NCBI GenBank assembly: GCA_038065235.1 | Contig: JBBTRK010000004.1 | Location: 1 to 48,297, forward strand | Reading direction: 5' to 3' | Source of the DNA: Patescibacteria group bacterium | Lineage (GTDB): Bacteria > Patescibacteriota > Patescibacteriia > PEXW01 | DNA: 48,297 bases | Shown: one piece after another, positions 1-48,297 of the stretch | How the letters are laid out: every line of letters starts with the position of its first letter | Position numbering within the stretch: the first letter of the stretch is position 1 | Position numbers and translations under genes: made by a program | Notes under the pieces: generated by a model | The model's database searches: none | Told to the model about the DNA's origin: nothing | What the model saw: the letters and a program-made list of their open reading frames with translations, nothing else

Positions 1-1196
1 TTGAAAGGACCGCCTGCAAGGCGGGGGTTTTGCTCCCAAAGAGGGACAATAAAAACAAATCGAATGAGCCAGTATGGATCATTGTTCATGTGCTTGGGAC
101 TACTTACATCCCAACCAGCTTCCATAATATATTTGAAGTGATGCTTAATATCCTTATATGATTTCTTATAGGGATTATTTTTAGAATATTTGATGGTTAT
201 TTTTGGAAAGCGTGCCTTTTTTGCAACAGACAATTCAAAGTATTCTCCATGAATCGCGTCATAATTAGCCCAAGAATTATGAAGTGGTTTATTGTCATAC
301 ATATAATCATCGACTGTTTCGTCCCCGCTTGAATCGAAGCCAATTGCCCGTGGATCTAAAAATTTAATCCCAATCTCATCATAGGAAAAACTCGTACCAC
401 TCTTCATAGCTCGCAGTACTGGTTTAATATTTGTTATCTTAATGTTTTCCGTGTTTGTGTCTCCCATTACAAGGCCATGAAATGACGGCTCCAAGATTTT
501 GACAAATTCTTTTGTTTCTAATTTTTTCAGCAAGGGATATATATTAAGATATTTTTTCCCATTAATCCATATATATTTGCTATCCAGGATTGATTTATTG
601 AATACTCTCGGTGCGGTAATTCTTGAAATCTCTAACCTTTTCTTAATTTTACTAAAATATGCTTCATGAATAGTTCGGGATGTAAGAACTTTTTTCCTTT
701 GACTATGAATTTTTTCTTTCAAACAGCGAAGTATTTCTACATAAAGCTGCGCTACGACTTTTGAAGGTGGTTTATAGTGAGCTATGAAAGTACTTACTTC
801 CATACCTCCAATGAATTCCTCATCGTAAATAACTTCAAAGAAATTTTTCTTTTTCGCCTTATTCTGGTTGCAATAATCTGAAATTACCCTTTCTGTTAAT
901 TTGTAAACTTTTGGAAAATAGGGGGTAACACCATTTGGCAAACCTTTCAAATATTTATATTGCAAAATGGCTTTTTTAAACGGCGGAGTCATAGTCCCAT
1001 TCCCAGAACGACCCCAGCGAGCAGAAACAAGTTTTTCACTTAAAATCTTTCTAACAAAAATATTTTTTCGGTTACGAGATTTCAAAAAAAGGACTAGAGC
1101 CTCACTACCGCCGCTACCAAAACTAATAAGCTTCTCACCACTATGCAAATACTCCCTTAAATCTATTTCTAATTCGGATTTTTTTGTTCTGTACAT
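1..1196 (-). CDS. Kinase-like (aminoglycoside phosphotransferase/choline kinase fold) protein, runs off the left edge
   Basis: Not in the ORF track. My translation from ATG 1196 (MYRTKKSELEIDLREY...) stays open to position 1. It has a Gly-rich FGSGGSEA, a catalytic-loop-like GLVMGDTNTENIKI and a metal-binding-like IKFLDPR. Confidence 0.65.
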   Translation of the reverse strand, partial: MYRTKKSELEIDLREYLHSGEKLISFGSGGSEALVLFLKSRNRKNIFVRKILSEKLVSARWGRSGNGTMTPPFKKAILQYKYLKGLPNGVTPYFPKVYKLTERVISDYCNQNKAKKKNFFEVIYDEEFIGGMEVSTFIAHYKPPSKVVAQLYVEILRCLKEKIHSQRKKVLTSRTIHEAYFSKIKKRLEISRITAPRVFNKSILDSKYIWINGKKYLNIYPLLKKLETKEFVKILEPSFHGLVMGDTNTENIKITNIKPVLRAMKSGTSFSYDEIGIKFLDPRAIGFDSSGDETVDDYMYDNKPLHNSWANYDAIHGEYFELSVAKKARFPKITIKYSKNNPYKKSYKDIKHHFKYIMEAGWDVSSPKHMNNDPYWLIRFVFIVPLWEQNPRLAGGPF

Positions 1197-1205
1197 AGAA
1201 TATTA

Positions 1206-2204
1206 CTATTCATTGATATCGCTATCATTTACAACAAACTCGTTTGCAATTTTTTCAACAAATTCACCTTCAGCTTTTGAACAAACTGTCTCATGTAATG
1301 ATTCGAGAAAATTCTTGGCGGTCATTCTGTTACACCGACCTTCAATTATTCTTTCGAGTTTTACTATATCTTTTGTTGACGTCCCTAATGCATTCCCCAA
1401 AAAAATTCCAGCTACCTCAACCGAGCCAATTTTTCTATGTATGCATTTTGAAAATTCTGCCTTTCTTAGAATTAAGTATACCGTATTAGTATTTTCAATA
1501 TACAAATTGTAACTAAAACCTTTATTTTTAATTTTCCCAATAAGCCTATGTATGAATGAAACTTTTTCATTGGTATTAATTGGGTCAAAAACATACAATG
1601 ACCCAGGATAGTCTGGTGTTTGAAAAATGCTCATACCATCAAATTCGAAACACTTCTGCCTTTTTAAATAGAAAATTGGCAAATCTTCATCGCAGATACT
1701 TATATGCGCATGGTCTGATATGGTCGCCCCGCTACCAACGATTTGCATTAAAGCTGACTTAAATCGCGAGTAGCGCATAAAACGAAATAACAAATGTAGA
1801 TCCTTTTTTGAAAAAAATAACTCATGTCTTTTGGGACATACCAAGATCTGTTTATTAAAATATGGAAAATTATTGACTTCAATGTCAAATAATTTTCGGA
1901 AATCTGTGAACCACTGCCTAGTGGGACGATCACCCGCTAGTTGGAGCGGCAATTTTACGGAATTAGTTCCTATTTTGATATTTTTGCAAAGGCGGCAGAC
2001 GGGTGCATTTTTTGAATCACCAGTATCATATAGTACTTGTCGGTACGCAAATGTAGGTACGAATCTTTTCTTTCCCTTAAATTTATTTAACACAAAATAA
2101 TGATCTTTTACATCTTTGTAATTCCAGTAGATATCACTTCTTTCGTCCAATTGCTTAACAATATAATTCTTTATTGAAAAACTCGGTCTCTGTTGTGTGG
2201 TCAT
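1206..2204 (-). CDS. HIT-like nucleotidyltransferase/phosphorylase (DUF4922 / GDP-hexose phosphorylase-like)
   Basis: CRLC, NNFPYFNKQILV and GSGATISDHAHISI motifs resemble the N-P-(Y/F)-P and GAS..DHxH signatures of this group. Confidence 0.55.
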   Translation of the reverse strand: MTTQQRPSFSIKNYIVKQLDERSDIYWNYKDVKDHYFVLNKFKGKKRFVPTFAYRQVLYDTGDSKNAPVCRLCKNIKIGTNSVKLPLQLAGDRPTRQWFTDFRKLFDIEVNNFPYFNKQILVCPKRHELFFSKKDLHLLFRFMRYSRFKSALMQIVGSGATISDHAHISICDEDLPIFYLKRQKCFEFDGMSIFQTPDYPGSLYVFDPINTNEKVSFIHRLIGKIKNKGFSYNLYIENTNTVYLILRKAEFSKCIHRKIGSVEVAGIFLGNALGTSTKDIVKLERIIEGRCNRMTAKNFLESLHETVCSKAEGEFVEKIANEFVVNDSDINE

Positions 2205-2267
2205 TAAAATATTCTTTAGAGGTTTAACAATGCAAGCGTCTCATTATAGTTTGATATATCAACCGCT

Positions 2268-3086
2268 CTAGTTTCTTTTCACAAGTATCTTTACTAATGC
2301 ATTTACTGGATATCCTTTGCCCATAATATACATATCCGCATACTGCTTTTGATGAAAACCCACCGCCAGTACATTTCCGACTTTTTGAGCGGCCTGCATG
2401 TCACTTTTTCCATCCCCTATCATGCAAATGATTGATTTCTCTGAACGAATATTGAGCGCATTTTTTTTTGCAACCTCATCCCTAATATGTTGCAATGCAG
2501 ACTTCTTCGAAAATCCGTGTGGGAATCTTTCGTCATAATCACCAAAAATATTTTCAGAGCGAATAATTTTTTCCAAATTCAACTTCTTTATCAAATTTAC
2601 CTTATGAGCTCTGTCACCTCCTGTGACAACAAATATTTTAATTCCATTTTTCATTAATTGTAGCAGCAACGAGCGAACTCCCATCACTAGGTCCTTAGGT
2701 GTGTAATAGTTGACTGTTTCACTCCTCCACAGCTCATCAAACTTCTCTCTGTAATAAACAACTGTTCGAACTCCATATCTCCTCTTCTTCTGTATTAGTT
2801 GCTGTAACTTTACCATATACTTAGTAAGAGTCAGACCAGCATTGTTCGCAATATATTTCTTATAACGAGCCACCTGCTCTTCTCGTTTAACAATGCTTAC
2901 ATAATTCTCGTTGATATTGTCAACAAAAAATTCAGCCATTACTTGCTGCCACTCGATAGGAGGGCAAACCAAAGTATCATCAAAATCAAAAACCACAGCT
3001 AAAATATTGGCCTCCTTAACCTTTTCTTTATTTTTTACAACCAAGGATCTACTCATATCGTTCCGCATGCATATAAGTAATAGCAT
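2268..3086 (-). CDS. HAD-superfamily hydrolase/phosphatase
   Basis: Motif I VFDFDDTL, motif II VVTGG, motif IV MIGDGKSD; start uncertain (3086, 3068 or 3056). Confidence 0.85.
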   Translation of the reverse strand: MLLLICMRNDMSRSLVVKNKEKVKEANILAVVFDFDDTLVCPPIEWQQVMAEFFVDNINENYVSIVKREEQVARYKKYIANNAGLTLTKYMVKLQQLIQKKRRYGVRTVVYYREKFDELWRSETVNYYTPKDLVMGVRSLLLQLMKNGIKIFVVTGGDRAHKVNLIKKLNLEKIIRSENIFGDYDERFPHGFSKKSALQHIRDEVAKKNALNIRSEKSIICMIGDGKSDMQAAQKVGNVLAVGFHQKQYADMYIMGKGYPVNALVKILVKRN

Positions 3087-3364
3087 CGGTTCACTTACCC
3101 CCTCAATAAAAATATGCCAAACCGACTATCACTTCCCGCTCGGCAGTTCATCGTGCCTCTCCTTTTCAGGCATTTCTTTACTGTTCAAGCTCGGGTGAAC
3201 CATGCCATTCAACATTGGTGACGACTTACTCTATGGCGAATTTCTATAGATGAACGTTTTAGTTTGTGCTATTCACTACCTTTCCAAAAAGCGTGATGCA
3301 TAGCGGTTTGTTTGAATATATGCTAGCACGTCTATTTCCGGTTTTCGGCCGAGTTATCCACGAC

Positions 3365-3394
3365 AAAACAGCGCCGTCGCGACGGCGCTGTTTT
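3365..3394. terminator. Bidirectional intrinsic terminator-like hairpin
   Basis: aaaacagcgccgtcgcgacggcgctgtttt is a perfect palindrome with A/T tails, downstream of the methyltransferase. Confidence 0.6.
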
Positions 3395-3462
3395 CTAAAA
3401 AATTTTGATATTTTACCAAATTACAGGCTATTTCGTTGTAACGATACCTAAAGTAAAACGAA

Positions 3463-3990
3463 CTAAGGCTTTTGCACTATCAAACTGCTCAAAAAGAATT
3501 TACGCGTTTGGCCACCCATATCTAAACCCATATGACTATACTGCCTTGCAAAATGCTCAACCCAAGTCATGAAATGAAGGGTTAATTCGTCCAAGGAATA
3601 CAGTGAACGCATGGGGTGGTCAAATGGTGGCTCGGGATCTTGGTAAAATGTTTCAATTGCAACAATCGAACTATCACTAGAGTGATTTTCGATCCAAGGG
3701 AAAAGTATTTCAAATACCCAATTCTTATCCAAGAATTGAATTACATTTCTTAGAAAAAACCGATTGTATTTTTCGGTATTAGGAGTATTACAATAATCTT
3801 CAATCTTCATTCGCACTGCTCTGAACTTTTCTTCCTCTTGTTTTGGGATACGGATATCTACGGCGGTTACAATTGTGCCACGTTCTAAAAACATTCGGGA
3901 AAATTTGCCTTCACCAGCTCCAAGATCAAGCACATGCTGATTCGGCTTGAGAAGGTCGAGAAAAGTCTTGGTAAAATCTTGATTATTCAC
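3463..3990 (-). CDS. Class I SAM-dependent methyltransferase
   Basis: VLDLGAGEG motif I followed by VTAVD. Confidence 0.85.
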   Translation of the reverse strand: MNNQDFTKTFLDLLKPNQHVLDLGAGEGKFSRMFLERGTIVTAVDIRIPKQEEEKFRAVRMKIEDYCNTPNTEKYNRFFLRNVIQFLDKNWVFEILFPWIENHSSDSSIVAIETFYQDPEPPFDHPMRSLYSLDELTLHFMTWVEHFARQYSHMGLDMGGQTRKFFLSSLIVQKP

Positions 3991-4075
3991 AAGTCAACTG
4001 TAACATAGTGAGCGAGAATAAATATATTTAGAGGAGGGCGATCCGAAGATCGTCCTATGTACGATATATAGCTTC

Positions 4076-4483
4076 TCACTTCTTGAAAGCAAACTTTCGG
4101 CCGGCGAAGTAGTTCCAGAAGAGTGTGAGCGCAACAGCAACTGCTTTGCTGATGAGTCGAGATGAGGTGGCGACATAGACCGTGCCCAAAATTGTTTGAC
4201 TTATCCCCAATCCTGCCAGGTTGATAAGCAGGAAAACCGTGAGCTGCCGGCCAACCCGAGCATCTTGAGATTTGAAGGTCCAGCGCCGGTTGAAGATGTA
4301 GCTGTTGGTAAAACCAAAAACGAACGAAACAGCATTCGCGAAGAGGATGTGCTGCGTGAAGAACGGCACCCAGCTAGTGAGGGCGAAGAAGATTGCCCAG
4401 TCCAACCCCGTGTTCAAAAAACCAATGGTGATGAACCGACTAAACTGCTGAACCGTTGGGTGGCCGAGGACGTGCTGCATCAT
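4076..4483 (-). CDS. GtrA-family membrane protein
   Basis: QFSRFITIGFLNTGLD, NRRWTF and FWNY motifs with 4 TM segments; ATG 4483 overlaps the upstream TGA. Confidence 0.85.
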   Translation of the reverse strand: MMQHVLGHPTVQQFSRFITIGFLNTGLDWAIFFALTSWVPFFTQHILFANAVSFVFGFTNSYIFNRRWTFKSQDARVGRQLTVFLLINLAGLGISQTILGTVYVATSSRLISKAVAVALTLFWNYFAGRKFAFKK

Positions 4484-6618
4484 AGTGCCGAAATAGTGTT
4501 CACCTGAATGCCGGTTCGGGACTGAGTCGTGAAGGCGTTGAAGAGCTTGGTGCGGGTGGCGCCGGTGTTCGCCCAAATCCGAACTTCCGGTTTTGCGCCA
4601 GGCCCGGTACCGGTAACGATATCAACCGTGCCATCGCCATCCACGTCACCAACACCCACGCGGACGCCACCGGTCAGAGCCTTGTCGTAGGCGTAGAACT
4701 CTCGCAACAGCTTCCCGGTTGACGAGAGGACGCGGGTGCGCGGCGCACCCTGCCAAAGCCCCACAATAATTTCTGGCGTTTCGGTGCCGGTTACGTTTCC
4801 GACAGCTAAAGAAACACCCTGACGAACCGTGGTGGGGAAAACCAAAAAGGTACGCTGAAGCTTGCCAGTACCCGAGTAGACCGAAACCCGAGCTTCTTTC
4901 TGACGCTTCGCAACCACAATATCGGTCACGCCATCACCCGTCACATCCCCCGCGGCGAGTGAGATGCCGCCACGGTAGGTCGGCCCGAAAGCGAAGAACT
5001 GCTGCTGCAGAACACCAGTGCTATTGAAAATACGGACACTCGAAGACCCGGTATCCGTGCTGACGATAATATCATTTACGCCATCCCCGGTAACGTCACC
5101 AACGGCCAGCGAGACGCCGCCCCGGTACGCTGTCGGGAAGGCGAGGAATGATCGAAGTTGCTTCCCAGCGCGGTCGTGGATGCGGACACGAGGTTCCGCA
5201 CCTTGCTGAAAACCCGTAACGAATTCTTGCGTCCCGTCACCGTTTAAGTCAGCAGCGACAACCGAAGCGCCAACCCGACTGGTAATCGGGCCAGTGTAGA
5301 ACTGCCGCAAAAGCTTGCCTTGTGCATTGTACTCCCGTATGCGCGGACTATCACCAGCCGAAGGGACGGCGACGATATTGACCCGGGCGGCGCTGGCAAC
5401 GGCTGCGGCACTGAGTAGCATTTGCAAATTCAATCGCCCGGCTCCAAGGTCATTCACAAATGCTGCATTGCTTGCGGCAATATTCGTCGCTTGCTTCTTA
5501 AGCGCCGTGGCCAGGTCTGCTCCAGAAAGCGTGGGTGACATGGCTTTGAGCAAAGCGGCGGCCCCAGCGACGAACGGTGAGGCTACAGATGTGCCGTACC
5601 AGCCCGTACCACTCACCGCAGCGTACCCTTGGCTGGGCGAGTAGAAAAGTGTACTCGAAATATTTTCCCCCGGTGCAACCAAGTCAATGCACGAACCATA
5701 GTTAGAGAATGAAGACTTCACATCATTGCTATCAACCGAGGCAATGCCGAGAACGCCATCGTAGCAAGCCGGGTATTGAGGGGTGACATCCAGGTCAAGA
5801 TTCTCATTTCCCGCCGCGGCAACAATTAGCACGCCCGCAGTTTGTGCCTCGACAATCGCAGCCGCAAGCGTGGGGCTCACGCCGCTCCCAACGAAACTAA
5901 GGTTTATGATGTCCGCCCCAGCCTTCACCGCGTACGCAATCCCTTGCGCCACGGTAACCGTGGAACCGGATCCAGTACTATCCAGCACCCGCACTGGCAG
6001 AATTTTTGCATTCCACGCAACACCTGTGCCCGCTACACCATTATTCCCTTGCGCCCCAATAATACCCGCAATGACTGTGCCATGATTCAAGCCTGCGACG
6101 GTCGCGCCTGCAGAAAGCTGTGGGCGCGAATCATTGCTATTCTCGATGAAGTTCCAGCCTTGCACATCATCAACAAAACCATTCCCGTCATTATCCAAGG
6201 TATCGCCAGCGATTTCCTTGGCGTTAGCCCAGATATTAGCGGTGAGGTCAGGATTCGTTATATCCACACCCGAATCTAGCACCGCGACAACCACCGACGA
6301 CGCATCGGTGCGGGTGTCCCACGCGGCCGGGGCACCAATCTGCGGGAATTGTGTCTGCAGCGGGTAGTCAGGATCATTCGGGATGACCGCAGCGTGGTAC
6401 GTGACGTTAGGTTCGGCCCAGCGGACATTTGGGAGTAGACGCGTTCTTGCTGCGGCATCGTCAGGGGAAAAACCAAAAACTGGCTTGAGTGCGAGTTGGC
6501 CATTGTGGTACTGCACGACCGTTTGGAAAACCTCTTGACCCTGGACGAGTGATGGAATGGAAAACGTCGTGATGAACATCACGACTGCAAACGCGCTCAC
6601 CATACGCCGCAGCCTCAT
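4480..6618 (-). CDS. Secreted S8 subtilisin-like serine peptidase with C-terminal FG-GAP repeats
   Basis: Signal peptide; triad motifs VAVLDSG, NHGT, GTSVASP; repeated (A/V)GDVTGDG..DI. Confidence 0.92.
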   Translation of the reverse strand: MRLRRMVSAFAVVMFITTFSIPSLVQGQEVFQTVVQYHNGQLALKPVFGFSPDDAAARTRLLPNVRWAEPNVTYHAAVIPNDPDYPLQTQFPQIGAPAAWDTRTDASSVVVAVLDSGVDITNPDLTANIWANAKEIAGDTLDNDGNGFVDDVQGWNFIENSNDSRPQLSAGATVAGLNHGTVIAGIIGAQGNNGVAGTGVAWNAKILPVRVLDSTGSGSTVTVAQGIAYAVKAGADIINLSFVGSGVSPTLAAAIVEAQTAGVLIVAAAGNENLDLDVTPQYPACYDGVLGIASVDSNDVKSSFSNYGSCIDLVAPGENISSTLFYSPSQGYAAVSGTGWYGTSVASPFVAGAAALLKAMSPTLSGADLATALKKQATNIAASNAAFVNDLGAGRLNLQMLLSAAAVASAARVNIVAVPSAGDSPRIREYNAQGKLLRQFYTGPITSRVGASVVAADLNGDGTQEFVTGFQQGAEPRVRIHDRAGKQLRSFLAFPTAYRGGVSLAVGDVTGDGVNDIIVSTDTGSSSVRIFNSTGVLQQQFFAFGPTYRGGISLAAGDVTGDGVTDIVVAKRQKEARVSVYSGTGKLQRTFLVFPTTVRQGVSLAVGNVTGTETPEIIVGLWQGAPRTRVLSSTGKLLREFYAYDKALTGGVRVGVGDVDGDGTVDIVTGTGPGAKPEVRIWANTGATRTKLFNAFTTQSRTGIQVNTISAL

Positions 6619-7868
6619 GGTGAGGTGGTATCAAGGGTTACTGGGAGTCGTTGCTCATCCTTGCCACGCACTATCGTTAACGTAAGTGTTGCACGCGCGG
6701 CTGCGCCCTGCACAATTTGGCTGAGCGTGAGTGACTCGGTGAGAGACGTATCATCAACCCGCAAAATAATGTCGCCAACCTTCAAACCGGCACGGTCAGC
6801 TGGGCTCTTTGGAATAATTGCCGGCGCGCTTGTCTCACCCGCACTCGTCACGTGCGCTCCCCGCTCGCCTTCTGCGGTTGGGCTCAAGAGTAAACCTTTC
6901 GCCACAGCGAGATTAAGGTAGTGAACCCCCAGGACGTTGCGGACGACACCCCCAGTCTTCTGCAGACGTTGCAAACCCGAATTAATGACGTCAACCGGGG
7001 TAATGTCTCCGTCGGTGCCTGTGTGAAGGCCAATAAGCTTGCCACCAATGCTAAAGGTGGGAACCCCGGGGGCATCTGCACCGGTCCGGGTTTGGTACAC
7101 CTGGGAAAGCCGTTCACTGCTCTGAACAAGATCGCCACGCTCGTTCACCCGAACCGAATTAAGTGTTGCAAGCTCGGTGAGCGCGATGGCTGGGGCGAGC
7201 GTGACGGCGTGACGGTTGACGTCAATGACCCGTTGACTGACGAGTAGGCTGCCAGTGTCGGCAAAGTCGAGCACGGGGAAACCTTTGCCGCTAATGCGGA
7301 AGTACACCAGGTCTGATGCGGGATCCACCGAGAAATCTTTTGTCAGGTACACTGCCTTCGACGCGGTAACAATGGCAACTTCTTTCGTAAGATCTGGAAT
7401 AGCCCGACGCGAGGTAACGCCAATGCCATCTTCGGTCAGGAGCACCCCAGTGCCGCGGAAGTCTGATGGCGTGTAGAGCTGATCCAGGAGCGTGCCATTC
7501 TTCTTTGCCGGAACTTTTCGAACAAATATTGCCACAACGTTGGGGTCAACTTTCCCTACGGTATCAACGTATTGCTCGGTGACCACTTCCTTGCGCGTCA
7601 CGGGCCGGGCAGTATTCGTCTCCTGCACCGTAGGCGCCAGCCACTGCTGCAGCCACGGCCACTGTTCCTTACCTGCAAGAACAACAACCGTTCCAACAGT
7701 ACCAGCCAAGAACCCGAGCACCACAACGAGCACTAAAAAACTCGCTGAAAACCGGACGATACTCGGCTTGCTGATTGGTTCAGCACGTCGAAGAAACTCC
7801 TCGACGTCAGCATCACGTTGCTCGCTGTCGCGGACTTTGGGAGAGGTGGGCACAATTTTCGCTTTCAT
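6615..7868 (-). CDS. HtrA/DegP-like membrane-anchored trypsin-fold + PDZ protein, probably catalytically inactive
   Basis: N-terminal TM, GTGVLLTEDG, DPASDL, PDZ SPADRAGLKVGDII; catalytic His and Ser motifs are degenerate. Confidence 0.8.
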   Translation of the reverse strand: MKAKIVPTSPKVRDSEQRDADVEEFLRRAEPISKPSIVRFSASFLVLVVVLGFLAGTVGTVVVLAGKEQWPWLQQWLAPTVQETNTARPVTRKEVVTEQYVDTVGKVDPNVVAIFVRKVPAKKNGTLLDQLYTPSDFRGTGVLLTEDGIGVTSRRAIPDLTKEVAIVTASKAVYLTKDFSVDPASDLVYFRISGKGFPVLDFADTGSLLVSQRVIDVNRHAVTLAPAIALTELATLNSVRVNERGDLVQSSERLSQVYQTRTGADAPGVPTFSIGGKLIGLHTGTDGDITPVDVINSGLQRLQKTGGVVRNVLGVHYLNLAVAKGLLLSPTAEGERGAHVTSAGETSAPAIIPKSPADRAGLKVGDIILRVDDTSLTESLTLSQIVQGAAARATLTLTIVRGKDEQRLPVTLDTTSP

Positions 7869-7882
7869 GGGTCACCGTACTT

Positions 7883-8644
7883 TTAAGCAAACCAACGAGC
7901 CGTCACTACAACGCAGAGTAGCATGATCGCCAGCACGACGGTAGCCCAGCGGCTGGATCGCGCGGTACCAAGCACATCGTCACGCAGGCGCTGGAGCATA
8001 CCCGTGAGGAGGAGTGCCACAATTGCCGCTTTCACGAATGGCAGTGCCGGGAGCCAAGCAAGAAGGGCAAAAAATTCAATCGCTATAGTGTTCAAAGCTA
8101 TCCCCCAGGGCCAACGAATGGCGGACGGGACATCGAGGAACCGAAAAACTATTGTGCTCCAAAAAACCATGACCACGACAAAGATCACAATAGCCAGCCA
8201 CAACGGTGCGTTCGCAAAGAGTTGAAGGTCAAAGATGGTCAGACTCGAAAAAAACATGCTCAATATTGCAAAAACGAAACCGAGGTTGACCAAGGCGTTC
8301 GGTTGGTAGCGAGCGGGCGCGTGCGTGAAGCGGAACACCTGTTCGGCGTACAGCGCAAAGAGGACACCGATACACCCAAGGAGTACCCATTGTAAGCTGG
8401 CACGTTCTGAAAAGAGCAACGTACCAACGACGGCAAGAAGGGTAAGCGCCGGGAAAGCGAGAATACTCCATCGTCCCTGCAGAAAGACGGCTCGACGGGT
8501 GAGTAACCACAACGCCGCGAGTGCGCCGAGCACCCCAGCCCCGGCGTAGTACCAGAAGGTATTTGGCGACCCAATAGCAAGCCGGAAAAAGCCGATAATC
8601 CAGGCGGCGCAGAGTACGGGAAGAGCCCGAAGAAAAAAAATCAT
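7883..8644 (-). CDS. Polytopic membrane protein of unknown function
   Basis: Multiple TM segments; ATG 8644 overlaps the upstream stop (ATGA). Confidence 0.75.
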   Translation of the reverse strand: MIFFLRALPVLCAAWIIGFFRLAIGSPNTFWYYAGAGVLGALAALWLLTRRAVFLQGRWSILAFPALTLLAVVGTLLFSERASLQWVLLGCIGVLFALYAEQVFRFTHAPARYQPNALVNLGFVFAILSMFFSSLTIFDLQLFANAPLWLAIVIFVVVMVFWSTIVFRFLDVPSAIRWPWGIALNTIAIEFFALLAWLPALPFVKAAIVALLLTGMLQRLRDDVLGTARSSRWATVVLAIMLLCVVVTARWFA

Positions 8645-9279
8645 CGTGGTGAGAATGAGAAACGCAAACCACCATTCATCGCTTGGACGGTTTGCACCGG
8701 TGGGGCAGCAGAAAAGTACGGCGCAAGTGCCGCGGCGAGCAGAAGCTTCGTGGGTTCCCCAATAATCCACTGAGGCACTTGGACCATACCCACGCGGGTT
8801 CGGCTGACTTCGAATTGAACTTTGCGGTCGATGACTTTGGGTTGGAGCTCGATACGCACGATTGCATTGTGCCGCTGCGGAATTACGAACGAGAGTTCAA
8901 TTGGTTGATCGGCAGCATTGGCAATGTTCAAACCTTGCACGCCCAGGTGCAACGTTGACGAACCAGCGCGGGCGAGTGCGGTTAGCTCACCATCCGCAAT
9001 CTGTACTGACCCACCCACGGCGTCGCGTAAACGATTTGCGAGGTGTGTGCGCTCCGTGGAAAGCTCAACCGCAACAGCTCGTGGTTCAGGCCGGGTGTAG
9101 GCGAAACGGCTCACCAGAGGTATCGTCCACACCCCAGTCCGCGCAATTTGTACGAGGAGCCAGAGGACGATAACAAGGAAACCCAACTTAACGAGCCGAC
9201 CAAGTGAGAACTTAGGGATGGGGAGGTGAATCTGCCGACGGACTACCGGAGTTGATGGCGTAGATTCAACTCTGGTCAT
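8641..9279 (-). CDS. Membrane-anchored hypothetical protein
   Basis: One N-terminal TM; start/stop overlaps with both neighbours. Confidence 0.7.
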   Translation of the reverse strand: MTRVESTPSTPVVRRQIHLPIPKFSLGRLVKLGFLVIVLWLLVQIARTGVWTIPLVSRFAYTRPEPRAVAVELSTERTHLANRLRDAVGGSVQIADGELTALARAGSSTLHLGVQGLNIANAADQPIELSFVIPQRHNAIVRIELQPKVIDRKVQFEVSRTRVGMVQVPQWIIGEPTKLLLAAALAPYFSAAPPVQTVQAMNGGLRFSFSPR

Positions 9280-9893
9280 ACCTGCTTCCGAGGCCGATTG
9301 GCAATGAGACGGCGGAACTGTTCCTCCCCAACGCCCACTTTAATCTTCTGGACCATGGCCAGGAGTTCGTCGGCCGAGAGCTGATCTTCGGGTTTCCCGT
9401 TGGTTGCATCGTGCTGCAGCTTCAGGATAAGATCCTGCACGCGCTGCGGGTTGCGGACGCCATTGAGCTCGAGGTTTGCCGCAGTGCCAGCAGTTTGAAT
9501 AACCACAGAGCCGTAGCGGAAAATCGTTGCCGCAACACCTTTGATGATGTAGCTCACATCCTGAATCTTATCAAACGTGGTTTCGGAAACCACCCGATGG
9601 AAGAATCCGCGCTGGTCCACGTCGACAATGCGCGTGGCCGTAAGAATGAAAGCATTCAGCTGATGAACCCACATAGTCCGCAGGCCAAGAAAAACCCCAA
9701 TGCCAACACTGAATATGATAAGGGCGACTCCGAAGGAGCCGTACTTCAGCAGTGGGTAGAGGAAAAAGAATGGTGCTATAATGAGCACGGCAACCAAGAA
9801 CGTCGGCGCAACGACAACCAGTGGCGTCCGGCGCACCAGCGCGAGCACCTCTTCCCCTTCCTTCACATTTTCTAACAGCCGTTGTTCAAACAT
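9276..9893 (-). CDS. Bacterial PH-domain (bPH_2) membrane protein
   Basis: 2 TM followed by ILTATRIVDVDQRGFF...KIQDV...YGSVVIQTAG. Confidence 0.8.
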   Translation of the reverse strand: MFEQRLLENVKEGEEVLALVRRTPLVVVAPTFLVAVLIIAPFFFLYPLLKYGSFGVALIIFSVGIGVFLGLRTMWVHQLNAFILTATRIVDVDQRGFFHRVVSETTFDKIQDVSYIIKGVAATIFRYGSVVIQTAGTAANLELNGVRNPQRVQDLILKLQHDATNGKPEDQLSADELLAMVQKIKVGVGEEQFRRLIANRPRKQV

Positions 9894-10006
9894 ATGAAGC
9901 GAAAGCGAATCGTCAAAGTTCTCTGGGTCACTATTCTCATCATCGGCACCTTGAGCATGGTGTTTTTTACCATGATGCCGTTGTTCGGCTTGGGCGGCGC
10001 CGGCTT

Positions 10007-11863
10007 CTAGGGTCGATCGCGGCGCAAGACTGCGAAGAAGGCTTCCTGCGGGATATCCACTTTGCCCATGGCGCGCATCCGGCGTTTGCCCTTCTTCTGC
10101 TTCTCCAGCAGCTTCCGCTTGCGCGTCACGTCACCGCCATAAAGCTTTGCGGTAACATCTTTGCGCATGGCAGACAAGCTGGCAGAAGCAATAACCTTAG
10201 CGTTGATCGCCGCCTGAATCTTTACCTCGAACATCTGCTTGGGTAATATAGTTTTCAAATACTCGACCACTTGGCGGCCGGCACGCTGCGCCTCATCGGC
10301 GTACACCATGCTGGCCAAGGCATCGATACGCTCGGTCGCCACCAGGATATCCATCCGGACGACGTCTGCAGCCCGCGTCCCGAACACCTCGTAGTTGAGC
10401 GACGCGTAACCACTCGACGCACTCTTCAATCTATCATAGAAATCCACGAGGATACCAGCTAACGGCACCTTGCAGTGAATGACCACACGCTGCTCGTCGA
10501 GGTACTCGGTGCTGGTATGCTCACCGCGCTTCTCCACAATGAGCGCCAGCAGCGGCCCAATGGTCTTTGCCGGCGTGACAATATCGACGTTTGCCCACGG
10601 TTCCTCAATGTGGTCCACGTGCGAAGACTCTGGTAAATCTAGCGGGCTCGTCACGGTGACAATCCCTTTGGCATCAGCGGCATCGTACCCCAGCTGCTTG
10701 ACGAGTCGCTCCCGAGCCCGCGCCCCCGAGGGGTTGAGATGCACGCGGTAAGCCACGGATGGAATGGTAACAATGAGGTCGAGGCTGTATTCCCGCTTCA
10801 AACGTTCTTGGACTATATCGACATGGAGCAAACCCAAAAAACCACAACGGAAACCATGACCGAGTGCTTGTGAGTGTTCGGGTTCAAAGGTGAGCGCCGC
10901 GTCATTGAGTTTCAGTTTTGACAAGCCTTCGCGGAGCAAGGGGTAATCGTCCCCTTCTTTGGTAAATAAACTGGCGTGCACCATGGACCGTACTTCACGG
11001 TACCCCGGCAATGGTTCAACCGCATGGTGCTTCACGTCAGTCATGGTGTCGCCTACGCGGGCGTCACCGACACTCTTCACACCTGTAACGACGTAGCCAA
11101 TCTCCCCAGACTTGATAATCGAGGTCGGCGTGAGCTTGGGTTGGAACGTACCCACCTCGAGCGCGATGTTGCTCACCTTCGTCGCCATGAACTGCACGTC
11201 TGTGCCGCGCTGGATCTTTCCCTGCATCACGCGCACGTAGCTAATCACCCCACGGTAATCGTCGAACGTCGAGTCGAACACCAAAGCTCGGAGCGGCGCA
11301 TCTTCATCGACCACTGGCGGTGGGACTAGGTTGATAACGCGATGGAGTAAATCTGCGACACCGACCCCAGTTTTCGCCGAGACGAGGAATATTTCTTCCC
11401 GGCTGCAACCCAGCACCTTAATTATTTCATGAGCAGTTTCTTCGACGCGTGCGTTCGGCAGATCCACTTTGTTAATCGCGGGAATTACGGTGAGCCCCTG
11501 CTCCACAGCCAGGTAGAGGTTGGCTAGAGTCTGCGCTTCTACGCCCTGCGTCGCGTCCACAAGGAGAATTGCCCCTTCGACGGCGGCGAGCGAGCGCGAA
11601 ACTTCGTAGGTGAAGTCCACGTGCCCTGGGGTATCTATGAGATTTAGTTCAAAAGTCTGGCCTTCGTGTTGGTAGGCCATACGCACGGGAGCGAGCTTGA
11701 TGGTAATCCCCCGCTCCCGCTCAATGTCCATTTGATCCAGTAGTTGCGGCTGCATCTCCCGCTTGGTCACGGTGCCGGTTATTTCTAAGAAACGGTCTGC
11801 CAGCGTTGACTTGCCATGGTCGATGTGAGCAATAATGCAGAAGTTGCGAATGTTCGCACTCAT
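10007..11863 (-). CDS. lepA: Translation elongation factor 4 (LepA)
   Basis: IRNFCIIAHIDHGKSTLADR, DTPGHVDF and KDVTAKLYGGDVTRKRKLLEKQK. Confidence 0.99.
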   Translation of the reverse strand: MSANIRNFCIIAHIDHGKSTLADRFLEITGTVTKREMQPQLLDQMDIERERGITIKLAPVRMAYQHEGQTFELNLIDTPGHVDFTYEVSRSLAAVEGAILLVDATQGVEAQTLANLYLAVEQGLTVIPAINKVDLPNARVEETAHEIIKVLGCSREEIFLVSAKTGVGVADLLHRVINLVPPPVVDEDAPLRALVFDSTFDDYRGVISYVRVMQGKIQRGTDVQFMATKVSNIALEVGTFQPKLTPTSIIKSGEIGYVVTGVKSVGDARVGDTMTDVKHHAVEPLPGYREVRSMVHASLFTKEGDDYPLLREGLSKLKLNDAALTFEPEHSQALGHGFRCGFLGLLHVDIVQERLKREYSLDLIVTIPSVAYRVHLNPSGARARERLVKQLGYDAADAKGIVTVTSPLDLPESSHVDHIEEPWANVDIVTPAKTIGPLLALIVEKRGEHTSTEYLDEQRVVIHCKVPLAGILVDFYDRLKSASSGYASLNYEVFGTRAADVVRMDILVATERIDALASMVYADEAQRAGRQVVEYLKTILPKQMFEVKIQAAINAKVIASASLSAMRKDVTAKLYGGDVTRKRKLLEKQKKGKRRMRAMGKVDIPQEAFFAVLRRDRP

Positions 11864-13482
11864 ACAACGACCTTTCCATTCCCATTACGAATAAACTTTC
11901 GTACCCGGCCCCACCAATCCCGAAAGATTTGGACTTCTTCAACGTGTAATAATGACGCCGTCGCAAGGTAAGCCATAATCCCGCCGGTGCCTGCTACCAA
12001 GCCTTGCAAAAAAATTCCAACCAGCGTCCGCATGTCTACTCCCAATGCCGCGAAGCGCAGGAGCGCCCACGCTACGGTGCCAGCCAGTAACGAAGCAATA
12101 ACAATCTTCGTCGTGGTTCGGGCGACACGGGCATCATCCAGCGAGCCAAGACGCTTGCGAAGCACAGCATACAGCACCAGCATGTTGAGTAAACTCGAAA
12201 TAGAAAACGCAAGTGCTAAACCAATAACCCCGAAGTGTTTGGAGAAGTACAACGCACCCACAATATCAACCGCAACTGCAGCTATGCCAACCTTCACCGG
12301 TGTGGCCGTATCGTGCAGGGCATAAAATGACCGGGCGAGGATAGGAATGAGAGCCTGTGCGAAGATCGACAACGTGAAGTACCCTAGCACTTGGGCAGTC
12401 TGGTAAGTCGCTTCCCAGTCAAAGGCTTCGGCACCGACGACCACGCGCACAATTTGCGCCCGCAGCACGAGCAGGAGGATAGATGCCGGAATCATGACGA
12501 CGAGCAAGCGCCGAACCGTACGGGAGAAGTGGCCAATGAACGATTCCATGTCTTTCGCCGCGTACGCTTCCGAAAAAGCTGGGAACACCGCAATTGCCAG
12601 CGACACGCCGAAAACGTTGATGGGGAAGTTCTGCAGGTTGTTGGCAAAGTTAAACTGCGTCAGGCTCCCAGCCGCCAAGCTGGAAGCAATGATCGTAGCG
12701 ATGAGCTGGTCAATTTGATTAACAGCTAAGCCAAAAGTCCGCGGCAGCATGAGCCGGCCAATCTGCCTCACCCCCGCATGCTTGAAATCCAAAATACGTT
12801 GGTACCGAAAACCCAAACGGAACACCCCAGGGATTTGGATGAGCAGGTGTGCCAGCGCACCCACGACCACGCCGTACGCCAGACCAATAATCCCCCAGCG
12901 TGGCACGAACCACGCAATACCCGCGATGATGCCGAGGTTGTAGAGGATTGGTGCCAGGGCAAACGCGAAGAAGCGTTTGAACGAGTTTAGAATGGCCGAC
13001 ACGATGTTGCTGGCGCCGAAGAAGATAATTGCCACCAACATGATGCGGCTGAGCTGGATGGTTGTCGTCAATCTTTCGCCGCTGAATCCTGGCGCGATGA
13101 GCGGCACCAGCTGATTAGCAAATATGAAAAATATAATACCTAAACCTACAATAACAATAAGAAGGAGGTTAAGCACCGAGTTAGCAATACGCCAGGCTTC
13201 ATCATTGTTCGGCGCGCTATCTCCATCGTGCTTCTTCAAGTAACCCACGAACACCGGAATGAACGAAGACGAAAGCGCCCCGAGCACCAGGACGTTGAAA
13301 ATGAAGTCGGGGAGTTTGAATGCAGCGAAGTACGGGTCCAAGGCGCCACCACCGCCGAAGGTCGAGGCGAGCAGCCGGTCGCGAACCAAGCCAAGCACGC
13401 GGCTAAGCACGCCCGTCAGGCCAATAACGATTGCTCCACCCAGGATAGTGGTGGAGAGTTTTAACCAAAGTTTCTTCCACAT
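11860..13482 (-). CDS. murJ: Lipid II flippase MurJ/MviN
   Basis: SRVLGLVRD, AFKLPD, SFIPVF, FYALHDTATP; likely start ATG 13482. Confidence 0.95.
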   Translation of the reverse strand: MWKKLWLKLSTTILGGAIVIGLTGVLSRVLGLVRDRLLASTFGGGGALDPYFAAFKLPDFIFNVLVLGALSSSFIPVFVGYLKKHDGDSAPNNDEAWRIANSVLNLLLIVIVGLGIIFFIFANQLVPLIAPGFSGERLTTTIQLSRIMLVAIIFFGASNIVSAILNSFKRFFAFALAPILYNLGIIAGIAWFVPRWGIIGLAYGVVVGALAHLLIQIPGVFRLGFRYQRILDFKHAGVRQIGRLMLPRTFGLAVNQIDQLIATIIASSLAAGSLTQFNFANNLQNFPINVFGVSLAIAVFPAFSEAYAAKDMESFIGHFSRTVRRLLVVMIPASILLLVLRAQIVRVVVGAEAFDWEATYQTAQVLGYFTLSIFAQALIPILARSFYALHDTATPVKVGIAAVAVDIVGALYFSKHFGVIGLALAFSISSLLNMLVLYAVLRKRLGSLDDARVARTTTKIVIASLLAGTVAWALLRFAALGVDMRTLVGIFLQGLVAGTGGIMAYLATASLLHVEEVQIFRDWWGRVRKFIRNGNGKVVV

Positions 13483-13613
13483 ACGTAGCTGCAGGATACG
13501 AAAAAACCATGCTTTGAGCAAGTCAAACCAAAACAAGCGCGGGCACAGAGACCCACGCTTGTTTGCTCATGTATACATCCCCCCCAGCGCAGGTCTCCGT
13601 GCCTGCGCTGGTC

Positions 13614-13644
13614 AAACAAAAAACCGCACGGTTTCCCGAACGGT
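13614..13644 (-). terminator. Intrinsic terminator closing the 17.06-13.6 kb unit
   Basis: Minus strand ACCGTTCGG-GAAA-CCGTGCGGT followed by TTTTTGTTT. Confidence 0.7.
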
Positions 13645-13647
13645 CAT

Positions 13648-13788
13648 GTCTCTCTCCTCTCCCCTAGCCCACCGATACGTGCGACTGATACCCGGGTTTA
13701 CGTCCTTCCAGCAGGGAGAGAGTCCTAGTTGGATTTTCTGCAAACCTGAGATCGTAGGAAGTATCCGGTGGGCGGGGGCAAAGGAGAC
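13648..13788 (-). ncRNA. Candidate rod-shaped structured RNA (unidentified)
   Basis: GTCTC..GCCCACCG.GATAC pairs with GTATCGGTGGGC..GAGAC; inner helix CAGGTTTGC/GTAAACC; TATACT lies 6 nt upstream and a terminator follows. Confidence 0.45.
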
Positions 13789-13823
13789 GCCTCGAGTATA
13801 AACCTGACGTTTTTTTCTGCATA

Positions 13824-13895
13824 CCCTCCTCTCCCGTAATCCCGCTCTACGGGACTCTGGGAGAAGGGCAAGCAGCGAGTTGAACACTGCTTGCC
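13824..13895 (-). repeat. Divergent copy of the inter-ORF double hairpin
   Basis: GGCAAGCAG..CTGCTTGCC abutting CTTCTCCC...GGGAGAG. Confidence 0.55.
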
Positions 13896-13909
13896 AATGT
13901 ATTGGTAGC

Positions 13910-14140
13910 TTATACCCAATCCGTATACATCCACACAATAAACTTCAAAAGCAGAAGTGCAATGCAGAAGAGAATGAGTCCTCCCAGCATTGTGGTTAGG
14001 TCAGCCATAGTCAGTACTTTTTTGTATACGCCAATTGTGTAACCAATGGCAAACACAATTGGACTAAGAATAGCAAATATGGCCTTACAGAAAACAGCAA
14101 AATCAATGAGAATACAGAGAACAAAAAATACCATTTTCAT
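13910..14140 (-). CDS. Small membrane protein (76 aa)
   Basis: Hydrophobic ORF preceded by SD-like GAGGTG. Confidence 0.65.
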   Translation of the reverse strand: MKMVFFVLCILIDFAVFCKAIFAILSPIVFAIGYTIGVYKKVLTMADLTTMLGGLILFCIALLLLKFIVWMYTDWV

Positions 14141-14185
14141 TTTACACCTCTTTGTTTTATTGTTTTTTTACTCTCGAAAAGATCA

Positions 14186-14617
14186 TTACAGGTAGTTGAA
14201 GGTGACGAGCGCCTTCAGCTGGGGCATGCAGGTTGGGCAGTGCCGCCGGCAACTCATACTGGTTCCTACCAATATAAGCCCGACAACGCAGACCGTAAAA
14301 TTGTTCAGCAGGATATCCCGCGGACTGCCTTGCGCCAAGTCAATTGCGGTGACGAGCACGAAAATTACAGCGAGAACTCCGCCGACGAGCAAGAAACTCG
14401 CCCGCCAGTACCCCGACCACTCAACCTTCGTTAGGTTGCTCAATTTACCGCAGACGACTATGCAAAGTCCGAGCGCAGCAAGGGGTACCAAACCGTTATG
14501 GGCAACGAAGAACAGCATCTGTACGTTCGGTATCGTACCAATGCAGACTAGCAGCAACGCAACGAAGAGCGTGGCAATGATGATGCAAATTTCAAATAGC
14601 GTCTTCGTAAAAGTCAT
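14186..14617 (-). CDS. 4-TM membrane protein with Cys-rich tail (CRRHCPTC)
   Basis: AAGGAGG-atac-ATG at 14617; the longer ORF-track start reads through the hairpin repeat. Confidence 0.7.
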   Translation of the reverse strand: MTFTKTLFEICIIIATLFVALLLVCIGTIPNVQMLFFVAHNGLVPLAALGLCIVVCGKLSNLTKVEWSGYWRASFLLVGGVLAVIFVLVTAIDLAQGSPRDILLNNFTVCVVGLILVGTSMSCRRHCPTCMPQLKALVTFNYL

Positions 14618-14646
14618 GTATCCTCCTTGATTCATGTGTTTTTCTA

Positions 14647-14721
14647 TTTCTCCCCCACCCGTCGAGGCGTACTCAACGTGTAAGGGAGAAAGGCGAACGG
14701 TAGTGGTATGTACTGTTCGCC
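14647..14721 (-). repeat. Inter-ORF double-hairpin repeat, copy 1
   Basis: Variable hairpin followed by TTTCTCCCTTAC-AC-GTTGAG-TACGC-CTCGAC-GG-GTGGGGGAGAAA. Confidence 0.9.
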
Positions 14722-14736
14722 TTTTTTTCAAAGATC

Positions 14737-15198
14737 CTATTCGGGAATAATGTTCCCGATAGCTAGGCTAACTAACGCTACTAGAGCGAAAAGACTGAAA
14801 ACAAAGAATCCCTCGTAATCACTAATAGTACGTAGGCCAATTGCCTGGCCCTCATTCATTGAAACCAATTGGTAACGATTATACCAAATGAAACCATTGA
14901 AGCTTGCCGAGTTCCACTGCTTCATGCCCTGGCCAGCTGGTATCAGAATTATACCAACTTCGGTGGAATCCTTCGTAAGGTACCAGGTTACTGTTTGCTC
15001 CCCGTCTGATACATCGAGATCAGGACTGACTAACAGACGCGTTGAGAAGTCCTTACGAATAGTTTCGGGGATACTCACTTTTGACAGTAGTGATTCAATC
15101 CTGCTCGCTTCAGCTGCGTCAATTGGTTTTGCGTTGACGTTGCCAATGCAGAGTATGATAACCAACACTAGCAATGTGACGATAATTGTGTTTTTCAT
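14737..15198 (-). CDS. Secreted, C-terminally anchored protein, paralog A (153 aa)
   Basis: Signal peptide, C-terminal TM and SD AAGGAGG; shares VSDG..TV.WY.TKD, PAGQGMKQW and YQLVSM.EG.AIGLR with 15320..15781. Confidence 0.85.
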   Translation of the reverse strand: MKNTIIVTLLVLVIILCIGNVNAKPIDAAEASRIESLLSKVSIPETIRKDFSTRLLVSPDLDVSDGEQTVTWYLTKDSTEVGIILIPAGQGMKQWNSASFNGFIWYNRYQLVSMNEGQAIGLRTISDYEGFFVFSLFALVALVSLAIGNIIPE

Positions 15199-15237
15199 TA
15201 TTCCCTCCTTGGGATTTTAAAGGTGTATTGGTTTTTA

Positions 15238-15306
15238 TTTCTCCCCCACCTGTCGAGGCGTGCTCAACGCGTAAGGGAGAAGGACGAGCTGCATATGCAA
15301 CTCGTC
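15238..15306 (-). repeat. Inter-ORF double-hairpin repeat, copy 2
   Basis: GACGAGTTGCAT/ATGCAGCTCGTC followed by TTCTCCCTTACGCGTTGAGCACGCCTCGACAGGTGGGGGAGAA. Confidence 0.9.
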
Positions 15307-15319
15307 ACTTTCCAAAGAA

Positions 15320-15781
15320 CTAATTTTCAAACACGTATCCGATTAATCCAATGATCAATACAGTAACAAACAAAATTACAATCAATAACAAGTACAAATC
15401 AAATCCATCAAAATCCCGAACTATCCTAAGGCCAATTGCCCGGCCTTCACCCATCGAAACTAGTTGGTAGTTACAATAGAATATCGAACCATCAAGTTTC
15501 GTTGGCAGTGTCCACTGCTTCATTCCCTGGCCTGCTGGCATTGGAATAACCCCAAATCTGACGGTGTCTTTGGTGATATACCACATTACGGTCATGTCCC
15601 CGTCCGACACCGCAATATCTGGGTGGCTCGCTAACTCCCGCACGAATTCCTGACGAATATCTACAGGAATATCCACCTTCTGCAGCAACGAATCAATTCG
15701 ATCTTGCTCGAGTTGTGAAGCGTTTGCACTCGCTACACCAACTGCGAGTACAAAAATAACGGTACGAAGAATACTGTTCAT
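15320..15781 (-). CDS. Secreted, C-terminally anchored protein, paralog B (153 aa)
   Basis: Signal peptide, C-terminal TM and SD AGGAGG; clear paralog of 14737..15198. Confidence 0.85.
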   Translation of the reverse strand: MNSILRTVIFVLAVGVASANASQLEQDRIDSLLQKVDIPVDIRQEFVRELASHPDIAVSDGDMTVMWYITKDTVRFGVIPMPAGQGMKQWTLPTKLDGSIFYCNYQLVSMGEGRAIGLRIVRDFDGFDLYLLLIVILFVTVLIIGLIGYVFEN

Positions 15782-15816
15782 ATTTCCTCCTAGGAATCTG
15801 GTTTTTTTAGTTTTAG

Positions 15817-15896
15817 TTTCTCCCCCACCCGTCGAAGTACTTCAACGCGTAAGGGAGAAAAGGAAGGGCAGTAAGGAGCAACTCAACCGCCCTTCT
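15817..15896 (-). repeat. Inter-ORF double-hairpin repeat, copy 3
   Basis: GAAGGGCGG..CTGCCCTTC followed by TTTCTCCCTTACGCGTTGAAGTACTTCGACGGGTGGGGGAGAAA. Confidence 0.9.
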
Positions 15897-15901
15897 CCAA
15901 G

Positions 15902-15995
15902 TGTCATTGCGAGGAAGTGCCTATGGGCACTGACGAAGCAATCCCGTTGAAAAGCGAGATTGCCGCGCCCTCGTGCACTCGGGCTCGCAATGACA
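15902..15995. repeat. REP/MITE-like palindrome of the GTCATTGCGAG...CTCGCAATGAC type
   Basis: Terminal inverted repeats tgtcattgcgag/ctcgcaatgaca; a second copy lies at 35386. Confidence 0.85.
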
Positions 15996-16197
15996 GCGAT
16001 GTTTGTTGGCTGGAAGGGCCTCGCAGCCCTGTATACCTTTTGGGTATCGAGCATCCCTGCTCCGGGCTCTCATCCGCCGGCTATTCCGGACCAGCCAAAT
16101 TTTTTGGTTTCTCATCTCGAACGGCCTTTACTGAAAGACCAACCGAGATAAGTGGGGAATGAATTGCTTCGATTCCCCGAATGTACGTATTACAATC

Positions 16198-16380
16198 CTA
16201 CAGGGCAGCAATGGCAAAGATCAGTATGATCACGCCACAGATACCCGAGGTTATTATTGTTGTGAGGCCCGCATGAACCAAAGTCTGGTTCTGCGCCATT
16301 TTCCCGAATGCCGTTACCACTATGCCAGCGATGACGAACATTACGGCAATACCAATACCAAGAACAAGTATTGAAAGCAT
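16198..16380 (-). CDS. Small 2-TM protein (60 aa)
   Basis: TAAGGAG-aaaaa-ATG; two hydrophobic helices. Confidence 0.7.
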   Translation of the reverse strand: MLSILVLGIGIAVMFVIAGIVVTAFGKMAQNQTLVHAGLTTIITSGICGVIILIFAIAAL

Positions 16381-16400
16381 TTTTTCTCCTTACCAAAATG

Positions 16401-17060
16401 TTTCTTTCTATCAATCTGGAGGTGAGGTAGCCCTGAACCACTCATCCCGCGCATGCGGGATTCGGGTACAGGGCGGGGACGTTTTGGACCGAAGCCCACG
16501 CCCGAGTGATGGTTAAGTGTCTTTGGCAAGCTAGGCCTGCCGCGATACCGCACCATCGAGAAAGTCGCCTCCAAGTTGATAAAAAGAAAGTATTGTTTCT
16601 TCCCTCACTCGGTCTGCAAGACCCCGAGCATGCCACCGCCGTTGGCGGGGTCCCGCAGTAGGCGGTGATCGAGGGGCAGATCGGTTAAGGGAAAAATGAG
16701 TTGTCAATATACATGAGCCTTTGCGTGTAACGATCTGGAGGTGAGACGTAGCCTGCTTTGGACCGAAGCCCGCAGACCAACGAGGGTTGAGTGTCTTTGG
16801 CGAGTAACCCTGTACCAGTCGCTTGCGCTTCCGGTGCAGGGCGAGACCCGCCGCGATACCGCTCCCTCACATCTCGCTTGCTCATCCTTGCGGATGACCA
16901 ACCCCCTCCATATCGTTAGGCACAATCTCTCGACTACGCTCGAGATCTAACGAAAATCGCACTCCTGTGAGAGAGCACAACGATTAAATATGAGGTCCTT
17001 TTGGCCGCTCTCTCTTTCGGCAAAGGGACTGCTTGGGGAATGTTTAGATTTTCAACGTAA
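16401..17060 (-). ncRNA. Long structured leader/ncRNA containing two copies of an unrecognised motif
   Basis: Starts just after the promoter and has no credible ORF. It contains duplicated blocks with compensatory changes, cUUCGg loops, and G-U pairs that favour the minus strand. Confidence 0.65.
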
Positions 17061-17066
17061 CTGAGG

Positions 17067-17095
17067 AGTATACACGCGGGAGTATATCCTGTCAA
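17067..17095 (-). promoter_or_regulatory. sigma70 promoter
   Basis: TTGACA-17 bp-TATACT on the minus strand; +1 near 17060. Confidence 0.85.
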
Positions 17096-17104
17096 TATCA
17101 CAAA

Positions 17105-17137
17105 TGGCTAAGGTTAGCCAAAAGGGCTAAGGTTAGC
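17105..17137. promoter_or_regulatory. Tandem palindromic operator-like sites GGCTAA-GG-TTAGC
   Basis: Two copies 19 bp apart, just upstream of the -35 box. Confidence 0.5.
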
Positions 17138-17167
17138 GGAAAAAGTGATACGTAATCCCCTGAATTT

Positions 17168-17211
17168 CCTCCTCTCCCATTGGGAGAGGGTCCGCGAAGC
17201 GGGGGTGAGGG
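17168..17211. repeat. REP-like hairpin flanking the DUF559 gene
   Basis: cctctcccattgggagagg...gggggtgaggg. Confidence 0.75.
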
Positions 17212-17213
17212 AA

Positions 17214-17558
17214 CTAATCTCGTATCTCGAGGTGAATCTTCTCTAAAACTATTTCTGGCTGCTTTTCAAAATCGTTGTTCCAAACTCGGATTACTTTGTA
17301 CCCTTGAGATCGTAAATATGCATCTCGTACCTGGTCACTTTCTTGATTAACCTGATCGTCATGTTGCCCACCATCTAGTTCAATGACGATGTGTTTTTCA
17401 CGGCAACAAAAGTCTGCCACATATTCACCTATAACAAATTGACGATGAAACTTCAAACCAAAAAATCTACGAGCACGCAATCTCGCCCACATCTTTACTT
17501 CGAATGGGTTTCGCTCCTTCCGCAATTTTCGAGCAATGGGCGTTAAACTATTTTGCAT
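17214..17558 (-). CDS. DUF559 / Vsr-like endonuclease
   Basis: ARKLRK...E.KMWARLR...KFHRQ..IGEYVADF...VIELDGGQH...RDAYLRSQGYKVIRVWN. Confidence 0.92.
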   Translation of the reverse strand: MQNSLTPIARKLRKERNPFEVKMWARLRARRFFGLKFHRQFVIGEYVADFCCREKHIVIELDGGQHDDQVNQESDQVRDAYLRSQGYKVIRVWNNDFEKQPEIVLEKIHLEIRD

Positions 17559-17567
17559 ACTTGGTCA

Positions 17568-17641
17568 ACCTCACCTGCCCTTGCCCTCGCACCTTCATGG
17601 TGCGGGGCTGCGGGCATCCTCTCCTAATAGGAGAGGAGGAT
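17568..17641. repeat. REP-like hairpin flanking DUF559, with a nested CCCCGCACC-type hairpin
   Basis: cctcacc...cctctcctaataggagagg, containing gcaccttcatggtgcgggg. Confidence 0.7.
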
Positions 17642-17652
17642 TCTCAAAACCT

Positions 17653-19878
17653 CTACTTCGCCTTGAACGCCAAGCCGTAGTACTGGTCGCGGTCCATGAT
17701 GGCGCTCATACGGTAACCGTCGCCTTCCGGCACGAAGACGCTTGCGGTGCTGCCTTGCCAAGAGGTCTGCCACGCGTCGGGAATGTGGAGAGTGGACGAG
17801 AAACCCGCGCGGGTCCCGGCTTGCATCTGCGTGAGGAGGCTGTAGGTATCGGTCTTAGCCCAGAGCCCCCCGACGTTGAGCGTGAAAGGGAGCGTGTAGG
17901 TGATTGTCGCTTTCGTCACTTCACCAACCCCAGCGCTCAACCAATTCCCAAAGACGGTATGGCCGGCTTCGGTACTTATCCGAGTGCCCGACGTGTCATC
18001 AATTATTGCACCCGCCTCGAGACGGACGACGTCTGGATCTGGTGTCCGATCTGATGACGGCATCTTAAAACGCTTCACGTCTATTGCTTCAAAACCTGTG
18101 GCGTTAACGAACGTGCTCCCCAGCGGGACGTAAGCACGAATATACACAACATTGCGATCGTGAATGAACCGGGCGTTTCGTACTCCATTATGCTTCCGGA
18201 TGATGGTGAGCGTATCGGTGATGGTGCCGTCAGACGCAATGCGCACATCGTGGCTGTCTACTTCTTCAATGACCCCATCGGTCTTGCCGCCGCCAAGGTT
18301 GGCTCGGTTAATGGCGAGAAAATCTTTGCTCGAGTTGCGTAGCTCCCCTGCCCAGCCCAGGTCGCGGGTGAGCTGCTGCTGTGCTGCATCAGAAAAGTAG
18401 AATTGAATATCGCGGCTGATTAGGTGCTCTTGCATGGTACCCAGCAGCTGCCAGAGCTGCTCTTGCGGCAAGGCGAGTGCCCGCGCGAGAATTTTCGGCG
18501 TCAAGTATCCCATTACCAACTTCGGCTTCGAGTAGTCCACCTTCTCTGCATCTTTAATCACTTCCTGAAGTTTCAGGGTGAGGTTCTCGGCCGTGAAGGT
18601 TTCCCCAACTTCTGGCACTTCCACCGGGCCAGTGAGCTTTAGGAAAGATTGGAGCACAGCCGGGGTCATAGCCACCACACCATCTACGGCAGGCGAACCC
18701 GCGCTCTCGTAGAATTGCAAAATTTTCTTCGCGGACGTCGCAAAGTCTGGGAACCAATTCGCATCTTGGATATTCCAATTGGCTTGGATGAGCTGGAGCG
18801 GCTTCGGCGCCACGACGCGCATCGCGGTCTGGCCGCTGATGTCGTACACGCCACCCGAAGGTACCTCGACTTTAGTTATCGCGCCGTTGATAACGTCGAC
18901 AATCGCCAAGCTGCCAAGAAACCCACCTGTCGGCCGAAGCTCGTTGCTATTCTGGAACGTGAAGAGGTAGCGGTGGCTTGTCCCATCGGCTCCCAGAAAA
19001 GTGCTCAAGAATGTACCAAGGTGTTGCAGGCGGTCGAACTGGAACTGCAAGCTCGGGAGCTGACCTTGAATGTCTGCAAACGCCTGCTGATACTCTGCAG
19101 GTAAATCTTTAGCTTTGACCGTCTGAAGCAATATCGCGGCTCGGTCGAGGTCTGTCACTGCCGGCCCCAGCGAAGTGCGGAACTGCTCAACGACCGCGAG
19201 GAGTGGCGTGGTGGTGCTGGGAGTCGTCAGGACTTCGGCGCTCATCGCCAGCTTCGTGGCTGCATCAGTAATTGCTTGACCAGCCTGGAGCAAAGCTTGG
19301 GCGCGCTTAACCTGGCCCGCCCCGGGAATATTCTTCAGGATGCCAGCCACACTGACAAGCTGGGTCTCCGCGGCAACGAAGGCATCATGGGCCGCGCGAA
19401 GTTCATTTTTACTGGTGCCAAACTGCAAACCCTGGGCAGCCGAACCAGCGGCAACAAGCTGCTGCAAAGCCTGAGCCGAAGTGCCGAGGACTTCGCCTTT
19501 CGCTTTCTGCACATTGCCAATAAGCCGCGCGCCGATAACCCCAGCAGTGAGGAGAATAGCAACAAGCGCGAACCGTGCCGCCGGACCGAACGCGTACTGG
19601 AAACCACCCTCGTGCTTTAATGGTGGCAACACCTTTGCGGCAACCTTCACGGGTGACACGGGCGGCTCAGGTGCTTCGGGTTCTGCCTTCTCGGTACGGT
19701 GAAAAAATCCACGAAACTTCTTGGCCACTGCCTGCTCGCTATCCTCTACCAAAGATAAGAAGTCAACGTGACGGGCCTTCTTCTGTTTCGGTTCAACGGC
19801 AGCAGCGCTGCTCGGACGAGCGCGCAGGTCTAAGACATTCGCCTCGGGGATATCGTCGTGTTGGTACTGCTTGTTCAT
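17653..19878 (-). CDS. DUF4012 domain membrane-anchored protein
   Basis: FQNSNELRPTGGFLGS and DANWFPDFATSA motifs; one TM. Confidence 0.9.
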   Translation of the reverse strand: MNKQYQHDDIPEANVLDLRARPSSAAAVEPKQKKARHVDFLSLVEDSEQAVAKKFRGFFHRTEKAEPEAPEPPVSPVKVAAKVLPPLKHEGGFQYAFGPAARFALVAILLTAGVIGARLIGNVQKAKGEVLGTSAQALQQLVAAGSAAQGLQFGTSKNELRAAHDAFVAAETQLVSVAGILKNIPGAGQVKRAQALLQAGQAITDAATKLAMSAEVLTTPSTTTPLLAVVEQFRTSLGPAVTDLDRAAILLQTVKAKDLPAEYQQAFADIQGQLPSLQFQFDRLQHLGTFLSTFLGADGTSHRYLFTFQNSNELRPTGGFLGSLAIVDVINGAITKVEVPSGGVYDISGQTAMRVVAPKPLQLIQANWNIQDANWFPDFATSAKKILQFYESAGSPAVDGVVAMTPAVLQSFLKLTGPVEVPEVGETFTAENLTLKLQEVIKDAEKVDYSKPKLVMGYLTPKILARALALPQEQLWQLLGTMQEHLISRDIQFYFSDAAQQQLTRDLGWAGELRNSSKDFLAINRANLGGGKTDGVIEEVDSHDVRIASDGTITDTLTIIRKHNGVRNARFIHDRNVVYIRAYVPLGSTFVNATGFEAIDVKRFKMPSSDRTPDPDVVRLEAGAIIDDTSGTRISTEAGHTVFGNWLSAGVGEVTKATITYTLPFTLNVGGLWAKTDTYSLLTQMQAGTRAGFSSTLHIPDAWQTSWQGSTASVFVPEGDGYRMSAIMDRDQYYGLAFKAK

Positions 19879-21005
19879 GCGTGGTGGATAGAAACTGTAT
19901 GGTACACCGCAAGGGTTTGTTCAGCGAGCGTACGCCAGGAGTACCGCTGAATCCACTGCTTCCCAACGAGGATCTGCGCTTGCCGGAAGGTGGAATCCTC
20001 TAATCGTTCTAACGCGGCTAGCATACCACGCACGTCTTTGGGGTTGAAGTAGAGTGCAGCAGTGCCGAGTACCTCTGGCATGCAGGCAGCGTTCGAAGAG
20101 AGCACGGGTGTCCCCTGCGCCATTGCCTCCAGCGGGGGCAGGCCGAAACCTTCGTACAAACTCGGAAATATGTACGCGTGGGCCTGGCGGTAGAGCGCGC
20201 CGAGCGTGACGTCATAGACGTACCCGGGAAACAGGACACGACGGGCGAGCCCTGCCGCGGCGACCTGGGTGCGAAAACGTTCAAGGAAGTAATCGGGCTT
20301 GCACACGACCACGAGCACGAGGTCAGCGTACTTCGCTGGCAACGCTTTGAGAAAGGGAATGAACTGCTCAAGATTCTTGTGTGGGTAGGCGTTCCCCACG
20401 TAGAGCAGGTATCGCCCGGCAATGCCAGAACCTTGCACGAGCGCTGCGTCATCTTTTGCGGGCTGTGGGAACGAGTCGACCGCTTCGTAGGTAACGGTAA
20501 TTTTTTTCGGGTCGTAGCCAAAGTACTGCTGGATATCCTGTTTGGTGAAGTTCGAGACAGTTAGAATGTGTGCTGCGCGGGAAACTGCGCGGCTCAGCGT
20601 GATGCGATACGCCAGCTGCTTGACCCAGTAGGTGAGCGGCCCCAACGTCGTCGCGCGGCGGGTGGGGAAGTGCGTGAGGATAAGATCGTGGATGGTGACG
20701 ATGAACGGTGTGGGCGCCAGGAGCGGAACATTAAAGTGCGGGTAGTGCATGAGCTCAATACCAGCAGCCCGCACCAGCTTTGGCATTTGCCGCTGCTCGG
20801 CCAAGCTGTACCAGCGGAAATCCGCCAGCTGCTTGGTGAACCGCGGATTCGCTGGCGTGTAGTGGTCCCAGTTCTCCTGGCGTAGGAACACTACAAACTC
20901 ATCCGACGAATCCAGTTGCTCGAGGTACGAAAGAAGCCGCTCGGTGTAGCGCCCAAGCCCTTTGCCGAGGCTGCCGTAGAATCTGGCGTCAATGCCGATG
21001 CGCAT
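19875..21005 (-). CDS. Glycosyltransferase family 4
   Basis: [29 protein letters not shown]. Confidence 0.95.
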
Positions 21006-22059
21006 AGGTGTAGGCTTCTTGGATAACGGCCGCGGTTTGCCGCGCGCAGGAATCCCAGGTGAAATGTTTCGCCCGTTTTTTCCCTAAAGCAATGTACCAA
21101 CTGCGGAGTGTATGGTCACGAACCATGGCGACCATTGCCCGGGCAATATCCTGCGGATCCCACGGATCGACGAGCAAGGCAGCATCGCCAACGACTTCGG
21201 GAATGCTGGTAACGTGGCTGGCGATAACCGGTACCCCGAGTGCCATAGCTTCCAGCGGCGGAAAGCCGAAGCCTTCATAGACTGATGGATAGATGAATGC
21301 TTGCGCGTTCGCGACTGCTTGCCACCGTTCTCGATCGGTTAGGTACGGAATGGGAATAATCCCGACAGCTGGCTCTCCTGCCCCAGAACCGACGAGCACG
21401 AGCGGTGTGCTATGTTGCGGAAATGCCTGTGTCTGCGCCCATCGAAGATTTGCAATATTCTTCCGCGCTTCCTTCGGCGCAAAGGCAAGAAGGTACTTTG
21501 GCGGAAGTTCGCCCAGTGGAGCGTGCGGGCCAGGTGGTACGTGGTCAGCGCCAGAGTGGATGACCCGAAGTTTCTCTGCAGTGAACGGGAAGAGACGCCG
21601 AGCATCAGCTGCGGTGTGCTGCGAGACCGAAATTATCCGCGTGGCGCGCTCGAGCAGCCAACGGACGTGCAGGCCACGGTGCCACACACGTTGACGCCAA
21701 GTGAAGTACTCGGGATGTTCGATGAACGACAAATCATGCAGAGTAATTACCAATGGCGTGCCTTTTCGCAATCCCAAATACTTTGGTGTCGGCGCAAAAA
21801 AAACATCAGCCGCAATAATTTTATCAAGATGTGGCCAATGCGCGGTGATGAGCGAGGTATTCAGGAGTTTGTTCGGCAAGCGCAAATGCCGAACTGGGAA
21901 ATCAACCCCCAGGTTGGTGGGGGTAACACCAGTGGTTATACCAATGCACTCACTGGGCGCAATACATTTCTCCAACCGGCTAGTGAGCTCCCGGGCATAA
22001 ACGAAAATCCCGCCCGCTTCGCCTTCGGTCATGCAGCGCAGGTCAAGCCCTAAGCGCAT
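20989..22059 (-). CDS. Glycosyltransferase family 4
   Basis: TLHDL, YPSVYEGFGFPPLEAM. Confidence 0.95.
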   Translation of the reverse strand: MRLGLDLRCMTEGEAGGIFVYARELTSRLEKCIAPSECIGITTGVTPTNLGVDFPVRHLRLPNKLLNTSLITAHWPHLDKIIAADVFFAPTPKYLGLRKGTPLVITLHDLSFIEHPEYFTWRQRVWHRGLHVRWLLERATRIISVSQHTAADARRLFPFTAEKLRVIHSGADHVPPGPHAPLGELPPKYLLAFAPKEARKNIANLRWAQTQAFPQHSTPLVLVGSGAGEPAVGIIPIPYLTDRERWQAVANAQAFIYPSVYEGFGFPPLEAMALGVPVIASHVTSIPEVVGDAALLVDPWDPQDIARAMVAMVRDHTLRSWYIALGKKRAKHFTWDSCARQTAAVIQEAYTYAHRH

Positions 22060-22067
22060 AAAAAAAA

Positions 22068-22700
22068 TTACGACGCGTCCGTTGGCTGCGTTTGCCCGCG
22101 GAGTGCACCGAGCAGACCGGTTATGAGGACAGCCAAAAATGCACCAAGGATAAAACCTACGATACCGACGAGTGGCACCTGACGACTTCGCTCCACCGTC
22201 ACCGGCTTGGAACCCAGAACTTCGAAGAGCGCCTTCCGGTCGGCAGACTGATTCAATTGTGAGGCCTTGTACTCTACCGTCTTCACAACCGCAGCGGCTA
22301 GCTTCTGGGCATCAGACGGCGAAGAAGACGTAAAGGTGACGCCCAAGTTCTGCGAAGAGTATTTTTTTATTTTGAAACGCGCCGTAAGGCTAGAAAAATC
22401 GGTAACGTTTGCGGGTACGTCTGCCGCGTCGTACATCTCCACGATGACCGACGGCGTAAGAAACCAACTCACCACGGTCTCAGACAAAAGATCAGAAGCC
22501 TGCAAGGCGTAGTACCCATCGTACTGATATTCCTTCACATCCTGCTTGTTAATACGGTTCACGGTGAAGGCAATAGAGGTTGTATAGGAAACCGGTCGAG
22601 TTGCGGCAAAACTCACTGCCAAAATTGTGGGAATGAGGATAACCGCTAGGATGAGCCAACGGTAGCGCCAGGCAAGGGATAGTGTTTGGAGAAACTGCAT
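22068..22700 (-). CDS. Wzz/CapA-like polysaccharide chain-length/co-polymerase protein
   Basis: N- and C-terminal TM helices around a soluble loop, inside a polysaccharide cluster. Confidence 0.65.
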   Translation of the reverse strand: MQFLQTLSLAWRYRWLILAVILIPTILAVSFAATRPVSYTTSIAFTVNRINKQDVKEYQYDGYYALQASDLLSETVVSWFLTPSVIVEMYDAADVPANVTDFSSLTARFKIKKYSSQNLGVTFTSSSPSDAQKLAAAVVKTVEYKASQLNQSADRKALFEVLGSKPVTVERSRQVPLVGIVGFILGAFLAVLITGLLGALRGQTQPTDAS

Positions 22701-22712
22701 AGGCGGAGTGTA

Positions 22713-23834
22713 CTACGGCGTCTGGAGGGTGTCTACGCGGCCAGTACTGCAGTACTGGGCATAGGCTTTATCGACGAAATCTGCAATACGTTTCTTAAAT
22801 ACGGTACTATCAAATGTTTGCGCATGTTGCCGAATACGTTGCGGGTCAAACTGCTTCGACTTAAGGCGGATAATGGTGTCGGCCAGCGATTCCCACGTCT
22901 GCTCGTCGAAGAACGCCCCAGTCTCCCCTTCAATCACCGTCTCAAGCACGCCACCAGCGCGATAGGCAATAACCGGCCGGCCACACGCCATGGCTTCGAC
23001 GGGCGCAATGCCAAAGTCTTCCACCTGCGGGTTAATGAAGCCGAGCGCTTGGGAAAGAATTTTGGAGCGGTCGACTTTGTAGCCGAGAAACTCAATATTC
23101 GGCTTCGCGAGCTTGCGCAGTGCTGCTTCTTCTTCCCCTACCCCAATAATCTTCAGCGGGATGTTGAGCGCATTGAACGCTTGGATTGCAAGGTCGAACT
23201 TCTTGTACGGTCGCAACCGGCCCATCATGACGTAGTAGTTACCTAAGGTTGGGCTAATGCTGAACTTCGACGTATCCACCGGTGGATAAATAACCGTGGA
23301 TGGTCGGCGGTAGTACTTGTGAATGCGCTGAGCCACAAACTTGGAGTTCGCAATGAAAAGGTCGACGCGGTCGGCAGCTTGCCGATCCCACGTCCGCAAG
23401 TAGTTGAGCGCGAATGGCAGAACTTTCCGAACGAGTCTTGGCACCCGAACTTCATTTGGGTAGGTGTGTGCGTCGCTCCACAGGTAACGCGTGGGCGTGT
23501 GGCAGTAACAAATGTGCAACGTCCCCGGCGGTACGATTATACCTTTTGCAAATGCCGACGAATCCGAGATGACCACATCGTACCCGTTGAAGTTGAAGCT
23601 CTCGATTGCGGCGGGCATAGCCAGCAAGTACCACTTGTAACGCTTCTTCCCGCCGGGCAGCCGTTCGATAATTGAAGTCACGATATTCCAATCCTTGAAC
23701 GTGTCGCCAACCTTCGCTTTGTCATGGACGAGCGTGTGGACTGTGGCATTTGGGTAAAGCTCATGCAACGCCTCGAGCACGCGTTCGGCGCCACCAAGCT
23801 GGTTCAAATATTCATGGACGAGGGCGACGCGCAT
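22713..23834 (-). CDS. Glycosyltransferase family 4
   Basis: MRVALVHEYLNQLGGAERV, CHTPTRY, EDFGIAPVEAM. Confidence 0.95.
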   Translation of the reverse strand: MRVALVHEYLNQLGGAERVLEALHELYPNATVHTLVHDKAKVGDTFKDWNIVTSIIERLPGGKKRYKWYLLAMPAAIESFNFNGYDVVISDSSAFAKGIIVPPGTLHICYCHTPTRYLWSDAHTYPNEVRVPRLVRKVLPFALNYLRTWDRQAADRVDLFIANSKFVAQRIHKYYRRPSTVIYPPVDTSKFSISPTLGNYYVMMGRLRPYKKFDLAIQAFNALNIPLKIIGVGEEEAALRKLAKPNIEFLGYKVDRSKILSQALGFINPQVEDFGIAPVEAMACGRPVIAYRAGGVLETVIEGETGAFFDEQTWESLADTIIRLKSKQFDPQRIRQHAQTFDSTVFKKRIADFVDKAYAQYCSTGRVDTLQTP

Positions 23835-23840
23835 AGTATT

Positions 23841-25229
23841 TTAAACAGCGGCTCGGTGAGAGAAAACAACACGGGGGGTACGGAGCAGAATCATGAGGTC
23901 AGTGGCGAAGGACCAGTTCTCTAAGTACGCAATATCGAGCCGGGCTTCATCATCGAAGCTCAAGCTAGCTCGGCCGCTCACCTGCGCCATGCCGGTCATG
24001 CCGGGCTTTATGGTTAAGAGCTTCCTGTGCCACGGCTGGTAGCGCGCCACTTCTTCGGGTTCGTGCGGCCGCGGACCCACCAAACTCATCTGCCCGGCAA
24101 GAACGTTCCACAACTGTGGCAGTTCGTCAATACTCGTGCGGCGCAGGAACCGGCCAATGCGTGTCACGCGCGGGTCGTGCTCCATCTTGAAGAGCGGTCC
24201 GTCCCCCCGCTCGTTCTTATCCATGAGCGTGGGCTTCAGCGCATGCGCGTTCTGGATCATCGAACGGAACTTCATCAACGTAAACTGCTGCTCGCGCTCC
24301 CCAATGCGTCGCAAACGGGCGAAAATTGACCCCCGAGAATCTATGACTATAAGAATGGCAAAAATCATGAAGAAAGGAAGCAGAATGAGGAGCAAAAATG
24401 TTGAACCGAGTATGTCGAACGTACGCTTCCAAATTCGGCCCCAGCCATCCAGCTTTGTCCGCTTCACTTCCACCACGGGCTGGCCGAACATCGTGCGCAC
24501 CTCTAAGTGGCCAACGTGCGTGGCAAACAAGTCAGCGACATACGCAAAGTCCAGGTGTTGCAGCTCGCTGATGTTTAGCAAGGCGAGTAAATCTGCTTGC
24601 GGCAACGACGCGCTCGCCAGCAGCAATGCGTCAGGATGTTTTTCGGCAATCATTGCCCCAAGTTGCGCCTGCCCATCCGGGTTAAATTCTGGAATTCGCC
24701 CGACCAGCATGTACCCCTCCCGCCGACCTGCGTAGAGGTCAGAAACAATTTGATCCGCAATACTCCCCGAGCCAATGACAATAAGTTTCTGCAAGCCAAT
24801 CCCGCGGCGCTTGAGCATCCCAACCACAGCTCGCACGAGAATGCGAGCAACCGTGATGTAGAGTATTGCCAGCAACCAACCCGCAAGGACGATAAAACGT
24901 GACGAGAAGAGCTCGCGCCGAAAGAAGATCGTGATGATGACTGTCGTCACCGCTGCAGATGAGGCCAGAATAATCCGGCCGACTTCGGCAATTGCCTGAC
25001 GCCGGCGAAACGAGTACAGGCCAGCGATTGCCATACAAAGCACCCACAGCACGGCAATGACTAGGGAAATCACAAAAAAATCCCGTGACGGTAAATCCGC
25101 TATTGCAGGCCGCAAGACAGCAATACTCCCACTGAAGCGCAAGCTGTATGCGGTAAGTGCCGCCAACAACACCATGGCGAAGTCCAGCGGAACCGAGATT
25201 GCAGCGGTGATAATGTCGAGTCGTCGCAT
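23841..25229 (-). CDS. Polyprenyl-phosphate sugar transferase (WcaJ/CpsE family)
   Basis: KRTFD, KFRSM, DPRVTRIGRFLRRTSIDELPQL, MSLVGPRP, KPGMTG; the ORF-track TTG 25280 lies in rnpB, so ATG 25229 is preferred. Confidence 0.93.
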   Translation of the reverse strand: MRRLDIITAAISVPLDFAMVLLAALTAYSLRFSGSIAVLRPAIADLPSRDFFVISLVIAVLWVLCMAIAGLYSFRRRQAIAEVGRIILASSAAVTTVIITIFFRRELFSSRFIVLAGWLLAILYITVARILVRAVVGMLKRRGIGLQKLIVIGSGSIADQIVSDLYAGRREGYMLVGRIPEFNPDGQAQLGAMIAEKHPDALLLASASLPQADLLALLNISELQHLDFAYVADLFATHVGHLEVRTMFGQPVVEVKRTKLDGWGRIWKRTFDILGSTFLLLILLPFFMIFAILIVIDSRGSIFARLRRIGEREQQFTLMKFRSMIQNAHALKPTLMDKNERGDGPLFKMEHDPRVTRIGRFLRRTSIDELPQLWNVLAGQMSLVGPRPHEPEEVARYQPWHRKLLTIKPGMTGMAQVSGRASLSFDDEARLDIAYLENWSFATDLMILLRTPRVVFSHRAAV

Positions 25230-25275
25230 GACGTATTGAGTAAAGTGAACACCACGTCTAATGATGTTCACTAGT

Positions 25276-25883
25276 GCCAACGCTAACTGATAAGCCGAAT
25301 TCTGTGCGCAGCACCCCGAGCGAGGCCTTACGGCCGAGTCGAGGGGTACGCGACGACTATCTCTCTAGGACGTACATTGCTGCACGCCTCTTGCAGCCAA
25401 CCCGCCCTGAACCATTCGCCTTGCGGCTTAGGTACAGGGCCTACTTGGCCTTGCACCGGAGAGGGTTTACCACAGGCTGCATCACTGCAGACCCGCGTGA
25501 GCTCTTACTTCACCCCGCACCCGTAAGCACGAGGTTATCCCCTCACCATTACTGTTGCCAATAGTGGTGCGGGGCTCACGATTTCAACCTTACCTGAACC
25601 TCTTGCGAGGCCATCGGCGGTATATTTTCTGTTGCACTGGCCCTAGGCTTGGTCCATCCAAAAACTCGCGAGGACTCTTTGGATGTCTTACTCCCGGTTG
25701 CCGTTAGCAACTCTCCATGACCTCGTTTCTTAGCTTCGGCTGGTAAACCTACGAAAGTATTTCGAGGGCTTGCCGGCCGAAGCCTTGGCGTAGGTCGGTG
25801 TTCGGACTTTCCTCCCTAACACCCGAGCCTCGCTGTAAAGCGAGAAGCGAGTGGTTTAGGGCAGTCGTCTTGTTAACGTAGGC
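25276..25883 (-). ncRNA. rnpB: RNase P RNA (type A), expanded
   Basis: Minus-strand GGAGGAAAGTCCGAAC, GTGCAACAGAAA, GGTAAACCC..CCGGTGCAAGGCCAA and ACAGAATTCGGCTTAT; P1 helix GCCTACGTTAAC/GTTAGCGTTGGC. Confidence 0.95.
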
Positions 25884-25889
25884 TCACCT

Positions 25890-25918
25890 ACCGTACGAAA
25901 AAAGACTGATTTTGTCAA
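25890..25918 (-). promoter_or_regulatory. rnpB promoter
   Basis: TTGACA-17 bp-TACGGT directly upstream of P1. Confidence 0.7.
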
Positions 25919-25944
25919 CCCAGCACCACTTTTTCTTTTTACCG

Positions 25945-26083
25945 AATTACCACCCCGTCTCGGTCTGATGACCACGACACCCCTCCTCAATCGAGGAGGG
26001 GAGGCATACTTTTCTAGGCTTGACTCCCCTCCTTAACTAAGGAGGGGTGACCACGAGCCCAACGAGTGGGCGGGGTGGTAATT
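25945..26083. repeat. REP/MITE-like element related to the DUF559-flanking hairpins
   Basis: Terminal IR aattaccacccc/ggggtggtaatt with two internal cccctcct..aggagggg hairpins. Confidence 0.8.
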
Positions 26084-26149
26084 GTATGTTATGCCAAACG
26101 CCGTTACGTCCTTAGGTATTGGCAGACTCCTTATTGATTTCCAGAATTC

Positions 26150-26444
26150 TGGTGGGCGGAGAAGGGATCGAACCTTCGAAGGCGCAAGGCCAGCAGATTT
26201 TCCGGCAGAGCCGGATCCGCCCTCTGGCGGAACAGTCCAGCTCATGGAACTCTAGAAGACTGGTGGGCGGAGAAGGGATCGAACCTTCGAAGGCGCAAGG
26301 CCAGCAGATTTACAGTCTGCCCCGTTTGACCACTTCGGTATCCGCCCACCAGTCTTCTAGAAATGAAGTTGCCCCGTTTGTCCGGGGCGCTTCCGATGGG
26401 TCGCGCCCGTTCCGCAAGTGCGGAACCCACTTCGGTATCCGCCC
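26150..26444 (-). pseudogene. Outer tRNA-Tyr copy interrupted by three insertions
   Basis: Pieces 26425-26444, 26370-26380, 26232-26237 and 26150-26200 concatenate to the inner tRNA-Tyr sequence plus 1 nt in the D-loop. Confidence 0.8.
26261..26347 (-). tRNA. tRNA-Tyr (GTA)
   Basis: GGGCGGA acceptor stem, anticodon arm GCAGA-CTGTAAA-TCTGC, long variable arm, GGTTCGATCC, encoded CCA. Confidence 0.97.
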
Positions 26445-26472
26445 AGAGCTTTCGCAGGTTAACAGGTATTAA

Positions 26473-27630
26473 TTATTCTTTCAACTTTACGCGGAAGAAC
26501 TGCCTTTTGCCTTTTTGATAAATGCCTGGCTTCACTTCTTCCCATGGATTCCTTACGACATTCTGCTCATATTTAATCGCACCCTGTTCAATAAGATTCT
26601 TTGATGCAGTCCCACTTACAGTTAAATGTTGACTTAACATACCAGATACGGTTGTACCTTTTGCAATCGTAATGACTTCAACGTCACTGGGAATCTGTTT
26701 TTTTACATGTACGTTATCAAAATGCTCTACCGATTTTTCCGCGGCTTGTACGCCATAGAACTCCTCCACGATTGCAGTTGCGAGCTTTACCTTTGCACCA
26801 CGCGGCTCTTTCGGTTCAAAGAAATCTTTCGAATCAAGATCCGTGAGCAACTCAGCGTAATTCGGCATTGCGCTATCGGGCAGAGACATAATCTTCCCAA
26901 ACATCTCTTCCGGCGTGTCGAGAAGCCGAATGGCGTTCCCGAGCGTCTTACTCATCTTCTCCTTACCGTCTGTCCCCACGAGCAAGCGCATGCTCATCAC
27001 CTGCTGCGGCTTCTGGCCGAAGAACTCTTGCAAGGGCCGCGCCTGCAGTTCATTGAATGTTTGATCTGTCCCAATCACCGTCACATCAGACTTGAGCATA
27101 ACGGAATCGTAGGCTTGGAGTACTGGGTACACGGGCTCGTGCAAGCCAATAGTTTCTCCAGCTTTCATTCGCTTGTCGAACATATCTCTCTCCAGCATTC
27201 GCGCCACAGTGAAGTTACTCATGATCTTGAGTAACTCTTCAGCCTTCATGTTCTCATACCATTCGCTGTTGCGACGAACCTCGAGCTTCTTCTTATCTAA
27301 GATACGACCAACCTGATCAATGTACGACTGTGCTGCTTCCTCCACCTCCGCTTTCGTTCGGAGGTTGCGGGACTTTGCCTTATCCGTAGGGTCGCCAAAA
27401 CGCGCCGTGAAGTCACCGACCAAGAAAATTACTGTGTGTCCCATGTCCTGAAACTGCCGAAGTTTACGATAAATGACTGCATGGCCAAGGTGTAAATCTG
27501 GCTTAGTCGGGTCAACCCCGTGCTTAATCCGGAGCTTCTTCCCGCTCTTCAAGAGTTGTTCTAAGTCCTTCCTTACAATGAGGTCAGCCACGCCCCGAGT
27601 GAGCAAATCTGCAGGATTATTTTTTAGCAT
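26473..27630 (-). CDS. tyrS: Tyrosine--tRNA ligase
   Basis: GVDPTKPDLHLGH, YPVLQAYD, GTDQ, KMSKT, C-terminal S4-like domain. Confidence 0.98.
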   Translation of the reverse strand: MLKNNPADLLTRGVADLIVRKDLEQLLKSGKKLRIKHGVDPTKPDLHLGHAVIYRKLRQFQDMGHTVIFLVGDFTARFGDPTDKAKSRNLRTKAEVEEAAQSYIDQVGRILDKKKLEVRRNSEWYENMKAEELLKIMSNFTVARMLERDMFDKRMKAGETIGLHEPVYPVLQAYDSVMLKSDVTVIGTDQTFNELQARPLQEFFGQKPQQVMSMRLLVGTDGKEKMSKTLGNAIRLLDTPEEMFGKIMSLPDSAMPNYAELLTDLDSKDFFEPKEPRGAKVKLATAIVEEFYGVQAAEKSVEHFDNVHVKKQIPSDVEVITIAKGTTVSGMLSQHLTVSGTASKNLIEQGAIKYEQNVVRNPWEEVKPGIYQKGKRQFFRVKLKE

Positions 27631-27636
27631 GCACTC

Positions 27637-27665
27637 ATTGTACGGGTCAGCGGAAAGCGGGTCAA
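27637..27665 (-). promoter_or_regulatory. tyrS promoter, leaderless configuration
   Basis: TTGACC-17 bp-TACAAT-6 bp-ATG. Confidence 0.7.
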
Positions 27666-27848
27666 AGTTTGCAAGGAAAATAACGACTATACCGAATTAT
27701 GGCCTTTATCAGGCTGTGGATAAATCCTAAAAACAATTGAAAAAAGCTGCAAATACTTAGGAAAACAGAGGTACTTGCAAAAAATCCTGCTATTTCCTTA
27801 GGAATATGCTATAGTCTTTGCATCATTCGCATCTAACCCCATGAAACC

Positions 27849-28130
27849 ATGGCAAAAGGCATGAGCAAGTCTGCCTTCATCGCCCTATTGGCGGAGAAGT
27901 CTGGACACAGCAAGAAAGAGATAACAGCTCTCTGGGAGCTGATTGTGACAACGGCGTACGCCGAAGCGAAGAAGGGTGAAATTACCCTTCCAGGTTTGGG
28001 TAAACTGTTGAAGAAGCACCGCGCAGCGCGAAAGGGCCGCAACCCTGCCACTGGGGCGGAGATCCAGATCCCGGCCAAAACCGTGGTGAAGTTCCGCGTG
28101 GCAAAGGCTGCGAAAGATTCTATCCTATAG
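27849..28130 (+). CDS. hup: HU family DNA-binding protein
   Basis: ITLPGLGK...RAARKGRNPATGAEIQIPAKTVVKFR. Confidence 0.95.
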   Translation: MAKGMSKSAFIALLAEKSGHSKKEITALWELIVTTAYAEAKKGEITLPGLGKLLKKHRAARKGRNPATGAEIQIPAKTVVKFRVAKAAKDSIL

Positions 28131-28210
28131 AATCTTGAGCAGTCCCGAGCCTGGTCGAGGGACCTCCAACCCGCCAAGGACTCGATTCTCTAAGATTTGC
28201 TGAAATCTTC

Positions 28211-28238
28211 AAAAAGCCCCCGTAATTGGGGGCTTTTT
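28211..28238. terminator. Bidirectional terminator
   Basis: aaaaagcccc(c)gtaattgggggcttttt between convergent genes. Confidence 0.85.
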
Positions 28239-28255
28239 AGCATAAAATCCCCTCC

Positions 28256-28584
28256 TCAAACCCTCCTCGCAAACGGCTCAAGGGCAACTATATGTGCTTG
28301 CGATCCGTACTGGAAAGCACGCGTTTTCCGTAAAGCGTGTCCACTAAGCTAATAAGTTTCTTGTCCTCTTTTCTGGTGAGCACAACCAATTCGCCTCGTA
28401 AATTATCAAGCTTATCGTCTAAATAATCTTTGGTTACCAGATATGACATCTGGGTCCGCACTGCTTTCATATCAATCTCAACCACGCTTAAACGTTTATC
28501 CACATGCTCCGAAAGCGCGTAAACAGCTTCCAAAACATCATCAATGTTTGTTGCTTTTGATGACTTTTTAATAATTTTAGACAT
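28256..28584 (-). pseudogene. Coiled-coil protein paralog with a 2-nt frameshift near the C-terminus (ORF stops at 28288)
   Basis: Shares VTKDYLDDK..LRGELVVLTR.ED.KL with its neighbour; the out-of-frame tail VALEPFARRV* matches the neighbour's LGMEPFARRV*. Confidence 0.7.
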
Positions 28585-28598
28585 AAAATATAGGTTTA

Positions 28599-29003
28599 TT
28601 ACACCCTCCTCGCAAACGGCTCCATGCCTAGAACTGTCTTTCGGCCGGAAGCCGAAAGTGATTCTTCGCTATACAGTTCTTCCACAAGCGAAGCGAGCTT
28701 TGCGTCTTCCCGACGGGTCAAAACCACCAATTCCCCTCGTAAACTGCCAATTTTATCGTCTAGGTAGTCTTTTGTGACCATGCTGCTCTCAATATGGGCA
28801 AATCGTTTATAGACCTGGTCAAATCTCTCGTCCATATGGGTAGCTAAGTCATCCACATGGGTCGCAAGATCGTTTACATGGGTAGACAGAACATTCACAT
28901 TGCTAGAAAGTTCGTTCATTCGGGTAGTCAAAATGCCTACATTGCCGGCCAGTGTCTTAACTTCACTCATAACCTCAGAATTCGTAACTTCTTTTGTAGT
29001 CAT
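28599..29003 (-). CDS. Coiled-coil hypothetical protein with heptad repeats
   Basis: LSTHVND-LATHVDD-LATHMDE heptads; paralog of the adjacent gene. Confidence 0.8.
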   Translation of the reverse strand: MTTKEVTNSEVMSEVKTLAGNVGILTTRMNELSSNVNVLSTHVNDLATHVDDLATHMDERFDQVYKRFAHIESSMVTKDYLDDKIGSLRGELVVLTRREDAKLASLVEELYSEESLSASGRKTVLGMEPFARRV

Positions 29004-29217
29004 ATAAAATGGATGAGTTAGTTCATCCCCTTGTCAGATACAGGATACACCACACAGAACCCAATCGGCAATATTTGACAAATTCTACACAATTTATTGT
29101 AATAACTTGACAAATTTATACTATTGCTCCAGTGTATTAGCACGTTTAACTGAAGTTTTCCTGGAGGGGTAAACTCTGTTTTATTTAGTGAGAATTCGAA
29201 CGATCGCGAACGAAGCA

Positions 29218-29246
29218 TTGACAGTAATCATGGTCTGCGCTATAAA
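29218..29246 (+). promoter_or_regulatory. sigma70 promoter of the large surface-protein gene
   Basis: TTGACA-17 bp-TATAAA. Confidence 0.7.
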
Positions 29247-29424
29247 AGTTAGCTTTCACTAGAGACATCCTCCACATGGGCAATTGCATTTCTGCAAGTA
29301 CAGTGCAAGGGAAATATCCATCAAATTTGGCTAATATTAGCCATTTTTTAATTTCAAAAATCAATCGCCATTACCAGGCACCCTCACCATTTTGCATTTT
29401 TTTACTTTCTTAACCGTCAATCAT

Positions 29425-32400
29425 ATGACGAATTTCTCTGTTTCCTGGAAGTCGGCCGGCAAGGTCAATTTCCTCAAAGCTAAGGTCATCAAGCGCCGCG
29501 CTTGGAAAACACTCAATGTGATTTCCACATTGGCTATAGTACTGAATACGGGGTTGATCGGCTCGTTTCTAACTCCAAATGTAGCAGGCGCTACTGGTAC
29601 TGGTGCGGTATGCCCAGCGGGAAACGTAAAACTAAATATTGATAGTGGATACGAATATAACGATGGCTCAGGGACAATTAATGGTAACGGTACAACCGTT
29701 ACTTGGGCTCCAGCTGCAGGTTTTGTAGTTACAAGTGTTTGCGTAAAAATTGGTGGTCATGATGGTGGCACTCTTATATATCCGACAGTTGGTAACGGAA
29801 CATACACCACAACTTCAAACAATATTAGCCATGCTGTTCTCTACACTGACCAACTAAATCCGGATCTGAAAATCAAGAAGTACGCGTGGGATACACAGTC
29901 TTCGAGTTGGAAAAACTGGGATCCCTCAGATGACTATGCATGGGCCAATCCGGGAGACACCGTAAACTTCATGGTAAAAGTCTGGAATGTTGGCTCAGAA
30001 ACTGGGGTAACAAACATTTCTGACTCACTTGATAGCGGTACAAACGGCATCTGGCAATCCCAACCAACCCCTGATACTAACAACGTCACCCTCATCGGCG
30101 GAGCCGCAAGCGAACCGGCTTTTACAGCAGGCGGCAACACCGACGGGACAACTAATTTCTATGTCTACACGTACACAGGAACACTAAAATCTTGGTACGC
30201 GAATGATGCTGAATACTATAGCATAAACAAAGCACAACTTTCACAAAATAACCAATACTCAAAAGCGAAGGTTAAGGTTGCGTACCAATGTGATCTCGTC
30301 GTCACGAAAACTGGCACCCCAAGTGTGACGCCTGGTGGCACTATTACCTACACACTCCATTACGAGAATAAGGGCACAGCAAACTGCACGGGCGGCGGGG
30401 TCTTAGTGAAAGACACCATTCCAGCAGCAACTACTTTTGTCAGCGCCTCACCAAGTGTTACGCCGGTAAGTAATGTCCTAACCTGGAACCTCGGCACCAT
30501 CCCGCCGCTAGTTTCTGGTGACGTAAAAGCATCAGGAGACTTAACCTTCACCGTAACAGCCAATGACAAGCCTGAAGTACGCTGCGATGACTGGACAATA
30601 GAGAACCAAGCAAAATACTGGGCCAGTGAATTTGGCAGCAACAACTGGAAATTCACCGACAGTAACCCTGACCTGCAAGGTACTCAACCATTCATAACAA
30701 GTGTTACAGCGCCCTGCTCAACCACGCTCACAATCATCAAAAACGTCATCAACGACAATGGGGGCAACTCCCAGCCTAACGAATTCAACTTGTCTATCGG
30801 TGGCGCAGCGACACTGTCCGGCGTGCCAATGACTGTAGAGGCAAATACACCTTACGTCATTAGTGAATCATTAACGGTACCGGGGTATACCTTCGTTTCC
30901 ATCACGGGCGATGCCAAGTGTCCAACATACGTAGGCGGCAGCATCACTCTGGATGAAGGTGACGACATTACGTGCACTTTCACCAATGACGACATTGCGC
31001 CGAAACTCACTTTGGTGAAAACCATTACCAATGATAACGGCGGGAATGCACAACCGAATGACTTCAAACTTACCATCGGTGGCGCAGCCACCCTGTCCGG
31101 CGTACCGATGACGGTTATGGCAAATACGCCCTACGCCATTAACGAAACGTCGGTAGACGGGTATACCTTCGTCTCTATCACGGGCGATAAGCGGTGCCCG
31201 GCTAACTTAGGTGTCACCATTAGTCTGAACGAAGGTGATAACGTCACCTGCACCATCACCAACACCCGCGACACGGGCGACTTGATTGTCCACAAGAACG
31301 TGCTGAACCCAGATGGCAATGAGGTTACGGACACGCATGCGTTTACGGTCACGCTGAACGGCGGCGACCAGAAGACCATTGCCGAAGGCACGGATGCGAC
31401 GTACAGCAACCTGCCAACGGGCAGCTACTCGATGGTTGAAAATCACGACAACGATTACGACTTCTCTGGCTGGTACCCGACTGGTAGCACGGAATACTCT
31501 TGCAACAATCCCAAAGAAAAAACGCTGCCAATTTCGGTTGATGTCGCGGTAAGCCCAACCACGGAAATCACTCTGTGCAACAAACAGAAGAAGGCCAAAA
31601 TCACCATCTCCAAAGATGTGCGTGACTTCCAGGGTAAGGGCGTAAACGAAGTAGGAAACTTCTCAGTGACGAGCGATGCCGGAGACTTCACCATTGCCGA
31701 ATACGATCCAGAAGTACTCTCGGTAAATCCTGGGACGTACACATTCAAGGAATTAGCACATGGTAACTACACTATCCATTCCACGAACCCGAAAGAAATC
31801 ACGGTTGGGAGCAATGGTGAAGAAGCGTACACCTTTGAGAACTGGCAGAAGCCGTCGTACATCACCGGCCAGAAGTTTGAAGACCACAACGGCACCGGTA
31901 CGAAGAAAGACGCAGGGGATCAGGGTCTAGCGAACTGGGAGATCTGCATTGGCGCCCAGAACTGTACACTCACCGACGTCAACGGCAACTACTCTTTCGG
32001 CCCACTCGCATCGGGGACGTACACCGTGACAGAAACCCAGCAGACCGGGTGGACGCAAACGGCACCGAAAAGCACACACGTCGTTACTCTCGGGATCAAT
32101 CAGACGGTGGTCGACAAAGACTTCGGCAACTTCCAACTCGGGAAAATCTGGGGCTACAAGTACGATACGCTGGATAACCCCTTGGATGACTGGAAGATTT
32201 GTTTGAACGCGGATAATTGTGAATGGACCGATGGTAATGGATTTTACGAGTTCACTGACCTTGAGGCTGGCGACTACACCGTTTACGAAGACCTTACGAA
32301 CGTAACTGGTTGGTACGCAGTATGGCCCAATGTCCTTGGCATCCACGAAACGATCACAATAAATTCTGGGGACAAAATCCAAAAAGATTTCGTAAACTTC

Positions 32401-34659
32401 CAGGGCGTGAACATTTCTGGTAGCAAGTTCAACGACCTCAACGGTAACGGCGAATGGGACAGCGGCGAACCGGGCCTTCCCGACTGGACCATCCAGCTCC
32501 TCAAAGACGAGGATGGATTCGAAGTCGCGGATTCTGCCACCACGGATGTGAACGGTAACTACACCTTCGGCCCAATTGGCCCTGGCGACTACCGTGTACG
32601 CGAAGTGCAGCAATCACCGACTTGGACGCAAGCCACAAGCAACCCTGAAGATTTTACGACCGTAAGCGGACAGGATGTGAATGGCCTGGACTTCGGCAAC
32701 TACAAGTACGGCCGCATCTCTGGCTACAAGTACGACAATGATGAGGAACCCCTAGATGGTTGGCAAATTTGTTTGGTGAAAAACCAACCAGAGCTCAACA
32801 CTATCTCGCGCGTAAGCATCCAGGAACCGAACTGCAAGATCACTGGCACAGGCGAATGGCAAGACGGCTATTACGAGTTCACCGGTTTAACCACTGGCGA
32901 GTACTCCGTATCCGAAACGCAGCAGTATGGCTGGACACAAATAGCGCCAGAGGGCAACGTCTTCAACATTTCTGTCCAGTCGGGTACCGACTCGAAAAAT
33001 AACGACTTCTGGAACCGCAAAAATACTTTCAACGTGTCCATTGATAAAGTGGCCGCGGAAAGCGTGAATGCGGGTGAGAACCTAACGTACACGCTCAACT
33101 GGAGCGTCACGGGTAACACCCCCGTGGAGGTCAAGCTCTTCGATGTGCTGCCAGCAAACACTACGTTCGTCTCGGCCACAGGTAGCGGCACCCTCGACGT
33201 AAATACGGTTCGCTGGAATCTGGGTACAAAAACCCCAGCCGACAGTGGCTTCGTAACCCTCACCGTGAAGGTGAATAGCCCGTTGGATAAGGGCACGATA
33301 ATCGCCAACACCGGCAACATCTGCGGCTTGGGTGCAATCGCCGATGGTGAGCCGTTCTTCTCGAACGGGGAAGACCTGCGCCGCCAGAAGTGCGACGATG
33401 ATCCAGCTACAACAACTGTTAATGCAGAGCCATTGCTCGGCATCGCCAAAGTAGCAAACCCAACGACGGTTGGTGGCAACCAGAATGTTACCTATACCGT
33501 AACTTGGTCTGTTGCGGGCAACTCTAAGGCAACCAACGTCGTGGTCACGGACCCCATCCCGGCCAGCACAACCTACGTGTCTATGGGTTGCGGCACCACA
33601 ACCGGCACCTGCACCATGAGTACAACTGGCACACCTGTGACCTCCACAACCTGGAACCTCGGAATACGGCTCCCAGGTGAAGGCGGTACGCTTACCCTCG
33701 TGGTGAAGACGGCTATTTCCGTGCCGAACGGCTCCGTGATTCCGAACAAGGCGACGATTGCTGCGCAAGACATTGACCCAGTCTTCGCGGCAGCAGACGT
33801 GAAAGCCGCAACGGCTCCACAGCTGCAGATTACGAAGACGGCAAATGCGACCATCGTGAACCCGGGTGACCCGATTAGCTACACGGTGAAGGTGAAGAAC
33901 ATTGGTACTGACACGGCAGTGAATGCGGTCATGACCGATACGCTCCCCGCAGGCTTCACCTTTGTGAGTACCAGCCCGGTGGCAACGAGCATCGTGGGTC
34001 AAACTGGCACCTGGAATCTTGGCGATATGGCTGTGGGTGCAGAGAAAACTATAACTTACACCGTTAACGTCACTCCAGGCACCACTGCTGGTACGTACGA
34101 CAACATTGCCAAAGCCAAGGCAAATAATGCGCCAGAAGTGAGCACAAAGGTCCCAGTGCAAACCCGCGTACCGCAAGTTCTGGGTGAAACCACGAACCCA
34201 GTGCTGCAGCTCCGCAAGAGCGTGAGCAAGGCAACAGTGGCGCCAGGCGATACTGTCACGTACACCGTGGAGATTAAGAACACGGGCACGGGCAGTGCTA
34301 TCAACGTCATTCTGACTGACCTCCTCCCCGTGGGCTTTGCCTTCAAAGGCACAGACTTGACGACCAAGGAATGGAAGCTCGGTGACATCGGTGTCGGCGA
34401 GACCAAAACCGTGAGCTACAAGGTGACCGTGGGCAAGAGCGTCCCGAACGGTTCCTACGAAAACCTCGCAATTGCCCAAGCCGACAACCATGGCAAGGTA
34501 ACCACGAGCGTACCAGTACAAGTGAAGCGCGGTCGCGTACTAGCTGAAGTCGTTGATACTGGTGCTGGTCCAGTAGACCTCGCGGTTGCAGGGGTAGGCC
34601 TTGGTCTCATCGTCCTGGGCTTCGTCCTCACCCGCAAGCGCGGAGAGGAACTCGCCTAA
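29425..34659 (+). CDS. Large surface adhesin-like protein (DUF11 and SdrD-B/CnaB-type Ig repeats), probable sortase substrate
   Basis: N-terminal TM; repeated K.....V.PG..ITYT and G.KF.D.NG.G..D.GE.GL..W.I units; C-terminal VVDTG + TM + RKR; likely start ATG 29425. Confidence 0.9.
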   Translation: MTNFSVSWKSAGKVNFLKAKVIKRRAWKTLNVISTLAIVLNTGLIGSFLTPNVAGATGTGAVCPAGNVKLNIDSGYEYNDGSGTINGNGTTVTWAPAAGFVVTSVCVKIGGHDGGTLIYPTVGNGTYTTTSNNISHAVLYTDQLNPDLKIKKYAWDTQSSSWKNWDPSDDYAWANPGDTVNFMVKVWNVGSETGVTNISDSLDSGTNGIWQSQPTPDTNNVTLIGGAASEPAFTAGGNTDGTTNFYVYTYTGTLKSWYANDAEYYSINKAQLSQNNQYSKAKVKVAYQCDLVVTKTGTPSVTPGGTITYTLHYENKGTANCTGGGVLVKDTIPAATTFVSASPSVTPVSNVLTWNLGTIPPLVSGDVKASGDLTFTVTANDKPEVRCDDWTIENQAKYWASEFGSNNWKFTDSNPDLQGTQPFITSVTAPCSTTLTIIKNVINDNGGNSQPNEFNLSIGGAATLSGVPMTVEANTPYVISESLTVPGYTFVSITGDAKCPTYVGGSITLDEGDDITCTFTNDDIAPKLTLVKTITNDNGGNAQPNDFKLTIGGAATLSGVPMTVMANTPYAINETSVDGYTFVSITGDKRCPANLGVTISLNEGDNVTCTITNTRDTGDLIVHKNVLNPDGNEVTDTHAFTVTLNGGDQKTIAEGTDATYSNLPTGSYSMVENHDNDYDFSGWYPTGSTEYSCNNPKEKTLPISVDVAVSPTTEITLCNKQKKAKITISKDVRDFQGKGVNEVGNFSVTSDAGDFTIAEYDPEVLSVNPGTYTFKELAHGNYTIHSTNPKEITVGSNGEEAYTFENWQKPSYITGQKFEDHNGTGTKKDAGDQGLANWEICIGAQNCTLTDVNGNYSFGPLASGTYTVTETQQTGWTQTAPKSTHVVTLGINQTVVDKDFGNFQLGKIWGYKYDTLDNPLDDWKICLNADNCEWTDGNGFYEFTDLEAGDYTVYEDLTNVTGWYAVWPNVLGIHETITINSGDKIQKDFVNFQGVNISGSKFNDLNGNGEWDSGEPGLPDWTIQLLKDEDGFEVADSATTDVNGNYTFGPIGPGDYRVREVQQSPTWTQATSNPEDFTTVSGQDVNGLDFGNYKYGRISGYKYDNDEEPLDGWQICLVKNQPELNTISRVSIQEPNCKITGTGEWQDGYYEFTGLTTGEYSVSETQQYGWTQIAPEGNVFNISVQSGTDSKNNDFWNRKNTFNVSIDKVAAESVNAGENLTYTLNWSVTGNTPVEVKLFDVLPANTTFVSATGSGTLDVNTVRWNLGTKTPADSGFVTLTVKVNSPLDKGTIIANTGNICGLGAIADGEPFFSNGEDLRRQKCDDDPATTTVNAEPLLGIAKVANPTTVGGNQNVTYTVTWSVAGNSKATNVVVTDPIPASTTYVSMGCGTTTGTCTMSTTGTPVTSTTWNLGIRLPGEGGTLTLVVKTAISVPNGSVIPNKATIAAQDIDPVFAAADVKAATAPQLQITKTANATIVNPGDPISYTVKVKNIGTDTAVNAVMTDTLPAGFTFVSTSPVATSIVGQTGTWNLGDMAVGAEKTITYTVNVTPGTTAGTYDNIAKAKANNAPEVSTKVPVQTRVPQVLGETTNPVLQLRKSVSKATVAPGDTVTYTVEIKNTGTGSAINVILTDLLPVGFAFKGTDLTTKEWKLGDIGVGETKTVSYKVTVGKSVPNGSYENLAIAQADNHGKVTTSVPVQVKRGRVLAEVVDTGAGPVDLAVAGVGLGLIVLGFVLTRKRGEELA

Positions 34660-34668
34660 CTGCATACA

Positions 34669-35385
34669 ATGGTTGACCTTCATCCAGGTCATACCAAAGA
34701 AAGGAAGCTCACCCGTCGGGTGGGCTTCCTTCTCATTGGCATTGGCCTCGTCGTGCTTTCATACCCGCTCTGGCCAATTATCCGGTATCAGGTTGCGGGG
34801 CCAGTGAGCACACCGGAGGAGCCAGTGTTCCCGTACGAGAGTAACCTCATTACCGCCGATGGCACAATTGCCGTTCCGACGACGAATGGGGAAGGAATTC
34901 AAATCCTTACCAACGTACGGCAAGCACTCAACGTCCCGTTACCGACGACCAAACGCGTAAAGGCAAGAGTTGTAAATCGAGTGCGCCCACCAGACAACCG
35001 CTTGGTCATCCCGAAAATTGGCGTTAACTTACCAATCGTCGAAGGCCAAGAAAGCGAAGCAGCGCTTTGGAAAGGTGCCTGGCGCATTGCCGACTCTTCC
35101 ACACCCAAAATTGGTGGCAATACCGTACTCTCTGCTCACCGCTTTCGCTACCGACCACCGTCGAACCTCACGCTGTACCTCTTGGATAAGCTGCAACCAG
35201 GTGACATCATGATCATCTACTGGCAAGGCAAGGAGTATGACTACCGGGTGACGGAAAGGAAAATTGTGCCGCGGGATAACACGGACATTGCCGAGCCGAC
35301 ACTAACTGACCAGCTCACCGTATTCACTTGCCATCCGCTCTTCTCGACGAAGGAACGATTGGTTGTAATCGGGGTGCTACTTTAA
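34669..35385 (+). CDS. Sortase
   Basis: N-terminal TM, RLVIPKIG, GNTVLSAHR (His), TVFTCHP (Cys), ERLVV (Arg). Confidence 0.93.
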   Translation: MVDLHPGHTKERKLTRRVGFLLIGIGLVVLSYPLWPIIRYQVAGPVSTPEEPVFPYESNLITADGTIAVPTTNGEGIQILTNVRQALNVPLPTTKRVKARVVNRVRPPDNRLVIPKIGVNLPIVEGQESEAALWKGAWRIADSSTPKIGGNTVLSAHRFRYRPPSNLTLYLLDKLQPGDIMIIYWQGKEYDYRVTERKIVPRDNTDIAEPTLTDQLTVFTCHPLFSTKERLVVIGVLL

Positions 35386-35537
35386 TGTCATTGCGAGGAG
35401 TCCCGCAGATGCGGGACGACGCGGCAATCCCGCTTTTATCGGTACCAGTCACAAGTACCGCGGGATTGCTCCCGCCTGCCTCGGCTTCGCCGAAGGCGAT
35501 GGCGGGCAGGTCGTCGCTGCTACTCCTCGCAATGACA
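35386..35537. repeat. GTCATTGCGAG-type palindrome with a nested second hairpin
   Basis: Same terminal IRs as 15902-15995; contains cctgcc..ggcttcgccgaaggc..ggcagg. Confidence 0.85.
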
Positions 35538-35588
35538 AAAATGCTATACTTGACGGAGTAGTGTATTTGTGATATTCTCTTCGGTCAT

Positions 35589-37004
35589 ATGAACACGACG
35601 TCATCAACCAAGAAGCCGTTGCACCATCGCATCGCGCACCACGCGAAGCACTGGTTCATTCCGCACGAAGGCAATGACCACAAGCCGCACGCGCTGCGGC
35701 CGCAAGCGTTACGTGCCTACGCCTACGTCCTCATCACGGCAAAAGTCGCAAGCGTCATTTTCCTATTCGCGGCGTTCCCAAACCGGGCAGAATTTGCTGC
35801 GTATACATCCAGCACAATTGTTGCCCTCACCAATGCTTCACGGCAAGAGCGTAAACTCGAAGTGCTGCGGGCAAACCCGCTCCTCGACCAAGCCGCTCAG
35901 CGGAAAGCGAAAGACATGCTCGCACGGAATTACTTCGCGCACACCACGCCAGATGGCAAACGGTTCTGGACGTGGATAGATGGCACGGGCTACAACTATT
36001 CGCTCGCCGGGGAAAACCTGGCAATCGATTTCTCAACCCCAGAAGCAGCACATAGTGCCCTCCTTGCGAGCCCCACGCACAAGGAGAACATCATGAATAC
36101 ACGCTACAAGGAAATTGGCGTGGCGGTCGTCACTGGAACTATGGATGGCCAGGAGACTACCGTACTAGTCGAAATGTTCGGAACACAAGTAGCAAAGAAG
36201 ACCACCGTGGCAAAGGTCACCACCGTGAAACCGAAAGTGACCACCCCAAAGCCGAAACCGGTCATCAAGCCATCGCCGAAGCCGCAAGTGCGGGCGGAGG
36301 AGACGCCAACGCCGACGGGTTTGCTCACGCAACAAAGTGCGGACACGCTATCGGTACCGCCAAACTCTAGCGTCGACGTGTGGGCGGAATTCCGTAACAC
36401 GGGCACCCAGACCTGGAAAACCGGAAACTTCAGCCTGGTCACCGTCGAACCGACGAAGCACGACTCGCCTATTCGCCATAGCAACTGGGAAAGCGCGAGC
36501 ATTGTTGCTGCACTCAGCGAAGACGTTGCCCCACAGACAATTGTCCGTTTCGAGTGGAAGGTGCAGTCACCCGTAACCTTAGGGACGGTCACCGAACGCT
36601 TTGCCCTCATTGATACGGAAGGCACGGTACTGCCAAAGACTACCGTGACGATTGGAATTTCCGCTCAAGAACCAACCGCGCTGGCAACGACGCTACCCCC
36701 AACCCAGACCGACGTGAGCAACCCGGCAGCTACGAGCCAGCCTGAGCAGGTAGCAGCTCCTACGGTATCCCGCGCCCACGACCTCACCAGCCGAGTCATT
36801 GCCTTTACCGACCGCTTCTACCTGGCTTTCTTATTCTTCCTCCTGCTCGCCTTAGGCATGAACATCTTCATCAAGATCCGCATCCAGCACGCTCATGTCA
36901 TTAGCCAGACGGCCATTGTTATCGCCATTGCGGCAACTGGCCTGTTCCTGAAATTCCACTTCCTGCAAAACCTGGGCCAGGTAGTGAAAGTGCTAGGCCA
37001 GTAG
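35589..37004 (+). CDS. CAP/SCP-domain membrane protein with an Ig-like domain
   Basis: AAQRKAKDMLARNYFAH, AGENLA, SPTHKENIM; Pro/Lys/Thr linker; C-terminal TMs. Confidence 0.9.
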   Translation: MNTTSSTKKPLHHRIAHHAKHWFIPHEGNDHKPHALRPQALRAYAYVLITAKVASVIFLFAAFPNRAEFAAYTSSTIVALTNASRQERKLEVLRANPLLDQAAQRKAKDMLARNYFAHTTPDGKRFWTWIDGTGYNYSLAGENLAIDFSTPEAAHSALLASPTHKENIMNTRYKEIGVAVVTGTMDGQETTVLVEMFGTQVAKKTTVAKVTTVKPKVTTPKPKPVIKPSPKPQVRAEETPTPTGLLTQQSADTLSVPPNSSVDVWAEFRNTGTQTWKTGNFSLVTVEPTKHDSPIRHSNWESASIVAALSEDVAPQTIVRFEWKVQSPVTLGTVTERFALIDTEGTVLPKTTVTIGISAQEPTALATTLPPTQTDVSNPAATSQPEQVAAPTVSRAHDLTSRVIAFTDRFYLAFLFFLLLALGMNIFIKIRIQHAHVISQTAIVIAIAATGLFLKFHFLQNLGQVVKVLGQ

Positions 37005-37218
37005 GGGTTGATTTCCAAATCCTGTATAAAATCAGTTTTGGGTGTTAACTTTTAACCTGCATTTCCTAAAGAACAAATTAATCATACATGCTACGATATT
37101 ATAAACCTTGAGTGATCTTGGAGTTTATAAATAGTTCTTTAACAACACACTAACCTTCGAGTTACGCAATGCTGTTCGGCAAAGTCAAACGGCATGTGAC
37201 TCGGCAAAGGAGGCAACA

Positions 37219-38568
37219 ATGGCAACTGTTAATGTCCTGATCCGTGAAGCACGGGATGGCGACTTCGAATGGGTTTCTAATCTCATGCAAAACGCTCTTG
37301 AGCCGTACTATGGTGGTGATCATCGTGCCCATGCGAAACGCATCTTTGATGCTCATATCGCGGGCGGTCACGATCATGTAGGATTTTTCTCTTTCGAGCA
37401 ACGCATGTTCGTCGTAGAGGTTGATGGTGTCCGCGCGGGGATAATTCATTTGGTAGGTAAACGGCAGTCAACATACAAAATCAGCCCCCTCATCGTATCA
37501 CCGGAATTCCAAGGCCACCTAGGACTCGGAAGTCGCCTGCTTGAGTATGCCGAGGCGTATGTGCGTAGCCATCAAGCTCGTCAGATCTACTGTACCGTAG
37601 CAGAGCAAAACATCGCAGCGATGCAATTCTTTCTTCGTAAGGGATTTATCAGAGCTGGAAGATCCGACAGTCACTACAAGAGTGGCGTGACAGAAACCAT
37701 GCTCTACAATCCTATGTACGGAGCAAACAAGTTGATATCGCTAGATCAGCTCCATGTTTCAGTACTGCCTTTTGATGAGGCAAACGCGGAGTTGAAAGAA
37801 CAAGTGGGCCAGCTGCTGCTTGATAAATTGCCAGAATCATTCGAAGGAATTACCGACGAATGGGTTACGGCTTTTTTCGAAGGCTACGGTCGGCGACATA
37901 CCGCCGACATTAACGCCAAGTACAAGCTGATCTATGTCGCACTCGACAGTACTAAAAGGGTAATTGGCGTGGCCGGTGCAACACCAAAGAAAGGGAGTCC
38001 AATTAAGGTAATGCCTTTCATCGCGACGAATACAGTCGCATTTGAGGCATTACTCATAGACATTCCCCACCAGTTAGTGCCATACGGCCACAAGCTCTAT
38101 ATTCATATCAATCCGACGTCTGACGAGGTAATTTCTTTGCAACGGCTTGGGTGGAAATTGGACGCAGCCATGCCATCCGCGTATCTTCCAGGCGTTGTCA
38201 CACAGCAATGGAGCCTAGACATAGGAGAAACAACCATGAGAACCATGAGAGTCAAAAAAAGATTCTTCGACCTGATTCATTCGGGCAAGAAGACCCTTGA
38301 AGTTCGTGTCGGTTACGACTCGATCAATCGCATACAAGCAGGTGAACACATATGCTTAGCCACTCACACCGGAAGTTTTAATGTGAGAGTCAATGCGATT
38401 AGGCGATACCTAACCTTTGAAGAAATGCTCAAGAAGGAGCCATACGAACGTATTGCTCCCGACGCGAGATCTCACACAGAGGTGCTTTCTTTGTTTAAGC
38501 AGATTTATTCTGCGGACAAGGAAGAGCTTGGGGTCGTCGTACTCGAGCTCGTGCGTATCGGTAAGTAG
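37219..38568 (+). CDS. GNAT acetyltransferase fused to a C-terminal ASCH domain
   Basis: VSPEFQGHLGLGSRLL...FFLRKGF acetyl-CoA motif; C-terminal FDLIHSGKKTLEVR ASCH motif; SD AAGGAGG. Confidence 0.88.
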   Translation: MATVNVLIREARDGDFEWVSNLMQNALEPYYGGDHRAHAKRIFDAHIAGGHDHVGFFSFEQRMFVVEVDGVRAGIIHLVGKRQSTYKISPLIVSPEFQGHLGLGSRLLEYAEAYVRSHQARQIYCTVAEQNIAAMQFFLRKGFIRAGRSDSHYKSGVTETMLYNPMYGANKLISLDQLHVSVLPFDEANAELKEQVGQLLLDKLPESFEGITDEWVTAFFEGYGRRHTADINAKYKLIYVALDSTKRVIGVAGATPKKGSPIKVMPFIATNTVAFEALLIDIPHQLVPYGHKLYIHINPTSDEVISLQRLGWKLDAAMPSAYLPGVVTQQWSLDIGETTMRTMRVKKRFFDLIHSGKKTLEVRVGYDSINRIQAGEHICLATHTGSFNVRVNAIRRYLTFEEMLKKEPYERIAPDARSHTEVLSLFKQIYSADKEELGVVVLELVRIGK

Positions 38569-38586
38569 CCAGCGATAAACCGTAAT

Positions 38587-38620
38587 AGCCCAGATAGCAA
38601 CTGCTGTCTGGGCTTCTTTT
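38587..38620. terminator. Terminator between the convergent ASCH genes
   Basis: agcccagatagc-aact-gctgtctgggct followed by tctttt. Confidence 0.75.
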
Positions 38621-38960
38621 ATTTCTCTAACTCCAATTTTATACCAATAACACCATACTGTTGTTCTTCCTCAATAGGGTAAAATTTACGGACTTCTTCA
38701 ATTAAAGATTTTTTAGAAGAGCCGCCAAAATATTCTGGGGGAAAATCAGAAAATAAATCATTGAACGACTGATAACGATAAAGCGCTTTAGTTCTTGTTA
38801 TAATTGATTCTGCCTGATTATCATTGCATATAAATTTAATACGGTCGCCAATATTTATTTGTTGACGTTTTTCGTCATAGAGTCTTGATTCTATAAATTT
38901 TTGTTCATTTTTTATTTTTTCAAACGGTACTTTGGTTAATTTCATTTGATGAGTAATCAT
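38619..38960 (-). CDS. ASCH domain protein
   Basis: HQMKL..VPFEKIKNEQKFIESRLYDEKRQQINIGDRIKF. Confidence 0.9.
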   Translation of the reverse strand: MITHQMKLTKVPFEKIKNEQKFIESRLYDEKRQQINIGDRIKFICNDNQAESIITRTKALYRYQSFNDLFSDFPPEYFGGSSKKSLIEEVRKFYPIEEEQQYGVIGIKLELEK

Positions 38961-38974
38961 AAAATGATTAGTTG

Positions 38975-39064
38975 TTATTTAAATAATTCTTCAATAGATA
39001 CGCTGAGAGCATTCGCAAGGGCGAAATTTTTCTTGCCTTTCACAATATTGTTAATGTAACCCAT
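38975..39064 (-). pseudogene. Remnant of an XRE/Cro helix-turn-helix gene
   Basis: My translation MGYINNIVKGKKNFALANALSVSIEELFK* resembles the C-terminal half of HTH_3 with an internal deletion. Confidence 0.55.
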
Positions 39065-39177
39065 ATTCCTTCTTTGGGGTTAATACCCCGTCAGCTTGCT
39101 GCGGCGGTGCCACTGCAGCTTGCAGTCGATAGCTATCCAGCTTTGCTGCGAGATAGTTCATTAAACCGCATCTTTGC

Positions 39178-39510
39178 TTAAGTAACCCTACTAATCTTTT
39201 TGGTGACTGCACCAACAAATAAACGGAAAGCAGGTCGCTTTTCTTTTTCGTAGAGGTAGGGAATGCCGATAAGTCTTTGGCAGCTCTTACAAGCTAACTG
39301 AGGAAGCTTTTTAAGCGGGATTTTGAAAAAGCCTGCTAAATATTGAGGGGAAAGTATTCTATCAATATACATGCGCTTTAGAGGGCCAGGACCGTCTTTT
39401 TGGTAGAGCGCCAAAAAATGACCGCACTTTTCGCAACGAATTTCCAAAACCCTTGCATGACCACCGCGTGCTTTCCTGAATTTATCTCGTTTTAAATTTA
39501 ATGATTTCAT
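39178..39510 (-). CDS. Zinc-ribbon hypothetical protein
   Basis: CEKC...YQKDGPGPLKRMYIDRI...CKSC. Confidence 0.75.
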   Translation of the reverse strand: MKSLNLKRDKFRKARGGHARVLEIRCEKCGHFLALYQKDGPGPLKRMYIDRILSPQYLAGFFKIPLKKLPQLACKSCQRLIGIPYLYEKEKRPAFRLFVGAVTKKISRVT

Positions 39511-39882
39511 AATATGCCTATTCTACCAGTGAAAGGTGCTTTGGAAAAGAAAGCTCATAATTCGGGTGGTATTGTCCAGCCTTTGACCTACGGCCAGGTT
39601 TTTGCTACACTTCTCATACATTCAAAAGTCAGCAAACGCACATCGCACGTTCTCGGAGGGACGATCGTATGGGCATTTCAGAACCCTACCGATCTTGACA
39701 CCGCCGCTCTTTCGTTTTGCAATCACGTTCTTTTATCCACACCAGACCGGCAACGGTCATCCCCAAAAAGCCTACAAATTCTAGAGGGCTAGTAGTAATC
39801 AGAAATCATTCATGAAAATCGATCCCACCTAGTGGGATATCCGGTTTTTGTAAGGATTTTTGCAGACTACTAGCCTTTTTCT

Positions 39883-41190
39883 ATGCTTATGAAACGTTTC
39901 CTCTCCGCCAGTCTTGCCCTAGCATCAATCCTGTTCTGGGTAGCAAACCCAGCCGTTCTCGCTGTCAGCCCGGTCATCAAGGCAATTACCCTAAGCCCCG
40001 GGGTAGCCACGGTCCAAGCTGGTCAAACCCAGGTCTTCACCCTCAAAGCAACCCTCGACGACGGTACAACAGCTGAGGTGAGTGACCAGGCAGTCTGGAC
40101 GCTCCCGGGTGGTGGCTTTACCGGTATTCCTGGCCAACATGGGCTATTCACGGCCGTCAGTCAGGGCTCCTGGACCCTCACGACCACAATCGCGGGCTTA
40201 AGCGCCACAGCTGCCATAACGGTCACCCATGGCACCCCAACGAGCCTCAATGTCCTCCCAACGTCTGCTGCATTGACTGCCGACGGCAGCCTGCCCTTAC
40301 GTATCTACGGGGTAGACGGACAGGGTAATGGCTTTGACCTAAGCCAAGCAGTAACGCTCTCCACTACCGACCCGAAAGGCATCGTAACTGCAGACGGATA
40401 TACGCCCTCGGTTGCTGGCACCTGGATGGTAACTGCTACCCTCGGCGCGCTCTCAGACAGCGTGCCCGTGACAATTACCCCGGGCATGCTTAAGAAGCTC
40501 ACAGTTACGCCGAATGAGCTAACGACAGACCCAGGCGATACCACAGAACTCACTGTGAGCGGAACCGACGCCAAGGGGAACGTTATCACGCCCAAAGCAA
40601 CGGTTCGGGTGTCAAACCCTGACGTCGCCACGGTTAACGAGAACGGGAAAATCCTCGCCAAGAGCACGGGCCAGACCAACATCATTGTCGAAGCCGAGGG
40701 GGTCACCACGGCTGTACCATTCATTGTGCAAGGTGAGGCAGCAACAACCCAGACCGATGATGTCGTGGCTGTTGCAAAACCAACGACCGTTGCCCGGACA
40801 CCACAGGTCGCCGCAGAAGAAATTGACCGCACGCCTGAAACCGAGAGTCAACCCGAGGTCTTGCTCTCAACTGAAACAAAGACAACAGAAGCTTGCAAGA
40901 ATCTGGCTCATCCCTGGGCCATCATTCTCCTCATTTTGCACGTCATTCTCCTCAGCATATTCTTCAGCCTCCTGCAGCGAGTGAAGCGCTTCCCCTGGTG
41001 GTGGGCACCGCCAGTAGCGCTCACTGCAGCAATGCTCGGCGTATACGTTGGCACGTTCTGCAAAGAAACCTACCTGTGGTGGCCGTGGAGTATTATCGGC
41101 ATCACCGTCATATTCCTCAGCGTCTACTACCAGAACCTGGAACCACCCCCGCACAGTCCACCCGAACAACAGCCACCACCAAAAATGTAA
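39883..41190 (+). CDS. Exported Ig-like (Big_2-type) repeat protein with 3 C-terminal TMs
   Basis: Signal peptide, Thr/Val/Gly-rich beta repeats, VSNPDVATVNENG. Confidence 0.8.
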   Translation: MLMKRFLSASLALASILFWVANPAVLAVSPVIKAITLSPGVATVQAGQTQVFTLKATLDDGTTAEVSDQAVWTLPGGGFTGIPGQHGLFTAVSQGSWTLTTTIAGLSATAAITVTHGTPTSLNVLPTSAALTADGSLPLRIYGVDGQGNGFDLSQAVTLSTTDPKGIVTADGYTPSVAGTWMVTATLGALSDSVPVTITPGMLKKLTVTPNELTTDPGDTTELTVSGTDAKGNVITPKATVRVSNPDVATVNENGKILAKSTGQTNIIVEAEGVTTAVPFIVQGEAATTQTDDVVAVAKPTTVARTPQVAAEEIDRTPETESQPEVLLSTETKTTEACKNLAHPWAIILLILHVILLSIFFSLLQRVKRFPWWWAPPVALTAAMLGVYVGTFCKETYLWWPWSIIGITVIFLSVYYQNLEPPPHSPPEQQPPPKM

Positions 41191-41192
41191 AC

Positions 41193-41225
41193 GAAAAAAC
41201 CCTCGCTCCTAGGCGAGGGTTTTTC
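41193..41225 (+). terminator. Intrinsic terminator
   Basis: gaaaaaaccctcgc-tcctag-gcgagggttttttc. Confidence 0.85.
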
Positions 41226-41281
41226 TTCGCGTCAAATGCGCGACGCCGAGAATAAAAGCGTGTATACTGTTCATACTAAAT

Positions 41282-41716
41282 ATGCTGCAAGGATATAGCT
41301 TGGTCATCATACCAATAGTCACCGCAATAGGCACGCAAGTGTTGAAGCTTGGGTTTGACCACATTAAAGGCAACCTCGACCTCAAGCACATGTGGGATTC
41401 TTATGGTGGCATGCCGAGTTCTCATGGTGCCTTCGTCGCGTGCTTAGCCACGATGGTGGGCTTTGCGGCCGGCTGGAGTTCCGCAGCCTTCGCCGTTGCC
41501 CTCGTCTTCGCCATCATCACCATCCGCGATGCTATTGGCTTCCGCCGGGAGATTGGCGTGCATGGCAAAATCCTCAACCGCCTAGTCAAAGAACATCCCG
41601 CAACCCAATCGAAAACCTACCCCATCCTCGCCGAGCGGTGGGGCCACACGCCCGCAGAAATTGCCGTTGGCAGTGCCATCGGCGTGTTCGTCGGTGTCAT
41701 TGCTCAGCTGTTCTAA
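41282..41716 (+). CDS. DUF212 divergent PAP2 family membrane protein
   Basis: GGMPSSH, DAIGFRREIG.H, GHTPAEI. Confidence 0.92.
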   Translation: MLQGYSLVIIPIVTAIGTQVLKLGFDHIKGNLDLKHMWDSYGGMPSSHGAFVACLATMVGFAAGWSSAAFAVALVFAIITIRDAIGFRREIGVHGKILNRLVKEHPATQSKTYPILAERWGHTPAEIAVGSAIGVFVGVIAQLF

Positions 41717-41721
41717 AGCAT

Positions 41722-42945
41722 TCAAATACCGAGCTCGTCATCCACGTCAACGGTTTTTCGAAACCCAATACGCTCAGGCGCATGATAGTCGTCCAGCCGC
41801 ATGAGTTCGCCCTCCACAATCGTCTCCTCGCCGTACCGGTTGTTGATACGGTCAATCGCCCGGGCCAGGGCAGCGGGTTTGCGCTTCTCCAGCAGGGAGA
41901 GCTGGCCAGACACTGGTCGCAACCGAAAAACTCCCAACGCATAGAACGACGGTGTGCCTTGCCGCAAGCCGTTACCCAGCATAGCCCACACCTGCTGGAA
42001 AAGCTGCCGCGTAGTGTGGATGGGGTAGTAGACTTTCTTACTCCCGCCGAGGCCGCCAGCAGGTACTAGGCTGACGTGCGCGTACACGCCCTGTGCTTCC
42101 AAACCCAGGTCGCGCAAGCGTCGGCCAGCACGCTCGCACAGCCGCATGACTAAGGCCTTGTGGAACCGCGGGTCACGGGTGCGGACGCGCAGCACGTGGC
42201 TGTGGCCAATGGACTTCGGCTGGCGCGGCTGGGCCAGGCCGCCGAGCTCCACGGCGTTCACGTTGGCCCACAACTCGTAGCCGCGGATACCGAAGCTCGC
42301 CATGAGGTTTACCGGCGAGGCGGCTTGCAGCTCGTCCAAAGTGGTAATCCCAAGCCGATTGAGGTGTGCGGCTGTTGCGCCGGCAATCCCCCACGCCTCC
42401 TGCAAATCGCGGCCTTTGAGGTACGCCACAATGTTTTCACGGTGCAGGATGACCAGGCCACCTTTGGACGCCGTATCCCCACCGAACTTAGCTAACCAGC
42501 GCGTCGATGCTAAGCCCATAGAGCAGGTGAGCCACTCACCGATTTCGTCCTTTATGCGCTGCTTTATCTCGTAGCCGAGCTGCGCTCCGGCTTCTAGTGA
42601 CGGTACTAGACCAGTTAGGTCGAGGAATGCTTCATCAATGGAGTACGGCTCGATCGTCTCGCTATACTGCGTGAGAATGCTAAAGATGCGCTTGGTGGTG
42701 CTGCGGTACTTCGGCGGGTCTACTTCCACAAAGGTAATGTCTGGGCATAGCTGCCGTGCCTCGTCAGCCCGAATGCCAGTCTTCACCCCAAACGCCTTCG
42801 CCTCCTTGGACGAGGCGAGCGCGCAACCTTGGCTAGTCATGGTCGCCAGCACGGCCAGGGGTTTGCCACGCAAGAATGGATTCGCCTGTTGCTCCACGGA
42901 CGCAAAATACGAGTTCATGTCTAAATGGAGAATGACTCTTTGCAT
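41722..42945 (-). CDS. dinB: DNA polymerase IV (Y family)
   Basis: ILHLDMNSYFASVEQ, YSIDEAFLD, PKSIGH; start ATG 42945. Confidence 0.95.
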   Translation of the reverse strand: MQRVILHLDMNSYFASVEQQANPFLRGKPLAVLATMTSQGCALASSKEAKAFGVKTGIRADEARQLCPDITFVEVDPPKYRSTTKRIFSILTQYSETIEPYSIDEAFLDLTGLVPSLEAGAQLGYEIKQRIKDEIGEWLTCSMGLASTRWLAKFGGDTASKGGLVILHRENIVAYLKGRDLQEAWGIAGATAAHLNRLGITTLDELQAASPVNLMASFGIRGYELWANVNAVELGGLAQPRQPKSIGHSHVLRVRTRDPRFHKALVMRLCERAGRRLRDLGLEAQGVYAHVSLVPAGGLGGSKKVYYPIHTTRQLFQQVWAMLGNGLRQGTPSFYALGVFRLRPVSGQLSLLEKRKPAALARAIDRINNRYGEETIVEGELMRLDDYHAPERIGFRKTVDVDDELGI

Positions 42946-42953
42946 AGCATCAA

Positions 42954-43238
42954 TTACTGCCCCTGCACCTCTTCCAGTATCCACTCCAACGTCTCTGGGC
43001 TATACGAGAGCACATAGGTATTTGCCGCATCAGAGACGGCGAAGCACCAGTCGTAGCCTTTGCCTTGCCCCGCACCGGCCCCTGGTGCGTGGGCGCGCCG
43101 GCGCTGGTAGACCAAATTCACGCTGTGGATATCGTAGCGCTTGCCCGCCCACTCGAAAGCCTTCGGCGTCACCTTAGGGCCGTTGAAGTCAACGAAGACG
43201 CGAACCTTCTCGTGCGGTTGTTCGTGAAAAACCAGCAT
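42954..43238 (-). CDS. Small dinB-associated protein (DUF6504-like)
   Basis: PKAFEWAGKRYDI..V...W.FAV......Y.L.Y.....W.L pattern; directly upstream of dinB. Confidence 0.65.
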   Translation of the reverse strand: MLVFHEQPHEKVRVFVDFNGPKVTPKAFEWAGKRYDIHSVNLVYQRRRAHAPGAGAGQGKGYDWCFAVSDAANTYVLSYSPETLEWILEEVQGQ

Positions 43239-43303
43239 AATGCTGGTTCGTAGTATACCCGAAGAAAAGCCGAAATGCAAGGGTACTTGACTGAGAAATG
43301 AAA

Positions 43304-43334
43304 AAAGACCACGGATGTGATTCCTGTGGTCTTT
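43304..43334 (-). terminator. Intrinsic terminator
   Basis: aaagaccacgga-tgtgat-tcctgtggtcttt, with a U-tract on the minus strand. Confidence 0.7.
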
Positions 43335-43379
43335 GAAATACTCTAGCGAGTAAGAGCTTACAAGTCGTTAAGGCTACAA

Positions 43380-43670
43380 CTAGGAGCTTGCCATTTGCTC
43401 CATCATCTTTTTCTGCATAGCAATTTTCATAATGATACCAACGACATCGAGTACAATAGCGATCACCCAGTAGATGCCAATGAGGATACTATTTGTATCC
43501 CAATACATAGGCGTTAGAATGCTAGCGAGGAACATTCTAGGAACGAACATGAAGCTCAGGATGGGAGGAATTGACAAACTCGGGATGAGCCCAAAGTAAA
43601 TCAAGAGCACCCTGGGCCAAAGAATGAGGCCAATTAAAAACATTATTCCGTGCTCACTCCAGAAATCCAT
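43380..43670 (-). CDS. Small membrane protein
   Basis: Hydrophobic 96-aa ORF with SD AAGGAG; AT-richer than its flanks. Confidence 0.7.
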   Translation of the reverse strand: MDFWSEHGIMFLIGLILWPRVLLIYFGLIPSLSIPPILSFMFVPRMFLASILTPMYWDTNSILIGIYWVIAIVLDVVGIIMKIAMQKKMMEQMASS

Positions 43671-43848
43671 TTGATTCTCCTTCCTGCAATGTATTTTTAA
43701 CGAACTAATTTGATTGTGGAGAGCTTATTTCATTCACAAATTATTGTCAAATCAATTGAGTCAACTAATAACGAGACTAACAAAGTCTGAGCCTACGCCA
43801 TAGAATAAACGAAATACCTCAACAGAGTGACACGGATTAACCCCCCCC

Positions 43849-44763
43849 CTATTTCTGGCAGCTCGGGCAAAAGTGTGTGCTCCGCCCGCCAAGGGTTATC
43901 CTTCGAATTGGCGTCCCACAGACGACGCAGGGCTTACCCTTGCGGTCGTAAACTTTGTGGTACTTCCCAAACGTCCCAATTTGCCCATCTGGCCGAATAA
44001 AATCCCCTACCGAGGAACCATGTGTTTTAATTGCGTGGCGCAAGACGCGTTGGAGCGACCGATAAAGCCGCTGCCAGTCTGCCGGATTGAGGGAACTCAC
44101 CACCCGCATCGGTCGGAGCTTGGCGGCGAAAAGGGTTTCGTCAGCGTATATGTTTCCCACTCCAGCCAACAACGTTTGGTCAGTGAGTACTGGTTTCAAT
44201 TCCATATTGGGACGTCGTTGAAGTGCAATCTGCAAGTCCTGCCACGTGAACGTTCGGCCGAGTGGCTCTGGCCCATAGCCTTGTAGGTCTGCTATATGAA
44301 CAATATCTCGGGTGTGAACGGCACGCCACGTGCCAAATACGCGCGTGTCATTGTAATACAAAATTGTGCCGTCCGTGAAACTAAGCACAATATGAGTATG
44401 CTTACTAGGAATTTCTTCTAGTGGAGCAGCCGGGCTGTTGTATAACCTAATTAGTAATCGGCGTTGCGATTTTCGTTTGACAATAATTTGCCCAGACATT
44501 TTCAAATGCACCAAAAGCCACCAACCACCATCAAGTTTAAAAACAATCAACTTAGCCCGGCGGGTAATCCCAAGGATAGTCCGGCCAACAAGCGCACGTT
44601 GAAACGCCCGCACGTGGCGAGCAGTGTGCACTCGTTTCGGGCTTAAAGTCTTTGGCCCAACCGAAACGAGTTTTGGCTTCAAAATGGTAACTGATCGAAC
44701 TCGCTTCCCGCGGAGAAATTGTAGCCCTCGAACAACGGTTTCAACTTCAGGGAGTTCGGGCAT
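43849..44763 (-). CDS. mutM: Formamidopyrimidine-DNA glycosylase
   Basis: MPELPEVET, HLKMSG, GVGNIYADE, C-terminal CxxC...CxxCQ zinc finger. Confidence 0.97.
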   Translation of the reverse strand: MPELPEVETVVRGLQFLRGKRVRSVTILKPKLVSVGPKTLSPKRVHTARHVRAFQRALVGRTILGITRRAKLIVFKLDGGWWLLVHLKMSGQIIVKRKSQRRLLIRLYNSPAAPLEEIPSKHTHIVLSFTDGTILYYNDTRVFGTWRAVHTRDIVHIADLQGYGPEPLGRTFTWQDLQIALQRRPNMELKPVLTDQTLLAGVGNIYADETLFAAKLRPMRVVSSLNPADWQRLYRSLQRVLRHAIKTHGSSVGDFIRPDGQIGTFGKYHKVYDRKGKPCVVCGTPIRRITLGGRSTHFCPSCQK

Positions 44764-44765
44764 GT

Positions 44766-45209
44766 TTAGCCTATAAACTTCTTAAACACATTTTTAAACA
44801 CATCTGAGCGTGTTGCAATGCCTAGGAGTCTGCCACTCTCAAGGACGACAATGCGATGCACCCGGTGTGCCAACATCATTGCACCAGCTTGCATAATTGG
44901 CGTATCTGGCGGCGCAGAAACGACTGCGCGAGTCATAATATCTTTTACGCTCTTTGCCGCAATGAGCTTTGCATTCCCTTCCAGCTCAGCTTCCTCCATC
45001 CACAGCTCGGGATTATTATAAAACTCGGTTATGCTGGGGTAAAGCGCCCGAAAAATATCTTTCTCCGAAACCAGCCCAACCACCTTACCTTTCTCTACTA
45101 CCGGTGCGCCTTTCACCCCATGTTTAATGAAAAAACGAATAGCTTCTTCAACACTCTGCGTGGGTTGCAAAGCGTAGACGCTGTGGGTCATGACATCGCG
45201 GAGTCGCAT
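44766..45209 (-). CDS. CBS-domain pair protein
   Basis: Two CBS repeats (RDVMT...APVV..GLVSEKD; KDIMT...GIATRSD). Confidence 0.92.
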   Translation of the reverse strand: MRLRDVMTHSVYALQPTQSVEEAIRFFIKHGVKGAPVVEKGKVVGLVSEKDIFRALYPSITEFYNNPELWMEEAELEGNAKLIAAKSVKDIMTRAVVSAPPDTPIMQAGAMMLAHRVHRIVVLESGRLLGIATRSDVFKNVFKKFIG

Positions 45210-45218
45210 AGGTATACG

Positions 45219-46214
45219 TTATGACGCAGGCACAAAGGAACGCGCAAGGTCAAGGAAATCTTTACTATTTATTGGACTGTGGCTAATGATGATAATTGTC
45301 GTTTGATCCTGCACCCATTCCAGCACACTGCGACCACGTAATTCTCGGTACTGTGCCTGAACACCATTAATCATCACATTTGCATATGACCCAAGGTCGC
45401 CATTCTGAGAAAGTCCAAGGCTCTGTGCTTGAATGACTTCCAAACCACGAAGGAAATCAATAACTGGTGGGGGCGGGTAGTTATCATCCCCATAGTAGAT
45501 GTGAAACTCACTATTGAGTACGAAATACTTCGGCTCAAAGTACACATACCGTGATGGAATAGTCTTAGGTTCAAAGAGTTTAAATGTAAGCTGCGACTGC
45601 GCTTGGCTGAAAGAGACGATCGTTGCAGGTGGCCGGGTACCATTCTGAATTGCGACGACCAGTGCCGCGGCTGTTGCGAGCATCCCAATACCCAAGAGGA
45701 GTAAGAGGAAACGTTCGCGGTGGTGACGAAGCACGTTGATGAACTCGAATGCACTGCCAATGAATAACCCTGCGAGTGTGCCAATGATAATCCAGAAGAT
45801 GCCAAAATTCAGCCAGTTCACTCCGGTCATGATGTTAATAACCAGGACGACGATGCTCACCCAGAACCCAAAGCTTAGCCACCAGGCAATACGTGCATAC
45901 CCGTAGTACCCAGTCGCCCCGGCCAGGATTGCTACAAGCAAGAGCGTAGGAGCACCAAAGTTAACCAAGTCTTTAACATTCTCAATGAAGTTTGTTGTTG
46001 TATCACCAAACGTCAAGGTCACTACCGGCACGAGCATGAACGCGAGCACGGCAATTAACCCATAGATTGTCAGTACCCAAACCCATCGCTTCTCATGCAT
46101 TGAAGGGTTTTCTTGAAGCATTGCAGGTTCTCGGGTCGCGAGTCCCTGAGCATAGTTCGCCACCCGAGTATTGGGCGAATCATGTTTCGGTTGAAGCAGT
46201 GGGTGAGATATCAT
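45219..46214 (-). CDS. Membrane protein with an extracellular C-terminal domain (DUF4367-like)
   Basis: About 5 TMs then EPKTIP...INGVQAQY...LEW; start ATG 46214. Confidence 0.6.
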   Translation of the reverse strand: MISHPLLQPKHDSPNTRVANYAQGLATREPAMLQENPSMHEKRWVWVLTIYGLIAVLAFMLVPVVTLTFGDTTTNFIENVKDLVNFGAPTLLLVAILAGATGYYGYARIAWWLSFGFWVSIVVLVINIMTGVNWLNFGIFWIIIGTLAGLFIGSAFEFINVLRHHRERFLLLLLGIGMLATAAALVVAIQNGTRPPATIVSFSQAQSQLTFKLFEPKTIPSRYVYFEPKYFVLNSEFHIYYGDDNYPPPPVIDFLRGLEVIQAQSLGLSQNGDLGSYANVMINGVQAQYRELRGRSVLEWVQDQTTIIIISHSPINSKDFLDLARSFVPAS

Positions 46215-46269
46215 GCAATTAAAGTATACCAAAAACGAGCTCACTTGGCTCGTTCGCTAATTGGTAGGT

Positions 46270-46968
46270 CTATGCTCCAAAATTCCGTTTCCGCTGGGCG
46301 TAATCCTCAAGAGCAATGTCGAGATCAGCCTCTGAAAACTCCGGCCATTTCTTCGGCGTGAAGTAGAGCTCTGCGTACGCTGCTCCCCACAACAAAAAAT
46401 TAGATATCCTCTGGACACCCGAGGTACGAACAATAAGGTCTGGATCGGCCACACCATCGGCGTACATAAAACTCTTGAGCGTCTCTTCAGTAACCTGGTC
46501 TGCTCGTAATTTCTTGATTATAAGTTTTTTAACTGCATCCACAATTTCTGTTCGTCCGCCATAATTTATCGCCATGTTCAAGACTGCTTTAGTATTACTT
46601 TTTGTTTTTTCCATCGCCTCATGAATCTCTTTCTGTAAAAAAATAGGAAGTCCTTCTATGCGCCCAAGAACTTGCAGACGGACATTGTTATTATGGAACT
46701 CATGTAATTCTTTCTTTAAAGCCAAAGAGAATAGACGCATCAAATAACTCACTTCTTGCTTAGAGCGGTTCCAATTCTCTGTCGAAAAAGCATAGACGGT
46801 CACCATGTGGATACCACGATCAATGCACCATTGCAAAACGCGCTTCATGTTCGCATATCCTCGACGATGCCCTTCCAAGGTTTGCAGCTTATGCTCCTTC
46901 GCCCACCGGCGATTGCCATCCATAATAAAACCAACGTGATTGGGGATTTTGGGGATATCTGTCAGCAT
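46270..46968 (-). CDS. uppS: Undecaprenyl diphosphate synthase
   Basis: PNHVGFIMDGNRRWA, YAFSTENWNRS, NYGGR, DPDLIVRTSG..RISNFLLW. Confidence 0.97.
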   Translation of the reverse strand: MLTDIPKIPNHVGFIMDGNRRWAKEHKLQTLEGHRRGYANMKRVLQWCIDRGIHMVTVYAFSTENWNRSKQEVSYLMRLFSLALKKELHEFHNNNVRLQVLGRIEGLPIFLQKEIHEAMEKTKSNTKAVLNMAINYGGRTEIVDAVKKLIIKKLRADQVTEETLKSFMYADGVADPDLIVRTSGVQRISNFLLWGAAYAELYFTPKKWPEFSEADLDIALEDYAQRKRNFGA

Positions 46969-47033
46969 AAACACAAGGGTAGCAATGCCTATGCACTGGG
47001 TCAAGGATGCTCCTGCCCTTATATCCCCACGGG

Positions 47034-47087
47034 GTCCCCACGAATGTGGCGCGCAAGCACGAAGTGCTGAGCACGCATTCGTGGGGC
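47034..47087. repeat. REP-like hairpin downstream of tRNA-Pro
   Basis: ccccacgaatg...cattcgtgggg. Confidence 0.6.
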
Positions 47088-47163
47088 TAAGCGAGGCTGC
47101 TCGCTGAGGCCGGAGCGAGAGACGCGAAAGCGGCTCACGCGCAGGTCGACGCGAGCAACGAGC

Positions 47164-47239
47164 TGGTCGGGGTGCCGGGACTTGAACCCGGGGCCTCGTC
47201 GTCCCGAACGACGCGCGCTACCAACTGCGCCACACCCCG
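47164..47239 (-). tRNA. tRNA-Pro (CGG)
   Basis: CGGGGTG acceptor, CGTCG-TTCGGGA-CGACG anticodon arm, GGTTCAAGTCC, CCA. Confidence 0.97.
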
Positions 47240-47297
47240 TTACTTAGTTGACTCTACCCAAATCAGTGCAGAGATGCAAGGCAACAAAATTGACGAT

Positions 47298-48047
47298 TTA
47301 CTCCAGGAGCAGGAGCAACGCCATCATGATGATGCCAAAAATGAAGAAGAAGAACTGCAGCACCGATCGACCTGTATGCTCCTCGCCGTGAATTTCTGGG
47401 AGTAGGTCTGCTGCAGCAATGTAGATGAAACCACCCAAGGTAATTGGGATAATAAACTGGACGAAATTTTCTATTCGTTGACCGAGAATGAGTGTTACAA
47501 CCGTTCCAAGAATTGCTAAACACGCAGTAAGAAAATTGAAGAAGAGTGCTTTCTTACGGGTATACCCTGCGTGCAAGAGAATACCGAAATCACCAACCTC
47601 CTGCGGAATCTCATGGAGGAAGACCGCAATCGTTGTCGCAATGCCCAGGGGAATGCTCACGAGGTAGCTTGCAGCGATAATTACGCCATCTAGGAAATTA
47701 TGCACCCCATCACTAATGAGATTCATGAGGCCAACGGGGTGTGGGTGTTGCTCGGTCGTTGGCATGTGGCAGTGCCGCCAGAAGAGAAACTTCTCTAGCA
47801 TGAAGAACACCACGATGCCAATAAGAACACCGAGCGAGACAGTTCGAACATTCGATGCCTTCTCTATTGCCTCGGGGAGCAAATGAAGGAAAGCGTCGCC
47901 AATCATTGCGCCAGCAGCGAAGCTGACCATGTAAAGCAAGAATTGGCGTAAACGATTTACGTTCATGAAAAACGTAAACACGCTAGCCAAGGAAATGAGG
48001 CTTACGATAACAACGCTTAGAATTGCTGCTGACCAAATATTTACCAT
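47298..48047 (-). CDS. ZIP-family metal transporter
   Basis: FLHLLPE, HNFLDG, HEIPQEVGD; start ATG 48047. Confidence 0.93.
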   Translation of the reverse strand: MVNIWSAAILSVVIVSLISLASVFTFFMNVNRLRQFLLYMVSFAAGAMIGDAFLHLLPEAIEKASNVRTVSLGVLIGIVVFFMLEKFLFWRHCHMPTTEQHPHPVGLMNLISDGVHNFLDGVIIAASYLVSIPLGIATTIAVFLHEIPQEVGDFGILLHAGYTRKKALFFNFLTACLAILGTVVTLILGQRIENFVQFIIPITLGGFIYIAAADLLPEIHGEEHTGRSVLQFFFFIFGIIMMALLLLLE

Positions 48048-48147
48048 ACAAGCAGTATACCATGGGGGCGACGGGTTGACGGGAGCTTCGGTCATCGTAT
48101 ACTCTGGGTATCCACAGAATTTAAAAACCAACAACCAAGGAGGGTAC

Positions 48148-48297
48148 ATGCCACAATGGGTAAAGCCGTTCCAAGCACTCCGCGCCCGGTTCCAGCGGCA
48201 AGCAAGCAACAGCCTGGCACAGGATGTGCAGCACGTTGAAGAGCACGAAGCAATCACTGTCGTAAATGGCAGAACGACCGAAATCGTTGGAAATTTC
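48148..48297 (+). CDS. Hypothetical protein, partial (runs off the right edge)
   Basis: TTGACG-16 bp-TATACT promoter (48076-48103), SD AAGGAGG, open frame MPQWVKPFQALRARF... Confidence 0.6.
   Translation, partial: MPQWVKPFQALRARFQRQASNSLAQDVQHVEEHEAITVVNGRTTEIVGNF

Follow-up and report, generated by a model that had tools for sequence, protein, structure and literature searches.

At least four folded RNA elements around small membrane-protein genes at a fixed locus of a Kerfeldbacteria-like Patescibacteria family

Results

Organization of the locus

The window analysed here is a stretch of 48,297 nucleotides from the genome of a tiny groundwater bacterium of the Patescibacteria, in which the locus takes up positions 13,614 to 17,137. 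On the minus strand its features run from 17139 to 13615 and comprise palindromes, a near-consensus promoter, a leader, five small ORFs each preceded by an SD, hairpins, a rod-shaped RNA and a terminator (Table 1). Coding sequence accounts for 1,770 of the 3,524 nt (~50%), leaving about half of the locus non-coding, as the sequence-only reading had stated. It had also proposed an undescribed RNA-centred system, and a search of this locus against Rfam 15 returned zero matches. The locus is built of separable modules, namely a leader attenuator, two copies of a domain that we call M, a D domain, a hairpin (H) with linker and SD for each cassette ORF, and the T RNA; within the source genome, M, D, T and H were found at this locus only. 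Comparison with relatives shows that these RNA elements are better conserved than the ORFs between them and that gene content varies. In one RNA run, contigs cover the locus and its flanks at a low, even depth that resembles the DNA run and from which strand and ends are not resolvable.

The flanks are chromosomal, with a DUF4012 gene on one side and murJ on the other, and this order is conserved within the family. A DNA search with the locus found matches in 16 of 61 genomes, counting G000, and 11 of 11 other family genomes share DNA with it. In the complete relative G009, the leader and M part lies on one contig and the cassettes, T and murJ on another, so the two groups of modules need not work together. 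The description of the region as a self-contained unit did not hold: it occupies a fixed place in the chromosomes of a Kerfeldbacteria-like Patescibacteria family and is neither mobile nor self-contained. As had been noted from the sequence, no integrase, RT or transposase domain is found in the five ORFs.

Table 1. Features of the locus in window coordinates
Feature	Position	Strand	Basis
Two tandem 19-nt direct repeats, each with a GGCTAA-N2-TTAGCC palindrome	17102..17139	-	Repeat search
Sigma-70-type promoter TTGACA-17-TATACT	17067..17095	-	11/12 consensus matches
Leader attenuator	16947..17066	-	Alignment A7 of orthologues
M copy A: P1 UGGAGG/CCUCCA, long arm, UUCG-capped arm	16727..16916	-	Model R1, 107.2 bits, E 4e-25
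Spacer separating M copies	16581..16726	-	Conserved in relatives, partly in other families
M copy B, then A-rich linker and SD of 60-aa ORF	16408..16580	-	Model R1, P1 read
ORF 60 aa, two hydrophobic segments, SD-preceded	16198..16380	-	ORF list, SD read
Hairpin then A-rich linker, 5' of D	16111..16152	-	Same arrangement before D in G004, G006, G008
D domain: six-helix junction with tRNA-like acceptor/T-arm module	16003..16101	-	Alignment A8, model R3
Dispersed palindromic repeat (MITE/REP-like insertion), not locus-specific	15902..15996	-	BLAST
H copy 1, then A-rich linker and SD	15815..15861	-	15875-15812 fold -29 kcal/mol, z -5.42
ORF 153 aa: signal peptide or TM, two helices and beta-sheet domain, C-terminal TM	15320..15781	-	
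GC-rich hairpin, then H copy 2 (15283-15236)	15228..15320	-	-42.4 kcal/mol, z -6.04
Second ORF 153 aa, paralogue of first, 43% identity	14737..15198	-	ORF list, alignment
GC-rich hairpin, then H copy 3 (14692-14645)	14637..14736	-	-41.9 kcal/mol, z -6.45
ORF 143 aa, four-TM protein, conserved C-terminal Cys-x-Pro motif	14186..14617	-	Alignment A5
ORF 76 aa, hydrophobic, SD-preceded	13910..14140	-	ORF list, SD read
Hairpin pair, second an H variant, no ORF after it	13826..13900	-	-46 kcal/mol, z -8.19
Likely T promoter: weak -35 TATGCA, 17-nt spacer, TATACT	13795..13823	-	Read by eye
T RNA, unbranched rod, ~165 nt	13634..13797	-	Alignment A4, model R2 152.8 bits
Intrinsic terminator after T, hairpin and U6	13615..13650	-	-15.1 kcal/mol, z -2.41

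A conserved promoter precedes a leader with an attenuator

The operator-like palindromes and the promoter claimed from the sequence were both confirmed. The palindromes sit immediately 5' of the -35 box and are conserved in the loci of 8 relatives; the 8 relatives compared also retain both promoter hexamers. Elsewhere in the genome the same palindrome lies 5' of further promoter-like sites (C6:36208 and C21:1516); it is thus a general promoter-proximal site rather than one specific to this locus. The promoter is the best of six promoter-like sites in the stretch, a number that is not enriched (shuffled sequences give 4.7 ± 2.3), and the weight of the call rests on its quality and conservation, not on the site count.

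The leader, 17066-16381, spans 686 nt and holds no SD-preceded ORF, in agreement with the ~680 nt of non-coding structure reported before the 60-aa ORF. Its attenuator contains a covarying hairpin with an invariant GA-rich loop (~17014-17008), a CU-rich partner (~16975-16969), and a short terminator-like hairpin with a U-run (-5.9 to -9.4 kcal/mol across orthologues). In the MFE fold the GA block pairs with the CU block in six of eight orthologues, and the loop hairpin and terminator form in the other two; the window copy folds with z = -1.64. With a strong promoter and two upstream palindromes, the transcript would start near 17060, and the attenuator would then choose between stop and read-through, the GA-rich loop pairing with the CU-rich stretch downstream or the latter joining the small terminator hairpin and U-run.

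The M domain is a covarying RNA next to an SD

M is a ~130-nt multi-stem domain present as two tandem copies, the only two matches in the source genome. Copy A carries a lineage-specific insertion within its long arm. Copy B scores 67.5 bits with R1 on 16579-16454, its match being cut back by a short dispersed repeat inserted on the 3' side (~16474-16430 matches C9:31432), and its full P1 can be read. The spacer contains a conserved stretch with UUGACAA, a helix and an inserted GC-rich hairpin; the leader hairpin at ~16671-16634, within this spacer, matches four places on C7 and C21. Compensatory changes occur in 18 of 36 pairs of the seed alignment (nine sequences). Across 33 distinct genome-derived copies, both sides change in 27 of the 36 pairs, and the share of paired cells is 94.8%, compared with 69.5% in shuffles and 36-47% in slid controls. 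The covariation score was reached by none of 500 shuffles, and 23 metagenome copies gave the same covariation picture. M is a covarying folded RNA.

In the invariant closing helix P1, an SD-like strand (UGGAGG) pairs with an anti-SD strand (CCUCCA); the inner six pairs of P1 are unchanged in 30-32 of the 33 copies, while helices 2-5 covary freely. A third partner, the SD of the ORF, would explain why P1 alone never covaries. The last M copy is followed by an A-rich linker, then by an SD and a small TM or membrane-anchored ORF; here the linker would set M ~25-35 nt ahead of the SD of the 60-aa ORF. In the folded state of M, perhaps stabilised by a putative ligand or protein, P1 would hold the anti-SD strand and leave the SD of the ORF free; with P1 open, the anti-SD strand could mask that SD. 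When the 5' strand of P1 is omitted, the MFE fold pairs the anti-SD strand with the downstream SD in 5 of 8 cases, which supports such a switch weakly, since complementarity is expected from the sequences themselves.

Within the family, 9 of 12 genomes carry M; the order yields 10 of 13, and the class sample 9 of 151. A contig database yielded 28 pattern matches, 15 of them confirmed by the model, on contigs titled Kerfeldbacteria, Patescibacteria, Saccharibacteria, 'bacterium' or as auto-labelled MAGs. Judging from these genome and contig searches, M appears to be limited to Kerfeldbacteria-like Patescibacteria. The number of copies per locus ranges from one to three, some being replaced by filler that retains P1 only. 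In other families M stands 5' of unrelated membrane proteins of 38-292 aa, and the genes downstream of M give no metabolic clue.

These properties bear on whether the 5' 650-700 nt (leader, M copies and perhaps D) is a 5' UTR or a stand-alone large ncRNA that forms an RNP with neighbouring membrane proteins, as OLE RNA works with OapA, which was one of two readings offered earlier. In favour of an ncRNA, the region is long and modular, contains several covarying domains and is highly conserved, more so than the ORFs; one four-TM protein recurs in the family, and the terminator-like hairpin of the leader would allow short RNA products. Nevertheless, we consider an independent ncRNA unlikely: no test favoured it, no match to OLE or another large-RNA family and no OapA-like family was found, M varies in number and can be reduced to P1, its partner proteins are not fixed, and the regular abutment of the last M copy on an SD and start codon is the anatomy of a cis-regulator.

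The ORFs and the hairpins that precede them

All five ORFs previously listed (60, 153, 153, 143 and 76 aa) are present on the minus strand. At the position of the 60-aa ORF, relatives carry unalignable small two-TM ORFs. Two related cluster representatives were found for the first 153-aa ORF, and the structure model of the 153-aa protein (pLDDT 72) matched nothing in the PDB at E <= 0.001. The 143-aa ORF is counted from the SD-preceded ATG at 14617, the ORF listing extending to a TTG at 14731; its product is 25-37% identical to four relatives, has 13 representatives among 1.84 billion proteins and, alone among the cassette proteins, recurs across the family. Pfam gave no family above cut-off for the 60-aa ORF and none for the 76-aa ORF. 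By sequence comparison, the ORFs appear to be lineage-restricted orphans that vary among relatives, and the locus is best explained as encoding small membrane or secreted proteins of the envelope, in a variable set. Neither SRP RNA nor Ffh nor FtsY was detected in the source organism's class.

The conserved hairpins described between the later ORFs correspond to three copies of H, 83-89% identical, and each cassette ORF is preceded by a conserved hairpin, an A-rich linker and an SD. The three H stretches fold with z of -5.4 to -6.5 (down to -8.2 with the variant), and covariation is confined to 1 of 17 pairs, the structure being argued by energy and sequence conservation only. In the loci of relatives compared, an SD and start codon lie within 80 nt 3' of 15 of 17 H-type hairpins, and the H variant stands before ORFs in G006, G009 and G011. 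The hairpin pair, linker and SD of each later cistron probably define and stabilise a processed mRNA, or bind a regulator.

A tRNA-like domain lies between the first ORF and the cassettes

The further structured block reported after the 60-aa ORF is present and structured, but part of it is a dispersed repeat, which has 14 BLAST matches at ~12 places on six other contigs and occurs in relatives too. The remainder includes D (z = -3.34, 100.3 bits with R3), strong matches to which are confined to five family genomes. Of 16 loci elsewhere with weak R3 matches, 14 are tRNA genes, with alignments spanning the acceptor stem and T arm; ARAGORN at default settings called no tRNA at D (0/4). The T-loop likeness is degenerate in the window copy and weaker there than in G004, G008 and G010, and 5 of 28 pairs covary in an alignment of five sequences (effectively three distinct). 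D probably acts as a processing or stabilising signal, the acceptor/T-arm module being of the kind recognised by RNase P.

A tRNA-resembling domain that detectors no longer call, the dispersed palindromic repeat, the two short dispersed hairpins inserted in the locus and the differing gene content could all suggest that the non-coding parts are non-functional debris of a recombination-prone variable region: decayed genes, a decayed tRNA gene and palindromic repeats. We disfavour this as highly improbable, given the compensatory changes by which M and T retain their folds in different genera and families, the stronger conservation of the RNA elements than of the intervening ORFs, and the restriction of M, D, T and H to this one place in the genome.

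T is a rod-shaped RNA that stays with murJ

The final rod-like RNA and its terminator were also borne out. The rod of T is closed by a long stem and contains a conserved internal loop; its apical loop is CU-rich and invariant. Compensatory changes occur in 15 of 35 pairs, such that M and T together substantiate the claim that the non-coding half is foldable. Model R2 finds one copy per genome, in the family only (3/151 in the class sample), and T lies 5' of murJ on the same strand in 10 of 10 aligned family loci. Terminator-like hairpins occupy the equivalent place in relatives. The putative T promoter escaped the promoter scan because its -35 matches only 3/6; the corresponding site in G004, G001 and G002 reads TTGCAA or TTGCCA, then 16 nt of spacer, then TATACT. 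T likely has its own promoter, and the stretch would hold at least two transcription units.

T would thus be a separate single-copy small RNA gene staying with murJ. Its CU-rich apical loop is complementary to the GA-rich leader loop and to purine-rich H/SD sequences, and T may accordingly act in trans on the locus, or else be a leader of murJ. A 7-nt loop-loop complementarity between T and leader exists in 7 of 7 genomes holding both elements; with the GA 7-mer occurring 60 times in the source genome, this interaction is only a possibility.

It is also conceivable, though we favour it less, that T lies outside the system, as a riboswitch-like regulatory leader of murJ (folded domain plus terminator) or as the divergent 6S RNA of this lineage. 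One or two terminator hairpins follow T, and in G004 the last ends ~25 nt before the murJ start, leaving no space for a clear separate promoter; however, variable insertions of 80 to ~570 nt separate T from murJ, an odd arrangement if aptamer and platform were coupled. A single-copy ~165-nt rod with closing stem, conserved internal loop and apical arm recalls 6S RNA, for which the Rfam model finds nothing in the source genome at E <= 10. T, too, is without a match to that model, and its internal loop of ~8 x 9 nt is small compared with the 6S central bubble. Moreover, a housekeeping RNA should be traceable beyond one family.

A type I toxin-antitoxin-like arrangement, with the hydrophobic ORF after M as a membrane toxin, its SD hidden by the folded 5' UTR, and T as the antitoxin sRNA, would accommodate the poorly conserved two-TM ORFs of 38-88 aa directly after M in many loci, the potential of the SD-like/anti-SD helix for SD sequestration, and the complementarity of T and leader. 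It seems quite improbable, as T is not antisense to the ORF but lies at a distance of 2.4 kb and remains with murJ even in G009, whose leader is elsewhere, M precedes membrane proteins of 119-292 aa in other families, and the ORFs have strong SDs and stand in multi-gene arrays.

Discussion

The observations of the sequence-only reading are confirmed and its interpretation is partly supported. Homologues show covariation, and linkage to these ORFs is not conserved, the 143-aa protein alone recurring. A processed polycistronic mRNA for surface proteins, the other reading it offered, is favoured by anatomy: an attenuator, SD-linked domains before ORFs, a tRNA-like domain, and a hairpin, linker and SD for each cassette. 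We place at roughly 0.55 the probability that the locus comprises an operon for envelope proteins, regulated by RNA and probably processed, with a neighbouring small RNA. Around its few small membrane-protein genes, this bacterium carries at least four folded RNA elements that are absent from catalogues; most likely they control and process the mRNA of these genes, and expression of the proteins is best explained as being governed mainly at the RNA level.

Organization and conservation of the locus

The window is contig C4 of an 895-kb genome (G000; 21 contigs, 93% complete). All of the features listed by the sequence-only reading, from the tandem palindromes and promoter to the five small ORFs (60, 153, 153, 143, and 76 aa), final rod-like RNA, and terminator, are present on the minus strand, where DUF4012 and DUF559 genes, identified by domain searches, precede the stretch and murJ and then lepA follow it. 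That reading had described a self-contained unit, a description that gives way to one of a fixed syntenic locus between the DUF4012 gene and murJ. Related DNA was found in 16 of the 61 genomes searched (G000 counted), among them all 11 other genomes of the family, and BLAST comparison shows that the order DUF4012, locus, murJ is retained in the fetched loci. In the complete, nine-contig genome G009, the leader and M occupy a mid-contig position on C2, as do the cassettes, T, and murJ on C1; therefore, the modules are separable. The G008 version of the locus is ~9.3 kb long. Across the family, the conserved portions of the locus are noncoding, namely the promoter and leader, M (a ~130-nt multistem leader domain in two tandem copies, A and B), D (a tRNA-like six-helix domain), the H hairpins (repeated before cassette ORFs), and T (a ~165-nt rod RNA). 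The ORFs between these RNA elements vary from genome to genome, so the conserved linkage to these particular ORFs that the earlier reading looked for does not hold.

Features of the locus and its flanking genes
Feature	Position	Strand	Remark
DUF4012 gene	19878-17653	-	first in minus-strand order
DUF559 gene	17558-17214	-	between DUF4012 gene and studied stretch
Leader	17066-16947	-	eight-ortholog alignment
M copy A	16916-16727	-	leader
M copy B	16580-16408	-	leader
D domain	16101-16003	-	after 60-aa ORF
Dispersed palindromic repeat	15996-15902		immediately downstream of D
T RNA	13797-13634	-	followed by terminator
murJ	likely start 13482	-	downstream of studied stretch

Searches with Rfam 15 found an RNase P RNA and two tRNAs in the window, all outside 13614-17137, and zero matches at gathering scores within 13614-17137. 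At E ≤ 10 the stretch gave seven chance-level matches (13.7 to 19.4 bits against cut-offs of 40 to 150), all to eukaryotic miRNA, lncRNA, or snoRNA models or to a 28-nt hairpin, and there was no Rfam-level match in it to OLE, GOLLD, ROOL, HEARO, raiA, T-box, or the known riboswitches and ribozymes. M, D, T, and H are outside Rfam 15, in agreement with the proposal that the system is undescribed. Our searches of the literature on structured and regulatory RNAs found no description of M, D, T, or H, and nothing on structured RNAs of Kerfeldbacteria or Patescibacteria.

Elsewhere in the window, the RNase P RNA match (25275-25880, minus strand; 150.8 bits) spans 606 nt against a 367-position model, which indicates large insertions. 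AT-rich islands occupy positions 1-4000, 27000-30000, 37000-40000, and 43000-47000 (GC 0.35 to 0.48, versus ~0.55 elsewhere), and GC is also lowered at the studied locus (0.46 in 14001-16000). A metatranscriptome run (X16) contained 47% of the sampled words and gave contigs in 27 of the 30 bins of 10000-20000, at depths of 0 to 4; this RNA cover is about as even as that of a DNA run (X11; 29 of 30 bins) and does not resolve strand, start, or end.

M is a covarying domain closed by an invariant helix

Besides a long arm, M has a UGGAGG/CCUCCA closing helix (P1) and an arm capped by UUCG, after which comes a conserved AAA. RNAalifold analysis of nine M copies from relatives yielded 36 pairs, 18 of them with compensatory changes. 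Among 33 distinct genome-derived copies, in an alignment whose fitting to the model biases it in favor of covariation, 94.8% of cells are paired, compared with 69.5% after shuffling and 36 to 47% when partners were slid; 27 of the 36 pairs change on both sides, and none of 500 shuffles matched any measure. In a second set of 23 metagenome copies, also model-fitted and with P1 fixed by the search pattern, 26 of the 36 pairs change on both sides. The inner six pairs of P1 are constant in 30 to 32 of the 33 genome-derived copies, a set not chosen by pattern, and all other M helices covary. M thus has the covariation-supported, conserved folded domain expected of a riboswitch.

The covariance model of M (R1) has two matches in G000, both in this locus. 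Across genomes, it detects M in 9 of 12 from the family, 10 of 13 from the order, and 9 of 151 in the class sample, where M spans four families with at most three copies per locus. A pattern scan of the genomes of 185,579 species returned 28 stretches, of which R1 confirmed 15, all of the Patescibacteria kind, and rejected 13, from unrelated phyla. The corresponding metagenome scan returned 56 stretches, from which R1 confirmed 15 loci containing 23 M copies.

Some M copies are degenerate, P1 alone persisting around filler. In six fetched loci (L016, L019, L021, L025, L026, and L042), runs of 7- to 8-nt units of the CUUANGG or UAUGGCU type fill variable loops that belong to the leader hairpin and to degenerate M copies, and some M interiors are wholly replaced with P1 kept. 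A stretch of the ACGUUGACAAYU type follows M, other families included (window ~16716-16700; L049, L050, L085, L092, and L042). Both the opening bases of the transcript and the 5′ strand of the inner H stem look similar to it, and it may be a shared recognition site. An internal promoter at the UUGACAA of this spacer was considered and rejected, there being no properly spaced −10 box.

The last M copy is typically followed by an A-rich linker, a Shine–Dalgarno (SD) sequence, and a small two-TM ORF or a membrane-anchored protein (38 to 292 aa), and these last copies lie 25 to 60 nt upstream of the SD and start codon. The 3′ strand of P1 presumably has eight bases in common with the usual 16S rRNA 3′ end. 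In the proposed mechanism, this strand would serve as an anti-SD that masks the SD of the ORF once P1 opens, and a third partner would keep P1 invariant. In folds computed without the 5′ strand of M, the anti-SD strand pairs with the downstream SD in five of eight cases, a result that carries little weight because the complementarity is built into the sequences. No ligand candidate emerges from the gene context downstream of M.

M shares with SD-sequestering riboswitches and with tandem aptamer arrangements such as the glycine riboswitch a covarying, multistem 5′-leader domain that is often tandem, a position directly ahead of an SD, and a closing-helix strand that could mask this SD. However, M belongs to no Rfam family, its P1 is itself an invariant SD-like/anti-SD duplex, the genes downstream encode orphan membrane proteins instead of enzymes or transporters of a recognizable pathway, and it occurs in very few lineages (9 of the 151 class genomes and 15 confirmed metagenome loci). 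One 9-nt stretch of M resembles T-box sequence; a T-box identity was rejected, as the model does not match M and the genes behind it have no relation to amino acids. The covariation support for M is comparable to that of accepted RNA families and a P1 made of an SD/anti-SD helix is unusual, which together make M a good candidate for a regulator of a new sort, either riboswitch-like or directed at the ribosome.

The leader has the anatomy of an attenuator

Both promoter hexamers and the two palindromes upstream of them are maintained in eight relatives. The same palindrome also precedes other promoter-like sites of G000, on contigs C21 (before a leucyl-tRNA-synthetase-like gene) and C6, which rules it out as a locus-specific operator and marks it as a general promoter-proximal site. 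On C6 (~36208 to 35700, minus strand), a second TTGACA...TATACT promoter with this palindrome upstream is followed by ~450 nt without an ORF and then by a 270-aa gene; the interval may be another noncoding RNA or a long leader.

Alignment of eight leader orthologs reveals a hairpin with a genus-variable stem and an invariant GA-rich loop, downstream of which an invariant CU-rich stretch gives way to a small hairpin with a U-run behind it. In the minimum free energy (MFE) fold, the GA block pairs with the CU block in six of the eight orthologs, and the loop hairpin together with the terminator hairpin (−5.9 to −9.4 kcal/mol) forms in two. The leader thus has the features that characterize intrinsic-terminator attenuators: a terminator and an anti-terminator pairing that exclude each other, and a U-rich run behind them. 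From these predicted folds we infer a switching function for what has the anatomy of a terminator/anti-terminator switch.

D resembles the acceptor/T-arm module of tRNA

Between the 60-aa ORF and D lie a hairpin and then an A-rich linker, the arrangement otherwise seen ahead of ORFs. The six-helix junction of D is kept in G004, G006, G008, and G010, relatives within the family; compensatory changes affect 5 of 28 pairs, a count drawn from only five sequences, and the window copy has a folding z of −3.34. The covariance model of D (R3) scores 100 to 111 bits in five family genomes and only 20 to 28 bits elsewhere in the class. At 14 of the 16 loci checked among these weak outside matches a tRNA gene lies exactly at the match (eight are Ser or Tyr tRNAs), and the D-to-tRNA alignments extend through the T arm and acceptor stem. 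Dedicated tRNA searches did not recover D: ARAGORN at default settings called none of four D copies a tRNA, giving inconsistent calls only at much lowered thresholds, and found two tRNAs in the window, neither at D; the Rfam tRNA model had no match on D at E ≤ 10. D thus has the acceptor-stem/T-arm module of a tRNA-like element, with less resemblance to tRNA in the copy in the window.

D would probably act as a processing or stabilizing element, for which RNase P is the obvious candidate. tRNAs and tRNA-like structures serve RNase P as processing signals in transcripts that are mixed or polycistronic, such as E. coli secG-leuU (PMC2241853). D is like such signals in its acceptor-like closing stem, T-arm-like hairpin, and position between cistrons, but differs in having six helices and no recognizable anticodon arm, in going uncalled by ARAGORN and Rfam, and in being a putative RNase P target. 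D would extend the use of tRNA-like signals within bacterial mRNAs.

The palindromic repeat just downstream of D is ~95 nt long and MITE/REP-like; it occurs at ~12 further places on contigs C1, C6, C7, C8, C9, and C12 as well as in relatives and, when translated, gives spurious short ORFs. The spacer and M copy B also contain inserted short hairpins, two in all, that recur elsewhere in G000.

H hairpins precede variable membrane-protein ORFs

Each of the later ORFs is preceded by a GC-rich hairpin, H, an A-rich linker, and a strong SD. The H-bearing folds have energies of −29 to −46 kcal/mol (z −5.4 to −8.2), and in the fetched loci an SD and start codon lie within 80 nt after an H-type hairpin in 15 of 17 cases, the exceptions preceding D and T. 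H is conserved in sequence with almost no covariation, at 1 of 17 pairs (12 copies), which suits a protein- or RNA-binding site as well as a structural element. When the stretch was compared with its own genome by BLAST, the H-bearing intervals matched only each other, inside the stretch. H was also considered as an integron attC site and rejected. An integron array would have an integrase and attC sites downstream of each cassette, and H precedes its ORFs in the transcript, at a syntenic locus. Pfam searches found no recombinase domain in the five ORFs and the two upstream genes, bearing out the earlier observation that no mobile-element enzyme lies inside.

None of the five ORFs scores above a Pfam cut-off, and word-indexed homology searches of the ORF proteins returned just one and two cluster representatives. 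The 143-aa four-TM protein has 25 to 37% identity to proteins in four relatives and belongs to a family, without a name, of 13 representatives among 1.84 billion proteins. Relatives of the 153-aa paralogs are confined to the genus. The predicted 153-aa structure (pLDDT 72, pTM 0.56) contains a signal/TM helix, two helices, a β sheet, and a C-terminal TM helix; it had no match in the PDB at E ≤ 0.001, and the protein had no usable match in the atlas.

T is a family-specific rod RNA tied to murJ

T is alignable in ten family loci, and RNAalifold analysis shows an unbranched rod of 35 pairs, 15 of them compensatory; for T, as for M, the covariation that the sequence-only reading called for is found. 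A conserved −10 element, TATACT, lies directly upstream, and the −35 element, judged by eye, is good in the relatives G004, G001, and G002 and weak in the window. The covariance model of T (R2) finds a single copy per genome, in the family only (3 of 151 class genomes), and detects no T in 19 M-bearing loci of other lineages. T invariably lies just upstream of murJ, G009 included. In all seven genomes that have both elements, seven nucleotides of the invariant CU-rich apical loop of T are complementary to the GA loop of the leader; the 7-mer complementary to the T loop occurs 60 times in the genome.

T may be a trans-actor on the locus, a murJ leader, or a divergent 6S RNA. 6S RNA, which binds RNA polymerase, is rod-shaped and opens into a large central bubble. 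T is similar in being a single-copy rod of ~165 nt that has an apical arm and a closing stem as well as a conserved internal loop, but its internal loop is small and it is found in one family only; the 6S model has no match on T or anywhere in the genome at E ≤ 10. As a trans-actor, T may be compared with the C-rich-loop regulatory small RNAs of Firmicutes, the UCCC-motif Rsa family (PMC2790875). The likeness lies in the apical loop of a stable small RNA, which is invariant, rich in pyrimidines, and complementary to purine-rich, SD-like sequences, here those of the neighboring transcript with which T would pair. T differs in having no sequence relationship to them, in forming a long rod and not short hairpins, and in its tie to murJ. 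Nor does T fit a type I toxin–antitoxin pair, which would require an overlapping or antisense small RNA: it lies 2.4 kb downstream on the same strand and shares with the leader the 7-nt complementarity alone. T is an additional lineage-specific small RNA tied to the lipid II flippase gene.

A conserved hairpin that resembles a terminator and has a U6 run stands about 25 nt before the likely ATG of murJ, and no SD is evident there (window ~13482-13560, and the same place in L017, L018, L019, and L024). This suggests that murJ is under read-through control or that its message is near-leaderless.

The lineage appears to lack a signal recognition particle

Covariance models of the SRP RNA gave no match in the genomes searched (RF00169, 0 of 12 in the family; RF01854, 0 of 1). 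In 41 class genomes (G000 and 40 relatives), neither the Ffh M domain (PF02978) nor the SRP54 GTPase domain (PF00448) was found at E ≤ 1e-5, and TIGR00959 had no match in G000 (0 of 1). All 14 control genomes were positive in the protein-family searches, and 35 of the 41 class genomes are at least 90% complete. Neither T nor M shows the combination of model match and Ffh that defines SRP RNA, and T was further rejected as an SRP RNA for having no GNRA-capped apical motif. The lineage appears to be without any signal recognition particle; our literature search found nothing on SRP loss in Kerfeldbacteria or Patescibacteria. If confirmed, this failure to find Ffh, FtsY, and SRP RNA among 41 class genomes would matter in its own right.

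A proposed RNA-regulated operon for envelope proteins

The sequence-only reading had proposed an RNA-centered system, either like OLE RNA or a processed polycistronic mRNA. The emphasis on RNA was largely right; of the two forms, a processed, RNA-regulated operon fits better than an OLE-like ribonucleoprotein. OLE RNA works with a membrane partner, OapA, and the likeness lies in a large, conserved, structured RNA beside genes for small multipass membrane proteins in organisms of unusual lifestyle. However, the stretch has no sequence or structure match to the OLE model, its RNA is modular, variable in copy number, and abuts start codons, its proteins have no recognized family, and no oapA-type partner gene lies beside it, all five ORFs being below Pfam cut-offs.

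Within such a proposed operon, M may be a new class of regulatory RNA in which P1 is an internal copy of the ribosomal SD/anti-SD duplex and which would act as a ligand- or protein-gated translation switch for small membrane proteins. Together with the tRNA-like processing domain, the per-cistron hairpins, and the trans-acting rod RNA, M would then form an RNA-run system of envelope-protein expression in a lineage apparently without SRP. We hold this reading tentatively, at a probability of about 0.3.

Patescibacteria have tiny genomes and few known regulatory RNAs, and the locus contains ~1.7 kb of folded, conserved RNA absent from Rfam 15. The genes that it would control are those of orphan envelope proteins in organisms thought to live attached to other cells, and the locus may thus be relevant to surface remodeling in these cells.

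Follow-up and report, generated by a model that had tools for sequence, protein, structure and literature searches.

The window, by which we mean the whole 48,297-nucleotide stretch analysed, is contig C4 of a Patescibacteria genome (895 kb in 21 contigs, 93% complete). On its minus strand lies an array of small genes and structured RNAs, flanked by a DUF4012 gene and a DUF559 gene on one side and by murJ on the other; GC content is 0.54-0.57 in the flanking genes and 0.37-0.52 in the five array ORFs. Read 5' to 3', the array comprises a promoter, a leader with two RNA domains, a 60-aa ORF, a hairpin pair, a tRNA-like RNA, an insert which we take to be REP-like, a pair, a 153-aa ORF, a pair, a 153-aa paralogue, a pair, a 143-aa ORF, a 76-aa ORF and a last pair, beyond which come a -10 box and a conserved long-hairpin RNA:

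17067..17095, minus strand: sigma-70 consensus promoter heading the array (11/12 matches, 17-nt spacer)
16400..17060, minus strand: structured leader that contains an uncatalogued RNA domain twice in tandem and the boxA-like TTGACAAC
16597..16696, minus strand: hairpin-2-like stem with inserted hairpins, without hairpin 1 (z = -5.7)
16198..16380, minus strand: 60-aa hydrophobic ORF, without Pfam or PHROG match
16111..16178, minus strand: hairpin pair with a 1-nt gap, then an A-rich linker and the tRNA-like RNA
16006..16098, minus strand: tRNA-like five-arm RNA with an acceptor-like stem and a T-arm-like hairpin, placed like a cargo gene
15817..15895, minus strand: hairpin pair (hairpin 1 about 15863-15895, hairpin 2 15817-15860)
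15320..15781, minus strand: 153-aa orphan protein of family F2, with hydrophobic helices at both termini
15310..15320, minus strand: boxA-like sequence over the stop codon (9/11 matches)
15238..15309, minus strand: hairpin pair
14737..15198, minus strand: second 153-aa orphan protein, 45% identical to that of 15320..15781
14726..14736, minus strand: boxA-like sequence immediately after the stop codon (11/11, B. subtilis core)
14647..14724, minus strand: hairpin pair with a 0-nt gap
14186..14617, minus strand: 143-aa orphan membrane protein, family F3 (homologues 25-37% identical in four related arrays)
13910..14140, minus strand: 76-aa hydrophobic ORF with an SD and no pair ahead
13828..13895, minus strand: divergent last hairpin pair, closing the array (z = -6.8)
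13635..13800, minus strand: -10 box (13795-13800) and family-conserved long-hairpin RNA, marking the array end

A promoter of the same kind occupies the same position in G004, G005, G009, L055 and L059. The leader folds strongly (z -8.9 for 16385-16900), possibly contains a pseudoknot, which was spotted by eye, and shares its boxA-like sequence with the rRNA leader of the same genome; it has no match in Rfam. Neither Pfam nor PHROG matched any of the five array ORFs, and Rfam 15, at gathering and E-value thresholds, matched nothing in the window array, units included; in 13 related loci Rfam gave two tmRNA matches only. The tRNA-like RNA is called by neither ARAGORN nor Rfam, and it is not the tmRNA, the gene for which was located elsewhere in 5/5 genomes. 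The long-hairpin RNA with its -10 box is probably a separate transcript; 6S RNA was considered for it and set aside, with no match in 5 genomes. A promoter scan of the window found no promoter-like site in its five units (6 sites in the region against 4.4 expected).

The first-pass annotation had described three close copies of a double hairpin and one divergent copy. The three close copies do lie on the minus strand with the arms ascribed to them (14648-14690, 15239-15281 and 15818-15859), and the divergent copy at 13828-13895 is real; a fifth pair, at 16111-16178, had been overlooked. Folded as minus-strand RNA, the three close units give z = -6.7, -6.0 and -5.2, with 0/200 shuffles as stable, against -4.8, -3.4 and -2.4 on the plus strand. 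This agrees with the view that G-U pairs favour the mRNA strand, as does the presence of 222 G-U pairs versus 36 A-C mismatches in the 74 units assembled below. The related stem thought to close the domain was also found at 16597-16696, as a hairpin-2-like stem lacking hairpin 1. An ORF follows each close copy, as had been proposed, but the pair at 16111-16178 leads instead to the tRNA-like RNA, and the copy at 13828 to the separate -10 box and long-hairpin RNA. A two-arm search of the 895-kb genome for further copies returned these three only, plus one unrelated longer repeat on another contig, the conserved 43-nt hairpin being limited to this locus within the genome.

Searched at the DNA level, 60 relatives gave matches in all 11 genomes of the same family, and matches to a locus motif were mostly from Patescibacteria, including Candidatus Kerfeldbacteria (L059), with two named as other groups. 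Use of the long-hairpin RNA as an anchor added 16 further loci, of which 8 were scanned and 8 excluded as apparent duplicates. Two detectors gave 69 and 8 units, from which three were removed (two mis-parsed, one duplicate), leaving 74 units in 15 pieces from 14 sources; some units visible by eye escape the detectors. The detectors accept a pair only if the gap does not exceed 2 nt, the junction is rich in pyrimidines and the tail is A-rich, so that to some degree these three traits were selected for. Not imposed by the filters are the surplus of gaps of 0 nt, the tight length range of hairpin 2 (24-85 nt was allowed in the main detector), the G-U excess and the density of units.

Each unit follows the same order: a stop codon, a U-rich linker that at times is boxA-like, hairpin 1, a gap of 0-2 nt, hairpin 2, an A-rich linker, an SD, and then an ORF or the tRNA-like RNA. 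Hairpin 1 is variable, ranging from 6 to 20 bp, and begins a median of about 15 nt past the stop; hairpin 2 is about 42 nt long, with a length of 40-44 nt in 54/74 units and a median of 17 bp. The gap between them is 0 nt in 55 units, 1 nt in 17 and 2 nt in 2. The upstream stop is at most 45 nt away in 54/74 units and the downstream start at most 80 nt away in 58/74. The sense strand folds better in 66/74 units, and 53 sense units versus 1 antisense unit were found in 70,208 bases of arrays. Scatter of such copies through the genome, unrelated to ORF starts, had been named beforehand as evidence against a function, and it is not what was seen: there are 6 compact pairs off-locus (both strands, 1.79 Mb) against 53 within arrays (70 kb). 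In two window units the U-rich linker can pair with the downstream SD, but this was discarded as a general feature; over 81 units the cognate energy is -5.4 kcal/mol, compared to -5.3 for mismatched and -5.2 for shuffled partners.

Fifty-one units were aligned. Changes on both sides occur in 15/15 consensus pairs of hairpin 2, and 92.3% of paired cells are retained as against 64.9% on shuffling and 44-54% on sliding, values whose significance is overstated because the aligned sequences are related and were picked by folding. No column is invariant across the 51 units; one subfamily has an adjacent U-A/U-G pair invariant in 15/15, and other subfamilies differ. It is hardly conceivable, then, that the repeats are functionless by-products of tandem duplication. 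Two window ORFs are indeed paralogous, and likeness of hairpin 2 is slightly higher within genomes (0.46) than between them (0.40), as copying would produce. The full covariation contradicts such an origin, however, and the fold is retained in unrelated sequences and in other families. Furthermore, hairpins 2 that are at least 80% alike lead homologous ORFs in 2/32 cross-genome pairs, near-identical hairpins standing before non-homologous genes in 30/32. The structure has been kept through compensatory changes, rather than carried along passively in a single duplication, the other outcome that had been expected to count against a function.

Comparison among relatives, which the first-pass annotation had proposed, finds the same site beside murJ and the same architecture, in unrelated sequences and with different cargo genes. 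Arrays ending at the long-hairpin RNA and murJ are present in G001, G004, G005, G006, G007, G008 and G009, those of G001 and G004 finishing with a closing pair of the same type as 13828..13895; the pair architecture is repeated up to about 17 times in the largest array. In G010 and on one G009 contig there are array pieces that lack the murJ/long-hairpin anchor. The G003 stretches examined show no array, and no murJ was found there at the cut-off used. A covariance model was built from the 51 aligned units. At E 0.05 it matched 34/101 genomes, with 11/11 family members included, and at E 0.001 it matched 8/150 other genomes across the phylum; it revealed a second array each in G008 and G010, and clusters in G039, G073, G045 and G012. 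When 22 of the 24 matched regions and one further region were rescanned, 28 new pairs were recovered that agree with the first set in gap and length, several regions yielding no pair. The structure of the model contains hairpin 2 only, yet hairpin 1 was recovered in the 28 new pairs, with a gap of 0 in 25/28.

Units lie upstream of murJ in two genomes of other families (G039 and G050). A class-wide locus was nevertheless rejected: among 19 other-family genomes selected by murJ, independently of hairpin matches, 0/19 had a pair in an upstream stretch of as much as 7 kb (a twentieth, 151-base region was set aside), and other-family regions upstream of murJ gave three weak matches to the covariance model. 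The contrast between 11/11 family members and scattered matches elsewhere, with 0/19 by murJ, indicates that the element is typical of the family and patchy beyond it. The literature consulted, largely outside the subscription journals, yielded no description of a hairpin-pair element.

The genes between the pairs turn over. A rough ORF caller gave 112 cargo ORFs, a set in which a handful are false calls on structured RNA and a handful lie past the array ends; 71 are singletons, the rest fall in 13 families, and 79/112 have a hydrophobic segment. Pfam matched 1/96 scanned cargo ORFs, a MoxR-type ATPase, and PHROG matched 3/30 cargo proteins to families of unknown function; the second array of G008 encodes STAS, FHA, signal peptidase and M50 peptidase domains and has a weak pilin-like match. 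The F2 protein had no match at E <=0.001 in a fold search of the PDB and only 4 strong matches among 1.84 billion representatives. A phage origin was set aside, neither the hairpin pattern nor family F2 having been found in the viral contigs searched. An array built by reverse transcriptase was also rejected, the three RT genes all lying on other contigs; two of them have the template and variable repeats of diversity-generating retroelements, and the third looks similar by layout.

Common cargo is mostly kept in order, with F8 and F9 seeming to switch position, and several cargo genes have no pair ahead. One cargo family may follow unrelated pair types; because cargo families adjoin dissimilar hairpins, a cassette of hairpin 2, ORF and hairpin 1 moving as a single piece is not supported. 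L059 and L061 match at 100% identity over the 2.5 kb upstream, yet 16 nt past the same hairpin 2 their genes differ. L061 has 2,348 fewer bases, however, and its second junction falls within an ORF, so deletion or misassembly is possible.

The first-pass annotation had offered protein-binding tags, a conceivable role, and single-stranded DNA recombination sites as readings of the repeats. Under the recombination reading a host or otherwise unrecognised recombinase would insert and excise promoterless cassettes at the folded pair, much as in an integron. The cassette-like layout with minimal untranslated regions would fit, as would the 71 singletons, the L059/L061 difference, a subfamily whose hairpin 2 is nearly invariant in two genera, and a strand bias compatible with folded single-stranded DNA. 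The attC version fails: the attC R''/R' boxes occur in 0/74 units on either strand, and IntI exceeds the TIGR02249 cut-off in 0/5 genomes, themselves incomplete. The one tyrosine recombinase of the window genome sits on another contig, and 4 runs of contigs, at a depth below 7, contain no cassette-skipping or circular joints. Together with the second L061 junction, the same cargo family behind different pair types, and a G006 repeat of a unit and the first codons of its gene that looks like ordinary duplication, this makes a dedicated recombination site improbable.

At the RNA level, the pairs might simply be passive stabilisers of 3' ends or leaky terminators, comparable to REP stems, which would grade expression without a defined cut. 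The position of hairpin 1 soon after the stop, with pyrimidines next to it, is what such a barrier would have, and 5-6 U fall within the following 8 nt in 19/74 units. The remaining 55/74 have at most 4 U, so that the mark of an intrinsic terminator, at least 5 U in 8 nt, is confined to a minority, and a terminator scan called none of the window's units. Nor would a mere barrier need a 0-1 nt gap and a hairpin 2 of fixed length, and we regard this explanation as distinctly unlikely.

The boxA-like sequences raise another alternative, in which boxA and the pair act in transcription: polymerase would be reloaded or modified, in the manner of nut or put, for read-through of the AT-richer operon, with hairpin 1 and the pyrimidine tract overridden as a weak terminator. 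Scored with published cores (consensus from PMC13753749), boxA-like sequences of at least 8/11 lie upstream of 13/73 units compared to 4.0 in shuffled sequence, and of 37/768 ordinary post-stop regions. As the motif was first spotted in the sequences of the 74 units, the 28 new units are the fairer test, and here 7/28 have it upstream versus 1.6 shuffled, with 5/28 downstream. In G039 it follows hairpin 2 at six pattern-picked places, and one G296 unit has it on both sides. A NusB gene is present; the rRNA complex is reported also to disturb intrinsic termination (PMC13753749), and HK022 put is described as a two-stem RNA that works on polymerase (PMC9378689). Against this, a good boxA match is missing from most units, and Rho was not found in the 93%-complete window genome. 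Moreover, put needs specific bases and a triplex, and the 51 aligned units have no invariant column; the fixed length of hairpin 2 would be left unexplained. Read-through as the role of the pair is in our view rather unlikely.

Building on the architecture, strand, covariation, stop and start spacing and gene turnover between pairs, all established directly, we give about an even chance to the reading that each pair would be an mRNA processing and stabilising signal, a cut-and-protect element between orphan genes behind one promoter. The conserved traits are geometric (no gap, a fixed hairpin-2 length, free sequence), and this points to a reader of double-stranded RNA. Of the readings offered by the first-pass annotation, the RNA-level one, RNase III-type processing included, seems to fit best. 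The shortest helix reactive with RNase III is given as 11 bp, and full contact as about 22 bp (PMC1540722). In the modelled structures the two hairpins sum to at least 22 bp in 102/102 units, hairpin 2 contributing at least 14 pairs, so that helices of these RNase III-site lengths are predicted in 102/102. RNase III reportedly cuts coaxially stacked helices.

By this cut-and-protect mechanism a single long transcript would run from the promoter at 17095 to about 13810, and the two hairpins of each unit would lie end on end as a single nicked helix, at least 22 bp long. RNase III might then cut this helix either at the junction or in lower hairpin 2, a step that we put forward tentatively; because hairpin 1 reaches 11 bp in just 46/102 units, the second of these positions suits the units better. 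A less probable route, by analogy, is that the structure guides RNase Y to a flanking linker. In the cip-cel operon a small hairpin and a larger one with an A-U base direct a cut upstream of the larger, which for IR4 is tentatively ascribed to RNase Y (PMC10311766). Each product would retain a stem at one end or at both as a guard against RNase J and 3' exonucleases, the A-rich linker would keep the SD open, and the boxA-like sequences, found in a minority of units, could load NusB-S10 in the style of an rRNA operon. Genes would come and go in the linkers through ordinary duplication, deletion and recombination, without the help of a dedicated recombinase. Genes for two RNase III, for RNase Y, for RNase J and for NusB lie in the window genome. 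RNase III was found in 60/61 genomes searched, with a patchy second copy, and hence does not track the arrays. The sole RNA run, in contigs, has a depth of 0-4.6 over the array and flanking genes alike, and in this low-depth run an RNA contig at 14546-15116 spans the 14647 unit unbroken.

The unit likely works like a stem-loop of selective RNA processing and stabilisation (SRPS) or an RNase III intercistronic site. The T7 RNase III sites are single hairpins, whereas here two helices together supply the needed length, and the units could not be matched to the E. coli box rules. The T7 R1.1 site is otherwise alike in its imperfect, RNase III-sized helices between genes of one transcript, as described for it (PMC1540722). 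Also close is the SRPS of cip-cel IR4 in Ruminiclostridium cellulolyticum, an intercistronic small hairpin then a larger one with an A-U-rich base, where structure counts over sequence and the host has both RNase Y and RNase J (PMC10311766). The cip-cel stems, as that source presents them, are unrelated and one-off and serve a stable operon of known enzymes; the cut was tested there (PMC10311766) and is here predicted from sequence alone. Here, by contrast, one architecture is repeated with a 0-1 nt gap and a hairpin 2 of fixed length, and the cargo, which includes RNA domains, turns over.

Integron and CALIN arrays have one upstream promoter and promoterless small orphan genes, each bounded by folded repeats; attC sites are bounded by the boxes R'' RYYYAAC and R' GTTRRRY. 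The present arrays resemble them in promoterless ORFs behind one promoter and variable content at a fixed locus, and differ in having no R boxes, no IntI found and two hairpins rather than one. Lambda nut is grouped with the boxA and put antitermination sites. What the arrays share with rRNA boxA leaders (PMC13753749) and HK022 put (PMC9378689), on the published descriptions, is a consensus promoter, a boxA-like sequence beside a hairpin and a two-stem RNA; unlike these, they carry mRNA cargo, have a boxA-like sequence, on either flank, beside a minority of units, and lack put-like bases, Rho not having been found. The PeSL cassettes of the T4-type phages RB49 and phi1 are likewise repeated intergenic stem-loops ahead of orphan genes; they occupy a hyperplastic region and have been proposed to drive shuffling by recombination (PMC2839356). 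Our hairpins do share this placement, after a stop codon and ahead of the SD of an orphan gene, within a variable region. Each PeSL, however, is described as holding a sigma-70 promoter and a terminator-type stem (PMC2839356), whereas the window's units are promoterless, and they are paired hairpins on a bacterial chromosome. The layout is thus integron- and PeSL-like, yet the defining features looked for (R boxes and IntI for the one, in the window a promoter within each element for the other) were not found.

The hairpin-pair element is real, conserved and uncatalogued, and we infer its function. It is defined and searchable with the covariance model, and it makes sharp predictions on gap, helix length and cut position that can be checked with purified enzymes although the organism is uncultured; as a short, sequence-flexible cut-and-protect spacer it may also find use in synthetic operons. 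Patescibacteria are rich in orphan genes. A bolder reading, which we hold to be speculative and rather unlikely, is that the arrays are an integrase-free gene-capture platform, in which the pairs both process the cargo into stable RNAs and act as exchange points. If so, lineages would swap orphan membrane and secreted proteins and small RNAs by way of an rRNA-style operon, which would give these ultra-small cells a variable surface.

The following RNA elements lie within the hairpin-pair array upstream of murJ or at its ends:

Window 16400-17060, minus strand: array leader, with a purine loop, a pyrimidine run and tandem uncatalogued domains.
Window 16006-16098, minus strand: five-arm, tRNA-like RNA; its closing stem is conserved, and one hairpin resembles a T-arm.
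Window 13635-13800, minus strand: long-hairpin RNA beside murJ, with a -10 box of its own.

Within the leader the purine loop is complementary to the pyrimidine run, which lies farther downstream, and it is possible that the two form a pseudoknot. Similar leaders head the arrays of G039, a genome of another family, and of G094; in G058 the promoter and the purine run are found upstream of murJ, where no hairpin pairs were detected. The long-hairpin RNA is 74-93% conserved across the family and has a 6S-like shape, yet it matches neither 6S nor any other Rfam family.

The tRNA-like RNA also follows a hairpin pair in the related genomes G004, G006, G008 and G010 and at locus L065; G005 carries a looser variant. 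ARAGORN does not call it as a tRNA, and a tmRNA identity was also rejected. This RNA may instead serve as punctuation for RNase P or be a new small RNA.

Insertions were found both in the array and beside it:

Window 17167-17640: DUF559 gene with inverted hairpin repeats on both sides; the insertion lies upstream of the promoter of the array.
Window 15907-15997: palindromic insert.

The DUF559 gene is missing from the corresponding place in G004 and G005. The palindromic insert, which we take to be REP-like, recurs on other contigs of the window's own genome (G000) and on contigs of other organisms.

Elsewhere in the window are:

26130-26213 and 26261-26347: partial tRNA-Tyr duplicate and the intact gene, side by side.
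28288-29003: two small ORFs with a common repeat.
29392-35385: DUF11/SdrD-type surface protein of 1755 aa, then a sortase-domain gene.

The tRNA-Tyr duplicate breaks near the anticodon. The repeat common to the small ORFs is 65 nt long (77% identity), and their only matches, which are weak, are to coiled coils.

Further arrays were located in two genomes:

G008 contig C2, about 96000-110500: second array of this genome (L094), with at least 11 hairpin pairs.
G039 contig C1, about 339000-345000: array from a different family (L095).

Recognisable cargo in L094 comprises STAS, FHA, signal peptidase S26, M50 peptidase and, by a weak match, a pilin-like protein. In L095 a boxA-like sequence, resembling the boxA of rRNA leaders, follows hairpin 2 and does not precede hairpin 1. 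By eye, the N terminus encoded by one L095 cargo gene resembles that of type IV pilins.

Other contigs of G000 carry:

C18:9867-11900, C11:7130-9950 and C9:5649-7944: three reverse-transcriptase loci with a diversity-generating-retroelement layout.
C15:11601-11879 and C20:25251-25523: two RNase III genes.
C20:about 35050-35075 and C6:about 810-835: likely 16S processing stem, identified by eye.

The target gene of the C11 reverse-transcriptase locus has a consensus promoter, and immediately after it comes a boxA-like match of 9/9. The second RNase III gene lies upstream of a uvrB-like gene, and most relatives have no equivalent second match. The likely 16S processing stem, preceded by a boxA-like sequence, has one purine-rich and one pyrimidine-rich strand; judged by eye, this asymmetry is the same as that of the hairpin pairs.

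Follow-up and report, generated by a model that had tools for sequence, protein, structure and literature searches.

A structured RNA domain without an Rfam match, in tandem in the leader of a small membrane-protein gene of a groundwater Patescibacteria member

Introduction

Second-messenger riboswitches, the c-di-GMP classes among them, precede many unrelated genes and occur in tandem, while twister, hatchet, pistol and the bacterial hammerheads are found as clustered intercistronic copies that are not consistently associated with any gene. Patescibacteria (the candidate phyla radiation) have minimal genomes, and we know of almost no characterised regulatory RNA from them. Here we follow up an earlier note, which had described a tandem pair of an unrecognised RNA motif in a 48,297-nt window (the whole stretch of DNA analysed, contig JBBTRK010000004.1 of assembly GCA_038065235.1) from a tiny-genome groundwater member of this group (0.895 Mb, 93% complete). 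As relatives carry the same fold with many compensating base changes, we conclude that this domain, strongly base-paired and so far uncatalogued, constitutes a genuine new family of RNA, and we weigh below what it might do at a locus that shares traits with several of the described systems.

Results

Two Tandem Copies of One RNA Domain

Two copies of about 190 nt each lie in tandem within the leader of a small membrane-protein gene:

16728-16918, minus strand: copy A of the RNA domain (fold and covariance-model match)
16401-16589, minus strand: copy B of the RNA domain (fold and local covariance-model match)

The pair of which the earlier note spoke is present at these positions, with every block that it had held to be common to the two copies (TGGAGG, GCGGTATCGCGGC, GCCAAAGACACT, GGGCTTCGGTCCAAA and CACCTCCAGAT, in the minus-strand reading). 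The helices said to be swapped between A and B are also there in the same reading, namely GAGGG/CCCTC against GATGG/CCATC, GGCGGGT/ACTCGCC against GGCAGGC/GCTTGCC, and TAACGAT/ATCGTTA against TATCAA/TTGATA, and a repeat search re-finds the common blocks as D3 (48 nt, 79%), D6 (28 nt, 82%) and D10 (18 nt, 89%). A two-block pattern occurs exactly twice in the 0.895-Mb genome, with no occurrence of the reversed-pattern control. Minimum free energies are -98.8 kcal/mol for copy A (z -6.82) and -93.8 kcal/mol for copy B (z -8.64), and in neither case did any of 200 shuffles do as well.

The domain is predicted to fold independently into a rigid Y shape. Its closing stem, P1, covaries and leads into an invariant GGAGG:CCUCC helix; above this helix stand two further parts, a variable arm whose internal loop is semi-conserved and a C(UUCG)G hairpin, likewise invariant, that has an AAA bulge. 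Because its 3' strand is the sequence of the 16S anti-SD tail, the invariant helix resembles an SD:anti-SD duplex. This architecture is common to the folds of both copies. In copy A, which spans the full covariance model (164.9 bits, E 5.7e-37), P1 is UAACGAU/AUCGUUA and the invariant helix reads UGGAGG/CCUCCA; a 5' hairpin is added, GGUAUCGCG...AAAGACAC lies on a long arm, and the C(UUCG)G hairpin has the AAA bulge. Copy B has an extended 22-bp closing stem that includes UGGAGG/CCUCCA, is without the 5' hairpin and carries an extra 3' hairpin; its local model match covers the core at 16476-16557 (65.4 bits, E 6.6e-13), with the outer stems read from the sequence. Given that the extra hairpins differ, as does the long tip that copy A bears on one arm, A and B are paralogous variants rather than simple duplicates. 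P1 and P2 together form 22 bp with one mismatch in copy B, P1, P2 and P2b about 21 bp with bulges in copy A, and the closing stack measures 14-22 bp across copies; the two folds are predicted to offer the roughly 20 bp or more of coaxial helix expected of an RNase III substrate.

Conservation and Distribution

A covariance model (R1), built from five copies, leaning to the genus of the window and liable to miss distant members, retrieved 40 copies, 39 of them distinct, that are confined to a few families of one Patescibacteria class. The element is present in 9 of 13 genomes of the order, in 7 of 151 in a sample of the class and in 1 of 151 in a sample of the phylum, this last being the window's own genome. 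Each genome has one locus, often in tandem (the window's whole genome yields two model matches), and besides the A-then-B arrangement seen here, pairs of copies are found in G098, G032 and G308. Three genomes of the same genus without a match are uninformative as to absence: in G006 because the contig breaks off within the gene directly upstream of where the element is expected, in G003 and G005 because there is no close homologue of that upstream gene. Loci that matched the pattern and not the model were dropped as chance, both among genomes (3 of 16, in records labelled Oscillibacter, Bryobacterales and Bacillota) and among metagenomes (5 of 17).

The compensatory changes that the earlier note had seen between two copies extend to the family, with double-sided changes at 48 of the 59 model pairs across the 39 distinct copies, paired cells at 94.1% (68.8% in shuffles) and a covariation score of 0.426 against at most 0.081 for slid partners. 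An alignment of 18 copies that was not fitted to the model (MAFFT and RNAalifold) recovered P1, P2 and the P5 tip, and in it 7 of 8 closing-stem pairs are changed on both sides. Homologues lacking covariation, which the note had said would speak against it, are thus not what was found: their paired positions do covary. Furthermore, G-U pairs are abundant (27 at one pair, for example) and the covariance model scores the reverse strand at 14.9 bits against 179.1 bits forward, which together assign the strand.

The GGAGG:CCUCC helix over its covarying stem and the C(UUCG)G hairpin with its AAA bulge are invariant across the family, as are several unpaired nucleotides (an A.G mismatch beside P2, a G-rich bulge and the AAA bulge), and the invariant nucleotides adjoin the internal loop between P1 and P2. 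The proposal that the junction nucleotides are conserved holds within the genus only, those of the three-way junction not being conserved between families. About 90% of the RNA is conserved within the genus, in contrast to the ORF that follows, which is replaced; at position B of G002 and G004 the outer stem is retained around an unrelated interior.

Comparison with Catalogued RNAs

At gathering score, Rfam 15 identified only RNase P and two tRNAs in the whole window and nothing on the element, so that the description of the motif as unrecognised stands. Over 16100-17300, at E<=10, only three chance-level matches of 13-18 bits were obtained, and nothing fell on the element in twelve related loci or in the overlapping locus L009. 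Models of known ribozymes gave no match at E<=10 in the window or at E<=1 in 8 related loci; in particular, no Rfam match to hammerhead, twister, twister-sister, hatchet, pistol, HDV-like, glmS, hairpin or VS RNAs lies on the element, and in 8 loci of 9-18 kb and the 3-kb locus L009 from the window the sole ribozyme detected was RNase P RNA. The yybP-ykoY Mn2+ riboswitch was considered and rejected, with no match to RF00080 at E<=1 on 8 loci (string-bearing members included, see Discussion) or at E<=10 on the window. The literature searched, largely in the form of abstracts, holds no description of the motif, and PMC11109978 makes no mention of Patescibacteria, Saccharibacteria, candidate phyla, Parcubacteria or GGAGG.

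One homologous island contains a hammerhead-III candidate (42 bits, E 2.8e-6) about 45 nt after an ORF that follows an element. Together with the several clustered intercistronic copies, the lack of a consistent gene association and the position of the invariant nucleotides around the P1/P2 internal loop, this is what one would expect if the domain were itself a self-cleaving ribozyme of a new class, by which the polycistronic transcript of the island is severed into mRNAs of one cistron each. We nevertheless regard this as unlikely: known ribozyme models do not match the element, the hammerhead was seen at one locus only and a search of 5 element-bearing genomes yielded none of type III, and the available RNA contigs are uninformative on ends.

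Promoter, Leader and Flanking Hairpins

Around the two copies, the locus is organised as follows:

17102-17139, no strand: two tandem 19-nt repeats, each with a GGCTAA..TTAGCC palindrome (repeat family D9)
17067-17095, minus strand: sigma-70-type promoter, TTGACA-17 nt-TATACT (11 of 12 consensus positions)
16968-17016, minus strand: conserved leader hairpin, AGAGAGAGC...GCUCUCUC, with a variable tip (sequence and whole-leader fold)
16702-16707, minus strand: UUGACA(A) in an AU-rich linker (recurs after 14 of the 35 elements listed, in several families)
16596-16696, minus strand: hairpin H, UUUUUCCCUUAA...GUGAGGGAAGAA, variable at its tip, in the spacer that separates the two copies (whole-leader fold)
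16390-16386 and 16380-16198, minus strand: SD AGGAG and the 60-aa hydrophobic ORF behind it (ORF listing)
15807-15860, 15228-15287 and 14637-14696, minus strand: second leader hairpin, UUCUCCCUUACGCGUUGA...GGGUGGGGGAGAAA, in three copies (repeat families D1, D2 and D5)

The near-consensus promoter lies about 150 nt upstream of copy A, and its TTGACA...TATACT arrangement is kept in the relatives G002 and G007, where comparable palindromes are also found upstream of the promoter; in the window the 19-nt repeats are directly upstream of the -35 box, and might serve either as an operator or to terminate the gene upstream. Between promoter and copy A sits the leader hairpin, which pairs in the whole-leader fold and whose stem recurs with another tip in G002, G007 and G008 (in the last, upstream of L010:1501). 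A, H and B are separate domains in the fold of the 716-nt leader, the base of hairpin H being found with other tips in G002 and G004 and absent from G007. The TTGACA that follows copy A was evaluated as an internal promoter and rejected, with no -10 box at 16-18 nt and no sigma-70 match called. As had been proposed, 20 nt separate copy B from the start codon of the 60-aa ORF, the extended stem of the copy ending at 16401 and the ATG being at 16380. This ORF has a mean hydropathy of 1.93 and belongs to no family in Pfam, PHROGs or NCBIfam. Downstream, each copy of the second leader hairpin is located about 30 nt upstream of the SD of the next island ORF, and all further island ORFs have a conserved leader hairpin of their own.

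A scan for terminator-like sites, together with the element flanks, revealed no intrinsic terminator after any copy, and a promoter scan revealed no promoter in front of the internal copies. Low-depth metatranscriptome contigs from one study cover 16544-16898, and an RNA contig from another carries a relative of copy A without the 16805-16846 tip; as low-depth contigs, neither set proves transcription, ends or level. The strong promoter, the compact and stable fold and the coverage of the region by RNA-library contigs would all suit a stand-alone small RNA or protein sponge that lies beside small ORFs by chance. Such a role appears quite improbable when set against the lack of terminators behind the copies and of promoters before the internal ones, and against a same-strand SD and start codon only 16-31 nt away.

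Genes Behind the Element

Nine elements, copy B included, end 16-31 nt before an SD-preceded ORF of 50-107 aa, and 7 of these 9 closest ORFs have a mean hydropathy above 0.7, while some downstream ORFs are of 276-293 aa or hydrophilic. Overall, the elements occupy leaders of, or spaces between, unrelated and mostly hydrophobic small ORFs, and the third copies in G007 and G098 lie between ORFs. No Pfam match was obtained for any ORF tested downstream of the element in five distant loci (in a sixth, G059, the contig ends before any same-strand downstream ORF), nor any PHROGs or NCBIfam match for the sampled island ORFs. A blastp comparison of 62 island ORFs gave 9 pairs, only between close relatives or between ORFs of one genome, and none between families. 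Even among relatives the ORF behind the element is exchanged, unrelated ORFs standing in its place in G002, G004 and G007.

Three further candidates were discarded. A conserved partner gene was sought upstream, where the genes differ from family to family (DUF4012/DUF559, Memo/A2M, NUDIX/SpoU, CTP synthase/L9 and ComEC). A coding explanation does not fit overlapping ORFs that are not conserved, arm lengths that vary by non-multiples of 3, and helices that covary. As to phage origin, the pattern has no match in viral contigs, and the sampled island ORFs have none in PHROGs.

The size and hydrophobicity of the closest ORFs would agree with a structured leader of type I toxin-like peptides, in which translation is off until the leader is processed or relieved by antisense RNA. 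The whole-leader minimum free energy fold moreover predicts pairing of the 5' part of the leader with the RBS of the 60-aa ORF, and a weak antisense promoter-like site (9 of 12 positions) is present on the plus strand at 16371-16399. We consider this reading very improbable, as the RBS stands outside the element in an A-rich linker, the longer and the hydrophilic ORFs do not conform to it, and the antisense site is within chance (4 sites found against 1.9 +/- 1.2 expected) and overlaps the start of the very ORF that is replaced in the three relatives.

The exchange of ORFs between conserved elements whose ends are inverted repeats also raises the question of a DNA-level element through which ORF cassettes are exchanged, be it a recombination hairpin of the attC type or a miniature inverted-repeat element. 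This is hardly credible: the frequent G-U pairs are specific to one strand, features of RNA (the UUCG loop and the AAA bulge) are conserved, the genome has only 2 copies, no integrase or transposase domain was found among the neighbouring genes tested, and the loop and bulge sequences are invariant where an integron attC site would keep its structure alone, at the level of single-stranded DNA.

Finally, we considered whether the domain could be an undescribed kind of riboswitch or aptamer, responsive to some global cue (an ion or a signalling molecule) and adjusting the translation of diverse small envelope proteins, with tandem copies sharpening the response. Its appeal lies in the 5' UTR location on the same strand directly upstream of the RBS, in a complex three-way junction with invariant unpaired nucleotides, in a structured aptamer-like fold whose covariation (48 of 59 pairs) is matched by the alignment made apart from the model, in the tandem copies, and in the single locus per genome, which suits a specific regulon. 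On the other side, no conserved gene family follows the element that would tie it to one pathway; the 14-22 bp stack of P1 and P2 is long for a switching helix and probably too stable for one; no terminator-like site was found behind the copies, CCUCC could pair with the real SD over only about 4 bp (by eye), and no extended alternative pairing of the RBS was found, the linker to the SD being A-rich and open. The junction nucleotides, besides, vary between families, and the interior at position B is unrelated in G002 and G004 despite the kept outer stem. Neither a GGDEF nor a DAC cyclase was found in the 93%-complete genome, and c-di-GMP and c-di-AMP are therefore unlikely ligands. On balance, a riboswitch is possible but rather doubtful.

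Discussion

What the analysis establishes directly at this locus is how the domain folds, how far it is conserved, on which strand it lies and where it stands with respect to promoter and ORFs, as well as which nucleases the genome encodes: it has two RNase III-domain genes, RNase Y and RNase J, while RNase E/G was not found in it. The explanation that we tentatively favour is a cis-acting module, independent of the gene it precedes and recognised by a protein or an RNase, with a role in the processing, stability or translation of mRNA. Such an RNA domain, restricted to its lineage and lying both in the leader of a single hypervariable gene island and between its cistrons, would be recognised as a folded unit by a protein, most plausibly a double-strand-specific RNase or an RNA-binding protein, and would mark off and shield the 5' end of the next cistron, or else insulate that cistron. 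In a setting where mRNA decay would proceed via RNase Y, RNase J and RNase III, processing or binding of the element may set the stability or translation of the downstream small membrane-protein mRNA.

Several observations argue for such a module: a closing stack of the length of an RNase III substrate, the nucleases present and the RNase E/G not found, the separate conserved leader hairpin of every further island ORF, the hammerhead-III candidate in a homologous island, RNA that is better conserved than the unrelated ORFs behind it, and a layout with a promoter upstream, an SD and ORF start 16-31 nt behind, and other copies between ORFs. Others sit less easily with it. A mere nuclease barrier or RNase III site needs no invariant 6-bp helix, UUCG loop, AAA bulge or semi-conserved internal loop, and sequence constraint of this kind is more typical of aptamers, ribozymes and specific RNPs; a general stability device would be expected elsewhere too, whereas the element occurs at one locus per genome, and protection does not need tandem copies. 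The RNA contigs, the sole RNA evidence, cannot show processed ends, and the hammerhead association is confined to one locus, with none in the 5 element-bearing genomes. A bolder version, to which we give little credence, holds that the domain is either a new self-cleaving ribozyme class, limited to a few lineages of Patescibacteria, or a locked SD:anti-SD-like helix, equally without precedent in a bacterial RNA, that blocks RNase J or engages the ribosome, and that in this way it cuts apart and insulates the cistrons of a rapidly evolving surface-protein island.

The family is large (130-190 nt), strongly covarying and absent from Rfam, better conserved than the proteins behind it and bound to a single hypervariable island that encodes small membrane or secreted proteins, genes of the kind expected to mediate host-cell contact. 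Were it a riboswitch, it would point to an unknown signal; were it a ribozyme, it would add a rare new catalytic class; and were it an SD:anti-SD-like module directed at a nuclease or the ribosome, it would offer a new route to cistron insulation and a compact part for synthetic biology. With the covariance model and 39 distinct sequences at hand, all three outcomes are directly testable in vitro.

Compared with described systems, the element resembles the glycine and c-di-GMP-I/II riboswitches in its P1-closed, junctioned, aptamer-like fold, its 5' UTR position, its tandem arrangement and its several copies per genome, and differs from them in having no Rfam match, a 14-22 bp closing stack, no expression platform that could be found and no c-di-GMP or c-di-AMP cyclase found alongside. 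With the yybP-ykoY Mn2+ riboswitch it shares downstream genes that encode membrane proteins and, in some members, GGGGAGUAG following the GGAGG helix and GUUGACA a short way past the element, which we take to be the conserved-loop strings of that class; these strings are not universal in the present family, however, and its downstream ORFs are without any Pfam family. Like the hammerhead, twister, twister-sister, hatchet and pistol ribozymes it is clustered, intercistronic and free of gene association, but it is unlike their Rfam models and, at 130-190 nt, larger than most small self-cleaving ribozymes. RNase III stems of the phage T7 R1.1 type and of rRNA operons are similar in form, with a larger structure standing on a quasi-continuous helix of about two turns that contains small internal loops, in their place between cistrons of a polycistronic unit and in the presence of RNase III genes; in contrast to those known sites, the element, as a candidate RNase III site, has an invariant helix sequence and conserved distal arms. 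Finally, parallels to the aprE and ermC leader hairpins and the cryIIIA STAB-SD, stabilisers of mRNA 5' ends in RNase J/Y-type bacteria, are a stable fold, an SD-like GGAGG or both at a long distance before the actual RBS, independence from the gene behind, and a host that has RNase Y and RNase J and in which no RNase E was found. Since the GGAGG of the element is locked with CCUCC, it is not free for 16S rRNA, which sets it apart from these stabilisers, and the element as a whole is far more elaborate and more constrained in sequence than the known 5' stabilisers.

Two copies of one folded RNA domain

The minus strand of 16100-17200 carries both copies of the ~190-nt element exactly where the earlier note had placed them, and the five shared blocks and three swapped helices that it described are all seen in each copy. 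The leader is laid out as follows.

17095-17067, minus strand: promoter TTGACA-17-TATACT (11/12), kept in the same-genus relatives G002 and G007
16918-16728, minus strand: copy A
16696-16596, minus strand: spacer hairpin H
16589-16401, minus strand: copy B
16390-16386, minus strand: SD of the 60-aa ORF
16380, minus strand: ATG of this hydrophobic ORF, beyond a gap of 20 nt from the end of copy B, as had been claimed

Copy A has an MFE of -98.8 kcal/mol (z -6.82) and copy B of -93.8 kcal/mol (z -8.64); for neither copy does any of 200 dinucleotide shuffles fold as well, and both are predicted to have the same architecture.

Closing stem P1: UAACGAU/AUCGUUA in copy A, UAUCAA/UUGAUA in copy B
Helix above P1: UGGAGG/CCUCCA, both copies
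Next, a short helix: GAG.../...CUC, both copies
After it, an arm with GGUAUCGCG...AAAGACAC, both copies
Hairpin GGGC-UUCG-GUCC, then an AAA bulge, within a 6-7 bp stem, both copies

Copy A has an additional 5' hairpin and an arm tip longer by 38 nt, and copy B an additional 3' hairpin. A, H and B fold as separate domains within the 716-nt whole leader, whose predicted transcript runs through a conserved leader hairpin, A, an AU-rich linker with UUGACAA, H, B and an A-rich linker to the SD and ORF. In one metatranscriptome assembly a contig is identical to the window over 16544-16898, and an assembly from a different study includes a relative of copy A that lacks the long tip. Both are low-depth contigs, which show neither ends nor level and are not proof of transcription.

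Covariation and strand

An alignment of five copies, for which RNAalifold gives 59 pairs, 15 with compensatory changes, was the basis of the covariance model R1. When 40 matches at E<=1e-4 (39 distinct, from 27 sources) were aligned to R1, standard pairs occupied 94.1% of cells against 68.8% in shuffles, 48 of the 59 pairs showed double-sided changes, and the covariation score was 0.426, compared with 0.12 in shuffles and at most 0.081 with partners slid by 1-3 columns; 0 of 500 shuffles reached any observed measure. The compensatory changes that the earlier note had read from two copies, and had staked on the behavior of homologues, are thus borne out. Because this alignment is fitted to the model, we repeated the test with plain MAFFT and RNAalifold on 18 diverse copies, which recovered the 8 pairs of P1, 7 of them changed on both sides, together with the UGGAGG/CCUCCA helix (no substitution in the 5' strand, C for U in the 3' strand of one copy) and the UUCG hairpin. 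G-U pairs are frequent in the larger alignment (27 at one pair, for example), and the score falls from 179.1 bits to 14.9 bits on the reverse strand, so the RNA is read from the minus strand. The element folds independently as a strand-specific domain at the RNA level, located in leaders and between cistrons, and we hardly credit that it acts at the DNA level; that it serves as an sRNA or sponge has a slim chance.

The filtered alignment retains nine universal features, in order.

1. P1, 7-8 bp of any sequence
2. A (or U) facing G
3. UGGAGG, then G-rich bases
4. GAG...
5. Variable arm
6. 7-bp stem
7. G-N-G-C-UUCG-G-N-C-AAA
8. ...CUC, A or G, CCUCCAG
9. 3' strand of P1

The GGUAUCGCG and AAAGACAC blocks are confined to the window's family, other families carry an arm with a similar internal loop (UGAUC opposite CUUCA, by eye), and the three-way junction itself shows no base conservation from one family to another. 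The invariant helix has the 3' strand UCACCUCC, an exact match to 8 bases at the 3' end of the 16S rRNA in this genome, GGAUCACCUCCUUUCU, so that in sequence the helix resembles a pre-formed SD:anti-SD duplex.

Known families

At the gathering score, the families that Rfam 15 identifies in the whole window are RNase P RNA and two tRNAs, and no others; at E<=10, 16100-17300 yields three chance-level matches of 13-18 bits, and E-value scans of 12 related loci and of the window-overlapping locus L009 give no match on the element. The motif accordingly stays unrecognised, an Rfam match being what the earlier note had set against it. Full-text literature searches and a term search inside PMC11109978 turned up no description of it; the supplementary lists of large motif-discovery papers could hold one. 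The RNase P RNA (25275-25880, minus strand) is of class A (150.8 bits) and spans 606 nt against a 367-position model, with large insertions of 126, 73 and ~30 nt in peripheral helices; it is shorter in G002 (462 nt) and G007 (416 nt).

Distribution

The window, contig 4, belongs to a 0.895-Mb genome, 93% complete, in which R1 finds copies A and B only. Of the order's 13 genomes, a two-block pattern with <=3 mismatches matched 4, each from the window's genus, and R1 matched 9 (within the family, 8 of 11 besides the window's own). R1 also matched 7 of the 151 genomes sampled evenly across the class, 3 of 7 in the order of one distant match and, in a phylum sample of 151, the window's own genome only. 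The stricter pattern TGGAGGNG, gap, CTTCGGNNCAAA, gap, CCTCCAG gave 16 loci in all species genomes, 13 of them confirmed by R1; the remaining three, in unrelated phyla and about as many as expected by chance, were rejected. The same pattern gave 17 loci in JGI metagenomes (12 confirmed) and 0 matches over viral contigs. As every homology search uses R1, whose five copies come mostly from one genus, this distribution is a lower bound.

Element-bearing public records are titled Patescibacteria group or Candidatus Kerfeldbacteria MAGs, with a few TPA assemblies labelled otherwise, and the window's stretch is held by groundwater or aquifer metagenomes. Three TPA records (L027, L028, L034) bear the title 'uncultured Gammaproteobacteria bacterium', with scores like those of the window's relatives, and record L020 is titled Saccharibacteria; these labels look like mis-assignments, since all other genomes found to have the element are Patescibacteria and L034 has the same scores as same-genus G007. 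Copy number varies: in G007 a third copy separates two ORFs, G098 has two elements in tandem and a third behind a 293-aa ORF, and G032, G308, G008, G009 and G012 two to three each.

Gene context

The same strand continues downstream with ORFs of 153, 153, 181 and 76 aa, which by eye have signal or transmembrane segments and for which Pfam, PHROGs and NCBIfam give no match, followed beyond the small ORFs by MurJ and a LepA-like GTPase ORF (by eye); upstream are DUF559, DUF4012 and a glycosyltransferase, then ORFs that by eye are glycosyltransferase-, chain-length-determinant- and sugar-transferase-like. The first three downstream ORFs (153, 153 and 181 aa) each stand behind a second repeated hairpin, UUCUCCCUUACGCGUUGA...GGGUGGGGGAGAAA, ~30 nt before the SD.

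15807-15860, minus strand: second hairpin
15228-15287, minus strand: second hairpin
14637-14696, minus strand: second hairpin

It closes by pairing pyrimidine-rich CUCCC with SD-like GGGAG, as in the main element's closing, and hairpins of similar design, CUCCCAGAGCC...GUUGCGGGAG, lie behind the main element in G059 and G098. Upstream of the promoter (17102-17139), the palindrome AAATGGCTAAGGTTAGCCA occurs twice in tandem; similar heptamer-like repeats (GGCTTAC/GGCCTAA) fill variable leader-hairpin tips in G008 and the replaced interiors at the copy B position in G002 and G004, repeat-bearing tips being noted at loci L004, L005 and L010, and these sequences may be a small insertion module or one that binds protein. 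UUGACA(A), usually GAACGUUGACAAUU or AUAUUGACAAC, occurs at 16702-16707 and after 13 other elements of several families, 25-30 nt beyond the element and without a -10 box, and may serve, as single-stranded RNA, for cleavage or binding. In the whole-leader MFE (17060-16345, minus strand), a conserved 5' segment near CCCUUUGCC pairs with the SD/start region of the 60-aa ORF, which may represent a long-range closure like that of type I toxin mRNAs or may be due to chance; a type I toxin leader has a slim chance as well.

Within the genus the RNA is almost constant and the ORF behind it is swapped for unrelated small ORFs, with G002 and G004 keeping the long outer stem at the copy B position around an unrelated interior. 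Six distant loci have unrelated housekeeping genes upstream; in five, no tested same-strand downstream ORF has a Pfam family, and the contig of the sixth (G059) stops short of any such ORF. Among 62 ORFs of the hypervariable islands, blastp links 9 pairs, only within one genome or between close relatives. Nine elements end 16-31 nt ahead of an SD-preceded ORF of 50-107 aa, hydrophobic in seven cases, a count that omits spurious automatic ORF calls running into the next element. The element is confined to one locus per genome and is conserved more than the genes behind it.

Possible function

This gene-independent association favors a generic expression module over a metabolite switch, as do the closing stack of 14-22 bp, the fact that neither a terminator nor extended pairing to the true SD was found, and the other hairpin family before the remaining ORFs; our tentative reading is a processing, stability or translation module recognised by a protein or RNase. 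The same features make a riboswitch unlikely. Against our tentative reading, the invariant helix, UUCG loop, AAA bulge and arm internal loop exceed the constraint that a barrier needs, and tandem copies and single-locus restriction would also suit an aptamer. No GGDEF or DAC cyclase was found in this 93%-complete genome, so the two commonest cyclic dinucleotides are improbable ligands. Tandem copies at a single locus would also suit a new ribozyme, for which we see a rather small chance. A hammerhead-III candidate with a complete CUGAUGA...GAAAC core lies in one homologous island (metagenome contig L046, 35-89, minus strand; 42 bits, E 2.8e-6, under the gathering score of 48.5), ~45 nt past the stop of the ORF following the island's third element, and hints that transcript cutting would matter there; against this, a search of five other element-bearing genomes found no type III hammerhead.

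Genes for RNase Y and RNase J are present in the genome, along with two for RNase III-domain proteins, and no RNase E/G was found in its 93% complete sequence. The RNase III-domain genes are separate (G000:C20:25173-25568 and G000:C15:11568-11945; open frames of 233 and 256 aa in a ~0.9-Mb genome). Such a nuclease set is that of Bacillus-type decay, where structures near the 5' end and SD-like sequences stabilise mRNAs and helices of two turns are cut by RNase III.

Follow-up and report, generated by a model that had tools for sequence, protein, structure and literature searches.

Mobile elements usually spare an essential target in one of two ways: introns and inteins splice themselves out, and integrative elements restore one end of the gene they enter. 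Palindromic repeats can also insert into genes, and the Rickettsia palindromic elements and REP/BIME sequences are examples of these.

SegB, encoded in a tRNA gene cluster of phages T4 and T6, is a free-standing GIY-YIG homing endonuclease that cuts inside tRNA genes at a T-arm motif, is linked to tRNA genes and drives both their homing and the recombination-dependent amplification of a tRNA-Tyr segment (PMC2330249, PMC13096335). Multi-intron, split and permuted tRNA genes are described in archaea (Thermoproteales, Caldivirga and Asgard), together with tRNA introns that transpose (PMC10714607). The rRNA genes of CPR bacteria contain insertion sequences or introns, some of them reported to encode homing endonucleases (PMC11270868, PMC10714607). 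A 2006 survey of GIY-YIG proteins includes the minimal domain lacking auxiliary domains and, in the text available, mentions tRNA only by way of a fusion to a methyltransferase (PMC1564403). No prior description of the nested tRNA cassettes reported below was found in that text or in a literature search whose coverage left out most subscription journals.

The locus considered here is located in a window of 48,297 nt (the whole stretch of DNA that was analysed), which belongs to the 895-kb, 21-contig, 93%-complete genome of a Patescibacteria group bacterium (referred to as G000). The source organism is a groundwater bacterium with a very small genome. In this locus an intact tRNA-Tyr gene is nested inside a second, broken tRNA-Tyr copy, and the arrangement is probably the relic of a GIY-YIG homing cassette that carried a replacement tRNA. 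The element thus appears to bring a complete spare gene, with the old gene left behind as a shell.

The locus and its relatives resemble the SegB system in that GIY-YIG genes stand among tRNA genes of the same strand, and in that the co-conversion of flanking sequence expected of such a system is matched by the pattern seen at the tRNA-Ser(GCT) locus of G000. SegB, however, is a phage protein with extra domains, whereas the ORFs described here are bare domains of 80–88 aa in bacterial chromosomes, are nearest to UPF0213/Slx1 and have a putative activity; a SegE_GIY-YIG match was obtained for just one of the four ORFs tested, and this was weak and below the cut-off. The cassette also differs from SegB in lying inside its cognate tRNA gene with a full replacement copy. 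What differs from SegB is the bacterial chromosome as host, the minimal Slx1-like domain and the complete tRNA nested in its predecessor.

The archaeal genes share with this locus the presence of several non-canonical insertions in one tRNA gene and the recurrence of the same insert type at the same position of different tRNAs. In contrast, interrupted archaeal tRNA genes are sole copies, are spliced by EndA at bulge-helix-bulge motifs and are ligated by RtcB; neither the enzymes nor the motif were found in this genome, and an intact copy is present in all 12 loci examined. Integrative elements that target tRNA genes also enter the gene and restore its function through a carried copy of the displaced part, but they duplicate one end and encode an integrase, whereas here a whole 87-nt gene with 45 nt of flanks sits mid-gene and the associated gene encodes a nuclease. 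The CPR rRNA insertions represent the invasion of structural RNA genes by mobile insertions within the same bacterial radiation; their reported targets are rRNA genes and the inserts are absent from the mature rRNA, whereas here the target is a tRNA gene whose function is kept by a replacement copy.

Architecture of the tRNA-Tyr locus

The inner, intact tRNA-Tyr(GTA) gene (26347..26261, minus strand) lies inside the broken outer copy (26444..26150). ARAGORN and Rfam each report one tRNA-Tyr(GTA) here, at 26261–26347 on the minus strand (RF00005, 58.6 bits); CCA is encoded in the gene, which is the sole tRNA-Tyr among the 45 tRNA genes that ARAGORN identifies in the genome. As tRNA finders report the inner gene only, nested loci of this kind are overlooked in annotation. 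The locus directly follows tyrS (tyrosine--tRNA ligase; 26473..27630, minus strand), which is identified by TIGR00234 (294.9 bits against a cut-off of 113.8) and PF00579, and Rfam places an RNase P RNA downstream of it. Large expansions are also present in the RNase P RNA of the window.

The outer and inner copies are tied together by exact repeats of 52 nt (26149–26200, identical to 26260–26311), 19 nt (26427–26445, identical to 26330–26348) and 11 nt (at 26370–26380), and the repeated parts (18–19, 11 and 51–52 nt) follow the same order in the flanks as in the inner tRNA. The outer copy is made up of four pieces separated by three inserts, all on the minus strand. Piece 1 (26425..26444) consists of the acceptor 5′ strand, the D-stem and the start of the D-loop with an extra G, and matches inner positions 1–18 exactly over 18 nt. 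It is followed in the D-loop by insert 1 (26381..26424), a 44-nt double hairpin (−23.6 kcal/mol) of a family referred to as type B. Piece 2 (26370..26380) extends from the end of the D-arm to position 29 in the anticodon stem, with an 11-nt exact match to inner positions 20–30. Insert 2 (26238..26369), referred to as the cassette, occupies 132 nt between positions 29 and 30 and comprises a 22-nt leader, the intact tRNA-Tyr (26261..26347) and a 23-nt trailer; it contains no ORF of its own.

Piece 3 (26232..26237), which was read from the sequence and is required to complete the joined tRNA-Tyr, covers positions 30–35, that is, the end of the anticodon stem, C32, U33, G34 and U35. Insert 3 (26201..26231), located between anticodon positions 35 and 36, is a 31-nt double hairpin (−19.9 kcal/mol) of the type A family. 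Piece 4 (26150..26200) runs from A36 to CCA through the anticodon-stem 3′ strand, the variable arm, the T-arm and the acceptor 3′ strand, and matches inner positions 37–87 exactly over 51 nt. When 26444..26425, 26380..26370, 26237..26232 and 26200..26150 are joined, the resulting 88 nt are recognised by ARAGORN as tRNA-Tyr(GTA), and the sole difference from the 87-nt inner gene is the extra D-loop G.

Inserts 1 and 3 each contain two tandem hairpins, start with TCCG, end with CGGA and are fully self-paired. In the cassette, 14 nt of the leader pair at 14 of 14 positions with ACCA and ten trailer bases, and with the acceptor stem they form a perfect 21-bp helix. Its 5′ arm (26341..26361, minus strand) combines these 14 leader nucleotides with the acceptor 5′ strand, and its 3′ arm (26251..26271, minus strand) combines the acceptor 3′ strand, ACCA and 10 nt of trailer, the two arms being a 100% complementary inverted repeat. 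A first-pass annotation of this DNA had proposed three inserts, an intact tRNA within the second of them, an outer copy identical to the inner one bar a single D-loop base, hairpins bounded by TCCG and CGGA, and a position right after tyrS; each of these claims holds, as judged by ARAGORN on the native and joined sequences, Rfam, the exact repeats, coordinate joining, folding and the TIGR00234 match.

A scan for promoters and terminators returned counts at the level of shuffled sequence, with one promoter-like site 5′ of tyrS and none before the inner tRNA. A T-box or other tyrS-linked regulatory RNA was considered and rejected, as the locus is downstream of tyrS and has no such Rfam match.

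Contigs with 0 differences from three DNA runs, belonging to three studies, cover 25978–26178, 26171–26289 and 26282/26288/26311–26700, and bridge every junction outside the 52-nt repeat. Depth over this repeat is approximately twice that of its neighbours in each run (28.7 versus 13–20, 64.1 versus 30–38 and 28.5 versus 12–13), while the middle piece between the two repeat copies is at single depth; together these values fit one path, in which the flanks enclose two repeat copies with the middle piece between them. The locus is tiled by contigs of three independent studies and is not the misassembly against which the first-pass annotation had cautioned. A joint linking 25978 to 26381 (which skips 402 nt) was considered as a spliced form and rejected, since the DNA runs contain it as well; its counterpart is a paralogous mosaic repeat at C7:26540-26650 (C7 being another contig of the genome), where the same two modules are adjacent.

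Resident and incoming copies in related genomes

A search of 41 related genomes gave a match in 33, including all 11 genomes of the same family (G001–G011). Tyr loci were fetched for ten of these 11, G002 being left out because its match is on a very short contig, and the 12 loci examined are those of G000, the ten same-family relatives and G029, which belongs to another family. All 12 contain an intact tRNA-Tyr copy.

The spacer between the tyrS stop codon and the outer tRNA of G000 is common to G001, G003 and G009, and in G001 it is followed by an intact tRNA-Tyr. The outer copy is thus the resident tRNA-Tyr gene next to tyrS, and the inner copy is the incoming one. A plain tRNA-Tyr gene is found 3′ of tyrS in G001 and G008, and G029 also has a plain gene. 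Extra tRNA-Tyr pieces accompany the intact gene in nine of the ten same-family genomes with a fetched locus, so that the arrangement noted in the first-pass annotation recurs among relatives. The pieces are on both sides of the intact gene in G003, G004, G006, G007, G010 and G011, only downstream in G001 and G005 (where the copies are tandem, not nested), only upstream in G009, and absent in G008. The outer copy of G004 has lost its anticodon, and those of G006, G003 and G010 are without their T-arm.

Homologous cassettes are present in G004, G006, G007, G009, G010 and G011. In these six genomes and in G000, leader and trailer pair at 12–14 of the first 14 positions beyond the acceptor stem, compared to just 4–6 of 14 in G001, G003, G005, G008 and G029. 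The sequences of the extended helix vary among genomes with the pairing retained; the 14-nt leaders of G004, G006, G009 and G011 align, while that of G000 is more diverged and shows only a loose resemblance to the ORF-linked leaders. In G006 and G010 the outer and inner copies have different acceptor alleles, in opposite combinations. Within G000, G003, G004 and G007, outer pieces and inner copy agree with 0 mismatches, as against 1–7 when the outer pieces are compared with the inner copies of other genomes; gene conversion of neighbouring repeats, or recent homing, is the better explanation of this identity.

A GIY-YIG nuclease gene beside the cassette

In G009, tyrS is followed by resident positions 1–34, a double hairpin, positions 35–41, an 80-aa ORF and a helix-flanked intact tRNA-Tyr, with the stop codon of the ORF located within the cassette leader. 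This ORF encodes a GIY-YIG catalytic domain and nothing more (PF01541, 56.1 bits); among solved structures it is closest to the UPF0213 protein 1zg2 (E = 1e-3; function unassigned) and, weakly, to SLX1. The same ORF in G011 is disrupted by in-frame stops and a frame shift, and here the resident 3′ piece (positions 29–87, with hairpins) comes after the cassette. A physical link between cassette and nuclease gene is hence observed in two relatives, with an intact ORF in G009 and a broken one in G011.

No GIY-YIG ORF or recognisable remnant was found at the Tyr locus of the window. The G000 genome contains nine GIY-YIG matches in open frames of 83–137 aa, plus one in a 639-aa frame, and tRNA sequences adjoin four of these nine. 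Of the four, one stops where tRNA-Ser(GCT) starts, two run into tRNA-Glu 5′ sequences and stop there, and the fourth comes after tRNA-Pro(TGG). An endonuclease ORF is present at the nested tRNA-Ser(GCT) and tRNA-Glu loci of this genome.

Filled and empty tRNA-Ser(GCT) sites

The second nested case in G000 is the tRNA-Ser(GCT) locus on contig C7, where the GIY-YIG ORF is still in place (54.9 bits). The resident 5′ piece with its D-loop hairpin (C7 about 9114-9058) is followed by the ORF (C7 9048-8803), the intact tRNA-Ser(GCT) with an extended helix (C7 8801-8708) and the resident 3′ piece with hairpins (C7 about 8690-8523). The congeners G001 and G004 provide the empty site, in which the same upstream flank leads directly to one plain tRNA-Ser(GCT). 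Filled and empty sites are therefore found at the same genomic position among close relatives for both tRNA-Ser(GCT) and tRNA-Tyr.

The inner tRNA-Ser(GCT) of G000 differs from the plain congener gene by 11 mismatches in 94 nt, which, together with the presence of the ORF, indicates that a foreign allele and the ORF came in together. The outer 3′ piece is a mosaic, with an incomer-like variable arm close to the insertion and, more distantly, a resident-like T-arm and acceptor (3 against 6 mismatches in 73 nt, in the comparison of resident versus incomer). At this one locus, the mosaic has the pattern expected from co-conversion, which may have accompanied break repair from a cassette-bearing donor. 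The same hairpin-bearing arm occurs on both sides of the cassette at the Ser locus of G000 and at the Tyr locus of G011; one possibility is that these duplicated arms arose when a structure-specific nuclease made a staggered cut where a cruciform has its base.

Hairpin repeat families

Insert 3 is a member of the type A family of 30–31-nt double palindromes, for which 23 elements are listed in the genome, mostly bordered by TT at one end and by CA at the opposite end. Among them, three are located between anticodon positions 35 and 36, in tRNA-Tyr, in a tRNA-Glu remnant and in a tRNA-Ser(TGA) remnant. CCGGC-type hairpin units number 29 in the genome against 0.8 expected from shuffles, and 15 of the 29 are within 300 nt of an intact tRNA gene, although such neighbourhoods make up 3.4% of the genome; the earlier suggestion that the hairpins are elements favouring tRNA sequences is borne out by this enrichment. 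In remnants of tRNA-Val(CAC) and tRNA-Val(TAC), the type B element of insert 1 occupies the same D-loop site. The second hairpin of type B has a conserved loop, and copies are present on five other contigs (C5:13600-13635, C6:46356-46379, C7:26578-26606, C13 and C20) and in relatives.

As dispersed, multi-copy short palindromes, inserts 1 and 3 are REP/MITE-like. Rickettsia palindromic elements and REP/BIME sequences are likewise dispersed short palindromes, and type A elements here are also found in stop-free frames. The families seen here differ from these known repeats in that no Y1 (RAYT or IS200/IS605) transposase was found in this genome (PF01797, 0 matches), in being much shorter than the Rickettsia elements and in that half of the elements lie in or beside tRNA sequences. 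The 30-nt type A element within long stop-free frames keeps a fixed reading frame and encodes Gly/Ser/Ala-rich decapeptides.

Origin of the nested arrangement

The complete cassette would consist of an 80-aa minimal Slx1-like (UPF0213) GIY-YIG gene followed by a helix-extended intact tRNA-Tyr. In the proposed mechanism, this cassette would have landed in the anticodon stem of the resident tRNA-Tyr between positions 29 and 30, splitting the gene while supplying a working tRNA-Tyr. The putative homing endonuclease would cut cassette-free cognate tRNA genes, and repair would then copy in the cassette together with some flank. The nuclease gene would since have been lost at the Tyr locus of G000, as homing endonuclease genes usually are. 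The dead outer pieces would later have been colonised by the two short palindromic hairpin families and would have been kept identical to the inner gene by gene conversion.

A hairpin inserted into a single-copy tRNA gene should be lethal, so the hairpins most likely entered after a spare copy existed, and the most likely order is cassette first, hairpins second. The first-pass annotation had offered the rescue of a disrupted gene by a tRNA-carrying element as one explanation; an element does lie inside the resident gene, but the order was probably the reverse of the one suggested, with the cassette preceding the hairpins.

Several observations weigh against homing. The descent of the G000 locus from an ORF-bearing cassette rests on its position, the helix hallmark and the relatives, and the ORF is a bare catalytic domain without a DNA-binding domain, which makes its site-specific cutting putative. 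The intact inner tRNA retains any target within the tRNA, so self-cutting of the carrier would be expected to need avoidance. The identity of outer and inner copies in G000, G003, G004 and G007 needs gene conversion as an addition, or else a local origin, and the hairpin duplicated on both sides of the cassette at the G000 Ser and G011 Tyr loci is not explained by simple insertion. In G003 the intact gene is flanked by pieces left and right, yet it lacks the extended helix.

A local origin, in which hairpin-rich DNA suffered a break or a replication error that placed a copy of the resident tRNA-Tyr and its flanks within the gene itself and the GIY-YIG genes are bystanders or general structure-specific nucleases, is the strongest of the alternatives, although it is unlikely. 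It would account directly for the identity of the two copies in the four genomes above, for the tandem copies of G001 and G005 and for the lack of an ORF at the Tyr locus of the window; in addition, the inner and outer trailers share 16 of 23 positions, and pairing between the inner leader and the outer trailer reaches 85%. It does not account for the different outer and inner alleles of G006 and G010, nor for an inner tRNA-Ser(GCT) that differs from the resident allele of the congeners at 11 of 94 positions and comes with an ORF, and in seven genomes the helix hallmark accompanies the inner copy.

The first-pass annotation had also considered removal of the inserts at the RNA level, in which the outer copy would be the working gene, with three inserts excised from its transcript and the pieces ligated, as in archaeal multi-intron tRNAs. 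The perfect tRNA-Tyr obtained on joining, the compact form and matching ends of inserts 1 and 3, the presence, in several tRNA copies, of one hairpin type at matching D-loop or anticodon sites and the large expansions of the RNase P RNA in the window would all fit such processing. The enzymes, however, were not found in the 93%-complete genome, with 0 matches to both EndA (PF01974) and RtcB (PF01139). Between 25200 and 26500, Rfam returned tRNA, RNase P and two weak, chance-level matches at E ≤ 1, with no intron family and no group I core, and bulge-helix-bulge pairing is absent, since insert starts, compared by eye, are not complementary to the following exon starts. ARAGORN adds no tRNA when introns are allowed (45 with and 45 without). 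An intact copy stands beside every interrupted one in the 12 loci, and the outer copies without an anticodon (G004) or a T-arm (G006, G003 and G010) are decayed. Removal at the RNA level is thus not supported and is very improbable. One metatranscriptome yielded diverged tRNA-like contigs and a single 0-difference contig, inside tyrS (26550–26700). A group I intron in the anticodon loop was rejected separately, as Rfam gave no match to a ribozyme core and the inserts are just 31–132 nt long.

More improbable still is that an integrase-type integrative element (attL/attR), now deleted, left the locus behind as its scar. Duplications of the 3′ end only do occur elsewhere in the genome, 100–240 nt downstream of tRNA-Lys(TTT) and tRNA-Ala(TGC), but here, as the first-pass annotation had recognised, the duplication takes in both halves and surrounds a complete gene, and the insert is 132 nt long; the only tyrosine recombinase gene found (PF00589) is on another contig (C6:43683-44219), and the 12 loci contain no integrase-bearing element between the outer pieces. 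An assembly artefact from collapsed or mis-joined repeats, for which a 52-nt exact repeat in a 21-contig draft might give grounds, deserves next to no credence given the 0-difference contigs that bridge the junctions outside this repeat in three studies, a depth that fits one path and the same layout in the independent assemblies of relatives.

GIY-YIG genes and tRNA fragments across phyla

Beyond this family, it is conceivable, with the balance tilting slightly against, that minimal Slx1-like (UPF0213) GIY-YIG genes are widespread, undescribed homing elements inside tRNA genes, which carry a full or partial replacement of their essential target instead of a self-splicing intron. Nested and fragmented tRNAs would then be their footprints, and the helix and hairpins may help a structure-specific nuclease to find or mark its target. 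Should the element indeed bring its own spare gene, a very common bacterial protein family without an assigned function would gain a role open to testing, the tRNA gene fragments and arrays beside GIY-YIG genes in several phyla would be explained, and a route would be known by which lineages of very small genome size exchange tRNA alleles.

With the single G009 ORF as query, which samples one subfamily only, scanning one genome per species identified 56 loci with relatives of this ORF in Patescibacteria, Ignavibacteria, Bacteroidota and other phyla. A tRNA gene is located at most 1.5 kb away in 49 of the 56, and all 60 such tRNAs are on the strand of the ORF; five of the seven loci without a tRNA have less than 160 nt of contig upstream of the ORF. 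Of the 49 loci, 35 also contain a further exact fragment of the neighbouring tRNA that measures at least 16 nt, compared to 6 of 490 control tests, in which tRNAs of other isotypes taken from other loci were used.

Example loci among the 56 display two layouts. In the first, seen in two candidate-phylum loci, a 5′ fragment that often carries hairpins and ends at approximately positions 38–41 is followed by the ORF and the intact gene. In the second, seen in Flavobacterium and Bacteroidales, the intact gene comes first and is followed by the ORF and then by a degenerate copy or an array of fragments.

Other nested and GIY-YIG-linked tRNA loci

The genome that contains the window (G000) has a further nested layout on contig C6 (C6:81690-81940), where an intact tRNA-Ala(GGC) gene with a 15-bp leader-trailer helix lies within the D-stem of an outer copy that is heavily decayed and carries a hairpin insert of its own. 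At C18:19980-20720, a tandem pair of diverged GIY-YIG ORFs is followed by an intact tRNA-Glu; each of the two ORFs is preceded by a hairpin-interrupted 5' fragment of tRNA-Glu(TTC), and the stop codons of both fall within the 5' sequence of the next tRNA.

GIY-YIG loci of Bacteroidota contain tandem arrays of 5–8 truncated tRNA 5' fragments ahead of an intact tRNA and a GIY-YIG ORF (L066, 843-1351; L060, 726-1300; L041, 790-1132), and in some of these fragments the anticodon arm is replaced by a palindrome.

In at least seven of the 45 tRNA genes of G000 (Tyr, Phe, Ile-GAT, His, Ser-GCT, Pro-TGG and Ala-CGC), the acceptor stem is continued by 11–16 leader-trailer pairs, which cover the encoded CCA. 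These extended helices may be the marks of tRNA genes that have been replaced by cassettes.

Type A palindromes in open frames

The 30-nt palindrome of the type A family also occurs within long stop-free frames of 212–468 codons in G000 (C5:39894, C8:2940, C9:28614, C9:28860, C11:30763, C20:30914, C21:11846, C21:12194 and C21:30140). Five of the translated copies read (P/S)G.AGSG.(A/T)G and three read PA.GGSA.GG, and their sequences suggest in-frame insertions that would be tolerated as Gly/Ser/Ala linkers.

RNase P RNA and the adjacent hairpin mosaic

The window encodes a bacterial class A RNase P RNA on the minus strand (25275-25880; 150.8 bits), which is 606 nt long compared with the 367 positions of the model. 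The two largest expansions measure 126 nt and 73 nt, against 9 and 7 in the model, respectively, and there are several smaller ones. Comparison of the type A and type B hairpins with these expansions gave no matches. Between the RNase P RNA and the tRNA locus lies a mosaic of hairpin modules (25945-26083), whose two ends form a perfect inverted repeat of 13 bp (25945-25957 and 26071-26083). In a paralogous mosaic at C7:26540-26650 of G000 the first module is fused directly to the type B hairpin, an arrangement that produced a false "joint" when contigs were mapped to the window.

Further tRNA-associated features

Several tRNA genes of G000 share a hairpin of about 30 nt (stem TGAACC/GGTTCA) directly after the CCA (C10:28457, C11:257, C14:34290, C14:37237 and C6:46240), which may serve as a terminator or processing signal. 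At C8:1463-1535, C17:10775-10848 and C20:13675-13750, ARAGORN also called an anticodon-CTA tRNA, labelled Pyl, a second tRNA-Trp(CCA) and an anticodon-TAT tRNA, the first two of which are without an encoded CCA, unlike most other tRNA genes of this genome; all three may be foreign or suppressor tRNAs. The sole tyrosine-recombinase match of G000 (C6:43683-44219) ends about 100 nt ahead of tRNA-Arg(TCT).
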